Positions 1 through 50,003 of a stretch of DNA of 50,003 nt are shown here, in pieces. The notes beneath the pieces are model-generated. The model saw only the letters and a program-made list of their open reading frames with translations. It had not been told where the DNA came from and made no database searches. The DNA is taken from positions 1 through 50,003 of the forward strand of contig JAHFGY010000004.1 in assembly GCA_023247195.1 (NCBI GenBank), read 5' to 3'. Made by a program: the position numbers and the translations under genes. The stretch comes from Candidatus Omnitrophota bacterium. Lineage in GTDB: Bacteria > Omnitrophota > Gorgyraeia > Aquiviventales > Aquiviventaceae. The number at the start of each line of letters is the position of its first letter. Positions within the stretch are counted from its first letter, which is position 1.

Positions 1-102
1 CTTGAGCTTGTACTTGCGCTTCACTTCCTCGATAGGCGTGCCGGGCCGGTAGCCCTCAAGCGATGCCAGCGCCGCGCGGGCGCGGCTGTCTAATTGGCTC
101 AT
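1..102 (-). CDS. hisC: Histidinol-phosphate/aromatic aminotransferase, N-terminal fragment (continues beyond window start)
   Basis: Minus-strand translation from the ATG at 102..100 reads MSQLDSRARAALASLEGYRPGTPIEEVKRKYKLK. This fits the Y-x-PG ... IEE..R.Y N-terminal pattern of HisC-type class II aminotransferases. There is an ATGA overlap with the pheA stop (99..101). Only 34 codons are visible. Confidence 0.45.
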   Translation of the reverse strand, partial: MSQLDSRARAALASLEGYRPGTPIEEVKRKYKLK

Positions 103-953
103 TCCGGAGACTTTCGCGAGCCGGATGCCATCGGGTACGACCCCAAGATTCGAACCATGGATGTTGTTTTCTTAAGCGCCTCAAGAGCGCGCTGAACCGC
201 GGGCTGGGAGGAATGCCCTTCAATGTCGAGGAAGAACACGTACTCCCAAGCTTTTCGCTTCGACGGCCGCGACTCGATCTTCGTGAGATTGATCCGGTTT
301 TGCTTGAACGGCATCAGCGCGTCATGCAGCGCGCCCGGTTTGTCTTTCAACGCGAACAGCAGCGAGGTCTTGCTGCGCCCGATCTTCGCGGGGTCCTTCA
401 ATCCGATGACAAGGAAACGCGTCCGGTTGTCCCTATCGTCTCGAATCGGGGTCGCGGCCAAACGGTATTGCCTGGCGGCTTCCTTGTGACCTATGGCCGC
501 GAAGGATTTTCCATCCCCCACGCCTTCGGCCACCCATCGCACGGCTTCAGCCGTTGAATGGGTTTCGTTCAGCGAAATGCCGCGCTTTAAATGCGTCTGG
601 ATCCAAGGCCGGCACTGCGCCAGCGCCTGCGGATGCGAGTAAACCGTATCCACATCGCCCAGCGGAACGCCGGGACGGGTGATGAAAAAATGCCCGATCG
701 GCAGCAGAATTTCGCCGATCACCTGGACCGGCGACTGCTTGAAATCAATGAACCGGTCCAAGGTGTGCGTCACAGCGCCTTCGAGCGAGTTCTCGATTGG
801 CACGACGCCCACGTCGGCTTTTTCACGCTCGACCAGGTGGAACACTTCCTCCACCGTGGGCGCGTGCACGAACTCCACCTTGCGGCCGAACTTCGCGAGC
901 GCGGCCATGTGGGTGTTCGTGTGCTCCGGACCCAGGTAGGCGACCGTACGCAT
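99..953 (-). CDS. pheA: Prephenate dehydratase (PDT plus ACT domain)
   Basis: ORF 99..1151 was trimmed to the ATG at 953 (MRTVAYLGPEHTNTHMAALAKFG...), a typical PDT N-terminus. The C-terminus is ACT-like (ESRPSKRKAWEYVFFLDIEGH). The 66 upstream codons of the track ORF overlap the chorismate mutase gene and were discarded. Confidence 0.85.
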   Translation of the reverse strand: MRTVAYLGPEHTNTHMAALAKFGRKVEFVHAPTVEEVFHLVEREKADVGVVPIENSLEGAVTHTLDRFIDFKQSPVQVIGEILLPIGHFFITRPGVPLGDVDTVYSHPQALAQCRPWIQTHLKRGISLNETHSTAEAVRWVAEGVGDGKSFAAIGHKEAARQYRLAATPIRDDRDNRTRFLVIGLKDPAKIGRSKTSLLFALKDKPGALHDALMPFKQNRINLTKIESRPSKRKAWEYVFFLDIEGHSSQPAVQRALEALKKTTSMVRILGSYPMASGSRKSPE

Positions 954-954
954 C

Positions 955-1272
955 TTACTTGCCGGAAGCCGAGCGTCGACGCGACCGCTGACGGCGGCGG
1001 CATTCACATAAGATCGCTTGGAAAATGTGCTCCACGGCGTGGACCGACAACGGGCCGGGGTTGGTTTCCTTAACATGTTTGAGGACGAACGCTTCGCGTG
1101 ACGCATCGTAAACCGGCCACTTCTGTTTATCTTTGATCCGGCCGATTTCAAGAGCCAGGCTCGCGCGGTGGTTCAGCAAACGCAGAAGCCGGCCGTCCAA
1201 ACGGTCGATCCGCCGGCGGATGCGCGCAAGCTGGGCTGTGTGCGAAGCCTTGGAAGCAACGGAGGAGGCCAT
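955..1272 (-). CDS. Monofunctional chorismate mutase (AroQ type)
   Basis: 105 aa helical protein with LARIRRRIDRLDGRLLRLLNHRASLALEIGRIKDK ... REAFVL, the AroQ CM pattern. Its stop lies 1 nt upstream of the pheA ATG, so the P-protein is split into two genes. Confidence 0.75.
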   Translation of the reverse strand: MASSVASKASHTAQLARIRRRIDRLDGRLLRLLNHRASLALEIGRIKDKQKWPVYDASREAFVLKHVKETNPGPLSVHAVEHIFQAILCECRRRQRSRRRSASGK

Positions 1273-1276
1273 GCGA

Positions 1277-1897
1277 TCAAGCCGCCGGCGCGGCGTCTTC
1301 GTCCGACTGCGCGCCCATACCTGCGGCGACGGGCTCCGCCGCCGATTGGGCTTCGGCTTCCGCGGCCTGCGGCTCGGGAAGGATGGACTCCTTCATCTTC
1401 GGCAGCGCTTCGATGGACTGCAACTTGAAATGCCGCAAAAATTCCGTCGTGGTCCCGTAAAAGAACGGTCTGCCCGGGCTTTCCTTGCGGCCGGCGGTCT
1501 TGACGAACTTGCGCTCCACCAGCGTATCCAAAGCGCCTGTCACGTCCACGCCGCGGATAAGCTCGATCTCGCCTTTGGTGATCGGCTGGCGGTAAGCGAT
1601 GATGGCAAGCGTCTCCAGAGCGGCGCTGCTCACGGTGTCCGGCTTGGGCGGCTGCAAAGCGCGCTGAATCCACGGCGCGAATTCGGCGTCGGTCAGCAAT
1701 TGGTAGCCGCCCGCGACTTCCTGGATGTGGAATGCGCGGCCGGAGGCTTGGTATTCCCCGTTTAGGGCATCGATCAAAGCGCGCGCTTGCGCGCCTGAAA
1801 GCTCCGGAACGGTCTCTAAAAGGCGTTTCATCGGAAGCGGCTGGCCGAAAACAAAAAGCAGCGCCTCCACGATCCGTTTGATTTGCGATTCTTCCAT
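1277..1897 (-). CDS. scpB: Segregation and condensation protein B
   Basis: MEESQIKRIVEALLFVFGQPLPMKRL ... IAYRQPITKGEIELIRGVDV ... LVERKFV matches the ScpB winged-helix pattern. It lies directly downstream of scpA. Confidence 0.85.
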   Translation of the reverse strand: MEESQIKRIVEALLFVFGQPLPMKRLLETVPELSGAQARALIDALNGEYQASGRAFHIQEVAGGYQLLTDAEFAPWIQRALQPPKPDTVSSAALETLAIIAYRQPITKGEIELIRGVDVTGALDTLVERKFVKTAGRKESPGRPFFYGTTTEFLRHFKLQSIEALPKMKESILPEPQAAEAEAQSAAEPVAAGMGAQSDEDAAPAA

Positions 1898-1899
1898 GG

Positions 1900-2634
1900 T
1901 CAGGACTCCACACTCTCGCTGCAGAAGACAATCATGATATCGTCAAAAGCCCTTTCTTGCACAGCGCGAGCCGTATGCTGGCGGATCAGCTCAAGCAGCG
2001 CAAGGAAAGTGACTACAAGCTCCAGCCTGGGTTTGCGCGGATCAAAGAGCTCAAAGAAACTTATCCGGCGATTCACGGCCAACAGAACCCGCAGGTCTTT
2101 CACTTTCATTTCAACGGTCCACGGCTCGACGCTCACCTCGTAGACCGGCGACGTCGCGCGCTCAAGCACCTTGGAAAAAGCGCCGACAAGATCCGCGATA
2201 CCAAGGTCGCCCAGCCCGGGCGGTTCGGTTGTGATCGCCGGCGCTTCCTCCGGCACGTCAGCGCGCGTTCGCGTGAAATGCTTATGCGCCATCTGATGGA
2301 GCTCGGACAAAAGCTGCGCGACCGACTTGAATTGCTCGTACTCTTTCAGCCGCCGTTCCAACTCTTCCAAGCTGACGGGCGCTTCTTCCTCATCGTCCGT
2401 GGCCGTGGGCTGCGGCATCAGGTTTCTCGCTTTGCACGCGAGCAGCATGCCCAGCAGCGGCAAAGGCTCGGCCAAATCGTTGAGGTCCTGCCCTTCGCGG
2501 CTCACCTGGACCAAGTACTGCTGCGTCAGGTCCACCAGCTTGATGATGAAGATATCGATCAGGTTGTAGCGCGCAAGCTCCACCAAGAGCGGCAGCGGGC
2601 CTTCATACACATCCGCGTTCACGTGGTAGCGCAT
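1900..2634 (-). CDS. scpA: Segregation and condensation protein A (kleisin)
   Basis: ORF 1900..2910 was trimmed to the ATG at 2634 (MRYHVNADVYEGPLPLLVELARYNLIDIFIIKLVDLTQQYL), a typical ScpA N-terminus. The upstream extension overlaps trpS. Confidence 0.8.
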   Translation of the reverse strand: MRYHVNADVYEGPLPLLVELARYNLIDIFIIKLVDLTQQYLVQVSREGQDLNDLAEPLPLLGMLLACKARNLMPQPTATDDEEEAPVSLEELERRLKEYEQFKSVAQLLSELHQMAHKHFTRTRADVPEEAPAITTEPPGLGDLGIADLVGAFSKVLERATSPVYEVSVEPWTVEMKVKDLRVLLAVNRRISFFELFDPRKPRLELVVTFLALLELIRQHTARAVQERAFDDIMIVFCSESVES

Positions 2635-2639
2635 GCTTC

Positions 2640-3626
2640 TCAGCTCAGCCCAAAAGCGTGCTTCACTTCCGCGATGGTCTTGCTCGCCACGGCGCGCGCC
2701 CGCTTGGCGCCGTCTTGCAGCAACACTTCGATCTTCTCGAAACCGCCGTCGCCGGCCAGTTTCTCGCGGGTCTCGCGGAACGGCCGCGTGAGTTCGACCA
2801 TAACCTCGGCCAGCTCGCGCTTGTTTTGGCTGCACCCGCGCTTGGACGTGCGGCACTCTTCCCACATAGCGGCGGCGCGATCCGGCGCGAATGTCTTCCA
2901 GTAGCCGCACACGTTGCAGGCTTCCGGGTGCCCGGGATCAGTCATTTTGATGCGCGTGGTGTCGGTCACCATCTTTTGGATGGCTTGCCTGAGCGCGTCA
3001 GCGTCCTGGTAGAGATTGAACGTATTGCCGTAGCTCTTGGACATCTTCCGGCCGTCGGCGCCGAGCAGCCGCGGCGACTCGGTCAGCAGCGGCTTAGGTT
3101 CCGGAAAGATTTCTTTCTTCAGCAAGAAATGCGCGCGCCGCACGATCTCTCGCGTGAGCTCCAGGTGCGGGAGCTGGTCTTCCCCGACCGGGACCGCGTC
3201 CGCCTTGTAGAGTAGGATATCCGCGGCTTGCAAAACCGGATAGCCCAAGAAACCATACGTGGTTAAATCGCGGCCTTCGATCTCGCGGAGCTGCTCTTTG
3301 TAGGTTGGGACGCGCTCAACCCAGCCAAGCGGCGTGATGATGGATAACACGGTGAAGAGCTCCGTGTGCTCGGGAACGTCGGACTGGCGGAAGATAACGC
3401 TCTTCTTGGGGTCGATGCCGGCGGCAAGCCAATCCACGACGTTCTCATAGCCCCACTGCCGGATCTTTTGCGGGTTTTCGTACTCGCCCATGAGCGCGTG
3501 CCAATCCGCGACCATGAAAAAGCACTCGTAAGACTCTTGGAGTTTCTTCCAGTTGGCAAGGGCGCCGACCAGGTGGCCCAGGTGGAGCTGCCCCGTGGGG
3601 CGCATACCGCTCAAAACGCGAGGCAT
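2640..3626 (-). CDS. trpS: Tryptophan--tRNA ligase
   Basis: Class I motifs are present: HLGH (GQLHLGHLVGAL) and KMSKS. I chose the ATG at 3626 (MPRVLSGMRPTG...); the track start at 3641 is a TTG. Confidence 0.95.
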   Translation of the reverse strand: MPRVLSGMRPTGQLHLGHLVGALANWKKLQESYECFFMVADWHALMGEYENPQKIRQWGYENVVDWLAAGIDPKKSVIFRQSDVPEHTELFTVLSIITPLGWVERVPTYKEQLREIEGRDLTTYGFLGYPVLQAADILLYKADAVPVGEDQLPHLELTREIVRRAHFLLKKEIFPEPKPLLTESPRLLGADGRKMSKSYGNTFNLYQDADALRQAIQKMVTDTTRIKMTDPGHPEACNVCGYWKTFAPDRAAAMWEECRTSKRGCSQNKRELAEVMVELTRPFRETREKLAGDGGFEKIEVLLQDGAKRARAVASKTIAEVKHAFGLS

Positions 3627-3656
3627 CGGCAATTGAAGCAATGAGGTGGAACGGTG

Positions 3657-5915
3657 CTAGGCCAGCTTACGGGCGACCTTCTTGATTTCCCAGGCCTCCA
3701 GGAGATCGCCCACCTGCAAGTCGTTCCCTGCATCCAAAGAAATTCCGCACTCCGTACCTTCCTGCACTTCGCGGGCCTCGTCTTTCACCCGCTTGAGGTT
3801 CGTGATTTTCGTCTCGGCCAGCCGGTCGCGTCCGCGGATGACCCGAATCGTCGCGTCCCGGCGGATCACGCCCTTGGTGACCATGCAGCCGGCCACCATG
3901 CCGATTTTTGAAATCTGGAAAATCTTGCGCACTTCCGCGCGGCCGAGGAAGGTTTCCTCAAGGGTCGGCTCGAGCAGCCCTTCGATCGCGGATTTGATCG
4001 AGCCGACAAGCTCATAAATAATCTGGTAAATGTGGACGTCAACGCCTTCCTTGGCCGCAAGGACCTGCACGTTCAGGTCAATGCCGACGTGGAAGCCAAC
4101 GATGATCGCGTCGGATGCCGCGGCAAGAATAACGTCCGACTCGTTGATGTCGCCGACCGCGGTGTGCAGGATGCGGAAGGAGACTTCTTCCTTCTCCGTG
4201 TCCAGCTTCTGCAAGCTGGAAACAATGGCTTCGAGCGAGCCTTGCACGTCTGATTTCAGGATCAGGCGCAGCTCTTTGAGCTTGCCTTCGGCGATCTGCT
4301 GGTGGAGCTGCTCAAGGGTGATGCGCTTGGGCGGCGTTGAAACGTTCTTGGTGAGCTTTTCGCGCCGCTGCTGAGCCAGCTCGCGGGCCGCGCGTTCGTC
4401 TGCGACGACCAGGAATCGGTCTCCGGCCGCGGGAACTTCGGGAAGGCCGAGCACTTCGACCGGCTTTGCCGGGCCGGCTTCCTTGATGCGCAGGCCGCGG
4501 TGGTCGTTAAGCGCGCGGACGCGTCCGGACAACTGCCCGACGACAATCATGTCGCCGACGCGCAGCGTGCCTTGCTGGACCAGGAGCGTCGCCACAGGCC
4601 CCCGGTTCTTGGTCTGCCGCGCTTCAATCACGGCTCCTTGCGGTGTAGCGGTCGGATCAGCCTTGAGCTCCAACAGCTCGGATTCCAGAAGGAGCATTTC
4701 CAAAATCTCGTCGATGCCTTGCCGGGTCTTGGCCGACACCGGGATCATGATGGTCTTGCCGCCCCAGTCCTCGCTTAAGAGGTTGTACTGCGCAAGCTGC
4801 TGCTTGATGCGCTGCACATTGGCTTCGGGCTTGTCCATCTTGTTGATCGCGACCACAATCGTCACGTCCGCGGCCCGGGCATGGTCAATGGCTTCGATGG
4901 TTTGCGGCATGACGCCGTCGTCAGCCGCGACAACCAGGACCACAATGTCGGTGACGTTCGCGCCGCGGGCACGGAGCGCGGAAAACGCTTCATGGCCCGG
5001 GGTATCCAAGAAAGTGACGTGGCCTTTAGGCAGCAGAACTTCGTAGGCGCCGATGTGCTGGGTGATGCCGCCTGCTTCAGACTCCGCGACCTTGGCTTGG
5101 CGAATCGCATCGAGCAAACTGGTTTTGCCGTGGTCGACGTGGCCCATAAAGGTGACTACGGGCGCGCGCTGCACTAATTTCAACGGATCCGGCGCGGAAG
5201 CTTTTTCAAGCTGCTCTTCCAGCGTCGGCGCCTGGGTGAGGAGCGAGCCAAAGCTTTCGGCCGCTTTTGCCGCCATCGCTTGATCAAGCTGCTGGGTGAT
5301 CGAGGCAAAGACGTTCTGCTGCATGAGCCGCTTGATCAAATCCGCGGGCTTCACATCAAGCTTGTTAGCCAGCTCGCCGACGGTGATCGGAAACTTGATC
5401 TCCAGGACCTTTAGCTCAACAGGCGGAGCAGCGGGCGCGGGAATTGGAGCGGGTTCCGGGGCTTTGGCAACAGGAGCGGCTGCCTTCGGCGCCGGGGCGA
5501 CCGGTTTTGGCGCGGCCGGAGTTGCGCTTGCGTGTGCAACCGGTTTAGTTGCGGCTGCGGCAGGTGCATGCTTGGGTTCGGGCGCGCGTACTGTAGCAGC
5601 AGCGGGTGCCGCGGGCGTTGGGCGGGCGGCCGGCTTCGCGGCAACTTGAGGAGCGGCTGCGGCCTTCGGTACCGCCACTTTAGGCGCCGTCTTTACCGGA
5701 GCTGCTGCCTTCACCGGCGCTTTTATTGTTTTCGGAGAAGCTGCGCTTGGCGCCGGCTTAGTTTTGGCAGCTAAAAGCGCCGCGCGGACTTTCTGAAGCG
5801 CCGCGTCATCCAGCGCGCTCATGTGCCCCTTGGCGGGAATTTTCAAGTCAGCCAGCTTGCTCAGTATGTCTTTCGACGTCAATTTCAGTTCCTTAGCAAG
5901 CTCGTGCACGCGCAT
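3657..5915 (-). CDS. infB: Translation initiation factor IF-2
   Basis: GTPase motifs [20 protein letters not shown] and NKMD are present, with an Ala/Pro-rich N-terminal region. I chose the ATG at 5915 ([10 protein letters not shown]); the track start at 5921 is a TTG overlapping the nusA stop. Confidence 0.95.
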
Positions 5916-5917
5916 AG

Positions 5918-7147
5918 TCAATTTGTCGAAGGCTCCGTGGGCTCTGCTGCCGGGTTTTCGTCGGAAGACACGCTCGGTTCAGGCTCCTCCGCCTGAGCCG
6001 GCTGCGGCGCGCTAAGAGCGGCGCGCGCAGACTCCAACAACTTCTGCGCGGTCTTCTCGCCAACGCCCGGAATTTCGACGAGCTGCTCCGCGGTCAACGC
6101 GGCCAGCTTCTCGATTGAGTCCACTCCGGCTTCTTTTAATTTGTTTTCCAATGTCGGCCCGACGCCTTCTAAACCGCGCAGCGGGCTTCTCGGCGCCACA
6201 TCTCCGGTAATCTGGCCCCGGCTCTTGATTTCCAGCTCCCATCCGGTGAGCTTGGAAGCGAGGCGGACGTTCTGCCCCCGCTTGCCGATCGCCAGCGAAA
6301 GCTGATCGTCATCCACGATGACAAGCGCTTTCTTCGCATCGGGGATCTCTTGGATCTCCGCAATCTTAGCAGGCGCAAGCGCCGCAGCGATAAATTCTTT
6401 CATCGCGGAGTGCCAGCGGATAATATCGATCTTTTCGCCGTGCAGCTCGCGCACGATGTTTTTTACGCGCGTGCCGCGCATGCCGACGCAAGCGCCCACG
6501 CAATCGACCTTGTCATCGGTTGAGTAGACGGCAAGCTTGGTGCGGTCGCCCGCTTCGCGCGCGACCCCCTTCATCTCAACGATCCCTTCCGCAATCTCGG
6601 GCACTTCCAGCGCGAACAGTCCTTTCACGAATCCTTGGTGCGTTCGCGACAGGACGATGGACGGGCCCTTGGCGGTTTTCTGGACCTCGAGCACGAAGCC
6701 CTGCAGCCGGTCGCCCTGCTGGTATTCCTCGCGGGGAATGCGCTCGGCTTTGGGGAGGATGGCTTCCGCGCGGCCGAGCTCGACGATGACATCGCCGCGC
6801 TCAAAGCGGTGCACGGTGCCGGTCACGATGTCGCCGACCCGGCCCTGAAACTCGGCGAACACGACCTCACGCTCAGCTTCACGGATCTTTTGGATGATGA
6901 CTTGTTTGGCGGTTTGCGCGGCGATCCGGCTGAAGTCCAGCGAGGTGATTGCTTCTCCCTGCGAGCTCACCGATAACCGGCCCGACTTGCGGTCGATGTT
7001 GACCGTGACATCGAGCTCTTCAGGCACATTGAGGCTCTTGCGCGCGGCGGTCGCAAGGGCGGACTCCACCGCTTGGATAAGAACCTCGCGGTCGATTCCC
7101 TTGTCGCGCTCAATTGTCTCTAAGATCGAAAGCAGCTCTGCGTTCAT
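5918..7147 (-). CDS. nusA: Transcription termination/antitermination factor NusA
   Basis: MNAELLSILETIERDKGIDREVL N-terminus, S1 and KH regions (GMRGTRVKNIVREL, IGKRGQNVRLASKLTGW) and a C-terminal HhH. It sits in the rimP-nusA-infB order. Confidence 0.95.
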   Translation of the reverse strand: MNAELLSILETIERDKGIDREVLIQAVESALATAARKSLNVPEELDVTVNIDRKSGRLSVSSQGEAITSLDFSRIAAQTAKQVIIQKIREAEREVVFAEFQGRVGDIVTGTVHRFERGDVIVELGRAEAILPKAERIPREEYQQGDRLQGFVLEVQKTAKGPSIVLSRTHQGFVKGLFALEVPEIAEGIVEMKGVAREAGDRTKLAVYSTDDKVDCVGACVGMRGTRVKNIVRELHGEKIDIIRWHSAMKEFIAAALAPAKIAEIQEIPDAKKALVIVDDDQLSLAIGKRGQNVRLASKLTGWELEIKSRGQITGDVAPRSPLRGLEGVGPTLENKLKEAGVDSIEKLAALTAEQLVEIPGVGEKTAQKLLESARAALSAPQPAQAEEPEPSVSSDENPAAEPTEPSTN

Positions 7148-7161
7148 CGCCTATGCCCCGG

Positions 7162-7620
7162 TTACCAGGGAAGTTTCTTTACCGCCCGCTGAATAGCCGC
7201 GCGGGAAATCGTCAAATTGCCGGACTTCGTCTTCAACACAATCGCTTCGGGCTGCACGGCAAGCAGCATGCCGGATAATTCGCGCACGCGGCCGTCCGCT
7301 TGCTGGGCCTGCACCGCGAGCTGCTCGCCCACGGAACGCTCAAAGTCGCGCAAGCTGACCAGCGGCCGGTCCAAGCCCGGCGAAGAGACCTCGATCTCAT
7401 ACGGCTCTTCCAGCACGCGCGACTCTTCCATCGCCAACGTGATCTTTCGATTCGCGCTCGCGCATTGCTGGATCGTGACGCCGCCTACGGCGTCCACCAG
7501 CAGCCTCAGCACGGTGCTCCGGCCTTGGGCGCGGCAGGAGAGCTCGACCAACTCCACTTTCTGCTGAGAAAGAATCGGCTCCACTAATTCGCGAATTGTT
7601 GCCAGTCTTGGGTCATCCAT
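7162..7620 (-). CDS. rimP: Ribosome maturation factor RimP
   Basis: Trimmed to the ATG at 7620 (MDDPRLATIRELVEPIL...). It carries the EVSSPGLDRPL motif and lies upstream of nusA. The track extension to 7674 would read through the proS terminator hairpin. Confidence 0.8.
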   Translation of the reverse strand: MDDPRLATIRELVEPILSQQKVELVELSCRAQGRSTVLRLLVDAVGGVTIQQCASANRKITLAMEESRVLEEPYEIEVSSPGLDRPLVSLRDFERSVGEQLAVQAQQADGRVRELSGMLLAVQPEAIVLKTKSGNLTISRAAIQRAVKKLPW

Positions 7621-7652
7621 CGTGCTGTATCGAGCAAAAAGGGCCCCAGAAC

Positions 7653-7678
7653 AAAAAAAGTGGGCAAAACCCACTTTT
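7653..7678 (-). terminator. Intrinsic terminator downstream of proS
   Basis: On the minus strand: AAAAGUGGG-uuuug-CCCACUUUUUUU, a GC-containing stem followed by a 7-U run. It sits 32 nt after the proS stop (7710). Confidence 0.6.
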
Positions 7679-7709
7679 GGCCGAAATTTAAGTTCGACAG
7701 AATAAAGTA

Positions 7710-9431
7710 CTACAGCGACGGTGGGGTGTCAAGGAGCTTCCTGACCGCCCCTTCGGCTTGGGGAACCTCTACAGTGAGCTTGTCCCGGCTGGACCGGGAA
7801 CGGATCTCGACCTGGCCGCCCGCAAGCCAGGTCTTGCCGAAAATCACCTGAACCGGGATGCCGACCAGGTCCGCATCCTTCAGCTTGCTGCCGGGCGACT
7901 GCTGGCGGTCGTCCAAAAGCACTTCCAGACCCGAACCGGCCAGTTTTTCAGCCAGGTCTGTTCCGGCTTTGGCCATGTCCTGGTTGCCGGTTTCCATGAT
8001 CGTGATAATCGCGTCAAAAGGCGCCAGCGACCGCGGCCAGCGCAGGCCGTCTTTGTCGTTCAATTGTTCGATAGCCGATGCCAGCACACGGTTTACGCCA
8101 ATCCCATAGCAGCCCATGATCATGGGCTGCGAGCCGCCCGAGGCATCCTGGACCAAGGCTCCGAGCGCCTCGCTGTAGCGGGTGCCCAGCTTGAACACAT
8201 GGCCGACTTCAATGGCCTTGATCAGCTCAAGCTTTGCTTTACACTTGGGACAGACATCTTGATCCGTCACAAATCGAACGTCCGCAATGAGTTCCGGTTT
8301 TGCATCCCGGCCGATGTTTACATTCAGGGCGTGGGTTTCGGCTTTGTTAGCGCCCGCGACCGCGTTCACCACGGCGGCGGCAGCCGGATCGGCAACCAGC
8401 TTGGCGCCGTTCAGTCCAACCGGGCCGGCAAAACCGACCGGCGCGCCGCTGACCCGCTGGATCGTGGAAGCGGAGGCGAGCCGCAGCGCTTTGGCCTTGA
8501 GCACGCGCGCCAGTTTGGCTTCGTTCACTTCGTGATCGCCACGGACTAGGACAGCGATGACCTCCGAATCGGCTTCATAGATCAGGGTCTTGATAATCTG
8601 AGCGGGAGTCACGTTGAGAAACCGGCTGACCTGCTCCACGGTGTGCTGGCCGGGGGTTTGGACTTCCTTCATGGGCTCAGGCTGCGCGGATTTGGGATTC
8701 GGCTCAGGCGGCAGGCACTTGGCCGCTTCCAAATTCGCGGCATAGCCGCATGAAACACAGTGAGCGATGCGGTCTTCGCCAGCCTCCGAAGGCGCCATGA
8801 ATTCGTGGGACACATCCCCGCCCATGGCGCCCGAGTCCGCCTCGCAGGCCAGAACCTTGAGGCCGGCCCGGCTGAAAATGCGCTGATACGCGGCGTACAT
8901 CGCGTCATAACTCTTGCCGAGCCCTTCCCAACTGGAGTCAAAGCTGTAAGCGTCCTTCATGAGAAATTCTTTGGTGCGGATCACGCCGAAACGCGGGCGC
9001 GGCTCGTCGCGGAACTTGGTCTGGATCTGGTACAGAATCACGGGCAACTGTTTGTGCGAGCGCGCTTCCTTGGCGAGCTCGGTGATGACTTCTTCATGCG
9101 TGGGCGCGAGCACCACTTCCTTGCCGGTGCGGTCTTTGAAGCGGACCAAAACGTCGCCCATGATGTCGTAGCGGCCGGTGGCTTTCCAGAGCTCGACGGG
9201 CGTCATGGCAGGCAAGAACAGTTCTTGAGCGCCCGCGCGGTTCATCTCTTCGCGGATGATTGCCATGACTTTCTGCAGCGCGCGCAAGCCGAACGGCAGG
9301 TAGGCGTAGGTGCCGGAACCCACGCGGCGGACCAGCCCCGCCCGAACCATGAGCTTGTGGCTGATGGATTCGGAGTCCTTGGGGTCTTCACGAAGGGTGT
9401 TGAGGAAATACTGCGACCAGCGGGTGAGCAT
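7710..9431 (-). CDS. proS: Proline--tRNA ligase (bacterial type with editing insertion)
   Basis: 573 aa. The N-terminus MLTRWSQYFLNTLREDPKDSESISHKLMVRAGLVRR parallels E. coli ProS. Class II motifs and the INS domain region are present. Confidence 0.95.
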   Translation of the reverse strand: MLTRWSQYFLNTLREDPKDSESISHKLMVRAGLVRRVGSGTYAYLPFGLRALQKVMAIIREEMNRAGAQELFLPAMTPVELWKATGRYDIMGDVLVRFKDRTGKEVVLAPTHEEVITELAKEARSHKQLPVILYQIQTKFRDEPRPRFGVIRTKEFLMKDAYSFDSSWEGLGKSYDAMYAAYQRIFSRAGLKVLACEADSGAMGGDVSHEFMAPSEAGEDRIAHCVSCGYAANLEAAKCLPPEPNPKSAQPEPMKEVQTPGQHTVEQVSRFLNVTPAQIIKTLIYEADSEVIAVLVRGDHEVNEAKLARVLKAKALRLASASTIQRVSGAPVGFAGPVGLNGAKLVADPAAAAVVNAVAGANKAETHALNVNIGRDAKPELIADVRFVTDQDVCPKCKAKLELIKAIEVGHVFKLGTRYSEALGALVQDASGGSQPMIMGCYGIGVNRVLASAIEQLNDKDGLRWPRSLAPFDAIITIMETGNQDMAKAGTDLAEKLAGSGLEVLLDDRQQSPGSKLKDADLVGIPVQVIFGKTWLAGGQVEIRSRSSRDKLTVEVPQAEGAVRKLLDTPPSL

Positions 9432-9436
9432 TTGGG

Positions 9437-10540
9437 TCAGACAGCCGCAGCCGCGGGGCGCTCGTTGGCCACGCGCTGGACTTCTTCGAGGAGCGCGTCG
9501 ACCATTTCGGATTCAGCCACGCGGCGGATCTGCTTGCCCTTGCGGTAAATCACGCCGACCCCGCCGCCGCCGGCCATGCCCACATCCGCATGCTCCGACT
9601 CGCCGGGTCCGTTCACGACGCAGCCCATGACAGCGACGGTGAGCTGCAGGATGCGCGGGTCTCGCTCGCCCGCTTGCGTGAGCCGCTCCTGCACTTTCTT
9701 GGCAACGCCGACCACGTCGATCTCGCACCGGCCGCACGAAGGACAAGCAATGACATTGGTGGAAAACCGGCGTAGTTCCAGCGACGAGAGAATGCGGCGA
9801 GCCACGTCCACTTCATCGATCGGATCACCGGTGATCGACACGCGGATCGTGTCGCCGATGCCCTCGGCCAGCAGCGCGCCGATACCGATGGAAGACTTCA
9901 CGGTGGACGCTTCGATTAAGCCCGCTTCGGTCACGCCCAGGTGGAACGGGTAGTCGGTGAGCTCGCTCATGCGGCGGTACGCGCGGATCATCTGCACCAC
10001 ATCGGACGACTTGAGCGAGAGAATAATTTTGTCGAATCCAAAACTTTCCAGAAGCCGCACGGATTTGAGCGCGCTCTGCACGATCGCTTCGACCAAGTTG
10101 CCGCGGTGCTCCTCTTCACATTCCGGATCCAGCGAGCCGACGTTGACGCCGACGCGGATCGGAACACCGCGCTCCTTGGCGCGGTCCACTACTTCCCTGA
10201 CCCGCTTGGGATCGCGGATGTTGCCGGGGTTCCAGCGGATCTTGTCGAAGCCCGCTTCGATGGCGGCGATCGCGAACTGCGGATGAAAGTGGATGTCCGC
10301 GACGAGCGGCACCTTATCAGCTTCGCGGCGGATGCCGGCCAGCGCCTTCGACGCTTCGATCGTGGGCACGGCCACGCGCACAATCTCGCAGCCCGCGGTC
10401 GCGAGCGCGCGGATCTGGCGCACCGTGGCGGCCACGTCGGCGGTGTCGGTCTTGGTCATGGACTGGATCGAAATAGGCGCGTCGCCCCCGATCCCCAGAT
10501 GCTTTATCTTAATCGAACGCGTCTTACGGCGAACAATCAT
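9437..10540 (-). CDS. ispG: 4-hydroxy-3-methylbut-2-en-1-yl diphosphate synthase
   Basis: IGGDAPISIQSMTKTDT and the C-terminal Cys cluster (ACPSCGRC ... GCVVNGPGE) are present. The ATG at 10540 forms an ATGA overlap with the rseP stop; the track start at 10552 is an alternative. Confidence 0.9.
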   Translation of the reverse strand: MIVRRKTRSIKIKHLGIGGDAPISIQSMTKTDTADVAATVRQIRALATAGCEIVRVAVPTIEASKALAGIRREADKVPLVADIHFHPQFAIAAIEAGFDKIRWNPGNIRDPKRVREVVDRAKERGVPIRVGVNVGSLDPECEEEHRGNLVEAIVQSALKSVRLLESFGFDKIILSLKSSDVVQMIRAYRRMSELTDYPFHLGVTEAGLIEASTVKSSIGIGALLAEGIGDTIRVSITGDPIDEVDVARRILSSLELRRFSTNVIACPSCGRCEIDVVGVAKKVQERLTQAGERDPRILQLTVAVMGCVVNGPGESEHADVGMAGGGGVGVIYRKGKQIRRVAESEMVDALLEEVQRVANERPAAAAV

Positions 10541-11607
10541 CGATTCAGCCAAAACCGATTCAGATCATTCACGGAAACAACCAGGGCGAGCGACACAAGA
10601 AGAACCAATCCCACCATGGCGGCTCGCTCTTGCACCACGATGCTGACCGGACGGCCGCGAACCTTTTCCAGAAAAAGGAACAGCAGGTGGCCGCCGTCGA
10701 GAATCGGCATGGGAAAGCAATTGAAGATCGCGAGGCTCAGGCTGAACAAGCTCAACAGCAGCAAGAGCGGCGCCAGGCCCATGCTGACCGCTTCGGACGT
10801 CAGGTACATGATGCCGAGCGGCCCGGTCATGGAGTCTTTGATTTTGCGTTTGCCGGTGACAAGCGCGCCGAGAGCCTGCATAGTCTGCTTTGCCCAATAG
10901 CCTTGCATGTTGAAGGAAATGCCCAAAGCTTCTATTGCGCTCAGCGAACGGGCGCCGGCGCCGATTCCGATCAAACCGATGGATTCCATCACGCCCTTGC
11001 GGACTTCCACTTGCTCGGCCTTCGGCGTCACGGAAACGTGAAGGCGCGTGTCGGCTCGCTCGATATCGAGCTCGACCGGCTGGCCGGGCGAGCGGTGAAT
11101 CACCGCGGTCATTTCATCCCACGTGCGCACGTTTTTGCCGTTCACGCCCACAACCTGGTCGCCCGCTTGAATACCGGCGCTTATCGCAGGCATGGCCGGG
11201 GCGACGGTGCCAACCACAGGCAGAAGCCCGGGATAGCCGCGCATGAGGAAAACCCAAAGAAGCAGAACAGCCGAGATATAGTTCACGAACGGCCCGGCCA
11301 AGACAATCAGAGAACGGACCCAAATCGGTTTAGCGACATAATCGCCGGGCTGAGGCGTCGCGGCCTCTTGCTGCTCACCCGCCATTTTCACAAAACCGCC
11401 GAGCGGGAGGCAGGCGATCACATACTCGGTTTCGCCAAGGCTGAAGCGCAGCATCGTGGGGCCAAAGCCGATGGAGAATTTCAAGACGCGGACCCCCGCC
11501 ATCTTCGCCACAACGAAATGGCCGAACTCATGCACGAGGATCAAAAGGCCGAACGCGCCGCCCACTGTTGCCGCACGAACCACCCAATGGATCACTGCGT
11601 TAAGCAT
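10537..11607 (-). CDS. rseP: RIP site-2 zinc metalloprotease RseP
   Basis: HEFGHFVVAK HExxH motif in TM1, a PDZ-like segment (GDQVVGVNGKNVRTWDEM), and a C-terminal membrane region with LAIFNCFPMPILDGGH. I chose the ATG at 11607; the track start at 11616 is a GTG. Confidence 0.9.
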   Translation of the reverse strand: MLNAVIHWVVRAATVGGAFGLLILVHEFGHFVVAKMAGVRVLKFSIGFGPTMLRFSLGETEYVIACLPLGGFVKMAGEQQEAATPQPGDYVAKPIWVRSLIVLAGPFVNYISAVLLLWVFLMRGYPGLLPVVGTVAPAMPAISAGIQAGDQVVGVNGKNVRTWDEMTAVIHRSPGQPVELDIERADTRLHVSVTPKAEQVEVRKGVMESIGLIGIGAGARSLSAIEALGISFNMQGYWAKQTMQALGALVTGKRKIKDSMTGPLGIMYLTSEAVSMGLAPLLLLLSLFSLSLAIFNCFPMPILDGGHLLFLFLEKVRGRPVSIVVQERAAMVGLVLLVSLALVVSVNDLNRFWLNR

Positions 11608-12746
11608 TGCACACACTCCCTGGCTGTCCGCCGGGCCCAGGCATCCGACGCAAGAATCTCATCCAGCGTCGGGTGCGCCACGATCTCATGCCGCTCAAGC
11701 GTGTCGGCGATGATCCGGGGGATCTCGGCAAACGGAATCTGGTTGTCTAAGTAAGCCTGCACCGCCACGTCGTTGGCGCCGTTGAGCGCAATACAAGCGC
11801 TCTCGCCGCGCGTAGCCGCTTCCTTTGCCATCCTCAGGCAAGGAAACCGTTCCAAATCAGGGTCAAAGAAACGCAGAGCGCTTAGCCGGGTCAAGTCCAG
11901 CCGCGGCAATTCAAGCGGCCAGCGGTCCGGAAAGCTCAGCGCGTACTGAATGGGCAAGCGCATGTCGCACAAGCTCATCTGCGACAGCAATGTGCCGTCC
12001 ACCAACTCCACAATCGCGTGCACCACCGCTTCGGGATGGATAACGACGTTGATCCGGTCAAGCGGCACGTTGAAAAGCCAGCGCGCCTCGATCATTTCCA
12101 AGCCCTTATTCATCAGTGTAGCCGAATCCACGGTGATTTTCGGGCCCATCGACCATTTGGGATGCGCCAGCACTTGTTCGCGCGTCACCGAGCCCATGGC
12201 TTCCGCGGAAAGCTGCCAGAGCGAGCCGCCGCTTCCCGTGACGGTGAGGCGCGACACCTGCTCCGGCGGAACGCCGTGCAGGCATTGAAAGAGCGCCGCA
12301 TGCTCACTGTCGATCGGCACGAGCCGGGTTCCGTGCTCGCGCACCAGCCGCATGATCAAACCGCCGGCCATGACCAACAACTCTTTGGAAGCAAGAGCGA
12401 CGGCCTTGCCCGCTTGTATGGCACGCACGAGCGGCACCAGCACCTCGCTGCCCAACGCCGCGACAACGACCAGATCCACGTCCGGGTGCGTGGCAAGACG
12501 CACAAGCCCTTCGGTGCCGCCCCATACTTCATGCGGACGGATCTGCGCCTGAAGCTGCGCCGCTTTATCCGTGTCCAGGACCGCCAGATACGGGGCATCG
12601 GTTTGGGTCCACTGCTTGCCGAGGATCTCGATGCGCGATCGCGCCGCAAGACCGACCAGCTTGAGCCGGTCCGGCTGGCGGGCGATCACATCGAGGGTGT
12701 TGACACCGATGGAGCCGGTTGAACCGATAACGGCAACGCGCTTCAT
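11592..12746 (-). CDS. dxr: 1-deoxy-D-xylulose 5-phosphate reductoisomerase
   Basis: MKRVAVIGSTGSIGVNTLDV NADPH-binding N-terminus, LVPIDSEHAALFQCL and HPKWSMGPKITVDSATLMNKGLE motifs. Confidence 0.95.
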   Translation of the reverse strand: MKRVAVIGSTGSIGVNTLDVIARQPDRLKLVGLAARSRIEILGKQWTQTDAPYLAVLDTDKAAQLQAQIRPHEVWGGTEGLVRLATHPDVDLVVVAALGSEVLVPLVRAIQAGKAVALASKELLVMAGGLIMRLVREHGTRLVPIDSEHAALFQCLHGVPPEQVSRLTVTGSGGSLWQLSAEAMGSVTREQVLAHPKWSMGPKITVDSATLMNKGLEMIEARWLFNVPLDRINVVIHPEAVVHAIVELVDGTLLSQMSLCDMRLPIQYALSFPDRWPLELPRLDLTRLSALRFFDPDLERFPCLRMAKEAATRGESACIALNGANDVAVQAYLDNQIPFAEIPRIIADTLERHEIVAHPTLDEILASDAWARRTARECVQCLTQ

Positions 12747-13699
12747 CCGTAAATGAGAAACGCGTAGAACAGCGGAGCGGTGAACAGGAGGCTGTCGATC
12801 ACATCCAGAATGCCGCCCAGTCCGGGCAACAGGCGGCTCGTATCCTTGATTTGGCAGTCGCGCTTGATGAGAGATTCGGAGAGGTCGCCCAGCTGGCCGA
12901 ACAAACCGAGGAACCCGCCCAACGCAAAGCTGGGAATCGGCGGCAGCGGTCGCCCAAGCAAGGGCTGGGCAACGACCGCAACAGCGGCGCTGAATAAGAT
13001 GGCGCCGAAAAAGCCTTCGATTGTTTTGCGCGGGCTGATCCGCGGGACCAAGGCATGCCGGCCGAGCAGATTGCCGACGATATAAGCGCCGGCATCCCCC
13101 ATCTTAGTAACCAGCAGCAGGTACAGGACAAGCTCCGCTCCCTGCGACGGGTCCACGGAGCGGATATAGAAGATGTAGCCGAAAAGCGCGGGGATGTACG
13201 CGAGCCCGAAGAGCGTGGTGCCCATGCCGCTCAAGGCTTCAAAGGTATTGCCGCGCGCGATCTGCCGCACGCACATGCTGATAATGGCCAGCGGCCAGAA
13301 AATGTCCCAAGTCCAACGGATGATATCGGTCCCGAACTGGCCAACAGGGACCGCCATCATCCCGGTTTCGACCAGCGACCGCCAAGCGACAAGCAGCGTG
13401 AACAAAACACCGAGCCCCATGGCCAGGAATCGGTTCACGATGATTCCCCGCTTGCGGACCATGGTGAAGAACTCATACAAACCGCTCAGCATGAAACCGC
13501 CCACCACCACGGCGAAACAAGCGACCGGCAGCCAAAAGAGCGTGCCCAGCACAAAAGAAATCAGCACCACTGAGCTGCCAAGGCGAAGCATCAAATTGCG
13601 GAGGCGGCCGCCTGCCGGCGGCAGAGCCGTGTCAGTCCGCTCATAGCGTGTCTGGCTACCTGTTTTCATCTGGGCATGCTCCGACTTGGCTTCACCCAT
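12743..13699 (-). CDS. cdsA: Phosphatidate cytidylyltransferase
   Basis: Polytopic membrane protein with the C-terminal CTP-transferase signature (SLIKRDCQIKDTSRLLPGLGGILDVIDSLLF). It has a 4-nt overlap with dxr and sits in the uppS-cdsA-dxr-rseP order. Confidence 0.85.
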   Translation of the reverse strand: MGEAKSEHAQMKTGSQTRYERTDTALPPAGGRLRNLMLRLGSSVVLISFVLGTLFWLPVACFAVVVGGFMLSGLYEFFTMVRKRGIIVNRFLAMGLGVLFTLLVAWRSLVETGMMAVPVGQFGTDIIRWTWDIFWPLAIISMCVRQIARGNTFEALSGMGTTLFGLAYIPALFGYIFYIRSVDPSQGAELVLYLLLVTKMGDAGAYIVGNLLGRHALVPRISPRKTIEGFFGAILFSAAVAVVAQPLLGRPLPPIPSFALGGFLGLFGQLGDLSESLIKRDCQIKDTSRLLPGLGGILDVIDSLLFTAPLFYAFLIYG

Positions 13700-14432
13700 T
13701 CCCGTTGGCCAGGGATTCGGCTGTGGCGCGGCGACCGAAACGCCTCTCGCGGCGCTCGTATTCCTCCACAGCGTCCAACAAATCTTGCTTGGAAAAATCG
13801 GGCCACAGCTTCTGCGTCAGGTAGAGCTCCGTGTACGAAATCTGCCAGAGCAAAAAGTTGGAGATGCGCTGCTCGCCCGACGTGCGGATGAGCAAATCCG
13901 GATCAGGCAGATCCGGCGCATAAAGGTGCGCTGCCAGCGTAGATTCGTCGATTTGTTGCGGCTCAACGGCACCGGCTTTGACTTCAGCGGCGACGCGGCG
14001 GCAAGCATCCACGATCTCTTGCCTCCCGCCGTAGCTCAGCGCCAACGTGAGCGTGAGGCCGTCGTGCTGCGCGGTTTCCTGAATGGCTCGCTGCAGGCGG
14101 ACAAGCGTCGTTTCGGGCAGCAAGTGAAGGCGGCCGATCGCGCGCAAACGGATGCTGTTTTTGCGCATGGTCGGAAGCTCCAATTCGATGAACTCATCCA
14201 GCAAATGCATGAGGTCGCCGATTTCGTTGGAAGGACGGTCCCAATTCTCCGACGAGAATGCATAAAGGGTGAGCGCTCGGATGCCGATTTCACTGGACGC
14301 TTCGACGATGCGCCGCACCGTCTCGACGCCGGCGCGGTGCCCCAAGACGCGCGGAAGGCCTTGCAGGGTTGCCCAGCGGCCGTTGCCGTCCATGATAATG
14401 GCGATGTGTTTGGGTAGTTTGCGTTGTTCCAT
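13692..14432 (-). CDS. uppS: Undecaprenyl diphosphate synthase (cis-prenyltransferase)
   Basis: HIAIIMDGNGRWA, TLYAFSSENWDRP and ...RTSGEQRISNFLLWQISYTELY motifs. Confidence 0.95.
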   Translation of the reverse strand: MEQRKLPKHIAIIMDGNGRWATLQGLPRVLGHRAGVETVRRIVEASSEIGIRALTLYAFSSENWDRPSNEIGDLMHLLDEFIELELPTMRKNSIRLRAIGRLHLLPETTLVRLQRAIQETAQHDGLTLTLALSYGGRQEIVDACRRVAAEVKAGAVEPQQIDESTLAAHLYAPDLPDPDLLIRTSGEQRISNFLLWQISYTELYLTQKLWPDFSKQDLLDAVEEYERRERRFGRRATAESLANGNG

Positions 14433-14440
14433 GCGTGGAC

Positions 14441-14752
14441 TTAGTCGGTTGAGCGCTGGCTTCCCAACCTTGGCGGCTCGGCTTCCGTGTCGGCCGTCCG
14501 CAGGCGGGTGCGCTCCATCTCGTGCTTCAATTGTTCGATTGCGCGCACTTGGTCATCGAGCTGGCCGAGCATGTGCTCACGCTGGCCGCTCACCCGATCC
14601 AGCTGCAGAGTAAGGCCCTCGACTTCGGATTGCAGGTCGTGGCGCTCCATCCGAAGCTGATCGAGCTCCATGCCGGTCTTCGCCAAACTGACCGCCAGAA
14701 ACAAAATCGCGATGCCGGCAATACCGGCGCCTATTACCGATCCACGGCGCAT
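14441..14752 (-). CDS. Hypothetical single-pass membrane protein with coiled-coil
   Basis: 103 aa with an N-terminal TM segment (VIGAGIAGIAILFLAVSLA) followed by heptad-like LDQLRMERHDLQSEVEGLTLQLDRV... I recognise no family. Confidence 0.5.
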   Translation of the reverse strand: MRRGSVIGAGIAGIAILFLAVSLAKTGMELDQLRMERHDLQSEVEGLTLQLDRVSGQREHMLGQLDDQVRAIEQLKHEMERTRLRTADTEAEPPRLGSQRSTD

Positions 14753-14772
14753 GTTCCGTTCCTTGCCGCCGC

Positions 14773-15450
14773 TTATTTAGAATAGGCCGGTTGACCGCCT
14801 GAAACGCGCTGAGCCTCGTCGTGGTAGGACTGCTCCGACGACTTGGGAAGGATAATAACTTCGACGCGACGGTTCTTCTGACGGCCTGCGGCACTGCTGT
14901 TGGACGCTATGGGACGCGATTCACCGTAACCAATTACGGTGATGCGGGAGCGGTCAAGCCCGTGCTGCTCGACAAAATAGGTTGCGACCGCTGCCGCCCG
15001 GGCTTCGGACAACGCATCGTTGCTCGCCCAGCCGGAGCGCTTGATCGGAACGTTATCGGTGTGGCCCTCAATGCCGATGGGCTGGCCTTGGACTTCCTTT
15101 AATACGGACGCGACCTTATCAAGGACGCCGCGCGCGCCGGGCCGGAGCTCCGCTTTGCCGGAATCAAAGAGAACTTGGTCAAGCAGCCGGGCCACAAGCC
15201 CGCGCTCGTCGTAGCCGATCTTGGCCTCGTCGCTGTTGAGCTGCTGCTCGAGCAATGACTTGGCGCGGCGCAGCTCCTCCGCTTCCTCGGCCTTGAGTTG
15301 AGCCAGCGTCTTAAACTGTTCAAGCTGAGCGCTGAGCTCGGCCAACTGCTCGATGTCCCAGGGTGAGCGCTTCGCAAAGTTGATGGCACAGCCGCTACCT
15401 AAAACAATAACCATTCCCGCCACCGCAGCTGTCTTCGTGCGAAGCCACAT
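14773..15450 (-). CDS. OmpA/MotB-family peptidoglycan-binding lipoprotein with coiled-coil linker
   Basis: The start was set to the ATG at 15450, which is preceded by GAGGAGG at the right spacing. There is a lipobox-like VLGSGC. The C-terminal OmpA-like domain reads GHTDNVPI...SNDALSEARAAAVATYF...GYGESRPIASN...NRRVEVII. Confidence 0.8.
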   Translation of the reverse strand: MWLRTKTAAVAGMVIVLGSGCAINFAKRSPWDIEQLAELSAQLEQFKTLAQLKAEEAEELRRAKSLLEQQLNSDEAKIGYDERGLVARLLDQVLFDSGKAELRPGARGVLDKVASVLKEVQGQPIGIEGHTDNVPIKRSGWASNDALSEARAAAVATYFVEQHGLDRSRITVIGYGESRPIASNSSAAGRQKNRRVEVIILPKSSEQSYHDEAQRVSGGQPAYSK

Positions 15451-15537
15451 GGAATCCTCCTCAAAGGACATCTCTCTACTGAAGGGATAGAAACGTCGTT
15501 TACGCTTTCGTTAAGCTAGCATACGGTCCCAGAAGCG

Positions 15538-16845
15538 TCAAGAAAGCTTCCAGGCGGTTGTGGTGAACATCTGCTCGCGCGCGGAGCCCGTGGAAATCAA
15601 GGCAATCGGCACGCTTACGAGCTTCTCGATCCGCCTCAAGTAAGCTTGCGCGGCTTTAGGCAGCCGGCTGAACCGGTCTACCCCGCTGGTGTCGGACCGC
15701 CAACCTCGGAATGTCTCATAGATCGGCTTGCAGCGGGCGAGCGTTTCCATGTCGGCCGGAAAATCTTCGATGATCTTCTTCCCGTCCCGGTAGCCGGTGC
15801 AAATCTGGATCGTTTCCATTTCATCGAGAACATCAAGCTTGGTCACCGCGATGGAGTGGCAGCCGTTGATCCACACGGCGTGGCGCGCCACGACCGCGTC
15901 GAACCACCCGCAGCGGCGCGGCCGGCCGGTGGTGGCGCCGAACTCTTTGCCCTTGGTGCGGATCGCTTCCATGAGATCCGGAGAGAATTCCGTCGGCAGC
16001 GGGCCTTCGCCCACGCGGGTTGTGTAAGCCTTGACCACGCCGAGCACGCGGCCGATCACCGTCGGCGGAACGCCGGCTCCTGTGCACACCCCGCCCGATG
16101 TAGCGTTGGAAGACGTGACGAACGGATATGTTCCGTAATCAATATCGAGCATGGTTCCCTGCGCGCCTTCGAACACGATCCGCTTGCCCGCGGCAATGGC
16201 GTCGCGCAAAAAGCGCGGCGCGTAAACAATATGCGGAGCAAGGATGCGGCCGAAGTCGCGGTAGCGAGCATAAACTTCGTCGAACGAAAGAGGCTTCTCG
16301 TTGTAGATGGCTTGCAGGAGCTGGTTTTTCTCGTCGACGTTGCGCCGCAATTTTTCGGCGAAAGCGTTCGTATCCGCAAGGTCGCCGACGCGCAGGCCCA
16401 CGCGCGCCACTTTGTCCATGTAGCACGGGCCGATACCGCGCCGCGTGGTGCCCAAGCGGCCGGTGGCGATCGCTTCGCGCGCAGCGTCGAGCCGCTTGTG
16501 ATACGGAAAGATCAAGTGCGCGCCGTCGCTGATCTTGACCGCTTTTTCAACGTTGATGCCGCGGTTGCGCAGCCGGCTCATCTCATCGACGAGCGCTTCA
16601 GGGTCGATCACCACGCCGTTGCCCAGCAAACCGACTTTACCCGGATGCAGCAAACCCGACGGGATCAAGTGGAAGATAAACTCCTCGCCGTCGGCGATAA
16701 CCGTGTGCCCGGCGTTGTTGCCGCCTTGGTAGCGCACAAGGATATCGGCTTTCTCGGCCAGGACATCGATGACTTTGCCCTTGCCTTCGTCGCCCCACTG
16801 GACGCCGACCACAACAAGGGTGTTAGGGGTGCTTTTTCGCGCCAT
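15538..16845 (-). CDS. purA: Adenylosuccinate synthetase
   Basis: VVVGVQWGDEGKGKVIDVL P-loop, GGNNAGHTV, TTRRGIGPCYMDK. Confidence 0.95.
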   Translation of the reverse strand: MARKSTPNTLVVVGVQWGDEGKGKVIDVLAEKADILVRYQGGNNAGHTVIADGEEFIFHLIPSGLLHPGKVGLLGNGVVIDPEALVDEMSRLRNRGINVEKAVKISDGAHLIFPYHKRLDAAREAIATGRLGTTRRGIGPCYMDKVARVGLRVGDLADTNAFAEKLRRNVDEKNQLLQAIYNEKPLSFDEVYARYRDFGRILAPHIVYAPRFLRDAIAAGKRIVFEGAQGTMLDIDYGTYPFVTSSNATSGGVCTGAGVPPTVIGRVLGVVKAYTTRVGEGPLPTEFSPDLMEAIRTKGKEFGATTGRPRRCGWFDAVVARHAVWINGCHSIAVTKLDVLDEMETIQICTGYRDGKKIIEDFPADMETLARCKPIYETFRGWRSDTSGVDRFSRLPKAAQAYLRRIEKLVSVPIALISTGSAREQMFTTTAWKLS

Positions 16846-16852
16846 GGATGGG

Positions 16853-18448
16853 TTAGAACCGGATCAGTTTCGCGTCGATCACGTGCTGCAGCCGCTTGAC
16901 TTGCTCAAGGACGGGAGGCGGCACAGGCTGATCGATATTCACGACGGTGATAGCGGTGCCCCCCGGCTTTTCGCGGCCGTTGGACATGCCCGCGATGTTG
17001 ATCTGGGACTGGCCGAGCAGCGTGCCGAGCGCGCCGATCAGACCCGGCTTGTCGTGATTGCGGATGATGAGCAAGTAGCCTTCGGGAGTGGCCTCGACGA
17101 AGTACGGATCGATCTTGACGATGCGCGGCTCGCGCCGGGCTGAGAGCGTGCCTTGGATGCCGAATCGCTTGCCGTCGGCCAGAACGTCCAGCGCCATCAG
17201 GTTCGCGAACGCGTCCATCTGGGTTGCTTTTGCCTCGATGACCTTGACCCCGCGCTCGGACGCGATGAGCGATGCGTTCACGTAGTTCACACCCTCGCCA
17301 ACGACCGGCGCGAGAATTCCCTTGAGCATGGCCAGCGTGACCGGCGAGGTGTCGTGGCTGGTGAGCTCGCCCACGTACGTGGCGCGCACCTCGGACACTT
17401 TGCCGCCCGAAAGCTGCGAAGCGAGCGATCCGAGCTTCTCAGCCAGCGCGATGTACGGGCCCAGGATCGCGAGCGTCTTGCCGTCAACCGACGGCATGTT
17501 CACCGCATTGCGGATGCCGCGGCCCAGGAGAGCGTCCGCGACCTGCTTCGAGACTTCCACGGCGACGTTGCGCTGCGCTTCGTCGGTGGAAGCGCCCAGA
17601 TGCGGCGTGCACACCACCGCGTCCAGGCCGATGAGCGGGTGATCTTTGGGAGGCGGCTCTTGCTCGTATACGTCGAACGCCGCGCCCGCGACTTTGCCCG
17701 CTTTGATGGCTTCGGCGAGCGCTTTCTCGTCGATGATGCCGCCGCGCGCGCAGTTGATAACCCGCACGCCTTTTTTCATTTGGTCGAATTGCTTGGTGCT
17801 GATGAGGTGCTTGGTCTCGGCCGTGAGCGGCGTGTGGACCGTGATGAAATCCGCCTCGGCGTAGAGCTGATCGAGCGGCACCACATGAATGTCGAGCTGG
17901 CCCACGCGCTCAGCGCTCAGGAACGGGTCATACGCCAGCACGCGCATGCCCATGACCTGCATGCGGCGCGCGACTTCCAGGCCGATCTTGCCCAAGCCCA
18001 CGATGCCGAGCGTCTTGCCGAACAGCTCGACGCCCACGAACTTCGGCCGTTCCCAAAGCCCGGCCTTGAGCGACGCCTGCGCTTGCGGGATGCGCCGGGC
18101 AACCGAGAAGATCATGCTGACCGTGTGCTCCGCAGTGGAAATGGTATTTCCCGCCGGAACGTTCATCACAATGATGCCGCGCTTGGTGGCGGCTTCCGCG
18201 TCCACGTTGTCCACGCCAACGCCGGCGCGGCCGATCACCTTGAGTTTGTCCGCTTTTTCGATGACTTCCGCGGTGACTTTAGTGGAGCTGCGCACGACCA
18301 GGCCTTCGTACGGGCCGATCATGGCCGCGAGATCTTTGCTGGAAAGCCCTGTTTTGATGTCAACGGAAAGGCCAGGCTCGGCCTTCAAAACTTGAATGCC
18401 TTCCTCCGACAGCTGGTCCGCGATCAAGACCTTGGCCGCCCCGCTCAT
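16853..18448 (-). CDS. serA: D-3-phosphoglycerate dehydrogenase (long form with ASB and ACT domains)
   Basis: 531 aa with the 2-hydroxyacid dehydrogenase NAD site GIVGLGKIGLEVARR, the catalytic region ...CTPHLGAST, and a C-terminal ACT-like tail. Confidence 0.9.
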   Translation of the reverse strand: MSGAAKVLIADQLSEEGIQVLKAEPGLSVDIKTGLSSKDLAAMIGPYEGLVVRSSTKVTAEVIEKADKLKVIGRAGVGVDNVDAEAATKRGIIVMNVPAGNTISTAEHTVSMIFSVARRIPQAQASLKAGLWERPKFVGVELFGKTLGIVGLGKIGLEVARRMQVMGMRVLAYDPFLSAERVGQLDIHVVPLDQLYAEADFITVHTPLTAETKHLISTKQFDQMKKGVRVINCARGGIIDEKALAEAIKAGKVAGAAFDVYEQEPPPKDHPLIGLDAVVCTPHLGASTDEAQRNVAVEVSKQVADALLGRGIRNAVNMPSVDGKTLAILGPYIALAEKLGSLASQLSGGKVSEVRATYVGELTSHDTSPVTLAMLKGILAPVVGEGVNYVNASLIASERGVKVIEAKATQMDAFANLMALDVLADGKRFGIQGTLSARREPRIVKIDPYFVEATPEGYLLIIRNHDKPGLIGALGTLLGQSQINIAGMSNGREKPGGTAITVVNIDQPVPPPVLEQVKRLQHVIDAKLIRF

Positions 18449-19602
18449 CGGCGCACCGCTTCAGCCGAGAGTTGATCGAGCATGGGCTTCGCGGCTTTGA
18501 GACCGGCGCCATGCGTAAATGAGTGGCCAAGCTCGGCCAAAGCGGATTCCACGGCGGCGATCCCGGCGATGAGATCCTCAGGCAGGATGTAGCCCATATG
18601 CGCGATGCGGAAGATCTTGCCTTCCATTTCGCCCTGGCCGCCGGCGACCATGACCTTGTGCTTGTCCCACATGATCTTCGTGAGCTTTTTGGCATCCATA
18701 CCGGACGGCGCATTCACGGACGTGACGCCGTTGGAAGGACGCTTTGCGAACAAGGTCAAACCAAGCGCCTGCATCGAAGCGCGCGCGGCCTGGGCCATGA
18801 TCGCGCTGCGGCGGAAGACCTCGGGCATGCCGAGATCGAGCAGCAGTTTGACCGCCTCTTCCTGCGCGATGATCAACGACACGGCCGACGTGAAAGGCGT
18901 GTCGTCCTGCTCCAAGCTTTTGCGGGAGAGCTTCAAGTCGAAGTAAAACTTCGGGGTCTTGGACTGATCAACGAGGGTCCATGCCCGCTGGCTCACGCTC
19001 ATGAAGGCCAGCCCGGGCGGAAGCATCAAACCTTTCTGCGAGCCGGTCACGACCACATCCACTCCCCAGGCATCCGTTTCGCACAGGTCCGCGGCCAAGC
19101 CGCTGATCGCGTCGATGACCAGCACCGCTTGCGACTTACGCGTGATCGCGGCCACGGCCTCGATGTCGTGCACCACGCCGGTCGATGTCTCGCACAGGGT
19201 GCCGAACACAACCTTTGCGTCCGGGTTCTCGCGCAGCGCTTTGTCCACCGCGGCCGGATCCACCGCATCCCCGTAAGCCACGTTCACAAGAACCACCTTC
19301 ATGCCGTACACCTGGCAAAGCTTCTGCCACCGCTCGGCGAACTTACCGCCGAGGAGCACAATCGCCTTGTCCCCGGGCGAGAGCAGGTTCACGACCGCGG
19401 CTTCCATGGCGCCCGTGCCTGAGCTCGTCAGCGCGACCACGGACTGCGACGTGCGCATGACCTGCTGCATACCCGAAATCACGCGCTTGAAAATCGCGCG
19501 GTACTCGGCGGTGCGGTGGTGGATGATTTGCCTTCCGAGCGCCTCGCGCACCTGGGGTGGAAGCGGCGTCGGACCCGGCGTAAGAAGATGTCCCTGCGAC
19601 AT
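18445..19602 (-). CDS. Class V aminotransferase (serine-pyruvate/phosphoserine aminotransferase type)
   Basis: MSQGHLLTPGPTPLPPQVREAL N-terminus and a GSQKGLMLPPGLAF PLP-lysine region. The 4-nt overlap with serA suggests a serine-pathway role. Confidence 0.8.
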   Translation of the reverse strand: MSQGHLLTPGPTPLPPQVREALGRQIIHHRTAEYRAIFKRVISGMQQVMRTSQSVVALTSSGTGAMEAAVVNLLSPGDKAIVLLGGKFAERWQKLCQVYGMKVVLVNVAYGDAVDPAAVDKALRENPDAKVVFGTLCETSTGVVHDIEAVAAITRKSQAVLVIDAISGLAADLCETDAWGVDVVVTGSQKGLMLPPGLAFMSVSQRAWTLVDQSKTPKFYFDLKLSRKSLEQDDTPFTSAVSLIIAQEEAVKLLLDLGMPEVFRRSAIMAQAARASMQALGLTLFAKRPSNGVTSVNAPSGMDAKKLTKIMWDKHKVMVAGGQGEMEGKIFRIAHMGYILPEDLIAGIAAVESALAELGHSFTHGAGLKAAKPMLDQLSAEAVRR

Positions 19603-19635
19603 GCCTGAAAAACTCCTTTTGATGATTGGTTTACG

Positions 19636-20244
19636 TTAAGTCTTTTTTTCTGTGGGCTGGATCACTTCGTCGACGATCCCGTACTCTTTGGCTTCGTCCG
19701 CGGACATGAAGTAGTCGCGGTCCGTGTCCTTTTCAATGCGCTCCAGCGTCTGGCCCGTATGCTTGACCAGGATCTGGTTCAGCCGCTCGCGCAAGCGCAG
19801 AATTTCGCGCGCCTGGATGGAGATGTCCGAGGCCGCTCCCTGCACGCCGCCCCACGGCTGGTGGATCATGATGCGCGCGGCGGGCAGCGCATAGCGCTTG
19901 CCTTTGCTGCCGCAGCACAAGAGCAGAGCTCCCATGCTCGCCGCTTGGCCCACGCAATACGTGGCCACGGGCGGACGGACAAACTGAATGGTGTCGTAAA
20001 TCGCAAGACCCGCGGTGACCGAACCGCCCGGGCTGTTCACATAAATATTGATGTCTTTGTTCGCGTCTTCGCTTTGAAGGAATAATAGCTGCGCGATGAT
20101 GAGGTTCGCCACCATATCGTCGATCGGCGTGCCGATAAAAATGATCCTATCCTTCAAAAGCCGTGAATAAATATCATAAGCTCGCTCGCCGCGGGCTGAT
20201 TGCTCCACGACGATCGGAACCAGCATCTGTCCGTGCGCTGTCAT
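19636..20244 (-). CDS. clpP: ATP-dependent Clp protease proteolytic subunit
   Basis: [19 protein letters not shown], catalytic [11 protein letters not shown], and MIHQP. Confidence 0.95.
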
Positions 20245-20249
20245 GAAAT

Positions 20250-21368
20250 TTACTTTCCTCCTTCTTTAACTGCCCTTGGCTCTTCGTCGGTGATGGCCGC
20301 GGCCTCCATGACCAGTGCCAGCGTCTTGTCCTGCCGAATAGACGAAACAACGGACTGCCACAACCCTTCCTTGTCCAGAATCTCGCGAACCTGCAGCGGG
20401 TCCTTATTCCAGCGCTGCGAAAGCTGCCAGAGCCGCTCGACGAGCTCATCTTGCGTGACCTGCAGCGATTCTTTCTCCGCGATCCGGTCAATGACAAACG
20501 ACAGCTTCACCTGCCGCTCAGCCGAGGTCCGCAGCTTATCCGTGAATTTCGACAGCTCGCCGTCGGCTTGCTCCTCCGGAAGCCCGGACATCAGCAACCG
20601 CACTTTGAAATCGCGCGTCAGGCGCTCGGCCTGGCGCTGCACCAGCCCGGACGGCAGATCAAACGGGTGTTTCTCGACCAGCGCGTCGCAGGCCGCGGCT
20701 TCAAGCGCTTGCTTGATCGCGGTCTGTTTCTGCTCGCGGAGCTTGCCTTCAACATGCTCTTTCAGCTTATCCAGCGACTCCTGTCCAAGGTCCTTGGCCA
20801 GCTCGTCGTCCAAAGCCGGCACCTGGCGCTCTTTAGTCTGCCCGTCGGCGCTGGGCACGAGCTGCGCCATGGACTCTTGAAGCTGAGTCAGTGCTTTGTT
20901 GATTTCTTCGGAGCTCACTGTCACCGCGGGGCGCTTGAGAGCAATGCCCCGGTACTCGCCCAATGCAAAGACAGGCTCGACTTCCACTTTCGCTTCTAAA
21001 GTCAGGCCCTGTTCTTGCAGATAATCGGCTTTGCTGACTTCGAACGGCCCGACCGGACGAAGCTCGTGCTCTTTGGCCGCCTGCTCGAACGCTAGCCGCG
21101 TCACGCGCTGCAGCGTTTCGTCTTGGATGGAAGAACCGAAGCGTTTCTCAACCAGGTTCGTCGGCGCGTGCCCTTTCCTGAATCCGTCTAGCCGCGCTTC
21201 CTTCTGAAACTCGCGCAGCACGCTCTCGCGAACTGGAGCGATCGCCGCGGGAAGCACCTGCACGCGCACCGCTTTTTGGCACGGAGCCGCGTCTTCGATG
21301 GAAAACTGCATGGGTTGGTCGGACGGTGTTTCGGTTGATTTCGTTGATTGCTTTGACTTGCCGAACAT
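20250..21368 (-). CDS. tig: Trigger factor, short form apparently lacking the FKBP/PPIase domain
   Basis: The ribosome-binding signature GFRKGHAP is in the N-domain, and the C-domain is arm-like ([17 protein letters not shown]...). It lies upstream of clpP. The ORF is only 372 aa, and the sequence passes directly from the N-domain to [13 protein letters not shown]. Confidence 0.8.
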
Positions 21369-21385
21369 GCCTCTACCCTTTCTCG

Positions 21386-22108
21386 TTACATACGGAACTT
21401 CTCACCCAGGTAAATTTCTCGGGCCTTGGTATCGGTGATCAGCTCGTGCGCGGTCCCCGAGATGAGCACGCGGCCCTCGGCCATGATATACGCGCGGTCG
21501 GTAATTTCCAGCGTTTCCCGCACATTGTGGTCGGTCAATAGAATCCCCAGACCGCGGCGCTTGAGCTCGCGGATCATTTCCTGCGCCTCAAAAACCGTGA
21601 TCGGATCAATGCCGGAAAAAGGTTCGTCCAACAGGATGAACTGCGGGTGCGTGACCAGCGCGCGCGTGATCTCCAAGCGCCGCTTCTCGCCGCCCGAGAG
21701 CGTGAAAGCTTTTTGCCGCGCCAGGTGCGTGATGCCGAGCTCGTTCAGCAATTGGTCGAGCCGGCGCCGGCGCTCCGAATGCGACAGGTGCAGCGTTTCC
21801 AAGATAGCCAGGATGTTTTGCTCAACCGTCATCTTGCGGAAAATCGACGGCTCCTGAGCGAGGTAGCCGATACCGAGGCGCGAGCGGCGGTGCATGGGCA
21901 GCGGCGTAATATCCTTGCCGTCGAGCAAAATGCGGCCGGCCTCCGGCTTCACATACCCGACGGTCATGGCGAACGTCGTGGTCTTGCCCGCGCCGTTCGG
22001 CCCGAGCAGGCCCACGATCTCGCCGCTGGCGATACTGATGTCCACGCCGTCCACGACATTGCGGCCGTGGTAGGATTTTTTCAGTTGTTGGCAAGCGAGT
22101 TGGCTCAT
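21386..22108 (-). CDS. lptB: LPS export ABC transporter ATP-binding protein
   Basis: Walker A GPNGAGKTT, signature LSGGEKRRLEI, Walker B FILLDEPFSGIDP. It lies immediately downstream of the LptC/LptA-like ORF. Confidence 0.9.
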   Translation of the reverse strand: MSQLACQQLKKSYHGRNVVDGVDISIASGEIVGLLGPNGAGKTTTFAMTVGYVKPEAGRILLDGKDITPLPMHRRSRLGIGYLAQEPSIFRKMTVEQNILAILETLHLSHSERRRRLDQLLNELGITHLARQKAFTLSGGEKRRLEITRALVTHPQFILLDEPFSGIDPITVFEAQEMIRELKRRGLGILLTDHNVRETLEITDRAYIMAEGRVLISGTAHELITDTKAREIYLGEKFRM

Positions 22109-22110
22109 GC

Positions 22111-23934
22111 TCAGTTCTTTGGGGCGATCGAAAACGGATTTTGACCGGGTTCCTGTTTCAGCTGCAGCGACGGTTTGCCGACCAGCGAGATCTTTCCTTT
22201 GGAAGGATCGTAGATGGCCTTCTGGCTCGCGGCCTGATGCCCTTGTTGCGCGATGCGGACGTTTCCGGTCGCTTCAGCGATCTTGATCGTGCGGCCGTCG
22301 GGATTCATGCGAGCCACCAGGACATCGGAAAAAAGCTCTCCGTTCGCGTCGATCACGTGCACGTTATTGTGGAAGGTCACGAGCCCCTTATCATACTCGT
22401 AATCGAGGGGGCCATCGCAAGTAATCGTGACGTGTTTGCGGCCCGCGCTGACGCCGGCTGGGGCGCCCGCAACGGCCGCGCCGTTGGGATTCAGCAGAAC
22501 TTCCACATCGTGCAGCAACTTCGCGTCGCTCAGCTGCGCCATGCCCTCAAAGCCGCGGCCGCGCAAAAGCATATGCTCGGTTTCAATGCGCACCGGCTGA
22601 TCGGTATGGGCCCGTTCGATATCCGGGATCCACGAAAGCTGGGAGGTGAAAAACCAAAGCCCGTCGCTCGTGTGCACCACGACGTCGCGGCGCAGGTCCA
22701 CGTTCCGGTTGGTTTGATTCACGTGCGCCTCTTGGGCTGTCAGGTACGCGCGCCGCGGGCCGTCAAATCCGACGCCGTCGGGCTTTTGGATAGTGACGAT
22801 CTGACCTTCGAGGCTCGCTTCCTTTCCTTCCAGTTCCCAGCGCTTGCCCCCGTCTTCCCCGTAGCCGGTCAGCGTAAAGCCGTCCAGCTGCTGATCCGGA
22901 AGGTCCGCGCCTTTGGCTTGCGATGCGTCCTTGGATTTGTCCTTATGGCCGCAGCCAGCGCCAAAGCCCAGCAATAGCGCGGCCGAAAGCGCCGCGAATA
23001 CGATCGCGGGCTGGCGGGAGCTGCGGCTCGCCTTTGCCGTCAGGGTTTGCGGCGTTGTTTTCCAGCGGCGGTGCATCCATACCCACTGCTCCGGGTGCAG
23101 GCGGATCATGTCTTCAGTCGCGCGGCTCAGTTGCTGGGTCAGTTGGCGAATGGCCGCCCGCCTGTCAGCGACCGGCTCGGCCAACTCAAGGGCCGGCTTG
23201 ATGACCAGGCGGAACCGGCCATTCTCGCGGACCATGAAGCACGGCACCATCGCGGCGCCGGTTATGAGCGAAAGCGCCGCAGGCCCAACTGGCGTGTACG
23301 CCGGAGAGCCAAAGAACTCGACAAAATCCCCTTCCAGTCCGTCCGTGTCCTGATCAGGCATCAACCCCACAATCTTATTTTGGCGCAAAAGGTGGGCGAC
23401 TTCTCTTAAAGAACCGCGCTCGTGCGTGGGCACGCCTTTCTTCGCACGCATGTCGATGAAGAAGTCTTGATACTCCGGGTACCGTAATTTCCGGGCCAGA
23501 AGCGCCCCATCAAACCCTAAGCTGCGCAGGTAGATCGCGATGAATTCCCAGTTGCCGAAGTGGGCGGAGCACGCCAAGACCCCCCGCCCGGCAGCCGCAG
23601 CTTGCTGTAGGTGCTCAAGACCTTCCACCGTGACGAGCGCTTGGATGTGTGGGACGGATAACGAGGGTAATTTCAGCCATTCCAAGCCGGTCTGGCCGAT
23701 GTTTCGGAAAACGCCGGCCGCTACGCGCCGGCGCTGGCCCGGGGCCATGGTATCGCCAAAGGCGCGGGAAAGGTGCTGTTCGACCAATGCCCTCTGGGCG
23801 GGCAAGCAGATAAAAGCAATGGATCCGACTTGCCGGCCAAGCGCCTGAACGGCTCTCAGAGGCAAAAAGGAGGCCAGCGTCTGGGAAACGCGGAACAAGC
23901 TAAAAAGCACATAACGGCGGACAGGATGCTTCAT
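22111..23934 (-). CDS. Fusion ORF: LpxL/HtrB-family lipid A acyltransferase + TM/lipobox + LptC-like + LptA/OstA-like domains
   Basis: aa 1-292 are LpxL-like (HFGNWE catalytic HX4E, and ...HPEQWVWMHRRWK, the usual family C-terminus). aa 308-328 are hydrophobic and end in GFGAGC. aa 345-482 are LptC-like beta-jellyroll sequence (DGFTLTGYGEDGGKRWELEGKEASL...). aa 500-595 are OstA_N/LptA-like (VTFHNNVHVIDANGELFSDVLVARMNP...ATGNVRIAQQGHQAASQKAIYD). No stop codon separates the parts. Confidence 0.75.
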   Translation of the reverse strand: MKHPVRRYVLFSLFRVSQTLASFLPLRAVQALGRQVGSIAFICLPAQRALVEQHLSRAFGDTMAPGQRRRVAAGVFRNIGQTGLEWLKLPSLSVPHIQALVTVEGLEHLQQAAAAGRGVLACSAHFGNWEFIAIYLRSLGFDGALLARKLRYPEYQDFFIDMRAKKGVPTHERGSLREVAHLLRQNKIVGLMPDQDTDGLEGDFVEFFGSPAYTPVGPAALSLITGAAMVPCFMVRENGRFRLVIKPALELAEPVADRRAAIRQLTQQLSRATEDMIRLHPEQWVWMHRRWKTTPQTLTAKASRSSRQPAIVFAALSAALLLGFGAGCGHKDKSKDASQAKGADLPDQQLDGFTLTGYGEDGGKRWELEGKEASLEGQIVTIQKPDGVGFDGPRRAYLTAQEAHVNQTNRNVDLRRDVVVHTSDGLWFFTSQLSWIPDIERAHTDQPVRIETEHMLLRGRGFEGMAQLSDAKLLHDVEVLLNPNGAAVAGAPAGVSAGRKHVTITCDGPLDYEYDKGLVTFHNNVHVIDANGELFSDVLVARMNPDGRTIKIAEATGNVRIAQQGHQAASQKAIYDPSKGKISLVGKPSLQLKQEPGQNPFSIAPKN

Positions 23935-24091
23935 CTTGATTGAGGCGCGCGCTCGGCGAAAAACGGCGGAACGGCGGGCACAACGGGGTATCTTACGCTT
24001 TCACTCTGGGAGCGTCAAGGCAAGTGGAAGTGGAAACGGTTTTTGCGAGCAGAAAAAATGCAGAAACGCCCTAAAAAACCCTTACAGGTGC

Positions 24092-24298
24092 TTATTCGTG
24101 CGGGCGATTCTGCATCTGCGACTCAAGCCACTCATCGAGCACATTGCGCTTGAATCGCCACTGCCCACCGATTTTCGCTGCTGGAACCCGACCTTCCCGG
24201 GTCAGCTTGTAGACGGTCATAACGTGGAGGCCGAGGTACTTAGCAACCTCCTTCAACGTCATGATATCGTCTTGCCGGTAGGTGCCATTTCGCTTCAT
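24092..24298 (-). CDS. Excisionase/MerR-superfamily helix-turn-helix DNA-binding protein (68 aa)
   Basis: MTLKEVAKYLGLHVMTVYKLTREGRVPAAKIGGQWRFKRNVLDEWL is the classic excisionase-family HTH pattern. The start was set to the ATG at 24298, preceded by GGGAGGG (24304..24310 on the plus strand). Confidence 0.75.
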   Translation of the reverse strand: MKRNGTYRQDDIMTLKEVAKYLGLHVMTVYKLTREGRVPAAKIGGQWRFKRNVLDEWLESQMQNRPHE

Positions 24299-24335
24299 TT
24301 CTTTCCCTCCCATCCCTTAAAAGTGTTCTATCGGG

Positions 24336-24364
24336 AGTATATATAACGCATGGAAGAATTACAA
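24336..24364 (-). promoter_or_regulatory. Sigma70-like promoter for the small HTH gene
   Basis: The minus strand reads TTGTAA (24364..24359), a 17-nt spacer, then TATACT (24341..24336), inside the only strongly AT-rich intergenic tract of this region. Confidence 0.45.
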
Positions 24365-24368
24365 GGCT

Positions 24369-24388
24369 TTTACTAATTATTTAGTAAA
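24369..24388. promoter_or_regulatory. Perfect 8-bp inverted repeat (candidate operator)
   Basis: TTTACTAA-ttat-TTAGTAAA, immediately upstream of the -35 element of the HTH gene promoter. Confidence 0.4.
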
Positions 24389-24440
24389 GTAGGAGAAGCT
24401 CAAAAATGGATAAGTTTAGATGGGGTTTAGTGCTTGAACT

Positions 24441-24986
24441 TCAATAAGTTGCAAGAATTTCGGAAAGAAGGCCTTTTGCCTCAAGAATGCGGTTGATCGC
24501 TTCGCGGACAGCGCCTTGACCACCCGTGCGAGCGGTTTGGTAGTGGCAAGCCCGCGCCACATCTTCAACCGCGTTGCCCACTGCCACGGCCAACCCGGCC
24601 CGGCGGATCATGGGCAGCTCTAGCAAGTCATCGGCGATCACGCAGACTTGCGCGTCTTTCAGGCGCCACCTCTTAAGGAGCTGCTCGTAAACCTTAACCT
24701 TCTGCTGGATTCCTTCGGAAAGGTGATCCACCCGCATCTCCTTGGCGCGGCGCTGCACGGTCTTGCTCTTGCGGCCGGAGATAATAGCGGATTTGAACCC
24801 GCTGAGGTGCCAGAGCACCAAACCTGTGCCGTCCTGGACGTTAAAGCGCTTCAGCTCATCACCCTGTTCGGCGTAGATAATGCCGCCGTCCGTGAGCACG
24901 CCATCGACATCCAGGATCAATGCCGTTATGGCTTCGGCGCGCTTGGTGAGATCCGCGTTCCAGGCAGCCGCCGGCCCGGGCATCAC
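24441..24986 (-). CDS. kdsC: 3-deoxy-D-manno-octulosonate 8-phosphate phosphatase (HAD, YrbI family)
   Basis: ILDVDGVLTDGGIIY (DxDxT motif), ...IISGRKS..., GDDLLELPMIRRAGLAVAVGNA. It has a 4-nt overlap with kdsD. Confidence 0.85.
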   Translation of the reverse strand: MMPGPAAAWNADLTKRAEAITALILDVDGVLTDGGIIYAEQGDELKRFNVQDGTGLVLWHLSGFKSAIISGRKSKTVQRRAKEMRVDHLSEGIQQKVKVYEQLLKRWRLKDAQVCVIADDLLELPMIRRAGLAVAVGNAVEDVARACHYQTARTGGQGAVREAINRILEAKGLLSEILATY

Positions 24987-25951
24987 ACAAACCCCGCTTT
25001 AAGGAGGTCTTGGACATCCAAGAGGCCGACCGGCGCGCGGCGATCGTTGATCACAACGAGCTCATCGATGCGGTATTCCCGCAGGAGCAGCAAAGCTTCC
25101 TCGGCAAGACGCTCCTGGTCGATCGTCTTGGGGTTGCGGGTCATGACTTTGGTGACAGGCAGATCGACCAGGCGGACCGCGTCCAGGTGGCGGCGCAGGT
25201 CGCCGTCCGTGAAGATGCCGGCCAGGCGGCCGCGGCTGTCCACGACCGTGGCCGAGCCGGCCCGGGCCTTGGTGATGGCGAGCAACGCGGCTTTCACCGG
25301 GGTGGCTTCGCGAACCACCGGATGCGCCGCGCCGGTGCGCATGATGTCTTTAACCTTTAAGAGCAACCGGCGGCCCAGCTGTCCGCCCGGGTGGAGCAGC
25401 GCAAAATCACTGGGCTTGAACCCCTTTGCTTCGGAAACCACGACAGCCAAGGCATCGCCCATGGCAAGCATGGCGGTGGTTGAGGAGGTCGGCGCCAGGT
25501 TCATGGCGCAGGCCTCGCGCTCAACGCTGACATCCAGCACCGCGTCGCTGTGCTTAGCCAGCGTGGATTTGCGGTTCCCCGTGAGCGCAATGAGCTTAGC
25601 GCCGATGCGCTTAAGAATGGGCAGCAACCGGGTGATCTCTTCCGTCTCACCGCTGTTGGAAAGCGCGAGCACCAGATCCTGGCGCGTGATCCGCCCCATG
25701 TCGCCGTGGATCGCTTCCGCGGGGTGGAGCCAAAAGCTGGGCGTGCCGATGGAAGCCATGGTGGAAGAAATCTTTTGGCCGATCAAGCCAGCCTTGCCCA
25801 TGCCGGTCACGATCACGCGCCCCTCGCAAGCAACCATAAGGTCCACCGACCGCTGAAAATCCTTGCCGATGCGCGAAAGCAAACCGGTGATGGCCTGGGA
25901 TTCGATGCGCAGAACTTCTTTGGCGCGCGTAGAAACAGAGGAACGGCTCAT
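24983..25951 (-). CDS. kdsD: Arabinose 5-phosphate isomerase (SIS + tandem CBS)
   Basis: Trimmed to the ATG at 25951 (ATGA overlap with the kdsA stop). The SIS region reads GRVIVTGMGKAGLIGQKISSTMASIGTPS...LSNSGETEE, followed by two CBS repeats. Confidence 0.9.
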   Translation of the reverse strand: MSRSSVSTRAKEVLRIESQAITGLLSRIGKDFQRSVDLMVACEGRVIVTGMGKAGLIGQKISSTMASIGTPSFWLHPAEAIHGDMGRITRQDLVLALSNSGETEEITRLLPILKRIGAKLIALTGNRKSTLAKHSDAVLDVSVEREACAMNLAPTSSTTAMLAMGDALAVVVSEAKGFKPSDFALLHPGGQLGRRLLLKVKDIMRTGAAHPVVREATPVKAALLAITKARAGSATVVDSRGRLAGIFTDGDLRRHLDAVRLVDLPVTKVMTRNPKTIDQERLAEEALLLLREYRIDELVVINDRRAPVGLLDVQDLLKAGFV

Positions 25952-26769
25952 GCGCGTACGGCGGCGCGGATCGCTTGCATCTGATCTAAGAGTTGGGGCA
26001 GGTCCGCGAGCGGCAGCATGTTCGGGCCGTCGCAAGGCGCATGGTCCGGGTCTTCGTGCACCTCCAGGAACACGCCGCTGCAGTAACCCGTGGCGATCGC
26101 GGCGCGCACCAGCGTGGGCACGAATTCGCGCTGGCCGCCGGAGGAAGTGCCCAGGCCGCCCGGCAACTGCACCGAGTGCGTGCCGTCGAAAATAACCGGC
26201 ACGCCAAAGCCGGCCATGACCTGCAAGCTGCGGAAATCCGAAACCAGGTTGTTGTACCCGAAGCTCGCTCCCCGCTCGGTCACCAGGATCGATTGGTTGC
26301 CCGCAGAGCGCGCCTTTTCAATGACCTGCTTCATGTCCCACGGGGCCAAAAATTGTCCCTTTTTAATATTCATGGCTTTGCCGGCAGCGGCCACGGCTTT
26401 GACCAAGTCAGTCTGTCGACTCAGAAAAGCCGGCACTTGAAGCAAATCGAGCACTTCGGAGGCCGGACCGACCTCCTCGCGGCAATGCACGTCACTCGTC
26501 ACCGGAAGGCCCAGCTTTTTCTTTACGGCGGCAAGCACCTTGAGACCCTCTTTCATTCCCGGGCCGCGGTAGGAAGTGCCGGAGGTTCGATTGGCTTTGT
26601 CATAGCTGCACTTGACCACGTACGAGACGCCGGCTTTTTCACAGATCCGGCTCATCTTTTCCGCGTGGCGCAGCAGGTGCGCCTCGCTCTCGATGACATC
26701 CGGCCCGGCGATGAGGAGCAGCGGCTGGTCGAGCCCGACGCTGATTTTACCTATCTTAACCGCGCTCAT
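25948..26769 (-). CDS. kdsA: 2-dehydro-3-deoxyphosphooctonate aldolase (Kdo-8-P synthase)
   Basis: Trimmed to the ATG at 26769 ([28 protein letters not shown]), forming an ATGA overlap with the pyrG stop. Also present: [36 protein letters not shown]. Confidence 0.95.
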
Positions 26770-28406
26770 GCGCTCTTCGCTGTCTTGGAGCGGCTGCGAC
26801 GCGCGTGCGGGGTCTTCAGAGCGGCAGCCACGAACGCGCGGAAAAGCGGGTGCGGCAGGTCCGGCCGTGAGCGGAACTCCGGGTGGAATTGCGAGGCCAC
26901 GAACCACGGGTGTCCCTTGAGCTCGAGCAATTCAACCAAGTTGCCCGGTTCGAAAACGCCGGACACGACCATCCCGGCTTTTTCCATCTGCTCGCGGTAC
27001 GCGTTGTTGAATTCATACCGGTGCCGGTGGCGTTCCTGCACCTCATCTTTGCCGTAAGCGGCCGCGGCTTTGGTCTTGGGACGCAGCTTGCACGTGCACG
27101 CGCCCAGCCGCATAGAGCCGCCCAGCGCCTTGACCCCTTGCTGCTCTTCCAGCAGGCTGATGACCGGGTACGGCGTATCCTTGTCGAACTCCGTGGAATG
27201 CGCGCCCTTCATGTCGCAAACGTTGCGGGCAAACTCAATCACCGCGCATTGCATGCCCAAGCAAATACCGAAAAACGGGATACCCTTCTCGCGCGCGTGC
27301 CGAATCGCTTCCAATTTACCGTCGATGCCGCGGTGGCCGAACCCGCCGGGAATCAGGACGCCTTGGATGCCCTTGAGCCTCTCGGCAACGCCTTCCTTGA
27401 GCAGTTGCTCGGAATCAATGCGCTGCACATCGACTTGCGCATCCATTGCCAGTCCGCCGTGGCGAAGCGCCTCGTAGATGGATTTGTACGCGTCTTGGTG
27501 CTGGATGTATTTGCCGACCACGGCCAGCGTGACCTTCTTCTTGGGATTCAATGCGCGCTCGACCACGTTCACGCGCCAGTTTTCAGGGTCTTGTTTCGGG
27601 CATGTGAGGTTGAGCATGCGCAGGATCGTGTCGTCCAATCCTTGCTTGCTGAAAAGGAGCGGCACTTCGTACACATCGCGCACATCGAGCGCCTGGATCA
27701 CGGCCTCAGGCTGCACGTTGCAGAACTGCGCGATCTTGCCGCGCACGGATTCGGAGAACGAGCGCTCGGTGCGGCACAGCAGCACGTCCGCCTGAAGGCC
27801 GATCTCGCGCAGCTTGCCCACCGAGTGCTGCGTGGGCTTGGTTTTTAGCTCGTCCGCGGCGCGGATGTAGGGCACCAGCGTGAGGTGGATGTTCAGCGCG
27901 TTGCCGGGCCCGACTTCGTTGCGCAATTGGCGGATGGCTTCCAAGAAAGGCAGGCCTTCAATGTCGCCGACCGTGCCGCCGACTTCGCAGATCACGATGT
28001 CCACGCCGTCGCGGGCGGCCAGCTTGGTGATGCAGCGCTTGATCTCGTCCGTGATGTGCGGCACGACCTGCACCGTGGCGCCGAGGTAATCGCCTTGGCG
28101 CTCCTTGGTGATTACTGAGTAGTAGACGCGGCCCGCGGTGACGTTGTTATCCTTGGTCATGGTCTGGCCTGTGAACCGTTCGTAATGGCCCAGGTCCAAA
28201 TCCGCTTCCGCGCCGTCGTCGGTGACGTAGACTTCGCCGTGCTGGTACGGGCTCATGGTCCCGGGATCGACGTTGATGTAGGGATCTAATTTCTGCAGCG
28301 TCACCTTGAGTCCGCGCGACTTAAGCAGCAGGCCGATGGACGCGCACGCGATTCCCTTGCCTAAACTTGAAACCACTCCGCCTGTCACGAAAATGTACTT
28401 TGGCAT
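26766..28406 (-). CDS. pyrG: CTP synthase
   Basis: [20 protein letters not shown]-terminus and a glutaminase domain with GICLGMQ and HRHRYEFN. Confidence 0.97.
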
Positions 28407-28423
28407 CTCACCCGATCAACTTT

Positions 28424-29173
28424 TTATCGCGATCGTCCTGTCATCAGCGCATTGACGTTCTTTAAATCCTCCGGCGTATCGACGCCGAAGGTCTCGTGCG
28501 GTGTTTCCATCATTTTGATCCGGTGCCCGTGCTCCAGCGCGCGCAATTGCTCCAATTGCTCCAACTGCTCAAGCGGCGTGGGCGGAAGCTTGGGAAACCG
28601 CAGTACGAAATCCCGCTGGTAGCCATAAATGCCCAAGTGCTTGAAAACATATTCCGTCGGCGAGCGCTCGGGCGGATTGGCGCGCTGCCAGGGGATCGGC
28701 GCGCGCGAAAAGTACAGCGCAAACCCTTCTTGGTCCACGACCACTTTCACCACATTCGGGTTGTTCAAGTCTTCGGCCCGGCGCAGCCGCGTCATGAGCG
28801 ATGCCATGGGCACATCCGGGTGCGCCTCGAGGTACTCGGCCAATTGGTCCACCATTTCCGGGTGCACGAGCGGCTCATCGCCCTGGATGTTGATGACAAC
28901 GGTCTCGGCGTTCTTGTAAGCGACTTCAGCCACGCGGTCCGTACCGCTGCGCGCGGCCGGGTCCGTGAGCATGGCCTGGCCGCCCGCGGCCTCCACGGCG
29001 TCCACGATGCGCTGGTCGTCCGTGGCAACCACGACCTCGGTAGCTCGCTTGGCGCGTTTCACGCCCGCGTAAACATGCGCGATCATGGGTTTGCCGTTCA
29101 TCAATGCCAAAGGCTTGCCCGGCAGCCGCGTGGAGGCGTAGCGCGCCGGGATCACGGCTAAGACACCGCCCAT
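28424..29173 (-). CDS. kdsB: 3-deoxy-manno-octulosonate cytidylyltransferase (CMP-Kdo synthetase)
   Basis: Trimmed to the ATG at 29173 (MGGVLAVIPARYASTRLPGKPL), forming a TAATG 1-nt overlap with the hldA stop. NIQGDEPL motif present. The 103-codon upstream extension of the track ORF overlaps hldA. Confidence 0.9.
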   Translation of the reverse strand: MGGVLAVIPARYASTRLPGKPLALMNGKPMIAHVYAGVKRAKRATEVVVATDDQRIVDAVEAAGGQAMLTDPAARSGTDRVAEVAYKNAETVVINIQGDEPLVHPEMVDQLAEYLEAHPDVPMASLMTRLRRAEDLNNPNVVKVVVDQEGFALYFSRAPIPWQRANPPERSPTEYVFKHLGIYGYQRDFVLRFPKLPPTPLEQLEQLEQLRALEHGHRIKMMETPHETFGVDTPEDLKNVNALMTGRSR

Positions 29174-30207
29174 TATTCGGATGTCCTCTTTCCCACGCGC
29201 GCGCTCTTCTGCGCTCGAATGCGCTCGCGCAGCTCGTCCGGCGTGACCGTGGCCACGCCTACCTTGCCCACGACCACGCCCGCGGCAAAGTTTGCCAACT
29301 GGGCGGCTACGGGCTTGGACGCGCCGCAGGCCAGGGCCAAGGTGTAGGTGCCGATCACGGTGTCGCCGGCGCCGGCCACGTCGAAAACCGCTTGCGCCAT
29401 GGTCGGAATCCACGTGCGGCGGCCGCCACGCTCGAACAAACAAATGCCATCTTCCCCGAGCGTAATGAGCAAGCTCTCGCAATCCAGCTTGCGCAAGATG
29501 ATCTCGCCCGCCTTGTCGATGTCAGCCTGCGTCTTGAGCTCGAACCCGGCCGCTTGCCCGGCCTCAAGCCGGTTCGGCGTGAGGCACGTGACGCGCTTAT
29601 ATAAGTGGAAATGCTCTTGTTTGGGATCAACGGTGATGATTTTCTTGTGCTTGCGCGCCAGAGGAATCACCGCGGCCAGCAATGCCCGGCTGATCACGCC
29701 CTTGTTGTAGTCTTCAAGGATGATAGCGTCCACGTCTTGGATGCGCTCGCGCACCTGATCCACCAGCCGATCGATCAAGTCGGCCGGCAGCGCGTCGGCT
29801 TGCTCGCGGTCCACGCGCACAACCTGCTGGTGGTGCGCGATCACGCGCGTCTTGACCGTGGTCGGACGGTCGGTGCGGATCATGGATGTGGCGTCGATCT
29901 GCCGCGACGCGAGCCCACCGATCAGCAGCTCGCCGTAACGGTCCGTGCCCACGGCGCCGACGACCGAAACCTGGCCGCCGAGCGCGCGGATGTTGTTCGC
30001 CACGTTCGCGGCGCCGCCCGGCATGGTGGACTCGGACTGCACCCAAACGACCGGCACCGGCGCCTCGGGGCTGATGCGGCTCACTTTGCCCCAGAGGAAC
30101 TCGTCGAGCATCATGTCGCCGATCACAAGGACGCGGGCCTTTTCAAAGCGCGCAAGCAAGCGATCCACGCCGGCTAGCGCGAGCGGCTTGGGCGAGGCGG
30201 CCATCAC
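29173..30207 (-). CDS. hldA: D-glycero-beta-D-manno-heptose-7-phosphate kinase (RfaE domain I, PfkB family)
   Basis: VLVIGDMMLDEFLWGKVSRISPEAPVPVV N-terminus and the C-terminal PfkB signature DVAGAGDTVIG. No adenylyltransferase domain is fused. Confidence 0.85.
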   Translation of the reverse strand: MMAASPKPLALAGVDRLLARFEKARVLVIGDMMLDEFLWGKVSRISPEAPVPVVWVQSESTMPGGAANVANNIRALGGQVSVVGAVGTDRYGELLIGGLASRQIDATSMIRTDRPTTVKTRVIAHHQQVVRVDREQADALPADLIDRLVDQVRERIQDVDAIILEDYNKGVISRALLAAVIPLARKHKKIITVDPKQEHFHLYKRVTCLTPNRLEAGQAAGFELKTQADIDKAGEIILRKLDCESLLITLGEDGICLFERGGRRTWIPTMAQAVFDVAGAGDTVIGTYTLALACGASKPVAAQLANFAAGVVVGKVGVATVTPDELRERIRAQKSARVGKRTSE

Positions 30208-31139
30208 AGCTGCTCCGCCACGGCGCGGATCAAGAGCGGTATCAAGATTTCGTGATGCCCGGTGATATGGATCCCGCGGCCACCCAAAAGCGTCGGGCGC
30301 TTGAGAACGTTCTCATGCGGGCGGTAATGCCGGATCATGTCGAAATCGAATGCGGTGAAGTCCTTGACGCTGCTGCCGAGGTTGCGCGCAATGGACACGG
30401 CTTTTAGGAACACCTCCGGCAGAATCACGGCCGAGCCCAGGTTTCCCACCACGCCGCCCTGCCCCAACTGCGAAACCACGCCGATCAAGGTGCGGAAGTC
30501 GTGCAGCGATGTTTGGCCGATGGCCGCGCCGTCCGCGGAAGATTGCTGGTGGATGATGTCCGTGCCGATCGCAACGTGCACGGTCGCGGGAACGTCCATT
30601 TCCACGCAAGTCGCAAGCAGGCTCAAGCGACGATACGGAAGCTTTTTCTTGATGATCATGTGCCCCACGCTGCGGCCAAGCCCCCAGCCTTTTTTCGCGC
30701 CGTCGCGGATCGCAGCATTAAGCGTGGCGTGCGTTTCTTCTGCCATACCGAAAGAGCCGTCGGCGAGCGCAGACGCCACATCCTCGGAGGTGCTTCCCAT
30801 GAACGCGAGCTCGAAATCATGGATAACGCCCGCGCCGTTGAGCGCGATGCCGGTCACGATCTTGCGCTTAATGAGGTCGGTGAGGAGGGGGCTGAGGCCT
30901 ACCTTAATAACGTGCGCGCCGAACATGAAAAGGACCGGCTTTTTCTGCTTATGCGCGGCCGCGATGGCTTCGACGATGTACCGCAAGTCTTTTGCGGCAA
31001 GGATATTCGGCAGGGATTCGTAGAATTCGCGGAAGGTTCCACCCTTACGGCAAGGCCTTGCAAAGCTATCAAAACTGACCTTGCTCTTCCTGGAAGCGAC
31101 CGGGTAGGTCTTGAGTTTTGCCAGGTCGGGCGTAGGCAC
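30204..31139 (-). CDS. Conserved hypothetical protein, tentatively deoxyhypusine-synthase-like (DHS-like NAD-binding fold)
   Basis: 311 aa. FMFGAHVIKVGLSPLLTDLIKRKIVTGIALNGAGVIHDFELAFMG and ...VPATVHVAIGTDIIHQ resemble, in spacing and pattern, the DHS family core (..ltsnlissGlr..i..li....vd.ivttaGa.eeDl...). This assignment is from memory only. The only available start is the GTG at 31139. There is a 4-nt overlap with hldA. Confidence 0.4.
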   Translation of the reverse strand: MPTPDLAKLKTYPVASRKSKVSFDSFARPCRKGGTFREFYESLPNILAAKDLRYIVEAIAAAHKQKKPVLFMFGAHVIKVGLSPLLTDLIKRKIVTGIALNGAGVIHDFELAFMGSTSEDVASALADGSFGMAEETHATLNAAIRDGAKKGWGLGRSVGHMIIKKKLPYRRLSLLATCVEMDVPATVHVAIGTDIIHQQSSADGAAIGQTSLHDFRTLIGVVSQLGQGGVVGNLGSAVILPEVFLKAVSIARNLGSSVKDFTAFDFDMIRHYRPHENVLKRPTLLGGRGIHITGHHEILIPLLIRAVAEQL

Positions 31140-31144
31140 GGCAA

Positions 31145-31173
31145 ATTCTAGCAGAGGCTTCCAGGAGTGTCAA
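31145..31173 (-). promoter_or_regulatory. Near-consensus sigma70 promoter positioned for a leaderless transcript of the DHS-like/heptose/Kdo operon
   Basis: The minus strand reads TTGACA (31173..31168), a 17-nt spacer, TAGAAT (31150..31145), then TTGCC and the GTG start codon (31139). Confidence 0.45.
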
Positions 31174-31229
31174 TTACACACTCGACGTGCCTGAAAGCGC
31201 TCCCTCCGCCTGACTTATATGGTATATTT

Positions 31230-31235
31230 TATAAT
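31230..31235 (+). promoter_or_regulatory. Candidate -10 box (TATAAT) for the giant-gene leader
   Basis: A perfect TATAAT lies in the AT-rich tract 31211..31247. I found no convincing -35 at 16-18 nt (the nearest TGACTT-like hexamer is too close). Confidence 0.3.
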
Positions 31236-31247
31236 CAATATGTAAGT

Positions 31248-31391
31248 ACCGCCAAAGGCAAACCTGCGGTAACGCAGGGACGTCCCGCAAGCTTTGCTTC
31301 GCAAAGCGGGCTCGCGGGACCCCGCACGAAACTTCGCGCGGTGAAGTCGCGGGGCAAAGCTTCGGATCCCTTCTATTCTATAGGGACTGCC
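31248..31391 (+). ncRNA. Structured 5' leader / candidate riboswitch (GEMM-I-like 5' half)
   Basis: AAAGGCAAACC (31254..31264) is followed by the hairpin CCUGCG-GUAA-CGCAGG (31263..31278) and then GACG. A long hairpin follows: GUCCCGC(31282-88)/GCGGGAC(31314-20), enclosing GCUUUGC-uuc-GCAAAGC (31291..31307). A further hairpin is CCCCGC(31320-25)/GCGGGG(31349-54), enclosing ACUUC/GAAGU. The CGCAAAGC octamer is at 31300..31307 and a second GCAAAGC at 31354..31360. Confidence 0.45.
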
Positions 31392-31419
31392 AGGCTGCCG
31401 AAAAACCGGCAGCCTTTTT
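31392..31419 (+). terminator. Intrinsic terminator-like hairpin 8 nt upstream of the giant-gene ATG (candidate attenuator / expression platform)
   Basis: AGGCUGCCG-aaaaac-CGGCAGCCU (a 9-bp GC-rich stem) followed by UUUU. The U-run is present only on the plus strand. No plus-strand gene lies upstream that it could terminate. Confidence 0.6.
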
Positions 31420-31427
31420 CCTATAAG

Positions 31428-31541
31428 ATGCTAACGACCTATCGAAGAACAGAATTCAGAAAATTTCTCAGCGTTGTCTTAGCGGGCGTCGTTGCGCTTT
31501 CCAACACGCCGCTTCTCCTCGCTGCGCCTTCATCCAGCAGC
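31428..31541 (+). other. Predicted N-terminal signal peptide or membrane anchor of the giant protein
   Basis: A basic n-region (RRTEFRK), a ~22-aa hydrophobic core (FLSVVLAGVVALSNTPLLLAA), then a Ser/Pro-rich stretch. Confidence 0.55.
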
Positions 31542-34500
31542 AGTCTGCTTGCGCCCAGTCCAGCCAGCCAACTGCCGGGCCTTGAGGTCGCTTCCCTGCT
31601 CGATGAATTAGACACCGCCTACGGTTTCCCGCAATACCAACTCACCAGCGATATCACGAGCAAGAAAACGACGCTGGCATTGCAATTCGATGCTAAAGGC
31701 CTTGCGGCTTTTCAGCAAAACTCCCGAGAGTCTACCGGCGCCCACCTAGGTCTGACCGCCCTTGTACTAGGCTTGGCGCGACAGTATGCCTGGCAGAATC
31801 ACGCGTTTGACGAAGTTATTCGGACGTACGCGCAGGATCGGCAAATGACCGCAGCGGAGACGCAACAACTGCTGGCGAACGAAGACATCCTGAGGCTTGT
31901 GCTCACACCCAATGCGTATCTGGAAATCCTCCAACAGGCTGTGGTGGATTCGGGTTTGTTTCAATGCATAGTAGCCGCTCCAGACGACACTCCACATGAC
32001 CAACTCACCGCTCTCCGTCGGACCCTCGCCGACGATCTGCGCGCTTTTTTTCCCGGCGCGACGGTGTCCGATAACTGGTATCGATTCGCCCCATCGCCGA
32101 ACAGGTCAACGGAAAATGAGCCGGCGATGCGATGGTCCGGTCGAGGACTCTCTCCCAAACAGCATGAGATCGTTGATACCGTCATTGGCGACTATTTTTC
32201 AGGCGAGCAGCCCGGCCCCCTAGCCACAGAGCTTGATCAACAATCTTACGAATACAGCTACCTGGATCCGGACGGAATACTTGCAGATGCCGGCGTGCGT
32301 ATTTTATTTCTTGAAGGCCTTCTGGAGCGCATCCGTGAGGCTTGCGAGGCGGAGGGAGAAGAATTTCCTGAAGACCTGGCCATTCACCCGGCCCGCCAAC
32401 ACCGGACGCTGCTGCTGGACCCGACTCAGCATGAAGCCATTGCAAGACAGCCTATTGAATGGCGCGGCCGGCTGGCCCGTCATGAGCTGGCGCACATTGA
32501 GCATCCGGAGCTGACCGAAGAGCAAATTCAAGCGGTAGCGGAATGGGCAATCGGAGAAACCGATCCCAATGCATCGATGAGCGCGGTGGAAATAAGCCGG
32601 TCAGAGGACTTTGCCGCCGCGATGCGGGGCGTACCGGGAGGCAGCTATTCAAATAGTCAGCTGGCGGCTGCAGCCGGAATCGCTCGAGGAACTTATTCGC
32701 GGGTGCTTGCTTCGGAAAAAATCCGCCGCATTCATCAGGAAAACGAGCGCCGCAAGCGCGAGCAAACCGGGCTCGCTCCAATTATTCTCATCGACGTAAG
32801 CAATGAAGAGCTCCGAGAACAAACGCTGCGGGCGATCGACGAGCACGTGTCCGATATTCCGCCCGGGGATCACTTTCTGACAGACCTAAGCTCGTACCTT
32901 CATATCACCGCCATGACGATACATAAGCACGAGGCTTATATTCTCGCAAAAATCGCGGAATTGAACGCGCAGAAGAAATTACGGGACGAGCCCACGATAA
33001 ACATTATTTCACGGGGCGTGGTATGGAGAGTTCAACAAGCGCTCCCTACGACGAAAGGTGGCTCCTACTATTGGACGCAGCTTGCTGATCTTTGGGGCAT
33101 CGGCTGGGTAAGCCTCCAGAACCATTTGAAAGAAATTGAAGATTTGCTGGCCGTTGAAAATGAGCGGCGGAAGGAGGATCCGAAGGCAGTTCCCATTGAA
33201 ATTTTAAAGGCACCTGCCGCGGGCAGCGTATTGCAGAGTTTTGCAGAGGGATTACCGAACGTGGATCCTGGGATTTACTCGTTGGGGCGGTTGGCCGAAT
33301 TGGCGGGCTCTAGCTACGAGGTGATTTACCAATATCGAGATGAAGCCGCCGAACTTGTTTCCGCCGAGAATATTCGCCGAAGCGGACTTGTCACCCCCAT
33401 ACGCCCTATTGAAATCCGAGAGCTCGGCGATATCTTGCCTCGTATCGCGGCAGCGCTTCCCGGCATCGCACCGGGTTCCTACAGCCTGACCGCCTTCGCA
33501 CAAGCGGTAGGCGTGAGCCAAACATCGATCACGACCAACCTCACCGAAGTACAGAATTTGCTCGCTGCCCACAATCACGCTCGATCCAGTGCGGCAATAT
33601 TCCTGGAATCTCCCGTGATTTTTGAGCGGCTTTTGCACGATTATGCACCGGCCTTGCAGGAAGGCTTGCTTAATGAGGATTGGCTGCGGCGAGCGTTCTC
33701 TGCCGGCCCTGCCGGCGTATCCGAGCTGCTGAGCGAGCTCACGGACAGCGGCACGGCGTCCTTATGCCGAGTGCTGGTTCTCGTTGAATTGTACCCCTTC
33801 CTATTTGAGCGGCTATACGTGGACATGGATGACACCCTCTTCACCTCTCCGCTATTCGTCGGCAGCGAAGCATGGATACGGAGCGAATACGCCCTGCATG
33901 GGCGGCCAATCAGCCATCTGAAGAATGAAAAACGGCGAATCGAAGGATGGTTGATCCACTCCGGCGTTCCGTTTCAGGCCGTTGAGCCTCTTGTGCCGGA
34001 AAAACTCCTGCAAATCCAGCAGCGCTACCCGCACATTCAGATCATTGGCCTGACGGCGCGGGGCCAAGAAGACAGGTCAAATACGGAGTCGATTCTCAAG
34101 CAATTGGGACTGAGCATCGAGATTTTATACGGCGGGTCAAGCTACGGCAAGCGCCAGCAATGGAATCAAGCACGTACGGCGGCCGGAAGGCTGCAGACAA
34201 GCGGCACCGCAAATGCGCAACCCGAATCAGAGTCAGACGAAACCGACTCCGACGAAGACCAAAGCGCGGCGCAACCGGAAGACACTACCAGCGGCCAAAA
34301 CGAGCAGGCGCGCCGATGGTGGGTGCTCCTCGATGACGGCCTGGACAGGCTGGCGAAAAAACCTCAGCGAGAGAGCTGGCTTGATGAGCAGATCGCTGCG
34401 GTGGGATACGCCCCTCCCATTCGTTATGACTGGAGCGCCTCTCGAGACCACATGCTTCAAGACCTCGAATCGGGCGACCTCATCTCCAGTTGGCGCTGGG

Positions 34501-37500
34501 CCATGGACGCTCTGGCGCTCCTCAAATATGAACCGGATACCCGCAGGCGCCTGGAAACGCTCGCTCAAATTCAGGCGCTGGTCGTTGAACCGGCCTTTGC
34601 CAGAATGCAGGCCGAGCAACCCCACCCCGATGAGGTCGAAGGCATCGACCGCTTGCTCGTTGGTTATGTCGAAGCGGTAACCGCGCTGCTCGCGCAAGGG
34701 CCCGCCGAGTTGGCTGAAACAGTCGGCATCGATTGGACGGAATATGTCGCCTATAGCGCCTTTCTTATCCTGATGCCGAATAACGCGGAAGATTTCACGA
34801 ACGCCTACATGAACGGGCTTCTTCCAATCCGCGAAGTTAGCCGCCAGAGCCGCGGGCTTCCGGAAGCAAACTACTTTATTGAGATGACGCCAGAGAACAT
34901 TTTCCTCTTCATGGAACCGCTGATCCGCTACCTGCGGACGGAGAAGCCGAGCCTCGTGGTACTCCCGGACACCGGCGCCCGCCCTTTTTTCGACCTGCTC
35001 AATAAGGTGATTGAAGCTGAGGGGCTCCCGACAAAATTGCTGATTTTTCCGATAAGCCGGAACACGGCCAGCGACACTCTCTATGAGCTCAAGCTTTGGA
35101 TGACCAGCCAGCAAACCCGCTTCACAAGATTATTCCAAGGCATCGATCCTTCGGGTGTGGCCGGAAAGGATGTCGTGATCTTGGATGACAACATTACTTC
35201 AGGCGAGACGATTCTCATGCTCCAAACGCTTCTTAAGGACGTGTGGGGTGCAGGGACGATCGTAGGACTCACGCCGTTTGCGTACAGGCGAGGTTACCCC
35301 TTCCCGTTTATCGCCACATGCGTCTTGCCGGCTCAAGGTTTTGCATGGAGGCGCCAAAACCCGCCCGTCGTGGTGATCACACCCTGGGAGAATTCCCCCA
35401 CGTTGCGCGGTGCGGCCAGCCGCTCGCGATTTGAACGGCCGCCCGTCAAGCTAATACAAAGCCCGAAAAACCAAGCCGCGGCCATTGAGCGTTTGCAACA
35501 ATTTATGGGGGCGTACGGGGCCTCGAATAGGGATTTGACACTGACGCTCAAAGAGACGGCGGAAGAGCCTTTCCCCTTTATGGAAATCGCTGGCTCTTCT
35601 CAGAGCGCGGAGCCGTCTCCGTCGGAAGCGGAAAGATCGGAATCGATCGTGGCTATCCCTATCTCCAACTCCGTGGAACTTCGTGAGCTTGGACGCCGGC
35701 TCCCCGGATGGGTTCGCACGGAGTATGCGCTCACAAAGGAAGAGTTGCCGCATGCCACGGAACCCGGAACCATGCTCTACGAGATCTGGGACAAACAAAC
35801 GGATGAGCCGCTCGGATTGTGCATTCTCCTATGGGTCTGGGATGAGAATAATAACCGCAATATCCTGATCCGGAAAATTCAGCCCCGGATAGATGCCGAT
35901 GATCGAGTGGATCCGGTCCAGCTCATCGAAGGCATCCGCAACTGGCTAGAGACCGAACCCATCGACCTGCACGCGCTCCTGATCGATGCGAACAGCATCA
36001 CAATGACCCGGGTCTCGGAGTCGCACCGGGTCCGGGCGCTGATCAATGACGCCTATGCCTCGCATCCCAGGGTGCGCGACCAATTGACAACCCAGGGCTA
36101 TGCGCATCCGTGGATAGGCCAAGCCAATGTTGTTTTCATAAAACGGCTCACGCCAGAAGAAAGAGCGCGGATAGCCGAAGGAAGGGCGCTGCTTGAAAAT
36201 ATCAGCCAATCGCGCTTGAACCGCATTCTTCACCCTGATTTGCTGTCGCAATTCAATGATGCGTCCATCCTTTTGAATAGCGGGCTTCCTCCCAGCGAGG
36301 AGGACCTTGCCCTTCTGCGCGTCTTGCAAAGGCATGACGCGCTGTTGCGATACGCGGCTTCCGCAGAAGCCAAGCGTAATCCTGAACAACTGGAACGATA
36401 CGGCACACGCATTCTTTATGACTCGCTTGTCGAGGCTTCAGAGCTTTCCGGCGAGCGCTTGAGCTTTCCGGAAGGCTTTTTTGAAGGGGATTACGGGCGG
36501 GTTCGAGCGGAGGAAGCATTCCTGTACTACATCCAAAATATTTGGGAGGACGGGTACCACCTCGGCCAATTGCGAACCGCGGATTTGCGCCAATACGGGC
36601 TGGGTCCCGCCCTACGGCTCCATTTCAATAATGACCGCGGAGCTCTGATCGAGTTTCTCTGCCCGGGAGGTTACGTCCAATCCGGAAAAAACCGGTACCG
36701 CCCAAATCCTGAACAAGAGGTGACATCCAGGATGTGGGCGCACTTCATGGCGGGCGAATGGTGGACGATCGCTCCCGGAGCGCGGTATACGCTCAAGGCA
36801 AATGACAAAGCGGGCGATCGCTATCGAGGCCTGGTAGCTTCATTCGAGGTGAACGCGAATCATGGGCCGATCGCGATCCTGCGGGATGTGGCCGGCGTTG
36901 AACACGCTATAGCGCATCAAGTTGACCAAAGTCACGTGGCTTCCACCTCGGTTCGTCTTGCGAAATATCGGCTATTCAAACGAAAATCCACCGCGGGACC
37001 GCTATTAGCCGCACTCAATATCCACCGTTGGCTGGCGGGCCACCACATCCAGGTTTCCGCGGAAATGCAGCCCGTCACAATGCCCTCTCAGCAGGTGAAC
37101 CAACTCATGAGGTGGCGATCCGTCAAGGGCGTCAATAAACTCTATAATCCCGCCGTTAGTCTGGTGCCCGAGCAAGATCCAGCCTTGGGAACGGTTTTGA
37201 GAATTTATGCGCCTCAGCCCGGTAAGGAACTTGCCGAAGCAGACTTGGTCGGTATCTGTTTCCGCGACTCGAATGGAGTGATCATCTATGAAACCCTCGC
37301 GGAACAACTGGGGGCGGTTGATATCGACGCCTGGATTCGCGGGCTACCTGTCACTCCCCTGGCGCGCAGCGGCAATTTCTTTCGACTGAGCCAAACCGGT
37401 CAACTACTCGCTCAGCTTCCGGGGAATCGGAAAAGCCGTCCGGTTTCCGTGGATAGCAGCTATGCCAATCAAATCGTTTTTGCCCGCCTTGAAAATCATG

Positions 37501-40500
37501 CGGCCTACGGAACCCTTTTAGCCGTCTATCCTGTTGATCCAACAACGGGGATAGTGCAGAGCAACCAAAGGATCCGTGCCTACGCCTGGGTTGAGGATGA
37601 GCTGCGGGCATTGGCCGGAGGGATTGTTCCATACGAAGAACAGTTTCCTACCCCCTCACCGGAGTTCTCATCGGATGAGGCTCAGTCAAAAGAAGGGGAT
37701 CACCCCGATGAAGCAGTCTCGCTTCCTGAGCCGCGGGAGGGAGACGCGGTCCGCGCAGAGCGAGGAGGTGTTTGGAGAAACACGACTATTCTTCGCATTG
37801 TCCCGGGGAAGTATATATTTGTTTCATGGAGAAATGTCGAACTCGGCATACCGTGGGAGAAAATTCAAACCCATCTTCAAAGAGCGGACGGAAGCCCGCT
37901 TATGCAATCTGAGGAAAGCAGTCCCGAGACGGATTCGGCCGCATCGGCTCCTCCGGAAGAAACACTGCTCCTTTCCCAGGTTGCTTTTAGCGATTCATCC
38001 ACCGGAGAAAAAATCGTATCTCTCCTTGCTGATAAGGACATCCGGACAGTCGCGGATCTTCTCGCCCGCGGGGCCGATCCGTTTATTGCCGTTGATGATG
38101 GCTATGCTCTTAACCGGGATGATTGGCAGGAATTGGACCTCGCCCTGGGCTTGCTCGGCGCTCCGATCCTTATGGATCCCGCAGCCACGGCCGATTCAGA
38201 TTCAACCGAGTCTCTTCCCATCCAGGGGCCCCTGCGCAAGTCGCGCGTGATTTACGGACTTTGGAGGCTGCATATTCTCAGCCTGTCCGAACTGGCACAC
38301 CGATTCGATAGGGCGCGCCCTGCCCTGGCCGCATCCCTCAGCCCCGATGAACTGCTCCGCGTTGAAGATTGGCTAACAGAACAAGGCTACGCAATCGTCT
38401 CTGAGCCAGTTGAACCGGCATATCTGCCAAGCCACCAGACATTCTCCACAAGCCGGATCAGAAGAATGATTCAAGCCATTCTGCCTGATTTTCCAGGCGG
38501 CGAATTCACTTACAAGGAATTCTCGGAATTGACGGGGATTGATCCCGCAACGATCAGCACTAACCGCGTCCTTATCGACCAATTGGTCGCCGCAGAAAAT
38601 GCGATCCGTGAGCGAGCCAGCCGGCAAACCATCCGCTTGGGAGAAGATATCCTGCAAAAGATTGAGGGTTTATTGCCTGAGACCCCCGGAGGGGAATATA
38701 CGCTGAAGGACTTGGGCGGGCTGTGGGGGCTATCGCCCCCGACGCTGGCGAAATACAGAGAAGAAATAGACTTGCTGGTGGAACAAGAGAACAACGACCC
38801 CGGAAGAGAAAGCCCCGAGGATGAGATCCAACTCTATGAGCCAGACCCTCTTGTCCGTATTGCGGCGGCATTCAAAGAAGTCCGGGGAGGAACGTACTCG
38901 GCCGAAAAACTGGCAAGAGCCCTTCATACCGCCTTACCAACCTTCAACAAATATGAGGCTGAAATTCTGGCTTTACTCGAGAAAGAGAATGAGTCGCTGA
39001 AGACCCAGGGAAAGCCACAAATTGAATATCGCCCCCGAGCTGTTCTCAAAAGAATCCGGGCTGACTTGCCGAACCTGCCCGGGGGCAACTACTCCATCAA
39101 GAGCTTCTCGGAGGCCATGGTGATAACAAGATCGAGCGTGCCAAAATTTGAGCCTGAAATCCAAGCGATGATCATAGAAGTGAACGCCTTGCGAAAAGAA
39201 CAACAGCGCACAGACTTTATCCACTTATCGGCGCAACCCGCGGTGAATACGTCAGAAATTCTATTCGACGAAATTATACAGAGAATTTCTACAATTCCCG
39301 CCGGCGAATATACCTGGTCAGGTCTTGCTAGGGAATTGAAGGCGGGCAAGGGCTATGTTATTGGAAAACAGAAAAAACTGACGACTGTTATAGCTGCTGA
39401 TAATGTTGCCCGCGAGAAACGCAACGAGGGCCCTATCGTGATAATCGCTCCTGATCGCATGGAGGACCTTGCGGCACGATTACCAAAGGTGCAGGGTAAG
39501 GTATACCAAATGAAGGATTTCGCGGAAGCGGTGGGCATTTCTCAAAGCGTGCTCAATAGGCACAGCACCGAAGTCGATGCGCTCCTGCTCACTGACAACA
39601 TCCGGCGTAAAGCAGCAAACGAGCCGGAAATCGCCCTCTGGGAGCAGGATTCTTTTTTGAAAATCGAGCAGCTAATCCCCTCCCTTGCGGGCGGCTGGTA
39701 CTCATTTGATGATCTAGCGGAACTCGTCCATGCGCATCGAAAAACGCTTGCCAGTTATGCGGATGAGATTGAACGTCTCATGGGTGCCGAGAATCTGAAG
39801 CGTCGCCAAGCCGGGCGCAAGGATTTTATTTTCTTGTTACGAAAACCTGTTTTACCGCGTGTGAGGCAAGTTCTTCCTTGGCTGGACGGAGGGACTTATT
39901 CGTGGGAAGACCTGGCGGCCGCCACAGGGCTGGAAGCCAAGACTCTTTCATATAATTACCGCGACGCAGTCTTGGAGATCATTGCGGCTGAGAATCTGAA
40001 CCGGTCACCGGATAATCAGATCATTTTGCTATCGAAGCAATCTCCTTCTTCCCAAGCGCTCGCGGGACGATTCGACGGAGCCGACCTACGCCAGGCGGAG
40101 CCGATCGAAGACGCTGAAACAACCCAGCTTATCGATGCGGCCGGCGTTATTTCAGAGAACTTCAAAGACGTGCTTGGCGGGGTCGAAGCCGAGCTCCCGG
40201 CGCTCCAGCAGCAGACGGATCAGCAAGAGGAGCCTCTCTCCGGAAAGAAAAAGCTGACGTTTAAGCTCGTGGCTTTCCGGAATGCGGCAGGCGAGATTGA
40301 GGCCCGCGGACCTTACATCCAGCGCACCGGTTCGGTGATCTACTTGAACGCCGGGCGCGCTGACCTGAGCGTAGAAAACAAGCGGAGAGCGCTGAAGCAC
40401 GACATCATCGGTCATGACTGGCAGCTCTTAATGGATACTTTGGGCTACGCATCTCCGGAGAAAATTCCGCATGCCATTGCCGAGGCGTTCGGCCTCTATA

Positions 40501-41366
40501 TGGGCGAGTTTTCGGATATATCTGATACCGAGGAGCGCATTGAACTCGTGCTAGCCATTCTGGAGCAGAGGCTGGGGATGGTTATCCCTGTGAATGGAGA
40601 ACCGGCGTCAATGACAGCCGCTCCTTCTCAGGCTGACTTCTGTCCCTCGCTGCTGCATTCGAGAAACCCCACCCGCGCCCTGCCCCGCCATGAAATTGCG
40701 GATGCGCTTCGGAAGCTGCCCGATATCCAGACTTTGTACATTGAACATGCCAACCCGATTACAGCGACGAGCATCCGGAACAAACTTTTGAACACTGGCT
40801 TAACGCATATCCGGCAGCTGGAAGAGCTGACACCGGAAGAACTCAATGCCCTACTGGGTCGCAGGGCGGATGAAGCTGCAGTGATGGCTATTGAAGCGGC
40901 TCTGCAAAGGCTCGGCAAATCACTCAGCGCCTTCGACTCTATCGACACGTTGAAAATTCCCGGGACCTCGGACCGTCAGCGCACGCGTCTGCTAATCATT
41001 CTCAAATCAAATGGCATCCTGACGATTCCCAAGCTGCTGGAAACGCCCGACGCCAAATTGGAAGGTATTCTTGCGGGGGCTTCAATGATCGGTGAAACAC
41101 CGATTAACTATCTGATGCTGCGGATCCGAGAGCTTAGGGATGCCACCCCGATGAAACCTTCATCCACGCAAGCGGCGATGATTCATGTGGGTGTGAACGC
41201 GACCGGGATACCTTCCTTCAGCGCTGAAGGGCAGTCGGAACTGGATCAACTGCTTGCGCAGATGTGCAGCAGCTTGAACAACACCATGGAAAATCCGACA
41301 GAAGACCTGGAACTGCTGATCAAGAACTGGCAAAGGCAGCGCGAAGAAATCGAATCAAGCGGCTAG
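31428..41366 (+). CDS. Giant (~3,312 aa) mosaic protein of unknown function with signal peptide/anchor, HExxH motif, 13 HTH-like repeats, HAD-like, PRTase-like and alphaCTD-like HhH modules
   Basis: An uninterrupted ORF is open from 31167. I chose the ATG at 31428 because it is followed directly by a signal-peptide-like sequence (MLTTYRRTEFRKFLSVVLAGVVALSNTPLLLAAPSSSS). The region upstream contains promoter elements and RNA hairpins. No Shine-Dalgarno is evident, so the start is uncertain. The stop TAG is at 41364..41366. Confidence 0.85.
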   Translation: MLTTYRRTEFRKFLSVVLAGVVALSNTPLLLAAPSSSSSLLAPSPASQLPGLEVASLLDELDTAYGFPQYQLTSDITSKKTTLALQFDAKGLAAFQQNSRESTGAHLGLTALVLGLARQYAWQNHAFDEVIRTYAQDRQMTAAETQQLLANEDILRLVLTPNAYLEILQQAVVDSGLFQCIVAAPDDTPHDQLTALRRTLADDLRAFFPGATVSDNWYRFAPSPNRSTENEPAMRWSGRGLSPKQHEIVDTVIGDYFSGEQPGPLATELDQQSYEYSYLDPDGILADAGVRILFLEGLLERIREACEAEGEEFPEDLAIHPARQHRTLLLDPTQHEAIARQPIEWRGRLARHELAHIEHPELTEEQIQAVAEWAIGETDPNASMSAVEISRSEDFAAAMRGVPGGSYSNSQLAAAAGIARGTYSRVLASEKIRRIHQENERRKREQTGLAPIILIDVSNEELREQTLRAIDEHVSDIPPGDHFLTDLSSYLHITAMTIHKHEAYILAKIAELNAQKKLRDEPTINIISRGVVWRVQQALPTTKGGSYYWTQLADLWGIGWVSLQNHLKEIEDLLAVENERRKEDPKAVPIEILKAPAAGSVLQSFAEGLPNVDPGIYSLGRLAELAGSSYEVIYQYRDEAAELVSAENIRRSGLVTPIRPIEIRELGDILPRIAAALPGIAPGSYSLTAFAQAVGVSQTSITTNLTEVQNLLAAHNHARSSAAIFLESPVIFERLLHDYAPALQEGLLNEDWLRRAFSAGPAGVSELLSELTDSGTASLCRVLVLVELYPFLFERLYVDMDDTLFTSPLFVGSEAWIRSEYALHGRPISHLKNEKRRIEGWLIHSGVPFQAVEPLVPEKLLQIQQRYPHIQIIGLTARGQEDRSNTESILKQLGLSIEILYGGSSYGKRQQWNQARTAAGRLQTSGTANAQPESESDETDSDEDQSAAQPEDTTSGQNEQARRWWVLLDDGLDRLAKKPQRESWLDEQIAAVGYAPPIRYDWSASRDHMLQDLESGDLISSWRWAMDALALLKYEPDTRRRLETLAQIQALVVEPAFARMQAEQPHPDEVEGIDRLLVGYVEAVTALLAQGPAELAETVGIDWTEYVAYSAFLILMPNNAEDFTNAYMNGLLPIREVSRQSRGLPEANYFIEMTPENIFLFMEPLIRYLRTEKPSLVVLPDTGARPFFDLLNKVIEAEGLPTKLLIFPISRNTASDTLYELKLWMTSQQTRFTRLFQGIDPSGVAGKDVVILDDNITSGETILMLQTLLKDVWGAGTIVGLTPFAYRRGYPFPFIATCVLPAQGFAWRRQNPPVVVITPWENSPTLRGAASRSRFERPPVKLIQSPKNQAAAIERLQQFMGAYGASNRDLTLTLKETAEEPFPFMEIAGSSQSAEPSPSEAERSESIVAIPISNSVELRELGRRLPGWVRTEYALTKEELPHATEPGTMLYEIWDKQTDEPLGLCILLWVWDENNNRNILIRKIQPRIDADDRVDPVQLIEGIRNWLETEPIDLHALLIDANSITMTRVSESHRVRALINDAYASHPRVRDQLTTQGYAHPWIGQANVVFIKRLTPEERARIAEGRALLENISQSRLNRILHPDLLSQFNDASILLNSGLPPSEEDLALLRVLQRHDALLRYAASAEAKRNPEQLERYGTRILYDSLVEASELSGERLSFPEGFFEGDYGRVRAEEAFLYYIQNIWEDGYHLGQLRTADLRQYGLGPALRLHFNNDRGALIEFLCPGGYVQSGKNRYRPNPEQEVTSRMWAHFMAGEWWTIAPGARYTLKANDKAGDRYRGLVASFEVNANHGPIAILRDVAGVEHAIAHQVDQSHVASTSVRLAKYRLFKRKSTAGPLLAALNIHRWLAGHHIQVSAEMQPVTMPSQQVNQLMRWRSVKGVNKLYNPAVSLVPEQDPALGTVLRIYAPQPGKELAEADLVGICFRDSNGVIIYETLAEQLGAVDIDAWIRGLPVTPLARSGNFFRLSQTGQLLAQLPGNRKSRPVSVDSSYANQIVFARLENHAAYGTLLAVYPVDPTTGIVQSNQRIRAYAWVEDELRALAGGIVPYEEQFPTPSPEFSSDEAQSKEGDHPDEAVSLPEPREGDAVRAERGGVWRNTTILRIVPGKYIFVSWRNVELGIPWEKIQTHLQRADGSPLMQSEESSPETDSAASAPPEETLLLSQVAFSDSSTGEKIVSLLADKDIRTVADLLARGADPFIAVDDGYALNRDDWQELDLALGLLGAPILMDPAATADSDSTESLPIQGPLRKSRVIYGLWRLHILSLSELAHRFDRARPALAASLSPDELLRVEDWLTEQGYAIVSEPVEPAYLPSHQTFSTSRIRRMIQAILPDFPGGEFTYKEFSELTGIDPATISTNRVLIDQLVAAENAIRERASRQTIRLGEDILQKIEGLLPETPGGEYTLKDLGGLWGLSPPTLAKYREEIDLLVEQENNDPGRESPEDEIQLYEPDPLVRIAAAFKEVRGGTYSAEKLARALHTALPTFNKYEAEILALLEKENESLKTQGKPQIEYRPRAVLKRIRADLPNLPGGNYSIKSFSEAMVITRSSVPKFEPEIQAMIIEVNALRKEQQRTDFIHLSAQPAVNTSEILFDEIIQRISTIPAGEYTWSGLARELKAGKGYVIGKQKKLTTVIAADNVAREKRNEGPIVIIAPDRMEDLAARLPKVQGKVYQMKDFAEAVGISQSVLNRHSTEVDALLLTDNIRRKAANEPEIALWEQDSFLKIEQLIPSLAGGWYSFDDLAELVHAHRKTLASYADEIERLMGAENLKRRQAGRKDFIFLLRKPVLPRVRQVLPWLDGGTYSWEDLAAATGLEAKTLSYNYRDAVLEIIAAENLNRSPDNQIILLSKQSPSSQALAGRFDGADLRQAEPIEDAETTQLIDAAGVISENFKDVLGGVEAELPALQQQTDQQEEPLSGKKKLTFKLVAFRNAAGEIEARGPYIQRTGSVIYLNAGRADLSVENKRRALKHDIIGHDWQLLMDTLGYASPEKIPHAIAEAFGLYMGEFSDISDTEERIELVLAILEQRLGMVIPVNGEPASMTAAPSQADFCPSLLHSRNPTRALPRHEIADALRKLPDIQTLYIEHANPITATSIRNKLLNTGLTHIRQLEELTPEELNALLGRRADEAAVMAIEAALQRLGKSLSAFDSIDTLKIPGTSDRQRTRLLIILKSNGILTIPKLLETPDAKLEGILAGASMIGETPINYLMLRIRELRDATPMKPSSTQAAMIHVGVNATGIPSFSAEGQSELDQLLAQMCSSLNNTMENPTEDLELLIKNWQRQREEIESSG
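32481..32495 (+). other. HExxH motif (HELAH) within the giant protein
   Basis: The context is WRGRLARHELAHIEHPELTEEQ (ORF aa 439-443). This is a bare motif with no recognised surrounding peptidase fold. Confidence 0.3.
32610..33611 (+). repeat. Array 1: five tandem ~65-aa HTH-like protein repeats (R1-R5)
   Basis: The units contain GVPGGSYSNSQLAAAAGIARGTYSRVL..IHQENERRK; IPPGDHFLTDLSSYLHITAMTIHKHEAYILAKIAELNAQKK; TKGGSYYWTQLADLWGIGWVSLQNHLKEIEDLLAVENERRK; VDPGIYSLGRLAELAGSSYEVIYQYRDEAAELVSAENIRR; and IAPGSYSLTAFAQAVGVSQTSITTNLTEVQNLLAAHNHAR. Confidence 0.8.
33804..34361 (+). other. HAD-superfamily-like module in the giant protein
   Basis: Motif I is YVDMDDTLF (DxDxT, aa 886-890). Motif II is IIGLTARG. 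A Lys is present in YGKRQ. Motif IV-like is WWVLLDDGLD. An acidic Ser/Asp/Glu linker (ESESDETDSDEDQ) is inserted before motif IV. Confidence 0.55.
34950..35291 (+). other. Type-I phosphoribosyltransferase-like module in the giant protein
   Basis: A canonical PRPP-binding loop, GKDVVILDDNITSGETILML (aa 1333-1352, nt 35172..35210 for VVILDDNITSGET), is preceded by LVVLPDTGARPFFDLL (PPi-loop-like). Confidence 0.6.
37983..38402 (+). other. Two RpoA-alphaCTD-like helix-hairpin-helix modules (central)
   Basis: STGEKIVSLLADKDIRTVADLLARG...DDWQELDLALGLLG and SRVIYGLWRLHILSLSELAHRF...LSPDELLRVEDWLTEQGY follow the pattern x-R-x-x-N-x-L-x-x-x-x-I-x-T-hxxL...eL..h...G..s..ei...L...Gh. Confidence 0.4.
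38451..40037 (+). repeat. Array 2: eight tandem ~65-aa HTH-like protein repeats (R6-R13)
   Basis: For example LPDFPGGEFTYKEFSELTGIDPATISTNRVLIDQLVAAENAIRE; LPETPGGEYTLKDLGGLWGLSPPTLAKYREEIDLLVEQEN; EVRGGTYSAEKLARALHTALPTFNKYEAEILALLEKENE; LPNLPGGNYSIKSFSEAMVITRSSVPKFEPEIQAMIIEVNALRK; IPAGEYTWSGLARELKAGKGYVIGKQKKLTTVIAADNVAREKR; VQGKVYQMKDFAEAVGISQSVLNRHSTEVDALLLTDNIRRK; LAGGWYSFDDLAELVHAHRKTLASYADEIERLMGAENLKRR; and LDGGTYSWEDLAAATGLEAKTLSYNYRDAVLEIIAAENLNR. Confidence 0.85.
40674..41141 (+). other. Two RpoA-alphaCTD-like helix-hairpin-helix modules (C-terminal)
   Basis: ITATSIRNKLLNTGLTHIRQLEELTPEELNALLGRRADEAAVMAIEAALQRLGKSL closely parallels the alphaCTD pattern (..svRsaNcLk.agI.tigdLv.kteeeLl.i.nfGkkSl.EIkekL.elGlsL). 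A second copy is LKIPGTSDRQRTRLLIILKSNGILTIPKLLETPDAKLEGILAG. Confidence 0.55.
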
Positions 41367-42440
41367 CGCCGCCAGCGCCGCAGAATGCACTTCCTCAACG
41401 GAAAGCTCGGTCAGGCACTTAAAGGCGATGTCGCAGTTGTGCGCCAGGCAGACCTCGCAGCCCACCTCTTTATGCAGGATCACATGCCCCTGCCCCACCG
41501 GACCCCAGCGCTTGGGCGATAGCCCGGCTTGGTTTCGGCCGAAGATAACCACTACTTTTGTTCCGACCGCGGCGGCCAAGTGAACCGGGCCGGAATCATT
41601 TGAGATCAAGAGCTTGGCGCGCGCAAGAACCGCGATGAGTTCGGCGATCGAAAGCTGTCCGGCCAGGTTGACCGACGGCGAGCGCATAGCGCGGGCAACC
41701 GCGTCCGCGTGCGGCTTATCTTCCTTCCCCGCCACGAGAACAATGCGCAGCCCTGGTGCCGCCAGCTTGTCGGCGACCGCGGCGAAGCGCTCAGGCATCC
41801 ATCGTTTCGACACGCAGCTGGCGGACGGGTGCACCGCGACGAAGGTGGCCCCTGCCGGCACACCCGCGGCTTGCAAGCGCTGCGTGACGCGCGCGGCCGC
41901 TTCCGGCTGAACAGCGACGAAAGGCTCCGGCGGCCCCGGCTGCACGCCGAAAACGCGCAGCATTTCCACCGCGTATTCGGACTCGTGCTTCTGGCCTTCC
42001 TGCTTGGTGTGCGGCACGCGGTGCGTCAAAAGCCACGGTTGCTTGCGGTCGTAACCGACGCGGCGCCGAATACCGGCCAGGAATGGGATCCAATGCGCGC
42101 GGTTGCTCGGGTGCAGCACAAGCGCGGTGTCGAAACGGTGAGGCCGCAGGCTCCGCGCGAACGCGACCGTTGCCAGCGGCGAGCGGTGCTTCCCTTCCTT
42201 GTCGTAAGCAAGAACCGCGTTTACGTCCGGGTTCCCGGTGACGACATCGCGGCACGCTTCGCGCACGAGCACGCCGATATAAGACTGCGGCCACGCGCGG
42301 CGCGCGGCGCGCAGCACCGCGGTGGAAAGCGCCACGTCGCCGATGCGGTCGAGCCGCACGACGAGCAAGCGTCGTGGCGCGTCGAGCACCTGTCTGGGCG
42401 GCTCAAGCGGTTTGGCGGATAGACTGTCCGGGCTTTCCAT
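41355..42440 (-). CDS. Glycosyltransferase family 9 (ADP-heptose:LPS heptosyltransferase-like)
   Basis: LLVVRLDRIGDVALSTAVLRAARRAWP N-terminus and C-terminal LLISNDSGPVHLAAAVGTKVVVIFG ... C.xC ... motifs typical of GT9. The 3' end overlaps the giant ORF by 12 nt. A GTG at 42389 is an alternative start. Confidence 0.85.
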   Translation of the reverse strand: MESPDSLSAKPLEPPRQVLDAPRRLLVVRLDRIGDVALSTAVLRAARRAWPQSYIGVLVREACRDVVTGNPDVNAVLAYDKEGKHRSPLATVAFARSLRPHRFDTALVLHPSNRAHWIPFLAGIRRRVGYDRKQPWLLTHRVPHTKQEGQKHESEYAVEMLRVFGVQPGPPEPFVAVQPEAAARVTQRLQAAGVPAGATFVAVHPSASCVSKRWMPERFAAVADKLAAPGLRIVLVAGKEDKPHADAVARAMRSPSVNLAGQLSIAELIAVLARAKLLISNDSGPVHLAAAVGTKVVVIFGRNQAGLSPKRWGPVGQGHVILHKEVGCEVCLAHNCDIAFKCLTELSVEEVHSAALAALAA

Positions 42441-43410
42441 CGATCACTTCCTTAACGGCGCTCATGACCTCATCCGATGAAACATACCGCATGCATTCGT
42501 GGTTGTACCGGCACAAAGGCTGCTCGCATGGCGAACAGAAAAGCCGGCGGCGGATCGCGATGCCGCGCGAGCCCCAGGGGCCGTACTTGCGCGCGTCGGT
42601 TGGGCCGAAGATCGCGACCGTGGGCACGTTCATGAGCGAAGCCATGTGGAGCGACGCGGAATCGTTGGTCACGACCACGCGCATGCGCTGCATGAGCAGA
42701 CCCAGCTGCCGGATGGTCGCAAGCCCCACGCAGCTGTGGCTGGGCACGGTCAAGCGGCTCTGAATCTCGTCGATGATCGATTTTTCATCCGGCTCGCCGG
42801 AGAATACGATCTCCATGCCGAGCTCGCGGTGCAACCGCTCCGCGACCGCGGCGAACGACTCCGGCTGCCAGCGCTTGGTATGGCTGCGCGCGCCCGGACA
42901 CAGCAGCGCGCAAGGCCGGCCAGCCGGCAGATTCCACCGCTTAAGGATGTGCTCCACTTGCTGGCGATCGCGCGGGCCGAAATACAGAACCGGCTCGGTG
43001 AGCTTCGGCACGCGGCGCACCACGTCGGGCGCTTGAGCCTCGAGCTTCCACAGATGGCGGTCATGCATGTGATGCAGCCGTGCGGGCGGCCGGCGGGCAT
43101 ATTGCCACGCACGCCACGGCTTGAGCAAAAAAGGAAACGCGGTGCTTCGCAGATCCACGATCACTTGGGGCCGCCATCCCCACAGCCGCAAAAACAGCCG
43201 CACGCGCGAGCCCGCGTCTTCATGACGATCCATATTGATCAATTGCTGGATGCGCGGATCTTCTTCAAACAAGAGAGCGGCGCGCTCGCCCACGAGCAAC
43301 GCCAGATGCGCCTTGGGGTAAGCCTGGCGCACGCGCGCCACGACCTCGCACACCAAAATGCCGTCGCCGATATTAGAGGGGCCGATCACCAACACCCGGC
43401 GCACGGTCAT
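42403..43410 (-). CDS. Glycosyltransferase family 9 (heptosyltransferase-like)
   Basis: VLVIGPSNIGDGILVCEVV..., VVVTNDSASLHMASLMNVPTVAIFGPTD, CSPCEQPLC. Confidence 0.85.
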   Translation of the reverse strand: MTVRRVLVIGPSNIGDGILVCEVVARVRQAYPKAHLALLVGERAALLFEEDPRIQQLINMDRHEDAGSRVRLFLRLWGWRPQVIVDLRSTAFPFLLKPWRAWQYARRPPARLHHMHDRHLWKLEAQAPDVVRRVPKLTEPVLYFGPRDRQQVEHILKRWNLPAGRPCALLCPGARSHTKRWQPESFAAVAERLHRELGMEIVFSGEPDEKSIIDEIQSRLTVPSHSCVGLATIRQLGLLMQRMRVVVTNDSASLHMASLMNVPTVAIFGPTDARKYGPWGSRGIAIRRRLFCSPCEQPLCRYNHECMRYVSSDEVMSAVKEVIDGKPGQSIRQTA

Positions 43411-44441
43411 GGGCCGGACATCCCCGCGGCAGATGAAAGAATTTGGTCGGCCGCGTCAAACACTTGGTCCACGGTGAGCGCTTCCATGCCCAGGTGCAGC
43501 GGCTCATCCGCCGAGTAGCACGGCACCTGCGGGCATGCGTCCGGACGGCTCACCACGTGCACGCGGTCCGCGGGCCCGAGCGGCCCGGTGAGCGCGGGCG
43601 ACGTGGGGCCGTACAGCCCCAGAACTTTTCCGCCTACCGCGGCGGCCAAATGCAGCACGCCGGTATCATTCGACACAAAGAGCGCGGCTTGCTGCGCGCA
43701 AGCGGCCAACTGGCGCAGCGATTGCCGGCCCGCCCACACCCACGAGGGCTGGCGCATGTTGGTGGCCACGGCTTGAGCCAGTTGTTGATCATCCGGGCCG
43801 CCGGTGATGGCGATCGACACGCCGAACGCGTCGGCTAAACGATCCCCCAATGCCGCGAAGCGCTCGGCGGGCCAGCGCTTGTGCAGCCAATTGGCGCCGG
43901 GGTGCAGCATGACCCACTGCGACGGCTTTAAGCCCGGCGGCTGCATCCAGGCTCGAGCTCCGGCCTTTTCCTCATCAGTCAGCGTGCAGGTATAAGGAGC
44001 CAGCTCCGCGGAAACGCCGAACGGCGTGAGCAGCGGCAGATACGAAGCCGCCTTGTGAGCCAGCGGCGGTCCGGCGACCGGGTGCGTCAGCAAGCGGCGC
44101 ACTTTCGAATGCGAAAATCCCACGCGCATGGGAATGCCCGCCCATTTTGTGACAAGCGTGCGCGAAAAACTCTTGCGCAAGATAATGGCCGCGTCGGCTT
44201 GCAGCGGGCGGACCTGGCGAGCTGACCGCAGCATGAGCGGCAATCCGAACACGCCGGATTGCTCGTAGTACGGCACAAAGCGCGCGACGTCCGGGTTATG
44301 CTGCAGGATGGGTTCGCACTGCGGCAAAGCCAGGGCCAGGATCTCGGTCTGCGGAAGGCCGCGCTTCAAGGCTTGCAGAAAAGGGGTGGCAAATAACGTT
44401 TCGCCGAACCAGTTGGGCAGCACGACAAGCACGCGCTTCAT
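43407..44441 (-). CDS. Glycosyltransferase family 9 (WaaF/RfaF-like heptosyltransferase)
   Basis: MKRVLVVLPNWFGETLFATPFLQALK resembles the WaaF N-terminus. Also LFVSNDTGVLHLAAAVGGKVLGLYGPT. Confidence 0.85.
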   Translation of the reverse strand: MKRVLVVLPNWFGETLFATPFLQALKRGLPQTEILALALPQCEPILQHNPDVARFVPYYEQSGVFGLPLMLRSARQVRPLQADAAIILRKSFSRTLVTKWAGIPMRVGFSHSKVRRLLTHPVAGPPLAHKAASYLPLLTPFGVSAELAPYTCTLTDEEKAGARAWMQPPGLKPSQWVMLHPGANWLHKRWPAERFAALGDRLADAFGVSIAITGGPDDQQLAQAVATNMRQPSWVWAGRQSLRQLAACAQQAALFVSNDTGVLHLAAAVGGKVLGLYGPTSPALTGPLGPADRVHVVSRPDACPQVPCYSADEPLHLGMEALTVDQVFDAADQILSSAAGMSGP

Positions 44442-45550
44442 TTCCGGCGGCCCAACGCTTCCGCGTACACGCGCTCCAGCTTATCGGCCATGCCGTCGAG
44501 CGCGTACCGGCCGCGAACAACCGCCAATCCTTGCGCGGCCATCGCCGCGGCTCCCGCCGGATCATGCAGGATCGACGCGATCGCAGCGGCCAAGCCTTCC
44601 GGATCCTGCGCCTTCACTTGCGTACCCACTCCGCTTTCATCGAGCAGCCACGTGGAGCCGCCGCCACGCCGGATCGCCACAACCGGCCGCGCGGCGGCCA
44701 TGGCTTCGAGCAGCACAAGGCCGAACCCTTCTTTGTCCGCGGGCAAAAACACAAAGACGTCCATTGCCGCGAGCGCTTCGCGCGTCACATTCACCGACGG
44801 CACGAAGTGGATGCGGTCTTTTTGAAGAAGCGTTGCCGCCAGCGCTAGAAGGCGCTCGCGGTCTTCTCCTTCTCCGACGATCAGCAACTGCACGCCCGGG
44901 ACCGCTTTAAGCAGGTGCTGCCACGCATTCAATAATTGATCAATGGCGCGCGCACGGATCAGACGCGTGACGGTGCCCACGACCTGTCCTTGGGTCGAAA
45001 GACCGAAATCGCTGCGCAGCCGGTCTCTTTCCGCTTGCCCGCCGGGCGCAAACAGCCCCGCGTCGATGCCATGCGGCACCAAGCGGATCCGGTTTTCCGG
45101 AACATGAAAGTCTTGCTTCAAGTGCTCGGCCACCGGCGGGCTGATCGCAATGCTCAAGTCGCCCGAGCAGGGCCAGAACCGCCTGCCCAGGTTCGGTCGG
45201 AAAAAGCCGTGCCAGGTTGCCACATAGGGAACGCGAAGTTTCTTGGACAGCCGCGCGGCCACGACCTGCGACGTGCGCGTGTGCGCATGGAGGACATCGA
45301 ACGGCTCTTTACGCAGCCGATCGGCGAGCTGGCGCGTGGCCGCGAACACGCCGAGGCTGAATTCAGCGCTGGTTCCCAAGGCAAATGGCCAGTAAGCGCA
45401 GTTCGCGGCGGAGAGCTCTGCTTGCAGCGGGCCCGGTGCCGCAGCCACGGCAACCGTGTGGCCGCGTCGCTGCAGGCAAGCCGCGGTCGTCACGACCGAG
45501 CGCGCAACCCCGCCGACGCGCAAGTGAGACGTTAAGTGGAGGATGCGCAT
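44438..45550 (-). CDS. Glycosyltransferase family 4 (GT-B, RfaG-like)
   Basis: MRILHLTSHLRVGGVARSV N-terminus and the E-x7-E region FLPADKEGFGLVLLEAMAAARPVVA. Confidence 0.85.
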   Translation of the reverse strand: MRILHLTSHLRVGGVARSVVTTAACLQRRGHTVAVAAAPGPLQAELSAANCAYWPFALGTSAEFSLGVFAATRQLADRLRKEPFDVLHAHTRTSQVVAARLSKKLRVPYVATWHGFFRPNLGRRFWPCSGDLSIAISPPVAEHLKQDFHVPENRIRLVPHGIDAGLFAPGGQAERDRLRSDFGLSTQGQVVGTVTRLIRARAIDQLLNAWQHLLKAVPGVQLLIVGEGEDRERLLALAATLLQKDRIHFVPSVNVTREALAAMDVFVFLPADKEGFGLVLLEAMAAARPVVAIRRGGGSTWLLDESGVGTQVKAQDPEGLAAAIASILHDPAGAAAMAAQGLAVVRGRYALDGMADKLERVYAEALGRRK

Positions 45551-47637
45551 GGCCGCGGCAAAAGGCCGAGCACGGCAGCAATCACTTCAGACGCTTCGAT
45601 GCGTTTCATGCACGCGTGGGTGACCGTCTTGCACGTCGGCGAATAGCACGGGCTGCAAAACACATCCTTCTTGATCACCTGTCCCGTGAAAGCGGGCGGC
45701 AAGTGGCGGCGCGGGTCCGTGGGCCCGAAGATCGCCACGGTCGGCGTGCCCACGGCCGAGGCCAAGTGCAGCGGCGACGAATCATGCGCCACAAAAACTT
45801 GGCAGCGGCGGATGACTTCCGCCAGCTCGAGTACGCTGGTTTGGCCGATCAGCATGAGAGGCGTGGACACCGCGAGCCGGGACAATTCCCCGGCCAAATC
45901 GAGCTCGTCCGGGCCGCCGGTGATCACCACTTGCAATTGGCGCTGCGCCAGCTCGTCGCATAGCTGAGCCCAGCGGTCGATGTCCCACCGCTTGGTTTTC
46001 CAGCGGCCGCTTCCGCCGGGATGCAGCCCAACCATTCCCTTGGCATCCGGCCGTATCTTCCCCTGCAAAAGCTTGTCCACGCTCTGCGACTCCCGCTCCG
46101 TGAGCCAGACTTTCAAGCGCTCGTCCTTCATGGGAATCCCGGCGGCCGCAAGCAGGTGTTTTTGATGCGGGACCGGCCCCATGGCCTGCTTCGGCAGCGG
46201 CACCGGCTCGGTCAGAAGATGCGCGAGCTTGCGCTTGTACCCGATGCGCCGCGGAATGCCCGCAAGCCAAGGCGCGATGTGCGTCCAGCGGCTGTTCTGC
46301 AAATCGATGGATAAATCGAATCCGTCCTGTTTCAGGCGGCGGATCAATTGCCAGCGCTTGCGCCAACCGTGCGGGCCGCTCTCGCCCGGATCGAGCAGGA
46401 TCTCGTTCACGTCCGGATTGCGAGCCACCACGTCGTACGCCTTTCGCCCCACGACGAGGCTGATGAAGCTGTCGGTAAAATGCGCGCGGATCGCGCGCAG
46501 GCTTGGTCCGGCAAGAATCACGTCGCCGAGCGCGCTCAATTTCCACACCACGATGCGCGGCCGGGTCAGGCATTCCTCATAGACGCTCACTGTGCGGTCG
46601 ACCATGCCGTCGAGGCTCCACTCGGCGAGCACGCGCTTCTGCGCCGCGGCCACGCAGCGCTCGCGCAGCGCCGGGTCCTCGATGAGCCGCTTGATCGCGT
46701 TCGCTAATGCGTCCGCGTCGCCCGGGGGAACCGATAAACCGGTCTGGCCGTCTTGAACCAGCTCGGCTAAAGCGCCCAGCCGCGAGGCCACGACCGGGCG
46801 GCCGATGGCTTGCGCCTCGACCACGGCGCGGCCGAACGACTCCGGGTACACCGACGGCACCGCGACCATATCCACGCTCGCTAAAAGATCGGGAATATCG
46901 TGCCGCACGCCGTGCCATTCCACCGCGTCGGTGATTTTGAGGCTTTGCGCCAGCGCGGCCAGCGCGTTGCGCTGCGGGCTGCCGGGAAGATCGCCGGCGA
47001 TGCACAGCTTGACTGGAAGTCCTTGCCGGATAAGCGCGGCGACCGCGCGGAGCGCGACTTCGTGACCCTTGATCTCGCTGAGCCGGCCGAACATGCCGAT
47101 GCGCCAAGGCGGGCCGGCATCTTTGCGCGGCGGCTGCGGCTGGAATTCGGACAGGTCCACGCCCCGCGGGATCACACGCAAGCGCGCCTTGGGCAGATTG
47201 AATGTGTCGATGAGGTAGCGGCCCAGCGAGTCCGACGGCGCAATCACGAACCGGCCCCAAACCATGACGCGCGAGCCGATTTGCGCGGAATAAAATCCGT
47301 GCGCCGTGGTGATGAACGGCCGGTTGGTGCGCAGCGCGGCAACCCAGCCGATCCAGCCCGGCACGCGCGAGCGCGCATGCACGATATCCACGCCCGTGGT
47401 GCGGATGATGCTGGCCAAGGCCGGCACGCATGCGGCCATGGAAAACAGCGATTTCTTATGCACCGGAAGCTCGTAGTGCGTGGCGCCTGTGCGGCGCAGC
47501 GCCTCAGCCAGCGGGCCGCCGGATGAAACCACGCTGACTTGGTGGCCGCGCGCGATCAACCCGCGGCTGATATCCACCACGCCGCGCTCGACGCCGCCCA
47601 CCTCCAACGATGGCACGAGCTGCAGGATGTGCATCAA
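45532..47637 (-). CDS. Bifunctional fusion: GT4 glycosyltransferase (aa 1-356) + GT9 heptosyltransferase-like (aa 360-701)
   Basis: The N-terminal half has MMHILQLVPSLEVGGVERGV...PSVYPESFGRAVVEAQAIGRPVVA. The C-terminal half has RIVVWKLSALGDVILAGPSLRAIRAHF...VFVAHDSSPLHLASAVGTPTVAIFGPTD...CSPCYSPTC. Confidence 0.85.
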   Translation of the reverse strand: MMHILQLVPSLEVGGVERGVVDISRGLIARGHQVSVVSSGGPLAEALRRTGATHYELPVHKKSLFSMAACVPALASIIRTTGVDIVHARSRVPGWIGWVAALRTNRPFITTAHGFYSAQIGSRVMVWGRFVIAPSDSLGRYLIDTFNLPKARLRVIPRGVDLSEFQPQPPRKDAGPPWRIGMFGRLSEIKGHEVALRAVAALIRQGLPVKLCIAGDLPGSPQRNALAALAQSLKITDAVEWHGVRHDIPDLLASVDMVAVPSVYPESFGRAVVEAQAIGRPVVASRLGALAELVQDGQTGLSVPPGDADALANAIKRLIEDPALRERCVAAAQKRVLAEWSLDGMVDRTVSVYEECLTRPRIVVWKLSALGDVILAGPSLRAIRAHFTDSFISLVVGRKAYDVVARNPDVNEILLDPGESGPHGWRKRWQLIRRLKQDGFDLSIDLQNSRWTHIAPWLAGIPRRIGYKRKLAHLLTEPVPLPKQAMGPVPHQKHLLAAAGIPMKDERLKVWLTERESQSVDKLLQGKIRPDAKGMVGLHPGGSGRWKTKRWDIDRWAQLCDELAQRQLQVVITGGPDELDLAGELSRLAVSTPLMLIGQTSVLELAEVIRRCQVFVAHDSSPLHLASAVGTPTVAIFGPTDPRRHLPPAFTGQVIKKDVFCSPCYSPTCKTVTHACMKRIEASEVIAAVLGLLPRPCASST

Positions 47638-49601
47638 ATGAGTTTTTTCAGCGCTTCGCGAACGGATTCCAGGCTGTCGCGGCGCTCAGTCGGCGCTGCC
47701 TGCTTCAACGCATCGGCGATGGCTTGCCGCAATTGCTCCGGCTGCACCCGGCGGATGTGGCCGTCGGCCGCCATGTCTTCCAAAAACCGCCGGTGCTTGG
47801 TCCGATTCCCTCGCGCCGCTCTCAATGGAGGCTCGACCGCGATCACCGGCCGACCGCTCGCGCACGCCTCGCTCACCATGGAAATGCTCTCGCCGGTAAC
47901 CACCACGACCGAGGCCATGCCCAGCAAGCCGTCCATGGTGCCGGGCAGCGGATCCGATGACGCGCGCACAAGGATGCGGCAGACCGGGCTGCGCTCCAAT
48001 CGATCGCTCAAAGCCGACTCCGCGGCTTGCGGCGTGCGTCGCGACGTGGTGACTGCGCACCAGGCGTCATGGCTCGCGCACGCGGCGAGAACCGTATCCG
48101 CAAGCTGCCCGGCAAAACCCGCGCCCATCGTGTACGCGTCCGTGTCGCCGCCCACCAGCAGCGTAATGACCGGGTGAGCCGCGTCTTCCGCGCCGGGTTC
48201 GGTGCTTGTCGGACTCCACGGCCGGTAGCGCGGGTGCAGCGGCAGTTTTTGCGCCGCGCGGCGCAGGTCGGTCTCGTCCAGCACCGCGAACGCGCCCGGC
48301 GTTCGCACCACGTTCTTTGCGCGGGGCAGCTTGTCGTGCCGCGGAGCCAGCACCAGATCAAAATGGCGCACCGGAATCGGCGCGGGGTTCATCAGCACCA
48401 CGGATTTTGCGCGGATGAATCGGCTCCACAAGCGATTCACCGATGCCGTGACCGACCCGCATGAGACCACGATGTCCGCTTGGCGGCTCAGGAGCTGCCG
48501 GCTGCCCAACGGATCAAGCGTTCTCTTTAGGATCCACCGCGCGCCGAGCGCGCCGGGAACAAAGGCGGCCCAGGCCAGGCAAAGCGCGCGGCTGGACTTG
48601 CTGCGGAACCGGATCTCGACCGTGCGCGTTGTGAGCGACGGATGAAACGCGCGGAGCTGCTTCACCACCGCTTGAGACTGCTTGACGTGTCCGGCTTTTC
48701 CATCGCTGAGGATCACGGCGCGGCGCGCCGGCGTGTGCTTCCAGCGGTTATGCATCCACAGCCACTGCCCCGGGTCCTGGCGGATATGTTTCATCAGCCC
48801 GGCGGCGAACCGCTCGGCTCCCTGGCGGATCGCGTCGTCGCGCGAAACCGTGGCCGAAAGGTCGATCGGCTCCTCGACGCACAGCCGGTGATGCGGCCCT
48901 TGCACGCGGTGGATGAAAAACGGCACGATCAGCGCATGGTACGTATGCGCCAGGTCAAACGGCCCGATGGCGAACAGCGCCGGCCGTCCGAAGAAATCCA
49001 CGAACACGCCCTGGCGGCTGGCTTGGTCGCCCACGATGCCGACGAGCTTGTTGTTCTTCAACGCGTCGATCAGCAGCCTTAATTCCGATCCCTTATGGAC
49101 GACGCGGCAGCCCTTGGACTCGCGGTAAGACAAAAGCAGCCGGTACAATCGGGGGAATTTATTCTGCGCGCGGGCAAGCGCCACGACCGGATAGCCTTTC
49201 AGCGCGGCCACGATCGACGACAATTCCCAGTTGCCGTAGTGCCCGGTCAAAAGAATCACCGGTCGGCCGCTGGCCACGGCGCCGTCAAAATAACTGCGGC
49301 CCTGGATAGTCACGTAGCGGTCCGCATAGGCCGGGTCAATCACAGGCAAGCGGAGCAGCTCCGGAATGCCGGCGCCCAGCTGCTCAAAACACTGGGTGAC
49401 CAGCCGATCGACCTCTTTAGGCTCTAACTTACCGTCAAACGCCGCGCGCAAATTCGCGCCCGCCATGCGGCGGCGTTTGGGCTGCAGCCGCATCGCGAGC
49501 CGGCCGAGCGACTGCCCAAGCCCGACGGCAAAATCCGGCGACAGGCGGCACAACAGCCACCCCACCGCACGCACAAAATTATAGGCGAGCCAGTCGATCA
49601 T
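47634..49601 (-). CDS. Fusion: LpxL/HtrB-family lipid A acyltransferase (aa 1-288) + ELM1/DUF1022-like domain (aa 294-655)
   Basis: The N-terminal half has GHYGNWE (HX4E) and ...DPGQWLWMHNRWK. The C-terminal half has VILSDGKAGHVKQSQAV, FDLVLAPRHD, LLVGGDT, TTSRRTP and VVTGESISMVSEACASGRPV, which as I recall are the conserved blocks of the 'mitochondrial fission ELM1' family. Confidence 0.75.
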   Translation of the reverse strand: MIDWLAYNFVRAVGWLLCRLSPDFAVGLGQSLGRLAMRLQPKRRRMAGANLRAAFDGKLEPKEVDRLVTQCFEQLGAGIPELLRLPVIDPAYADRYVTIQGRSYFDGAVASGRPVILLTGHYGNWELSSIVAALKGYPVVALARAQNKFPRLYRLLLSYRESKGCRVVHKGSELRLLIDALKNNKLVGIVGDQASRQGVFVDFFGRPALFAIGPFDLAHTYHALIVPFFIHRVQGPHHRLCVEEPIDLSATVSRDDAIRQGAERFAAGLMKHIRQDPGQWLWMHNRWKHTPARRAVILSDGKAGHVKQSQAVVKQLRAFHPSLTTRTVEIRFRSKSSRALCLAWAAFVPGALGARWILKRTLDPLGSRQLLSRQADIVVSCGSVTASVNRLWSRFIRAKSVVLMNPAPIPVRHFDLVLAPRHDKLPRAKNVVRTPGAFAVLDETDLRRAAQKLPLHPRYRPWSPTSTEPGAEDAAHPVITLLVGGDTDAYTMGAGFAGQLADTVLAACASHDAWCAVTTSRRTPQAAESALSDRLERSPVCRILVRASSDPLPGTMDGLLGMASVVVVTGESISMVSEACASGRPVIAVEPPLRAARGNRTKHRRFLEDMAADGHIRRVQPEQLRQAIADALKQAAPTERRDSLESVREALKKLI

Positions 49602-50003
49602 CCAATGCTTCCTCTCCGGAGAGAAACTTCAAGCGGAGGCGCAAGACCCACACAGGAATCGCCGCGGGCGCGGCCAGAGCCAACTGCGCGAGCCGAACCC
49701 AATCTTTCTCGGTCGTAAGCAAACCTTCGGCATGGTCTTGCGTGGTCCGGCGCAGGATTTCCTGCCAATCCGTGGGCGTGTACGCATGGTGGTCGGGAAA
49801 TGCTTTGTGGCTCAGAGATCGTCCGTGAAGCGCCTGCACCGTGGTGTCAAAGCTGCGCGGATCGCCGATTGATGAAACCAGCATTAGGCGCTTGCCCGCC
49901 AGCGTCTGCGGCGGATGCGCAACATCGGCCGCGTCGAGCACATCCAGCGGCTCGTACTGCGCCGCGGCAAAAAAAGCCAAAGGATTGAGCGCGCGCACCC
50001 GTT
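49579..50003 (-). CDS. lpxK: Tetraacyldisaccharide 4'-kinase, C-terminal part (5' end beyond window)
   Basis: KRLMLVSSIGDPRSFDTTVQALHG...FPDHHAYTPTDW...LLTTEKDWVRL matches the LpxK C-terminal pattern (GIGnP..F...L...G......F.DHH.y......lvtTEKDavK). The ORF is open to the window edge. Confidence 0.8.
   Translation of the reverse strand, partial: RVRALNPLAFFAAAQYEPLDVLDAADVAHPPQTLAGKRLMLVSSIGDPRSFDTTVQALHGRSLSHKAFPDHHAYTPTDWQEILRRTTQDHAEGLLTTEKDWVRLAQLALAAPAAIPVWVLRLRLKFLSGEEALDDRLARL

Follow-up and report, generated by a model that had tools for sequence, protein, structure and literature searches.

The DNA analysed here (the window, a stretch of 50,003 nucleotides) comes from Candidatus Omnitrophota. 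It contains a structured leader followed by a very large gene, both on the plus strand. The single gene upstream of the leader lies on the minus strand (30204-31139), in agreement with the initial annotation, which had found no plus-strand gene before the leader. An exact-sequence look-up of the protein encoded by this neighbouring gene returned no record. A close relative, represented by contigs L001, L002, L011, L014 and L016 (for example OBEQ010737677.1, GCA_900206355.1), was used for comparison. The features of the locus are as follows.

31220 to 31235, plus strand: candidate promoter -10 elements, an extended -10 TGGTATATT at 31220-28 and TATAAT at 31230-35
31250 to 31282, plus strand: 5' half of the aptamer, from the Rfam alignment, our own covariance model, identity to L001, and alignment A2
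31283 to 31354, plus strand: insertion of 72 nt relative to all ten related aptamers
31289 to 31362, plus strand: competing long-range helix from a repeat search, 31289-31302 with 31349-31362 (14 nt, 86% complementary)
31355 to 31400, plus strand: 3' half of the aptamer, from a second covariance-model match, a constrained fold, and an alignment with the insertion deleted
31374 to 31430, plus strand: predicted helix 31374-86/31418-30, which would enclose the terminator and pair with the AUG, from the minimum free energy (MFE) fold of 31240-31430
31392 to 31419, plus strand: intrinsic terminator from a terminator scan, consisting of AGGCUGCCG, the loop AAAAAC, CGGCAGCCU, and a U-run
31428 to 41366, plus strand: large downstream gene of 3,312 codons, from the ORF list and its translation

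The short motifs named in the initial annotation are all present in the leader. They include TATAAT at 31230-31235, AAAGGCAAACC at 31254-31264, a 6-bp stem CCUGCG/CGCAGG (31263-68/31273-78) with a GUAA loop at 31269-72, and GGGACG at 31277-31282. Further downstream are CGCAAAGC at 31300-31307, a second GCAAAGC at 31354-31360, and the terminator at 31392..31419, 8 nt ahead of the ATG. UUUGC at 31293-97 is complementary to GCAA at 31287-90 and also to GCAAA at 31301-05, and the competing GCAAAGC/GCUUUGC helices proposed earlier are found by repeat search and by prefix folds. TATAAT is kept in L001. No -35 match accompanies it, and a scan of the plus strand for the sigma-70 consensus gave zero matches. 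Sequences comparable to the extended -10 element, TGGTATAAT/TGGTATACT, are found upstream of related leaders in L007, L008, L009, and L012.

The leader resembles c-di-GMP-I riboswitches more closely than expected by chance. In the Rfam search suggested by the initial annotation, no family reached its gathering threshold in the window, and the leader does not belong to RF01051 by score. The search did give a single match to the c-di-GMP-I clan below threshold, to RF03167 at 31248-31403 on the plus strand, with 31.5 bits. The E-value of this match is 9.6e-6 in a search of 341 nt and 0.0014 when all 50 kb are searched with 4227 families. The gathering scores are 35 bits for RF01051 and 59 bits for RF03167. 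RF03167 is the top Rfam model for the window and also for several GC-rich relatives. A lineage-specific covariance model matched the leader in two parts, with 34.8 bits at 31246-31307 and 22.0 bits at 31322-31405, and gave at most 13.5 bits elsewhere in the window. The z-score of the leader's MFE is -4.8. The curated thresholds miss the leader because a 72-base insertion of two hairpins splits the sensor.

The same site in the close relative carries a leader that passes the Rfam threshold, and the leader in the window is homologous to it. L001 encodes a neighbouring protein with 98% identity, in the same divergent arrangement, and its leader scores 60.8 bits with RF01051 (gathering score 35) and 58.1 bits with RF03167. 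The DNA of the window and L001 is 92-94% identical through the promoter and the 5' half of the aptamer up to 31282, and 87% identical over 31383-31419. Both leaders lie between a DHS-like gene and a GT9 gene, and they share the 3' strand of P3, the terminator stem, and the overlap of the terminator with the aptamer. They differ in that the relative lacks the 72-nt insertion and has a longer P3, with a 31-nt distal part where the window has a 12-nt loop. The relative also has an extra 494-codon gene ahead of its giant gene, and its giant proteins are 38-44% identical to that of the window. This homology and the shared platform support the class I c-di-GMP assignment of the initial annotation. 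The leader holds more than the 5' half of a riboswitch, since the aptamer is complete and interrupted.

Another related leader is found in an Omnitrophota MAG (L026, CAYJRJ010000001.1). It occupies the same insertion site, between GT9 and DHS-like genes, and the 3' strand of its GEMM-I aptamer is again the 5' arm of a terminator. It differs from the window in its orientation, which is opposite relative to the island in the window, and in having an uninterrupted canonical aptamer that scores 79.4 bits with our own model. Its cargo is also different, an Ig-like/cadherin-like protein of 812 residues with Big_9, cadherin-like, and PD40 domains. Covariation had been proposed as a check on the leader, and it shows that the family of ten related, uninterrupted aptamers is structured. 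Of the cells in the family alignment, 91.9% are paired, compared with at most 41% in slid controls. Compensatory changes occur in eight pairs, and the observed values were reached by none of 500 shuffles. Within the window, P3 stays paired despite 5 changes in the 15 bases of its 5' strand. In the comparison of this one interrupted lineage with L001, two one-sided changes in P3 keep pairing and one is disruptive.

All of the conserved nucleotides of the aptamer core can be located in the leader when the insertion is looped out. Vc2 numbering is taken from PMC3764141, and nucleotides of the window are given by the last digits of their positions. The 5' strand of P1 is CG at 31250-51, and G57 at the end of J1/2 corresponds to G20. 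The basal pairs of P2 start at G58 and C59, the P2 hairpin spans 31263-78, and C81 and G82 of GGGACG correspond to C44 and G45. Past the insertion, C355 is C46 and A356-A358 are A47-A49. P3 is formed by 31358-70/31383-96, with a loop of 12 nt and a bulged G389 equivalent to G83. J3/1 consists of G397 and C398 (equivalent to C92), and C399 and G400 are the 3' strand of a P1 of 2 bp. The 3' half is compatible with a fold constrained to the aptamer. The segment 31258-31282, which includes P2, the GNRA loop, and the internal loop C22 A23 A25/G42 C44 G45, is identical to the corresponding stretch of nine aptamers that score above a curated threshold. With the insertion modelled, the ligand-contacting or conserved positions G20, C22, A23, A25, G32, A35, G42, C44, G45, A47-49, G83, and C92 are all present (their roles are listed in PMC3764141 and PMC4744006). 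In alignment A2, the columns that hold G57, A356/A357, and C398 (equivalent to G20, A47/A48, and C92) are all invariant.

Under the insertion model, the core shares with RF01051 and the Vc2 aptamer of Vibrio cholerae the AAAGGCAAACC segment with G20, the GNRA-capped P2, GGGACG (C44, G45), CAAAG (C46, A47-49), a bulged G in P3 that would pair with C44, the C92 of J3/1, and a short P1. It differs in its score below gathering and in the 72 nt between G45 and C46, which give a formal five-way junction. We know of no described GEMM-I member with an insertion between G45 and C46. The leader does not fit the c-di-GMP-I-GGC variant (RF03167), for which it scores 31.5 bits. The consensus of that model has G after GGGACGC, whereas L001 has A and the window, under the insertion model, has A356 after C46, and because of this A both carry the canonical G20/A47/C92 set. 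The name c-di-GMP-I-GGC is said to derive from these three positions. The c-AMP-GMP (GEMM-Ib) riboswitches reportedly have A in place of G at position 20. This position is G57 in the window, and the leader is not of that type.

The imperfect match noted in the initial annotation is accounted for by the insertion between GGGACG and CAAAG. These two motifs are separated by 72 nt in the window and are contiguous in 10 of 10 relatives, including L001, L026, and L015. The insertion folds into two hairpins placed end to end, hpA (31283-31319) and hpB (31320-31354), with zero unpaired nucleotides at its ends or between the hairpins. Folded alone it has an MFE of -37.5 kcal/mol (z -2.7), with its first and last bases paired, and in prefix folds the two hairpins are the MFE structure of a transcript that has reached 31354. 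When the insertion is deleted, the leader aligns column for column with the family. It keeps 29 of 29 invariant columns and forms 19 of 21 consensus pairs, compared with 16-21 in family members. A profile HMM (nhmmer) was built without L001 and without the window. It gave 54.6 bits over the full length for the insertion-deleted construct and 44.7 bits for L001, and it matched the native leader in two pieces (28.5 and 13.5 bits) that divide at HMM position 37/38. Within the two-pair basal helix of P2, the insertion comes between the pairs G21-C46 and C22-G45. It adjoins the binding pocket, and C22-G45 takes the A-minor contact of A49 (PMC3764141). The junction is not a three-way junction, because the insertion adds two helices alongside P3, the bulged G389, and the 2-bp P1, which are all present.

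The initial annotation had pointed to CGCAAAGC at 31300-07 as the conserved octamer. Its use as the junction was rejected, as the strand that follows it makes only about three pairs with the conserved 3' strand, and J2/3 and the start of P3 are instead formed by the second GCAAAGC at 31354-60. One global alignment also pointed to 31300-31354 against J2/3-P3 of L001. The interrupted form was found in one other copy, that of P0121 on a contig of ENA ERZ27296333. P0121 is a strain-level variant with 7 differences in 3399 residues, and the insertion there was judged from the translation of the leader frame. None of the 10 metagenome loci found with a 26-mer of the P2 core has the interrupted form. 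A search of 86 loci with our own covariance model for diverged interrupted copies gave L026 as the sole match, and it is uninterrupted. Further copies of 31283-31392 were absent from the window and from L001-L014 (blastn-short). The insertion was also considered as a repeated palindromic element, but CCCGC-N18-30-GCGGG is about as frequent in the window as expected by chance.

The arrangement of the terminator suggests how the leader would act. The terminator stem has 9 bp, 7 of them G-C (31392-31400/31407-31415), a 6-nt loop, and a U-run that extends to 31419. The 5' arm of the terminator lies entirely, with nine of nine bases, within P3, J3/1, or P1 of the aptamer, and it overlaps the 3' strand of the aptamer in L001 and L026 as well. 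The leader is on the sense strand in 5'-leader position, and its expression platform overlaps the aptamer. Because the 3' strand of the aptamer doubles as the 5' arm of the terminator, ligand binding is expected to lead to read-through, as in an ON switch. Bound to c-di-GMP, the aptamer would hold 31383-31400 (the 3' strand of P3, J3/1, and the 3' strand of P1), which includes the entire 5' arm of the terminator. The terminator would then be blocked, and RNA polymerase would enter the large gene. Without ligand, the 5' arm would pair with 31407-15 and transcription would stop 8 nt before the ATG. The hairpins hpA and hpB would form co-transcriptionally and leave the core competent for assembly, and the helix 31289-31302/31349-31362 would be the ligand-free competitor. 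This helix is the core of the MFE fold, it is the MFE structure once 31362 has been transcribed, and it sequesters CAAAGCUU (J2/3 and the 5' strand of P3). The aptamer-constrained fold has -56.5 kcal/mol, compared with -71.4 kcal/mol for the MFE fold. The gap of 14.9 kcal/mol increases to about 29 kcal/mol when the terminator is included, and it is 6.2 kcal/mol in the orthologue.

Overall, the leader is probably a GEMM-I (class I c-di-GMP) riboswitch with a complete but interrupted aptamer, acting as an ON switch on transcription termination. Whether the interrupted aptamer still binds c-di-GMP is evenly balanced. A broader interpretation, somewhat less likely than not, is that the leader may be a five-way-junction GEMM-I riboswitch that functions despite a two-hairpin domain of 72 nt beside its pocket. 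The insertion, the decoy GCAAAGC, and the helix 31289-31302/31349-31362 would then form a kinetic gate that tightens the OFF state, and the LPS-core cluster of Omnitrophota would contain an integration hot spot where c-di-GMP riboswitches govern hypervariable cargo genes, some of them 3,000-4,000 codons long.

The strongest alternative is that the riboswitch has decayed, which we consider rather unlikely. The leader would descend from GEMM-I and have lost sensing through the insertion and the competing helix, the terminator would be constitutive, and the large gene would be silent or expressed by leaky read-through or another factor. The Rfam score under the thresholds, the position of the insertion next to the pocket (PMC3764141), the exclusion of the aptamer by the MFE fold, and the restriction of the variant to a single lineage are consistent with decay. 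So is the ribosome site, as L001 has GGAG and L026 has GAGGAGG, while no Shine-Dalgarno sequence was read ahead of the ATG at 31428. On the other hand, all of the invariant core nucleotides are kept, and P3 pairs despite the changes in its 5' strand. The insertion pairs exactly within its own borders, which would be needed for the core to close, and the local hairpins form first in transcription. The 10-kb ORF is unbroken in two strains (the window and that of P0121), which argues that the large gene is expressed.

The insertion might also be the remnant of a tandem aptamer or of an internal partial duplication, although this seems improbable. It would consist of the decayed 3' half of a first aptamer, with the CGCAAAGC decoy at 31300-07, and the decayed 5' half of a second, with the CACGAAA...GUGA hairpin. 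This explanation concerns the origin of the insertion and fits either functional state. The segment 31322-31405 aligns end to end as a second aptamer with 22 bits (E about 9e-5), CGCAAAG occurs twice, and the global alignment can match 31300-31354 with the J2/3-P3 of L001. Tandem c-di-GMP-I riboswitches are known (PMC4759541). However, the genuine 3' half accounts for most of the 22 bits, GGCAAAC is missing from the supposed 5' half of the second aptamer, the strand after the first CGCAAAGC pairs poorly with the conserved 3' strand, and no relative has a tandem arrangement.

The architecture implied by the Rfam alignment is very improbable. It would be a GGC-type variant, possibly with altered ligand specificity, in which J2/3 is G87-C88(-A89), 31290-31300 pairs with 31385-31396 as P3, and the loop of P3 holds an insertion of 84 nt. 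It is the top cmscan alignment, and 8 of the 10 P3 pairs are possible. The alignment places non-A nucleotides in J2/3, however, so that A47 and A48 are missing, and the orthologue is canonical, with GGGACGCAAAG. It was rejected on energy, the constrained fold having -39.3 kcal/mol against the -71.4 kcal/mol of the MFE, and on profile score, with 34.5 bits for the corresponding construct against 54.6 bits for the 72-nt deletion. Covariance models probably penalise insertions in stems more than those in variable loops, which would explain the choice of alignment. Least credible of all is a coding leader that extends the N-terminus of the large protein, or else a separate terminated sRNA gene with no relation to the large gene. 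An open frame does start at GTG 31167, where gene callers place the start (also for P0121), and a promoter and a terminator in this order might delimit an RNA of about 180 nt. Against this, riboswitch homology spans the stretch, L001 has a different gene after the same leader with its start called past the terminator, the signal-peptide-like N-terminus begins at M88 of the GTG-31167 frame, which is the ATG at 31428, and the terminator, ending 8 nt before this ATG, leaves no room for a separate promoter.

The initial annotation had related the large gene to the large surface or matrix proteins that c-di-GMP riboswitches typically control. The N-terminus of its product is signal-peptide-like, but the protein is not a recognisable adhesin. 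It has HTH-like repeats, and Pfam domains are nearly absent. A word-index search with the N-terminal 600 residues and an initial scan of genome contigs found zero homologues, while an exhaustive HMMER search retrieved 46 relatives of the protein. Among the giant homologues, P0123 of L015 is likewise preceded by a GEMM-I leader, with 59.9 bits. For three others (P0127, P0128, and P0133), GEMM-I is absent from the 2.5 kb upstream. Class I riboswitches of Bacillus thuringiensis offer a further comparison (PMC4933901, PMC4759541, PMC11218506). They include Bc2 before a gene for a collagen adhesion protein, Bc1 with a long platform and terminators, and the triple tandem Bc3-5. Like the leader in the window, they are located in 5'-UTRs, act on terminators, and precede genes for large secreted or surface proteins, and they are precedents for long or complex expression platforms and tandem aptamers. 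They differ in belonging to another phylum and in having uninterrupted aptamers, and none is reported to precede a gene longer than 3,000 codons.

The interrupted leader has implications for riboswitch detection and for the biology of Omnitrophota. Curated covariance-model thresholds can overlook descendants of riboswitches that have a domain inserted in a stem, and this leader was rescued by the orthologous site of a relative. Should this copy have lost its function, it would be no more than an ordinary case of riboswitch decay. If instead it still binds its ligand, extra helices can be accommodated in the GEMM-I junction between G45 and C46, which bears on the structural biology and engineering of riboswitches. 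For the giant genes of Omnitrophota, the only links to c-di-GMP so far have been GGDEF domains and pilZ genes in the vicinity (bioRxiv 10.1101/2023.11.21.568195), and no mention of riboswitches was found in the Omnitrophota literature examined. Judged from its sequence, the leader would provide evidence at the RNA level that c-di-GMP governs very large secreted proteins in these uncultured bacteria. High c-di-GMP is the predicted condition under which the large genes would be expressed.

The leader of the giant gene carries an Rfam signal that is sub-threshold yet real. The gene opens at ATG 31428 and has 3,312 codons (31428-41366, + strand), and its product starts with a signal-peptide-like segment. 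It is the sole plus-strand gene in the window, and the neighbouring genes are all on the minus strand. This arrangement and a terminator scan confirmed the initial annotation, which had placed an intrinsic terminator 8 nt before the ATG with no upstream plus-strand gene. All of its sequence motifs were found in place by sequence reading, and the leader folds far more stably than shuffled controls (z = -4.8). The elements are:

31230-31235, + strand: TATAAT
31254-31264, + strand: AAAGGCAAACC
31263-31278, + strand: 6-bp hairpin with a GUAA loop
31277-31282, + strand: GGGACG
31300-31307, + strand: CGCAAAGC
31354-31360, + strand: second GCAAAGC
31392-31415, + strand: intrinsic terminator stem (9 bp, 7 G-C), with a U-run up to 31419

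There are no Rfam matches at gathering scores in the whole window. By E-value the single clan match is RF03167 (c-di-GMP-I-GGC) on the sense strand at 31248-31403, exactly on the leader, and it scores 31.5 bits where the gathering score is 59 (E = 9.6e-6 for 341 nt; 0.0014 for the whole window and 4227 families).

The orthologous leader of a close relative passes the curated c-di-GMP-I threshold. It scores 60.8 bits with RF01051 (gathering score 35) and 58.1 bits with RF03167, and it contains the canonical GGGACGCAAAG. The proposed c-di-GMP-I-like leader is supported by this ortholog and by the RF03167 match, although the window's own copy stays below the curated threshold. Five contigs from ENA, JGI, and NCBI assemblies represent the relative (L001, L002, L011, L014, and L016; L002 is labelled groundwater metagenome). 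They share the window's divergent gene arrangement and a DHS-like (deoxyhypusine-synthase-like) neighbour protein with 98% identity. Identity between the window and these contigs is 92-94% as far as 31282, precisely where GGGACG ends, and 87% across the P3 3' strand and terminator (31383-31419), while no alignment is possible between 31282 and 31383 or downstream of 31419.

The simplest description of the leader, judged from sequence comparison, is an aptamer that is complete but interrupted precisely between GGGACG and CAAAG by 72 inserted nt (31283-31354). The initial annotation had recognized only a 5' half and had taken the first CGCAAAGC as the junction, whereas the true junction is the second GCAAAGC. 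Our covariance model was built from ten related aptamers, each above a curated Rfam threshold. In this family 91.9% of cells are paired, compared with at most 41% in slid controls, and eight pairs have compensatory changes; the observed values were reached by none of 500 shuffles. Without filters the model matches the leader twice, at 31246-31307 (34.8 bits) and 31322-31405 (22.0 bits), and no other match in the window exceeds 13.5 bits. The second match reveals a compact P3, CAAAG-CUUCGGAUCCC[12 nt]GGGACUGCCAGGCU (31355-31396), homologous to CAAAG-UCCAGGGUCC...GGGACAGCCAGGCU in the relative. The two matches and this homologous P3 are the reason for describing the aptamer as complete but interrupted.

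With the 72 nt removed, the leader aligns with the family column for column, keeps 29 of 29 invariant columns, and forms 19 of 21 consensus pairs (16-21 in family members). A profile HMM built without L001 and the window gives this deletion construct 54.6 bits over its full length, more than L001 (44.7) or a construct following Rfam's own alignment (34.5), and the native leader yields two partial matches meeting at HMM position 37/38. That Rfam alignment, in which the P3 loop holds an 84-nt insertion and J2/3 has bases other than adenosine, was rejected; its fold costs 32 kcal/mol (-39.3 versus an MFE of -71.4). Folded alone, the 72 nt form two hairpins (31283-31319 and 31320-31354; -37.5 kcal/mol, z = -2.7), with first and last bases paired and no unpaired nucleotide between the hairpins. 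Conserved c-di-GMP-I positions are G20, C22, A23, A25, G32, A35, G42, C44, G45, A47-49, bulged G83, and C92 (PMC3764141, PMC4744006), and under the insertion model the leader has every one.

The predicted design of the leader is that of an ON switch. The terminator 5' arm (A31392-G31400) consists of aptamer nucleotides throughout:

31392-31396, + strand: P3 3' strand
G31397 and C31398, + strand: J3/1 (C31398 is C92)
C31399 and G31400, + strand: P1 3' strand

A ligand-bound aptamer would therefore occupy this arm and exclude the terminator. The same overlap is found in L001 (terminator 9803-9779, aptamer 9893-9793) and in L026, an Omnitrophota MAG (terminator 1213-1244, aptamer 1139-1229). Based on GEMM-Ib aptamers, the G at position 20 presumably specifies c-di-GMP rather than cGAMP. 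A helix (31374-31386/31418-31430, + strand; UAUAGG/CCUAUA with adjacent bases) is predicted to enclose the terminator and to include the AUG in its pairing. Because it overlaps the P3 3' strand, ligand binding might also release the start codon. The ATG lacks a Shine-Dalgarno sequence and is preceded by UUUUUCCUAUAAGAUG; the riboswitch-controlled genes of L001 (GGAG) and L026 (GAGGAGG) have one.

In gene-caller annotations the giant ORF begins 87 codons earlier and runs through the riboswitch (31167-31427, + strand). This is likely a systematic mis-annotation, because this frame by chance contains no stop codon across the leader. The start called for P0121, a strain-level variant of the giant protein (3399 aa), corresponds to the GTG at 31167. 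Seven of its 3399 residues are different, and in the leader-frame translation the two strains disagree only at the codon that immediately precedes the ATG (K87A). The giant protein is nearly devoid of Pfam matches; it contains many HTH-like repeats of roughly 60 residues (..GG.YS...LA...G.S.......EI..L...EN..R..), together with a phosphoribosyltransferase-like motif VVILDDNITSGETI and a weak DUF2608 region. Its relatives P0123 and P0133 have HTH_3/19/31, Pribosyltran, and SNF2 domains. P0123 (2,773 residues, many HTH domains, locus L015) has a GEMM-I leader (59.9 bits), and three other giant homologues have no GEMM-I within 2.5 kb. L015 also has a near-threshold DUF3800-V RNA (10259-10349, + strand; 32 bits, gathering score 37.4) adjoining a DUF3800 gene that directly follows the giant homologue.

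Gene order indicates that the leader and giant gene form an island, because the GT9 and DHS-like genes that enclose them are adjacent, with nothing between, in L003/L004 (neighbour 83% identical). The rest of the window contains housekeeping and LPS-core genes (infB, nusA, proS, purA, serA, pyrG, kdsB, and GT9 heptosyltransferases). The island (31140-41366) is hypervariable across L001/L016, L003/L004, and L026. In the relative, the leader precedes a 494-codon gene, without a Pfam match in L001/L016, and then a 4,069-codon gene whose product shares only 38-44% identity with the giant protein, while backbone DNA is 87-92% identical between the window and L001/L016. In L026 this site carries, in the opposite orientation, a different gene for a surface protein (812 residues, Ig-like/cadherin-like/PD40), preceded by a GEMM-I riboswitch and a terminator. 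The site therefore appears to be a hot spot for cargo under c-di-GMP riboswitch control. In the Omnitrophota giant-gene papers examined, pilZ genes and GGDEF domains are described close to giant genes or inside them (bioRxiv 10.1101/2023.11.21.568195), and riboswitches are not mentioned. Homologues of the DHS-like gene (30204-31139, - strand) number in the thousands; those with names, like the best genome matches (at most 80% identity), come from Candidatus Omnitrophota MAGs, mostly of groundwater origin. The DHS-like gene has a strong sigma-70-like promoter (31145-31173, - strand; TTGACA, 17-nt spacer, TAGAAT, 11/12 matches, with TG), also present in L001. The promoter ends about 6 nt before the GTG at 31139, so the mRNA may be leaderless.

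The 26-nt P2 core GGCAAACCTGCGGTAACGCAGGGACG is identical in eight further metagenome loci (L005-L010, L012, and L013; L005 and L013 share one sequence), whose promoters, P3 stems, and downstream genes are unrelated. All those tested (L005-L010 and L012) reach the curated gathering score of RF01051 or RF03167. The shared core suggests that one P2 sequence was either reached by convergence or strongly conserved. A weak speF leader match (7694-7799, - strand; 19.4 bits, gathering score 37, E = 0.85) overlaps the 3' end of a 573-codon proS-like ORF (7710-9431, - strand) and is probably due to chance.

The riboswitch ancestry and overall architecture of the leader are nearly certain, while the chances that the interrupted form retains c-di-GMP control appear about even. 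In favour of switching, the core nucleotides are intact, the insertion is self-contained, P3 is still paired although its 15-base 5' strand has changed at 5 positions, and two strains (the window and P0121) retain an intact 10-kb ORF. In prefix folding, the nascent-chain MFE up to 31354 consists of P2, then the first and then the second insertion hairpin, and a competing helix (31289-31302/31349-31362) is favoured by only 1-5 kcal/mol at the point where it first becomes possible; the local hairpins compatible with the aptamer should thus be the first to form during transcription. Against it, the insertion separates the G21-C46 pair from the C22-G45 pair and adjoins the pocket and the A49 A-minor contact (assignments from PMC3764141), and the aptamer-compatible fold lies 14.9 kcal/mol above the MFE, compared with 6.2 kcal/mol in the ortholog. 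No diverged copies of the interrupted form were found by a metagenome scan with the P2 core or by the covariance model on the comparison loci. The leader belongs to an established riboswitch class, of which it is a structurally novel variant.

Follow-up and report, generated by a model that had tools for sequence, protein, structure and literature searches.

Mosaic 'multi-enzyme' long proteins that bear signal or TM segments together with HAD, GNAT, and methyltransferase domains have been described in Omnitrophota (bioRxiv 10.64898/2026.06.07.730766), a phylum that includes predators or episymbionts and produces giant secreted proteins (bioRxiv 10.1101/2023.11.21.568195). [quoted passage not shown] The dual-domain Ribf-transferases have an N-terminal PRP and a C-terminal gPRT domain (PMC11294581), and the domain order of Bcs3 is CrpP, CriT, and then SH3b (PMC10299916). 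Here we analyzed a 50,003-nucleotide stretch of a Candidatus Omnitrophota contig (the window), which encodes a giant protein of the general kind already described in this phylum (bioRxiv 10.64898/2026.06.07.730766). The new results are a divergent allele of the gene within conserved flanks and a 30%-identical relative in a distant Kdo/LPS cluster.

A giant gene in a Kdo/LPS cluster

The longest ORF of the 50-kb window spans 31167..41366 on the plus strand (3,399 codons) and opens at a GTG. We prefer the ATG at 31428, because it places a signal-like hydrophobic segment at residues 12–34 and because the alignment with the relative P0003 starts at the N-terminal signal peptide of that protein. 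From this ATG, a single frame runs uninterrupted to the stop at 41366, as the original prediction had it, and the 3,312-aa gene is genuine. The probability of finding no stop in 3,399 codons, computed from base composition, is ∼1e-59; codon-position GC follows a coding-type pattern (GC1/GC2/GC3 = 0.625/0.431/0.606); and a protein recorded from an ENA assembly, P0001, has the same sequence (100% identity). The features are as follows.

31236..31427, plus strand: structured 5′ leader, a hairpin chain (RNA fold −88 kcal/mol, z = −5.06 vs shuffles)
31283..41388, no strand: variable (replaced) segment between conserved flanks (blastn vs contig OBEQ010737677.1, L003)
31428..41366 including stop, plus strand: coding sequence of the mosaic protein (ATG start, 3,312 aa, stop-free)
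31428..31529, plus strand: signal peptide or signal anchor, aa 1–34 (heuristic call, Kyte-Doolittle scan)
31530..32102, plus strand: N-terminal domain, aa 35–225 (common to P0003 only, phmmer 2e-27)
32103..32555, plus strand: 'MRWSG...HELAH' module of ∼150 aa, putative minimal zincin-like metallopeptidase, aa 226–376
32592..33611, plus strand: five tandem ∼65-aa HTH-like repeats, aa 389–728 (alignment, reciprocal HMMs)
33795..34427, plus strand: HAD-superfamily phosphatase domain, DUF2608 type, aa 790–1000 (Pfam, motifs in alignment A2, AF2, BFVD folds)
34428..34817, plus strand: helical bundle joining the HAD and PRTase domains, aa 1001–1130 (AF2 helices, A2 positions 263–389; family-conserved)
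34818..35417, plus strand: type-I phosphoribosyltransferase (PRTase) fold, aa 1131–1330 (Foldseek PDB probability 1.0, Pfam scores of relatives)
35652..36140, plus strand: GNAT-like alpha/beta domain, aa 1409–1571 (AF2 secondary-structure order equals GNAT topology)
36153..36659, plus strand: helical domain, aa 1576–1744 (AF2 model, family-conserved)
36660..37667, plus strand: beta-rich region, aa 1745–2080 (phmmer vs P0003, P0004, P0005, P0006)
37848..38420, plus strand: HhH-like segment, aa 2141–2331 (phmmer 4e-5 vs P0003 2380–2578)
38451..40034, plus strand: eight tandem ∼65-aa HTH-like repeats, aa 2342–2869 (alignment, reciprocal HMMs)
40200..41147, plus strand: C-terminal region, segments aa 2925–3000 and aa 3085–3240 (motif-level assignment)

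Within the window the giant gene lies between GT9 ×3 and GSU2086/hldE/kdsB/pyrG/kdsA/kdsD/kdsC/lpxL-lptC/lptB. On one flank, the GSU2086-family/hldE-kinase/kdsB operon starts at 31139; on the other, a GT9 heptosyltransferase gene stops at 41355, with a 12-nt overlap between the convergent 3′ ends. The minus strand carries every other annotated gene. Apparent plus-strand ORFs at 23.9–26.8 kb in a greedy ORF call were rejected, the minus-strand kdsC, kdsD, and kdsA and a small HTH gene being located there. GC per kb is 0.51–0.586 within the giant gene vs 0.61–0.67 outside; its overall GC is 0.554, its GC3 lies below the 0.70–0.84 of its real neighbors, and it is the poorest fit to a codon-usage model of the flanks. 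The flanks and the sole plus-strand orientation were thus predicted correctly, and the AT-richness, at that time judged by eye, is borne out by computation and recurs in every genome checked. The window also carries purA, serA, pheA, and MEP pathway genes, giving this stretch a biosynthetically complete look.

Modules of the mosaic protein

The n-region has four basic residues (net charge +3), and the hydrophobic core at aa 12–34 is the sole hydrophobic segment of the giant in a Kyte-Doolittle scan. Similar N-termini recur in P0003 (with a canonical AxA site), P0005, P0007, P0008, P0009, and P0011, so that the predicted signal-peptide- or anchor-like start is upheld, albeit heuristically. The domain that follows (aa 35–225) has no Pfam match. 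In the HExxH module, H352, E353, H356, and E364 are invariant, and H352-E-L-A-H356 is kept in 6/6 aligned copies (alignment A1), five of them from P0002, a polyprotein-like protein in which five zincin-like modules alternate with Xre HTH triplets. The module is also found in P0003 and an Omnitrophota MAG contig. Its AF2 model has a pLDDT of 80, and its closest PDB folds, minigluzincins, anthrax lethal factor, and BlaR1, are weak matches (E 0.3–6, probability ≤0.44) that make the zincin assignment putative.

The HAD domain has a helical cap, an acidic low-complexity insert, and the residues D799-x-D801-x-T803, T876, and D969-D970; the motifs DxDxT, T, K, and DD are all present. DUF2608 scores 25 bits in the giant (Pfam cut-off 22.6) and is matched in 9/15 relatives (best 3.9e-15), and the AF2 blocks of the region (pLDDT 83–94) match HAD folds in BFVD with a probability of 0.96–1.0. 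The PRTase fold has an invariant R1185 after strand 2 and the PRPP loop V-V-I-L-D1253-D1254-N-I-T-S-G-E-T. Its Foldseek PDB matches are purine PRTases, PurF, and PyrR (probability 1.0); Pfam Pribosyltran is below cut-off in the giant and above it in three relatives. This domain is the best-conserved part relative to P0003 (57–63% identity). The GNAT-like domain has no Pfam match and is without the canonical Q/RxxGxG/A CoA loop. It matches viral N-acyltransferases/GNATs in BFVD (probability 0.9–0.99) and M. tuberculosis ICL2 chains (E 7e-4), the latter presumably through the GNAT-like C-terminal domain of ICL2. The beta-rich region holds about three degenerate 'NHG...W.E / GWLD..W..G' copies, the first of which is covered by the AF2 model; the same repeat occurs in tandem in P0004–P0006, in roughly 8–10 copies by eye.

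An HMM built from either HTH-like block recovers all repeats of the other (1e-7 to 1e-16). The first block reaches a summed Pfam HTH_3 score of 27.5 bits and, in hhalign, weakly matches the P0002 Xre HTH, the aligned stretch being exactly helix 2-turn-helix 3. The eight-repeat block 38451..40034 shows no tandem repeat at the DNA level, and its copies are therefore old. Consistent with the original prediction, then, an HExxH motif, 5 + 8 HTH-like repeats, and HAD-like and PRTase-like modules are combined in one protein, and no Ig, cadherin, RTX, NRPS, or PKS profile was matched in a Pfam search. The four predicted alphaCTD-like HhH modules are borne out in part, and weakly: the P0003 counterpart of aa 2141–2331 holds a true RNAP alpha-CTD (RNA_pol_A_CTD, 29.5 bits in Pfam), but the stretch in the giant itself has no significant Pfam match. 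Farther on, aa 2925–3000 are weakly DUF5990-like (Pfam 18.5 bits, below cut-off) and aa 3085–3240 hold two HhH-like segments (IMS_HHH_1 at E 0.21); the product of 40200..41147 matched no family member.

Relatives and a divergent allele

An exhaustive search, run against 1.84 billion representative proteins, yielded 17 relatives (17 clusters), each of them a large mosaic protein. Both of the taxon-labelled relatives are Omnitrophota, and the giant, earlier taken for an undescribed class, instead belongs to a small family. A colinear cassette of HAD phosphatase (DUF2608), helical bundle, type-I PRTase fold, GNAT-like fold, helical domain, and beta repeats is family-wide, and SNF2 helicase, CheR, and HATPase domains are present in some relatives. 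Neither the HAD nucleophile motif nor the PRPP loop varies in the cassette alignment A2 (invariant columns D799/D801/T803, D969/D970, R1185, and D1253/D1254/G1259/T1261), and the catalytic residues of both domains are unchanged down to 23% overall identity.

The envelope link proposed from the gene's position gains support from P0005, the 30%-identical relative, which lies on the operon strand of the cluster GT9 ×3 ... hldE-kdsB-pyrG-kdsA-kdsD-P0005-lpxL-lptC-lptB in a genome with a 65%-identical PyrG. An LPS cluster location was seen in 2/7 lineages with readable flanking genes. Of the other five, three are among toxin-antitoxin (TA) or defence-type genes, one has an FAD-binding and a DUF3800 gene as neighbors, and one adjoins trpE and unannotated genes.

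By blastn, L003 and the window share 92.1% identity over 30399–31282 and 87.1% over 41389–41900, with just three short matching patches (65–76%) between them. The flank proteins are 92–99% identical, whereas the giant proteins are about 40% identical (38–42%); the L003 allele has an unrelated C-terminal third and one extra gene. Neither direct nor inverted repeats were found at the two breakpoints of 31283..41388. Such highly divergent alleles at one site in closely related genomes fit a pattern of allelic replacement, and the foreign origin suggested earlier, widened to a foreign or replaced origin, is more strongly supported by this allele than by GC on its own.

Possible functions of the giant protein

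We tentatively infer (probability about 0.4) that the giant is a Sec-targeted, multi-enzyme, envelope-linked protein whose core carries out PRPP-type phosphoribosyl transfer and then dephosphorylation. The HAD and PRTase pair would act like the PRP-gPRT ribofuranosyltransferases (Bcs3 CrpP-CriT, Klebsiella O4 ORF5, and Salmonella STM0726): the PRTase-fold domain would move ribose-5-phosphate from a PRPP-like donor onto an acceptor, and the HAD domain would afterwards strip the 5-phosphate. The likeliest acceptor would be an envelope glycan, for example the LPS core. The GNAT-like domain and beta repeats may be modifying and binding modules, the HExxH module probably processes the polyprotein, the 13 HTH-like repeats and HhH segments could form arrays that bind a polyanion, either nucleic acid or glycan, and allele variability may arise from selection on a surface-related trait. 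The nucleic acid binding and the effector or scaffold role suggested earlier were inferences only.

The HAD-then-PRTase order is that of the dual-domain Ribf-transferases and Bcs3, and the whole-cassette model matches Bcs3 chain 8a0m_B over 782 columns (probability 0.87, E 3.5e-3), albeit with a poor global TM-score of 0.12–0.14. The prototype 7SHG is absent from the top 50 fold matches. Sequence-level similarity to a solved gPRT or Bcs3 was not found, a PDB profile search having matched nothing beyond the generic PRPP loop that classical PRTases have. Both PRPP and acyl-CoA are found in the cytoplasm, and the positive-inside rule would put the bulk of the giant outside the cytoplasm; the export signal thus conflicts with the need for PRPP. 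Further points against a ribofuranosyltransferase are the LPS cluster location in only two of the seven lineages, the missing CoA loop, and the weak zincin folds, and the HTH-like arrays, the alpha-CTD of P0003, and the SNF2 helicase, CheR, and HATPase domains of relatives are not features of glycan enzymes.

The main rival explanation, which we regard as unlikely, is a Sec-exported 'polyvalent' effector that is released or transferred and acts with PRPP, acyl-CoA, and nucleic acids in the cytoplasm of another cell. The zincin-like module would cleave the polyprotein to give active fragments, the HAD/PRTase/GNAT core would make or destroy a nucleotide-like metabolite or ribosylate a target, the HTH and HhH arrays would bind victim DNA or RNA, and an arms race would lie behind the rapid allele turnover. 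The domain repertoire overlaps that of polyvalent proteins (PMC5512222), and a phage 'large polyvalent protein' heads the BFVD matches (probability 0.35); however, polyvalent proteins by definition have no signal peptide and come from phages or conjugative elements, and searches of IMG/VR, GenBank phages, and PLSDB plasmids yielded no relatives. In favor of an effector are the family-wide recurrence of signal peptides, the weak match to the Shosta PRTase toxin, the polyprotein-like P0002, the variable C-terminus behind better-conserved N-terminal two-thirds, the distant members that adjoin other giant ORFs in TA-rich islands, and the labelled relatives from a phylum with predatory or episymbiotic members (bioRxiv 10.1101/2023.11.21.568195). 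This reading leaves the two independent Kdo/LPS cluster placements unexplained, and genes for a secretion or injection apparatus, for immunity, or for mobile elements are absent from the 50 kb, which comes from a genome that looks biosynthetically complete over the window.

Quite improbable is a hypervariable, non-enzymatic structural protein of the surface or periplasm, in which the enzyme-like folds would do no more than bind or act as a scaffold and variation reflects a phage or predator target, as in giant cell-surface proteins of metagenomic islands. The signal peptide, the surface-glycan locus, the long repeat arrays, and the replaced alleles with GC below the flanks, as in O-antigen-type loci, are in keeping with it, but the HAD and PRTase catalytic residues, invariant to 23% identity, argue that the chemistry has been retained, Pfam gave no match to a known adhesin or surface-repeat family, and neither an outer-membrane anchoring signal nor a secretion signal was recognised. 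An artefact (chimeric assembly, pseudogene, or spurious long ORF) is close to refuted: the opposite strand, the deviating composition, a Shine-Dalgarno motif not evident by eye just 5′ of ATG 31428, and a terminator-like hairpin close upstream are outweighed by the stop-free length, the coding-type GC, the identical protein from another assembly, an independent contig with a colinear homologue at the same site and flanks, the motifs common to seventeen relatives, and confident AF2 models. The leader 31236..31427 matched no Rfam family, and the hairpin at its end is a stem-loop at 31392–31415 with a U-run, 12 nt 5′ of the ATG.

The giant gene and its surroundings

Two readings of the start of the giant gene were compared, as follows.

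31167–41366 (+), longest plus-strand ORF in the window, 3,399 codons from its first GTG
31428–41366 (+), the same frame from its ATG, encoding 3,312 amino acids

We prefer the ATG at 31428 over the GTG because the sole hydrophobic segment then falls at residues 12–34, behind a basic n-region, and because the alignment with the closest homologue, the database protein P0003, likewise begins at the N-terminal signal peptide of that protein. The probability of a stop-free frame this long, calculated from base composition, is ∼1e-59, and the G+C content by codon position (0.625/0.431/0.606) follows a coding-type pattern. Further, an ENA metagenome assembly contains an identical protein (P0001). An artefact is essentially excluded as an explanation of the giant gene.

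As originally predicted, this is the sole plus-strand gene in the window, all other genes lying on the minus strand. Plus-strand ORFs placed at 23.9–26.8 kb by a greedy ORF call were rejected, the region in reality holding minus-strand kdsC, kdsD and kdsA together with a small HTH gene. The AT-richness that had been judged by eye was borne out when computed: the G+C content per kb is 0.51–0.586 inside the gene compared with 0.61–0.67 outside. The same was true of codon usage, with a GC3 of 0.606 in the giant gene compared with 0.70–0.84 in genuine neighbours, and with the giant gene being the worst fit of all genes to the codon usage of its neighbours. In all genomes checked (the window and the relatives' contigs L003, L004, L005 and L007), the giant gene has a lower G+C content than the DNA around it.

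The neighbours are core chromosomal genes, and the 50 kb carries a normal biosynthetic gene set. On the LPS/Kdo side, the minus-strand genes are lptB, an lpxL-lptC-lptA fusion, pyrG, kdsB, the hldE kinase domain and a gene of the GSU2086 family; on the core side they are three GT9 genes, one GT4, a GT4-GT9 fusion and an lpxL fusion. The other genes of the window, likewise on the minus strand, are pheA, scpA, infB, nusA, rimP, proS, ispG, rseP, dxr, cdsA and uppS, as well as an OmpA-like gene, purA, serA, an aminotransferase gene, clpP and tig. The window annotation contains no phage, conjugation or secretion genes near the giant gene, and no integrase or tRNA gene lies near it. Rfam at gathering thresholds gave no match anywhere in the window.

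Domain make-up of the giant protein

Single-sequence searches of the giant protein against Pfam, NCBIfam, PHROGs, PADLOC and PDB sequences returned almost nothing. The few matches were a summed HTH_3 score, DUF2608 at aa 798–898 (just above the cut-off on a tile) and Pribosyltran at aa 1172–1272 (below the cut-off); PHROGs gave just two matches at E ∼0.1, PADLOC just the PRPP loop of ShosT and the PDB search PRPP-loop matches alone, at E above 2. The motif calls of the original prediction nevertheless mostly survived testing by profiles and models, and the mosaic contains at least eight module types. At the N terminus, an n-region with four basic residues (net charge +3) precedes the only hydrophobic segment, at residues 12–34, and this signal or anchor predicts, by the heuristic positive-inside rule, export of the bulk of the protein.

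The HExxH motif is present as H352-E-L-A-H356 in a module of ∼150 aa (aa 226–376), which has five further copies in the relative P0002 and single copies in P0003 and on a MAG contig from Omnitrophota. Six aligned copies are invariant at H352, E353, H356 and, farther downstream, E364, as well as in a MRWSGxGL motif at the N-terminal end, and an AF2 model built on the six-row alignment has a pLDDT of 80. Its best PDB folds are the minimal metallopeptidases selecase, abylysin and jannalysin, followed by anthrax lethal factor and BlaR1, all of them weak matches (E 0.3–6, probability ≤0.44), and no Pfam peptidase matched the module, which we regard as a putative zincin-like module. A second zincin-like copy near aa 2925–3000 (motif HDIIGH) was rejected, having no support from the module HMM, as was an analogy with ImmA/IrrE-Xre, in which a protease stands beside HTH domains, there being no Peptidase_M78 match to back it.

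The two arrays of five and eight HTH-like repeats, ∼65 aa each, proved to be related: an HMM of the eight C-terminal units detected each unit of the N-terminal five (1e-8 to 1e-16), and a search in the opposite direction was likewise successful. A BLASTP comparison of the giant protein with itself saw no internal repeats, and HMMs were needed to reveal them. Because there is no tandem at the DNA level, the repeats are old. Compared profile to profile with the true Xre HTH domains of P0002, they match weakly, exactly over helix 2-turn-helix 3. The weakest of the predictions concerned four alphaCTD-like modules, and it stood only in part: no significant HhH or alpha-CTD profile was found in the giant protein, but the P0003 stretch homologous to aa 2141–2331 matches RNA_pol_A_CTD at 29.5 bits. 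The last ∼440 aa have no relative, even inside the family. As the original prediction had it, hallmarks of adhesins, RTX proteins and NRPS/PKS are lacking, since neither Pfam (whole protein, E≤1; ten tiles, E≤5) nor NCBIfam (E≤1) reported Ig, cadherin, RTX, beta-helix, FHA or C/A/T/KS domains.

An exhaustive HMMER search (query aa 1140–2339; 1.84 billion representative proteins) found 17 proteins that have one colinear cassette in common with the giant protein, consisting of a HAD domain (DUF2608), a helical bundle, a type I PRTase fold, a GNAT-like fold, a helical domain and beta repeats. The AF2 model of aa 740–1900, built on a nine-row alignment, has a pLDDT of 75.7 with well resolved domains, and Foldseek against viral models (BFVD) returned HAD hydrolases, PRTases and N-acyltransferases/GNATs at probabilities of 0.9–1.0. 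The HAD-like module proposed earlier matches DUF2608 (PF11019) at 25.0 bits on a 420-aa tile compared with a gathering cut-off of 22.6, and at 21.3 bits, just under the cut-off, on the whole protein; 9 of 15 relatives match the same family (best, 3.9e-15). All four HAD motifs can be assigned (D799-M-D801-D-T803, T876 in GLTAR, the Lys in the YGGSSYGKR region and D969-D970), with D799, D801, T803 and D969-D970 invariant in the family alignment of the cassette. The modeled HAD core has a pLDDT of 83–94 and carries a helical insert after strand 1.

The PRTase-like module likewise held up, both the fold and the PRPP loop being present. Foldseek matched it at a probability of 1.0 to purine PRTases, PurF and PyrR, and fold matches including 1vdm, HGPRTs, PurF and PyrR have TMt values of 0.5–0.63. 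The loop reads V-V-I-L-D-D-N-I-T-S-G-E-T, the criterion for type I PRTases being four hydrophobic residues, two acidic residues and then xxTGxT; D1253-D1254, G1259 and T1261 are invariant in the family alignment, as is R1185 in the loop after strand 2 of the domain. The PF00156 score of the giant protein is below the gathering cut-off (16.6–20.3 compared with 26.3 bits), which is passed by three relatives with the cassette (32.7 bits). A profile search of the PDB with the cassette gave matches on the PRPP loop alone. The GNAT-like fold is without the usual CoA loop; Foldseek also found M. tuberculosis ICL2 (E 7e-4), the C-terminal domain of which we take to be GNAT-like. The beta repeats number ∼3 degenerate copies in the giant protein and, by eye, ∼8–10 in tandem in the relatives P0004–P0006.

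Relatives and a divergent allele at the same site

The shortest family member, truncated by contig ends, has 826 aa and the longest 5,016 aa; most complete members have a signal-peptide-like start. Their partner domains vary and include true Xre HTH, SNF2 helicase, Helicase_C, HATPase_c, CheR-type methyltransferase, FAD_binding_2 and alpha-CTD. Both taxon-labelled relatives, MSR78484.1 (P0009) and the MAG contig JANLHA010000275, are from Omnitrophota. The scan of GTDB representatives did not return the genome of the window itself, and exact look-ups gave no entry for three proteins flanking the giant gene, namely the GSU2086-family protein, the adjacent GT9 and PyrG. IMG/VR, GenBank phages and PLSDB plasmids contain no relatives, by which a phage or plasmid origin was ruled out. 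A word-indexed protein search with the whole giant protein had returned only itself and P0002, and nothing, even the giant protein's own entry being missed, for the alignment of the HExxH module or for aa 1140–1600; the same search missed a 39%-identical homologue of 4,069 aa, and its negatives carry no weight against the 17 relatives found by HMMER.

An unannotated domain of ∼480 aa with the motifs QDAH and GGFH, loosely reminiscent of ChaN/TraB/Tiki-type domains, is fused to the N terminus of P0002, P0004, P0009 and P0011 and is encoded by a separate upstream gene beside P0003. Its occurrence both as a fusion and as a separate gene points to a functional partnership with the cassette. Pfam has no match for it in any of the four N termini or in the separate gene. 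Two features on the contigs of relatives concern this domain and the HExxH module.

L003 983–2467 (+), extra signal-peptide gene of 494 aa, overlapping the start of the P0003 gene by 4 nt and absent from the window
L001 1897–10218, gene for P0002, 2,773 aa, without the HAD-PRTase cassette

In the central part of P0002, two of its five zincin-like modules each precede three true Xre HTH domains, with the other three modules downstream, a layout that suggests a self-processing polyprotein. The contexts of other members differ. P0006 adjoins trpE and unknown genes, and the member on contig L004 adjoins an SMC-like ATPase gene and a Schlafen/AlbA_2 gene. The SNF2-type members P0013 and P0012 lie in toxin-antitoxin-rich islands adjoining other giant ORFs. 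On L007 (GCA_040960315.1 JBFOMO010000694.1) and L008 (Ga0209515_10001807), the islands around the distant SNF2-bearing members are rich in PIN, Phd, HicB and MazE/ParE toxin-antitoxin genes, and the giant ORFs beside these members include one, cut, of >4,082 aa with LRR repeats.

The contig OBEQ010737677.1 (L003) holds P0003 at the chromosomal site of the giant gene. Its left 884 bp are 92.1% identical to window positions 30399–31282 and its right 512 bp are 87.1% identical to 41389–41900, and the flanking proteins of the two genomes are 98.8% (GSU2086 family) and 91.8% (GT9) identical. Between these flanks, the giant protein and P0003 are 38–42% identical over aa 28–375 and 666–2279, with no similarity in the C-terminal third. 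By domain, identity is 57–63% in the PRTase, 53% in the HAD, 46–47% in the HExxH module and 20–27% in the HTH arrays. Because the flanking proteins are 92–99% identical compared with 53–63% for the catalytic domains, replacement by recombination in the flanks is likelier than divergence in situ, and the simplest account of the alignments is that segment 31283–41388 was replaced by a divergent allele in this way. The two breakpoints of the variable segment contain no repeats; a site-specific insertion was ruled out by these repeat-free breakpoints and by the lack of an integrase or tRNA gene nearby.

O-antigen and other surface-glycan loci undergo allelic replacement between conserved flanks and have a G+C content below that of the genome. 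The giant locus shares with them the sharp drop in homology between flanks of 87–92% identity, divergent and AT-richer cargo at the same site and a position among LPS genes. It differs in that the cargo of O-antigen-type loci consists of sets of glycosyltransferase, Wzx and Wzy genes, whereas here a single giant mosaic gene makes up the cargo, joined in L003 by one accessory gene.

A distant relative, P0005 (2,183 aa, with a signal peptide; 30% identical to the giant protein), is encoded in a distant genome (G+C content 0.42; PyrG 64.6% identical to that of the window), again within the conserved Kdo/LPS cluster. The gene order at this locus is GT9 (three genes), DUF3108, deacetylase, hldE, kdsB, pyrG, kdsA, kdsD, P0005, lpxL, lptC, lptB. 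P0005 is encoded on the operon strand, with gaps of 95–160 nt. Because its position and orientation differ from those of the giant gene, this is a second, independent association with the Kdo/LPS cluster.

Proposed function and minor features of the locus

The giant protein combines a Sec-type N terminus with a HAD phosphatase and a following PRPP-type PRTase, both with intact catalytic motifs, a GNAT-like fold, two HTH-like arrays and a conserved HExxH module, and its gene is linked to the LPS cluster and subject to allele replacement. The HAD-PRTase pair recalls the dual-domain ribofuranosyltransferases, in which the gPRT uses PRPP to attach ribose-5-phosphate to a glycan and the N-terminal PRP (HAD) strips the 5-phosphate (PMC11294581, PMC11231755); examples are Bcs3 CrpP-CriT of H. 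influenzae b (PDB 8A0M), the T. composti prototype (7SHG), Klebsiella O4 ORF5 and Salmonella STM0726. The giant protein has the same order of N-terminal HAD (aa 790–1000), helices and PRTase (aa 1131–1330) (PMC11294581, PMC10299916), and shares the catalytic Asp motif, the DD of the PRPP loop, the location in a surface-glycan gene cluster and beta-rich modules downstream, like the SH3b in Bcs3, which has the order CrpP, CriT, SH3b (PMC10299916). The cassette model matched the Bcs3 chain 8a0m_B (Hib capsule polymerase) at a probability of 0.87 (E 3.5e-3, 782 columns) with a TM of just 0.12–0.14, and 8a0c_B at a probability of 0.63; 7SHG was absent from the top 50 fold matches, and the cassette profile found no gPRT or Bcs3 chain among all PDB sequences at E up to 10. 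Further, PRP-gPRT enzymes are cytoplasmic, whereas the giant protein bears a signal peptide (by heuristic prediction), and its HAD, which is of the DUF2608 type, is accompanied in a mosaic of 3.3 kaa by HTH-like arrays, a zincin-like module and a GNAT-like domain. Overall, the giant protein departs from the PRP-gPRT enzymes in sequence homology and predicted location, and resembles them in architecture and, weakly, in fold.

We propose that the core chemistry would be phosphoribosyl transfer followed by dephosphorylation, because the HAD-then-PRTase order is that of the dual-domain ribofuranosyltransferases and because the same order, CrpP, CriT, SH3b, is that of Bcs3, the multi-domain fold match. 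An envelope glycan is the likeliest acceptor given the two placements in LPS clusters. The main obstacle is topology, in that PRPP is cytoplasmic, whereas export is expected from the positive-inside rule.

The main rival is a polyvalent-type effector acting in another cell. Its repertoire fits, with a zincin-like self-processing module, a PRTase with a ComFC-like Arg, SNF2 and methylase partners and HTH arrays (PMC5512222), and so do the Omnitrophota relatives and the toxin-antitoxin island contexts of distant members; however, it leaves the LPS linkage unexplained, and no delivery system or immunity gene lies nearby. With the polyvalent proteins (Iyer, Burroughs, Anand, de Souza, Aravind 2017; PMC5512222), the giant protein and its relatives share many unrelated enzymatic and DNA-binding domains, putatively zincin-like HExxH modules, a PRTase in which an Arg after strand 2 is conserved, fast turnover and, in the relatives, SNF2 helicase and methylase partners. 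Unlike them, the giant gene is chromosomal, in a core biosynthetic cluster, and its product has a Sec signal; no Pfam MPTase-PolyVal or LPD family matched the giant protein, which, not being carried by a mobile element, falls outside the definition of polyvalent proteins. The invariant catalytic residues make a purely structural surface protein a less likely explanation.

Glycan ribosylation and effector action can be joined in a broader reading, which we consider unlikely as a whole (roughly one chance in five). The giant protein would then be a chromosomal, Sec-exported counterpart of the polyvalent proteins, a swappable multi-enzyme effector of the LPS locus whose HAD/PRTase/GNAT-like core ribosylates envelope glycans from the outside, or targets in neighbours or prey, with PRPP; its HTH arrays would bind nucleic acid, its HExxH module would be a new minimal zincin for self-processing, and the family would form an unrecognised class of inter-cellular conflict or surface-remodelling proteins.

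Two preprints (West-Roberts et al. 2023; Nielsen & Lui 2026; bioRxiv 10.64898/2026.06.07.730766; 10.1101/2023.11.21.568195) catalogue very long proteins of Omnitrophota, of at least 10,000 aa, whose genes have T2SS/pilus and glycoside-hydrolase genes as neighbours. As described there, they share with the giant protein an N-terminal signal peptide or TM segment, a patchwork of cytoplasmic-type enzymes (HAD, GNAT, methyltransferase, HATPase), mostly unique sequence and old, diverged internal repeats without DNA-level tandems. The giant protein differs from those so described in its length (3,312 compared with ≥10,000 aa) and its LPS cluster, and the available text of bioRxiv 10.64898/2026.06.07.730766 does not name the DUF2608-PRTase-GNAT-like cassette.

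The interest lies in the cassette, in its recurrent association with LPS clusters and in the clean replacement of the allele. If the proposed chemistry is true, PRPP-dependent two-step ribofuranosylation, known so far from cytoplasmic enzymes for capsule and O-antigen alone, would also operate in a signal-peptide mosaic protein. It would also provide a first functional handle for DUF2608, which no paper mentions in a full-text search of one open-access library, and a tractable 3.3-kaa example for the puzzle of cytoplasmic-type enzymes behind export signals in long proteins of the Omnitrophota type. Whatever the mechanism, the replacement is clean, with a radically different giant gene between nearly identical flanks in an LPS cluster, and the locus is relevant to the upkeep of surface-related diversity in uncultured bacteria.

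Minor features of the window were as follows.

22111–23934 (−), unusual LPS fusion, a 607-aa ORF with LpxL, LptC and a weak LptA-like match
24001–25000, G+C dip (0.54)
24092–24313 (−), ORF within the dip for a 73-aa excisionase/MerR-like HTH protein, between kdsC and lpxL-lptC
31145–31173 (−), near-consensus sigma-70 promoter, TTGACA-17-TAGAAT with an upstream TG, 11/12 matches
31236–31427 (+), 5′ leader of the giant gene, a hairpin chain (z = −5.06 compared with shuffles)
45532–47637 (−), unusual LPS fusion, a 701-aa GT4-GT9 protein
47634–49601 (−), unusual LPS gene of 655 aa, LpxL domain N-terminal, C-terminal half without assignment

The sigma-70-like promoter points into the GSU2086/hldE/kdsB operon from within the conserved stretch between the divergent genes, where L003 has 92% identity. 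The leader closes with a terminator-like stem-loop and U-run 12 nt before the ATG and matches no Rfam family; most of it lies within the variable segment and is absent from L003. It may represent an attenuator-type leader or a REP-like element. On L005 and L006 (Logan SRR29476933 and SRR29476917), there is no separate kdsC between kdsD and lpxL, where the HAD-bearing P0005 sits. The G+C dip corresponds to the kdsD-lpxL interval in which P0005 is inserted in L005 and may be a second soft spot of the LPS cluster.

Follow-up and report, generated by a model that had tools for sequence, protein, structure and literature searches.

A conserved HAD–phosphoribosyltransferase cassette in rare large and giant proteins of Omnitrophota-type bacteria

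Two characterised types of fusion place a HAD-type domain and a phosphoribosyltransferase (PRTase) on one polypeptide. ShosT, the toxin of the anti-phage toxin-antitoxin system ShosTA (PDB 8ZVB/8ZVC), has an N-terminal domain resembling type III soluble pyrophosphatases and a C-terminal PRPP-binding PRTase domain whose 'flexible loop' is unusually long; its pyrophosphatase was proposed to drive transfer forward, coupling the two activities (PMC11961720). A reference cited in that paper describes the type III pyrophosphatase BT2127 as a HAD-superfamily enzyme. The second type comprises the dual-domain PRPP-dependent ribofuranosyltransferases known as PRP-gPRT (Kelly et al. 2022, as cited in PMC11127046) and Bcs3 of Haemophilus influenzae, in which CrpP (HAD) and CriT (PRTase-like, with PRPP as donor) flank a helical bundle (PMC10299916). 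These enzymes transfer ribose-5-phosphate first and remove the 5-phosphate next (PMC10299916, PMC11127046). For the Omnitrophota, HAD_2 has been listed among the domains of giant proteins, in a study that mentions neither a PRTase nor a HAD-PRTase cassette (West-Roberts et al. 2023, bioRxiv 10.1101/2023.11.21.568195).

We analysed a giant gene in a window of 50,003 nucleotides, that is, the whole stretch of DNA from an uncultured Omnitrophota bacterium examined here. The open reading frame from the GTG at 31167 has 3,399 codons, and all amino acid positions are counted from that codon. The initial 87 codons are probably a leader, and M88 (nt 31428) is the most likely first residue of the protein.

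31428–41366, + strand: giant gene, 3,312 codons from M88 (ORF list and translation)
31248–31403, + strand: leader RNA, match to a c-di-GMP-I-type riboswitch (Rfam RF03167), within ORF codons 1–87
31464–31520, + strand: hydrophobic segment FLSVVLAGVVALSNTPLLL, aa 100–118 (Kyte-Doolittle scan)

The RF03167 match scored 31.5 bits, below the gathering score of 59 (E 1.7e-5). The segment at aa 100–118 is the only strongly hydrophobic one in the giant protein and resembles a Sec-type signal peptide or signal anchor, since the basic stretch YRRTEFRK precedes it. A hydrophobic N-terminal start is common to most complete family members and, judged from the sequence, the giant protein is probably exported. 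Having one such segment, it differs from the multi-enzyme giant proteins of the same phylum, which have many transmembrane regions. Helix-turn-helix (HTH) and HhH arrays are also present, the former as 13 repeats.

The first of two enzyme-like modules is a HAD-superfamily phosphohydrolase, with the following features.

33744–34391, + strand: HAD-superfamily phosphohydrolase module, aa 860–1075 (Pfam DUF2608, AlphaFold2, Foldseek, conservation)
33822–33836, + strand: HAD motif I, DMDDT, aa 886–890
34047–34061, + strand: HAD motif II, GLTAR, aa 961–965
34149–34151, + strand: HAD motif III, K995, the 'conserved Lys' of the original prediction
34203–34301 (approximate), + strand: acidic insert between motifs III and IV, aa 1013–1045 (pLDDT <50 over most of it)
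34326–34346, + strand: HAD motif IV, LLDDGLD, aa 1054–1060 (LLDDG, 34326–34340)

Assignment of this product to the HAD-superfamily phosphohydrolase fold, DUF2608 type, is secure. The isolated segment matched DUF2608 above the cut-off (26.5 bits versus 22.6, E 5e-6), 18 of 20 relatives matched that family, and single relatives also matched Acid_phosphat_B, Hydrolase, HAD, NIF and HAD_SAK_2 (Pfam). Like DUF2608, the module has motifs I–IV intact; unlike it, the module aligns at profile positions 23–127 of 244 and has the acidic insert. To our knowledge DUF2608 has no known function, and no mention of it was found in the literature searched. The AlphaFold2 model (pLDDT 84.5) retrieved only HAD-superfamily structures among its top 50 Foldseek matches in the PDB, with weak E-values (1e-3 and worse) that do not tell HAD subfamilies apart. 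Conservation at the motif residues was high (n = 20): D886 in 19/20, D888 in 20/20, T963 in 18/20, K995 in 20/20 and D/E1056 in 20/20, with D1056 itself at least 90% conserved.

A conserved linker separates this module from the second, a divergent PRTase.

34392–34853, + strand: linker between HAD and PRTase, aa 1076–1229, about 150 residues
34854–35456, + strand: divergent type-I PRTase module, aa 1230–1430 (Pfam, PDB profile search, AlphaFold2, Foldseek)
34968–34988, + strand: PPi-loop-like DTGARPF, aa 1268–1274
35172–35210, + strand: PRPP loop VVILDDNITSGET, aa 1336–1348

The divergent type-I PRTase fold is likewise a secure assignment. The isolated segment scored 22.9 bits against Pribosyltran, below the cut-off of 26.3 (E 6e-5), and 8 of 16 relatives matched this family (best E 2.4e-10). 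The family profile gave 98 PDB matches at E<=10, and the 60 of these that were listed were all PRTase-fold. This was also true of the top 50 Foldseek matches in the PDB (best E 1.8e-6) of the AlphaFold2 model (pLDDT 83.9, pTM 0.83), and in the models of both modules the motifs lie at canonical strand ends. The nearest structures were type-I purine/adenine PRTases (Pyrococcus 1vdm, human HGPRT and Thermus APRT 6fsp; E 1.8e-6 to 1e-4, TM up to 0.68 on the target). Like these enzymes, the module carries a phosphate-binding loop behind strand 1 and a PRPP loop of the form [DE]-D-x-x-x-[ST]-G-x-T; it differs from them in its low identity (12–22%), in being found only within very large proteins, and in having its own invariant residues (N1244, E1250, S1297, D1303, W1407 and E1408). 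No base-binding 'hood' is recognisable, family-specific sequence standing in its place, so that even PRPP binding is inferred from loops. D1268, R1272, D1340, D1341 and G1346 were found in 16/16 sequences and T1348 in 15/16.

Short motifs by themselves are little proof: the pattern D.D.[TV] arose in 63% of shuffles of the giant protein, the PRPP-loop pattern in only 0.6%. The weight comes from profiles, relatives, folds and conservation, which lift both signals, HAD and PRTase, far above chance. The motifs named in the original prediction all lie where it placed them, the acidic insert exists and is disordered in the model, and profile and fold searches place aa ~880–1065 in the HAD and aa ~1240–1400 in the type-I PRTase superfamily. 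The prediction had also named an upstream HExxH as a possible metallopeptidase.

32481–32495, + strand: HELAH (HExxH), aa 439–443, at chance level

The motif is there, and P0003, the sole homologue spanning the region, retains it (KHELAHIEN). HExxH occurred in 9% of shuffles, and the ~350 residues around HELAH matched no Pfam family and no PDB sequence; the motif is therefore no more than chance, and the metallopeptidase reading finds no support.

It is extremely improbable that the two modules are structural remnants without a catalytic or ligand-binding role. A PRTase segment under the Pfam gathering score and a HAD domain interrupted by a 45-residue disordered acidic insert would suit such decay, but the catalytic positions are all invariant or nearly so among proteins only 22–35% identical overall, and the insert, which recurs at differing lengths in relatives, sits between motifs III and IV, where the sequences vary. 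Active-site conservation in the homologues thus upholds the earlier view that both domains have been kept for catalysis or ligand binding and are no relics. The two checks proposed for refuting the prediction, placement in the HAD and PRTase superfamilies and conservation of the motif residues, both came out in its favour.

What that view had treated as two independent modules is one conserved cassette. HAD followed by PRTase was found in the same order in 17 of 22 family proteins, motif I and the PRPP loop standing 392–480 residues apart in the pairs measured; three further pairs came from profile HMMs and lie outside the measured set. The linker is itself conserved (phmmer; P0003 E 8.5e-23, P0004 E 2.4e-6), and similarity to the distant relative P0004 (BLASTP E 2e-137 over aa 807–2149) runs well beyond the cassette.

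33585–37616, + strand: core common to P0004, aa ~807–2150 (BLASTP, per-segment phmmer)
35655–36173, + strand: domain X, aa 1497–1669, after the cassette in 8 family members (phmmer)

The order in this core is HAD, linker, PRTase, domain X, helical region, domain Y and beta-rich region. Domain X had no significant PDB or Pfam matches; its alignment (A3) shows invariant W, G, K, Q, S, S, H and R. Of the phylum's 401 genomes, 4 had the cassette; one copy, followed by an SNF2 helicase, lies in an open frame of 81,822 codons, and no stand-alone relatives were found. HAD and PRTase are constant partners in some twenty rare proteins, large or giant, of Omnitrophota-type bacteria and not independent insertions.

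The fold assignment of the cassette is secure, and its function we infer. Like ShosT, it places a hydrolase domain before a type-I PRTase on one polypeptide; unlike ShosT, which is small and cytoplasmic with a DprA-like antitoxin, it lies in a leader-bearing protein of 3,300 residues, has the long linker, and no antitoxin-like partner of the giant gene was evident. Against the PADLOC ShosT model the PRTase segment matched over the PRPP loop only (E 1e-4) and the HAD segment did not match. With PRP-gPRT and CrpP-CriT the cassette shares the order HAD, helical element, PRTase-like domain, a transferase in which a helical insert parts strand 2 from strand 3, and a tie to surface-glycan gene clusters. 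Neither Bcs3 nor the Thermobacillus enzyme appeared in the full PDB match lists of the HAD profile (27 matches) and the close PRTase profile (31), or among the top 50 Foldseek matches of either model. Membership of the ShosT or the ribofuranosyltransferase family failed these sequence tests.

A further possibility is nucleic-acid handling, in which the HAD module would be a PNKP-type polynucleotide 3'-phosphatase and the PRTase-like module a ComFC-like domain handling ssDNA, both cooperating with the protein's own HTH/HhH arrays and the SNF2 helicases downstream of the cassette in relatives. The Pnkp1 phosphatase domain is the best PDB sequence match of the HAD profile but is not significant (E 0.031). 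HAD_SAK_2, a family that occurs in RNA-repair proteins, was matched by two members. In hhalign, the PRTase family profile aligned with five Omnitrophota ComF-type proteins at 96.5% over 112 columns, a span that takes in the long stretch from strand 2 to the PRPP loop, and its small-protein matches in other genomes of the phylum were ComF-type ORFs in 5/5 readable cases. However, single-sequence controls reached 66% (ComF), 75% (OPRT) and 31% (APRT), each over the PRPP loop only; NCBIfam models of APRT and PRPP synthetase outrank comF and GntX; and the module lacks the zinc-finger CxxC pairs of ComF. The ComF link suggested originally therefore holds at the superfamily level and no further. SNF2 and HTH parts are, moreover, inconstant partners of the cassette, and we regard nucleic-acid handling as quite unlikely.

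The closest structural neighbours of the HAD module point in another direction. The neighbours as a whole (4fyp, 7cle, 1u7p and 6cgk among them) also take in MDP-1 and the HAD domain of the Legionella effector Lem4, but the best were class-C/IIIB acid phosphatases, which are extracytoplasmic and suit a simple scavenging phosphatase equally well. The HAD module would then be a 5'-nucleotidase or non-specific acid phosphatase of the periplasm or cell surface, and the PRTase-like module would bind the 5-phosphoribosyl part of nucleotides, to present or sense them, without catalysis. Consistent with this, the Foldseek ranking is headed by a plant vegetative storage protein together with a class-C acid phosphatase (4fyp, 7cle), four members match Acid_phosphat_B and one 5-nucleotidase, and the export-type leader is suitable, extracellular PRPP being unnecessary. 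Omnitrophota are also described as ultra-small and host-dependent. Pure binding would, however, leave the invariant DD pair (metal/ribose), D1268 and R1272 unexplained, as well as the constant order and spacing of the modules, and the Foldseek E-values do not discriminate at this level. Extracytoplasmic nucleotide scavenging is an unlikely reading.

The genomic neighbourhood raises an envelope role. The giant gene is the sole plus-strand gene within an LPS/Kdo/heptose cluster encoding KdsD, KdsB, PyrG, a PfkB-type kinase and GT9 heptosyltransferases; the PyrG shares 77% identity with its counterpart in Omnitrophota MAGs, which places the window in that phylum. Among full-length relatives whose surroundings could be read, the two closest occur, like the giant gene itself, in such LPS core/Kdo clusters: a DS-like/Kdo operon and a GT9 operon flank both the window gene and P0003, and P0004 occupies another position in the same supercluster. 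Together with the matching CrpP-CriT domain order, this would suit a PRPP-dependent ribofuranosyltransferase of the gPRT-plus-PRP type that adds ribofuranose to the LPS core or another surface glycan; if true, it would account for the location of the gene. However, the gene is read in the opposite direction from the LPS operons, is poorer in GC (0.53–0.58 versus 0.60–0.66 in the flanks) and has its own riboswitch-like leader, and further family members sit outside LPS clusters. The known enzymes are cytoplasmic, in contrast to a protein with an export-type leader, and neither Bcs3 nor the Thermobacillus enzyme showed any similarity in sequence. In addition, CriT has a D/E pair split over two loops and CrpP only the first Asp of motif I (PMC10299916), whereas the cassette has a canonical adjacent DD and a full DxD. 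We judge glycan modification to be very unlikely.

We favour, tentatively and with slightly less than even confidence, a coupled enzyme pair in which phosphoribosyl transfer is followed by phosphate hydrolysis; the mechanism is suggested by analogy, because ShosT and PRP-gPRT/CrpP-CriT are both so read. The PRTase module would bind Mg-PRPP or another 5-phosphoribosyl ligand through the DD...SGxT and DTGAR loops and move the phosphoribosyl group onto an acceptor. The HAD module, with Asp886 as nucleophile, Asp888 as general acid/base, and Thr963, Lys995 and Asp1056/1057, would act on the 5-phosphate of the transferred ribose or on released pyrophosphate, and this hydrolysis would keep the transfer from running backwards. 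The placement of the gene and its close relatives in LPS core/Kdo clusters also counts for this reading. The export-type leader conflicts with the cassette's need for PRPP, a metabolite of the cytoplasm. Taken together, the export-type leader, the HTH repeats, the riboswitch-like leader and the host dependence described for Omnitrophota point to a surface or delivered multi-domain protein, a setting that is most likely and yet the weakest step of the explanation. Within it, the coupled pair would act where PRPP is available, for example in a target cell, or before export. The 'multi-effector toxin' first envisaged for the giant protein is plausible.

The HAD module (aa 860–1075) and the type-I PRTase module (aa 1230–1430) of the giant protein form one cassette, joined by a linker of ~150 residues (aa 1076–1229) that is itself conserved. 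When aa 860–1400 were compared exhaustively by phmmer with 1.84 billion representative proteins, just 22 proved to be true family members, a few of them short or truncated but the majority large or giant; the match P0024 was discarded as low-complexity. The HAD module preceded the PRTase module, in the same order, in 17 of the 22, and motif I and the PRPP loop were 392–480 residues apart in the measured pairs. Beyond the measured pairs, three more were detected by profile HMMs only. Every motif named in the original prediction (DMDDT, GLTAR, LLDDGLD, DTGARPF, the PRPP loop and HELAH) was found where it had been placed.

Features of the giant gene (nucleotide positions in the window; residues numbered from the GTG at 31167)
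31167–41366, plus strand: giant gene as a mechanical ORF of 3,399 codons, the single plus-strand gene of the window
31248–31403, plus strand: c-di-GMP-I-GGC riboswitch model match in the leader of the giant gene (Rfam, 31.5 bits, E 1.7e-5, below the gathering score of 59)
31428, plus strand: first ATG (M88), followed by a basic stretch and a hydrophobic segment
32481 (aa 439), plus strand: HELAH (HExxH)
33822 (aa 886–890), plus strand: HAD motif I, DMDDT, directly after modelled strand 1
aa 961, plus strand: HAD motif II, GLTAR
aa 1054, plus strand: HAD motif IV, LLDDGLD
aa 1268, plus strand: PPi-loop-like DTGARPF
35172 (aa 1336), plus strand: PRPP loop, VVILDDNITSGET, at the end of a modelled strand and followed by a helix
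35655–36173 (aa 1497–1669), plus strand: domain X, directly after the cassette, present in eight family members

Placement of the first module in the HAD superfamily, as originally proposed, was borne out by profiles, relatives and modelled fold. The isolated segment scored above the curated cut-off of Pfam DUF2608 (26.5 bits, cut-off 22.6), which we take to be a member of clan CL0137, and 18 of the 20 relatives' segments, scanned singly, matched the same family (best E 2.6e-10). An AlphaFold2 model built on the family alignment (pLDDT 84.5) had only HAD-superfamily proteins among its best 50 Foldseek matches in the PDB, at modest E values (1.4e-3 or worse) and TM scores of 0.3–0.4; among them were Pnkp1, MDP-1, the HAD domain of Lem4, a phosphoserine phosphatase and a class-C acid phosphatase. 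Motifs II–IV coincided with the C-terminal ends of strands in this model, and the acidic insert described earlier between motifs III and IV is real, being modelled as disordered and lying in a region of variable length among relatives. The D.D.[TV] pattern of motif I occurred in 63% of shuffles of the giant protein, short motifs being weak evidence by themselves. Motif I, motifs II–IV and the modelled Rossmannoid fold together place the module in the HAD superfamily. Some relatives' segments also matched Acid_phosphat_B, Hydrolase, HAD, NIF and HAD_SAK_2. The hits of some family members to Acid_phosphat_B and 5-nucleotidase, together with the class-C/IIIB acid phosphatases that the HAD model resembles most in structure, are consistent with extracytoplasmic scavenging, in which the HAD module would be a phosphatase and the PRTase-like half a nucleotide binder. 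We consider this unlikely; were ordinary phosphatase scavenging true, the value of the finding would be limited to better annotation.

The PRTase placement held in the fold search, in the profiles and in half of the relatives, whereas the window's own module stayed under the Pfam gathering score (Pribosyltran, PF00156; 22.9 bits, E 6e-5, cut-off 26.3). Segments from 8/16 relatives matched Pribosyltran at E ≤ 0.01 (best E 2.4e-10), with that of P0018 passing the cut-off at 27.1 bits, and the NCBIfam matches of the window's segment were all to PRTase or PRPP-synthetase models. A search of the PDB with the family profile gave 98 matches at E ≤ 10, and the 60 of these that were listed all had the PRTase fold. 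The corresponding AlphaFold2 model (pLDDT 83.9, pTM 0.83; family alignment) gave 125 Foldseek matches with E ≤ 1e-3, the best 50 in the PDB all being PRTase-fold proteins, mostly purine, adenine or xanthine PRTases (best E 1.8e-6), and its motifs lay at the C-terminal ends of strands. The loop VVILDDNITSGET follows the PRPP-loop pattern (four hydrophobic residues, two acidic residues, x-x-x-[ST]-G-x-T, then a helix), which occurred in only 0.6% of shuffles of the giant protein. This loop and the five-stranded alpha/beta core of the model place the module in the type-I PRTase superfamily (clan CL0533). A helical insert of 40–80 residues occupied the flexible-loop position, and a hood-like base-binding region was not recognisable in the module.

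The catalytic residues of both halves were invariant or nearly so among homologues. In the HAD module these were the nucleophile D886 (19/20 relatives), D888 (20/20), T963 (18/20), and K995, D/E1056 and D/N1057 (each 20/20); in the PRTase module, D1268, R1272, D1340, D1341 and G1346 were kept in all 16 relatives and T1348 in 15, alongside the family-specific invariant residues N1244, E1250, S1297, D1303, W1407 and E1408. Most pairs of relatives were only 22–35% identical, and the active-site residues were kept nonetheless, in agreement with the earlier view that the signatures are intact. That the modules are decayed relics is contradicted by this conservation and is very improbable. The original prediction had named two ways in which it could fail, namely profile searches failing to put the segments in these two superfamilies and loss of the motif residues in homologues; because profiles, relatives, structure models and residue conservation agree, both modules came through both.

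The third element of the original prediction, a possible metallopeptidase motif, fared differently. By chance alone, HExxH would turn up in 9% of shuffles of the giant protein. The motif was kept in P0003, the only homologue covering that region, but H446, the candidate third metal ligand, was not. Neither Pfam (aa 88–511) nor a phmmer search of the PDB (aa 120–470) gave any match around it. The motif is not counted as a zinc metallopeptidase because it stands at chance level within a domain lacking a Pfam or PDB match.

The likeness to ComF that had been suggested for the PRTase fold was retained at the superfamily level only. Profile-profile comparison (hhalign) with ComF-type proteins of related genomes gave a match of 96.5%; however, single-sequence controls failed to separate ComF from OPRT, and a specific ComF affinity was rejected on this basis. 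CxxC pairs were absent from and before the PRTase module, whereas the ComF-type ORFs of related genomes carry 2–4, and the segment scored no better than E 0.056 with TIGR00201. The same comparison bears on a role in nucleic-acid handling. Such a role would fit the ComF-type match, the weak Pnkp1 match of the HAD profile, the HAD_SAK_2 matches and the presence of HTH, HhH and SNF2 parts, but in view of the failed controls and the missing zinc finger we regard it as improbable. In the whole-genome search, the genome's own ComF-type gene (G000:C159:9190–9339) carried one in-frame TGA and may represent a pseudogene or an assembly error.

The company kept by the cassette varied between proteins. 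HTH repeats accompanied it in the giant protein and P0003, beta-rich repeats in P0004, P0006 and P0007, an FAD-binding domain in P0020, and SNF2 helicases in P0018 and in the giant frame of another genome, G292. In the latter (G292:C1:73000–92999), the cassette was part of one open frame that ran without interruption for 81,822 codons on a contig of 268 kb, with the SNF2-type helicase ~1,400 residues downstream, an order (HAD-PRTase then SNF2) also seen in P0018. The core common to the giant protein and its distant relative P0004 ran on to aa ~2150. It includes domain X, whose invariant residues were W, G, K, Q, S, S, H and R and which may form one functional unit with the cassette; no match to domain X was found in Pfam or the PDB, and a GNAT-like assignment, having no support from either, was rejected. 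The full cassette was rare, occurring in only 4 of 401 genomes sampled across the phylum by whole-genome search, with one copy in the window's genome. Profile searches of 5.8 billion proteins in the single-domain length range returned no stand-alone relatives of either module, and scanning GTDB species genomes for patterns taken from the close PRTase alignment gave matches, none of which was confirmed as a relative.

Several further features were observed among the family proteins. The motif R-[SA]-E-x-R occurred at domain junctions of P0004 (aa 100, 2001), P0006 (aa 596) and P0012 (aa 532, 565, 1882, 1932), far above the expected 0.06–0.4 per protein, and was absent from the window protein and P0003. 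The C-terminal halves of P0004, P0006 and P0007 carried 6–10 tandem repeats of ~100 residues (GWLD..W..G ... NHG..L.W), to which the window protein aligned only by a degenerate stretch (nt 37000–37616, aa ~1945–2150). In P0021 (964 aa), the same HAD module was joined to a region with HGDLKLDN that appeared protein-kinase-like by eye and matched no Pfam family at E ≤ 1e-4.

The giant gene probably starts at M88 (31428) rather than at the GTG at 31167, leaving the first 87 codons untranslated, since the riboswitch match covers 31248–31403. The basic n-region that follows M88 and the segment at aa 100–118, the only strongly hydrophobic one in the giant protein, form an N-terminal leader that predicts export, and the leaders of most complete relatives do likewise. 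The gene is flanked on both sides by a minus-strand LPS operon.

Genes flanking the giant gene
Minus strand, one side: LPS operon with the DS-like gene, PfkB kinase, KdsB, PyrG and KdsD
Minus strand, other side: LPS operon with three GT9 heptosyltransferases and GT4 enzymes

Two relatives (loci L001 and L002), with overall identities to the giant protein of only 28–38%, likewise lay in this collinear LPS/Kdo/heptose supercluster (24983–47637 in the window). Two insertion points and orientations were seen: the window gene and P0003 had the DS-like gene on one side and GT9 on the other, and P0004 was flanked by KdsD and LpxL. The gene-context comparison left out P0006, P0007, P0008, P0012 and P0013, which had short contigs or unannotated neighbours. 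The window's CTP synthase (PyrG) shared 77% identity with its counterparts in two Candidatus Omnitrophota MAGs, its four best matches all being from Omnitrophota, and 65% with that of P0004's genome; the assembly is 2.16 Mb and ~96% complete. The synteny of the window gene and P0003 between the DS-like/Kdo and GT9 operons, with P0004 elsewhere in the same supercluster, is what a true role in LPS ribofuranosylation would lead one to expect. However, the giant gene lies on the opposite strand, has a lower GC content than its flanks and its own riboswitch-like leader, and encodes an export signal, and some relatives lie outside LPS clusters, making this role quite improbable.

At the closest relative's locus (L001, 983–2467), a leader-bearing gene of 494 residues overlapped the giant-gene start. 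Its homology to roughly the first 460 residues of P0006 (E 4e-15; motifs IQDAH ... GGFHT) makes it a fusion/fission partner. Its counterpart was absent upstream of the window's giant gene, and at least eight paralogues occurred elsewhere in the window's genome (best E 2.4e-89; contigs C214, C179, C107, C114, C106 and others).

Two characterised cases have a HAD hydrolase fused ahead of a PRTase that binds PRPP, namely ShosT (PMC11961720) and the bacterial ribofuranosyltransferases (PMC10299916, PMC11127046). In the ShosTA phage-defence system, the toxin ShosT combines a pyrophosphatase domain with an APRT-like PRTase, a PRPP binder whose flexible loop is long, and the proposal is that the pyrophosphatase draws the transfer forward; the pyrophosphatase domain is likened there to type III pyrophosphatases, one of which a cited reference puts in the HAD superfamily (PMC11961720). 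The window's PRTase segment matched the PADLOC model PDLC03962 (E 1e-4), but the match was confined to the PRPP loop (segment residues 102–140 against model residues 169–207 of 237) and the HAD segment had none; lacking a full-length match, the cassette was not assigned to ShosT. PRP-gPRT and CrpP-CriT of the Haemophilus capsule polymerase Bcs3 share a layout of HAD domain, helical bundle and PRTase-like core with a helical insert (PMC10299916, PMC11127046). Bcs3 and the Thermobacillus enzyme were absent from the complete PDB match lists (E ≤ 10) of the HAD profile and the close PRTase profile, and from the best 50 Foldseek matches of both models, and the cassette was not assigned to the gPRT-PRP/CriT-CrpP group. 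The catalytic residues differed as well: the acidic pair of CriT is split over two loops whereas the cassette has a canonical DD, and of the two motif I Asp residues CrpP has lost the second whereas the cassette has the full DxD. Enzymes of this group work in the cytoplasm, with access to PRPP; for the giant protein, the leader with its basic n-region predicts export.

Our preferred reading, held with slightly less than even confidence, is that the cassette acts as a coupled enzyme pair, in which the PRTase would move a phosphoribosyl group from PRPP, or bind a 5-phosphoribosyl ligand, and the HAD domain would hydrolyse the phosphate-bearing product. This follows from an order shared with the two known HAD-PRTase fusions, the conserved linker, the complete catalytic residues in both halves, and the helical insert in the PRTase core, which occupies the same place as in the ribofuranosyltransferases. 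PRPP is cytoplasmic, and the export leader is the main objection to this mechanism; it is because the leader conflicts with the need for PRPP that our confidence stays below one half. The cassette might act in another cell, which would fit the host-dependent or predatory lifestyle that has been proposed for Omnitrophota, or do its work before it is exported; alternatively, PRPP might play no part in what the PRTase-like half does. An extended form of the coupled-pair reading, which we put forward as speculative and doubtful, is that the cassette founds an undescribed family of coupled PRPP-dependent phosphoribosyltransferase/phosphatase enzymes found only inside exported giant or large proteins of host-dependent Omnitrophota. 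Their site of action would lie beyond the cytoplasm of the producing cell, such as in prey or a host, where they would drain PRPP or would phosphoribosylate and then dephosphorylate a macromolecular target (for instance an envelope glycan, or DNA bound by the HTH/HhH arrays), with c-di-GMP switching expression on.

The folds, the coupling of HAD to PRTase and the multi-enzyme giant proteins of Omnitrophota are already known; the main paper on these giant proteins (10.1101/2023.11.21.568195) mentions neither a PRTase nor the cassette. The novelty lies in a third, sequence-distinct lineage of HAD-PRTase pairing, confined to leader-bearing large or giant proteins and without stand-alone relatives. 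The observation of the cassette is solid, and the unit is small enough for direct testing. Omnitrophota giant proteins are largely unannotated, and here two 'dark' segments resolve into a recurrent, separable and apparently catalytic unit. The pairing of a HAD phosphohydrolase with a PRPP-using transferase has been seen in two distant biologies, a phage-defence toxin and capsule/O-antigen ribofuranosylation, and a third, sequence-unrelated lineage would suggest that such coupling is a general way of making phosphoribosyl transfer irreversible. Finally, with an export signal ahead of it and a bacterium that may be predatory as its bearer, this lineage would sharpen the question of how enzymes dependent on cytoplasmic cofactors function within exported Omnitrophota proteins.
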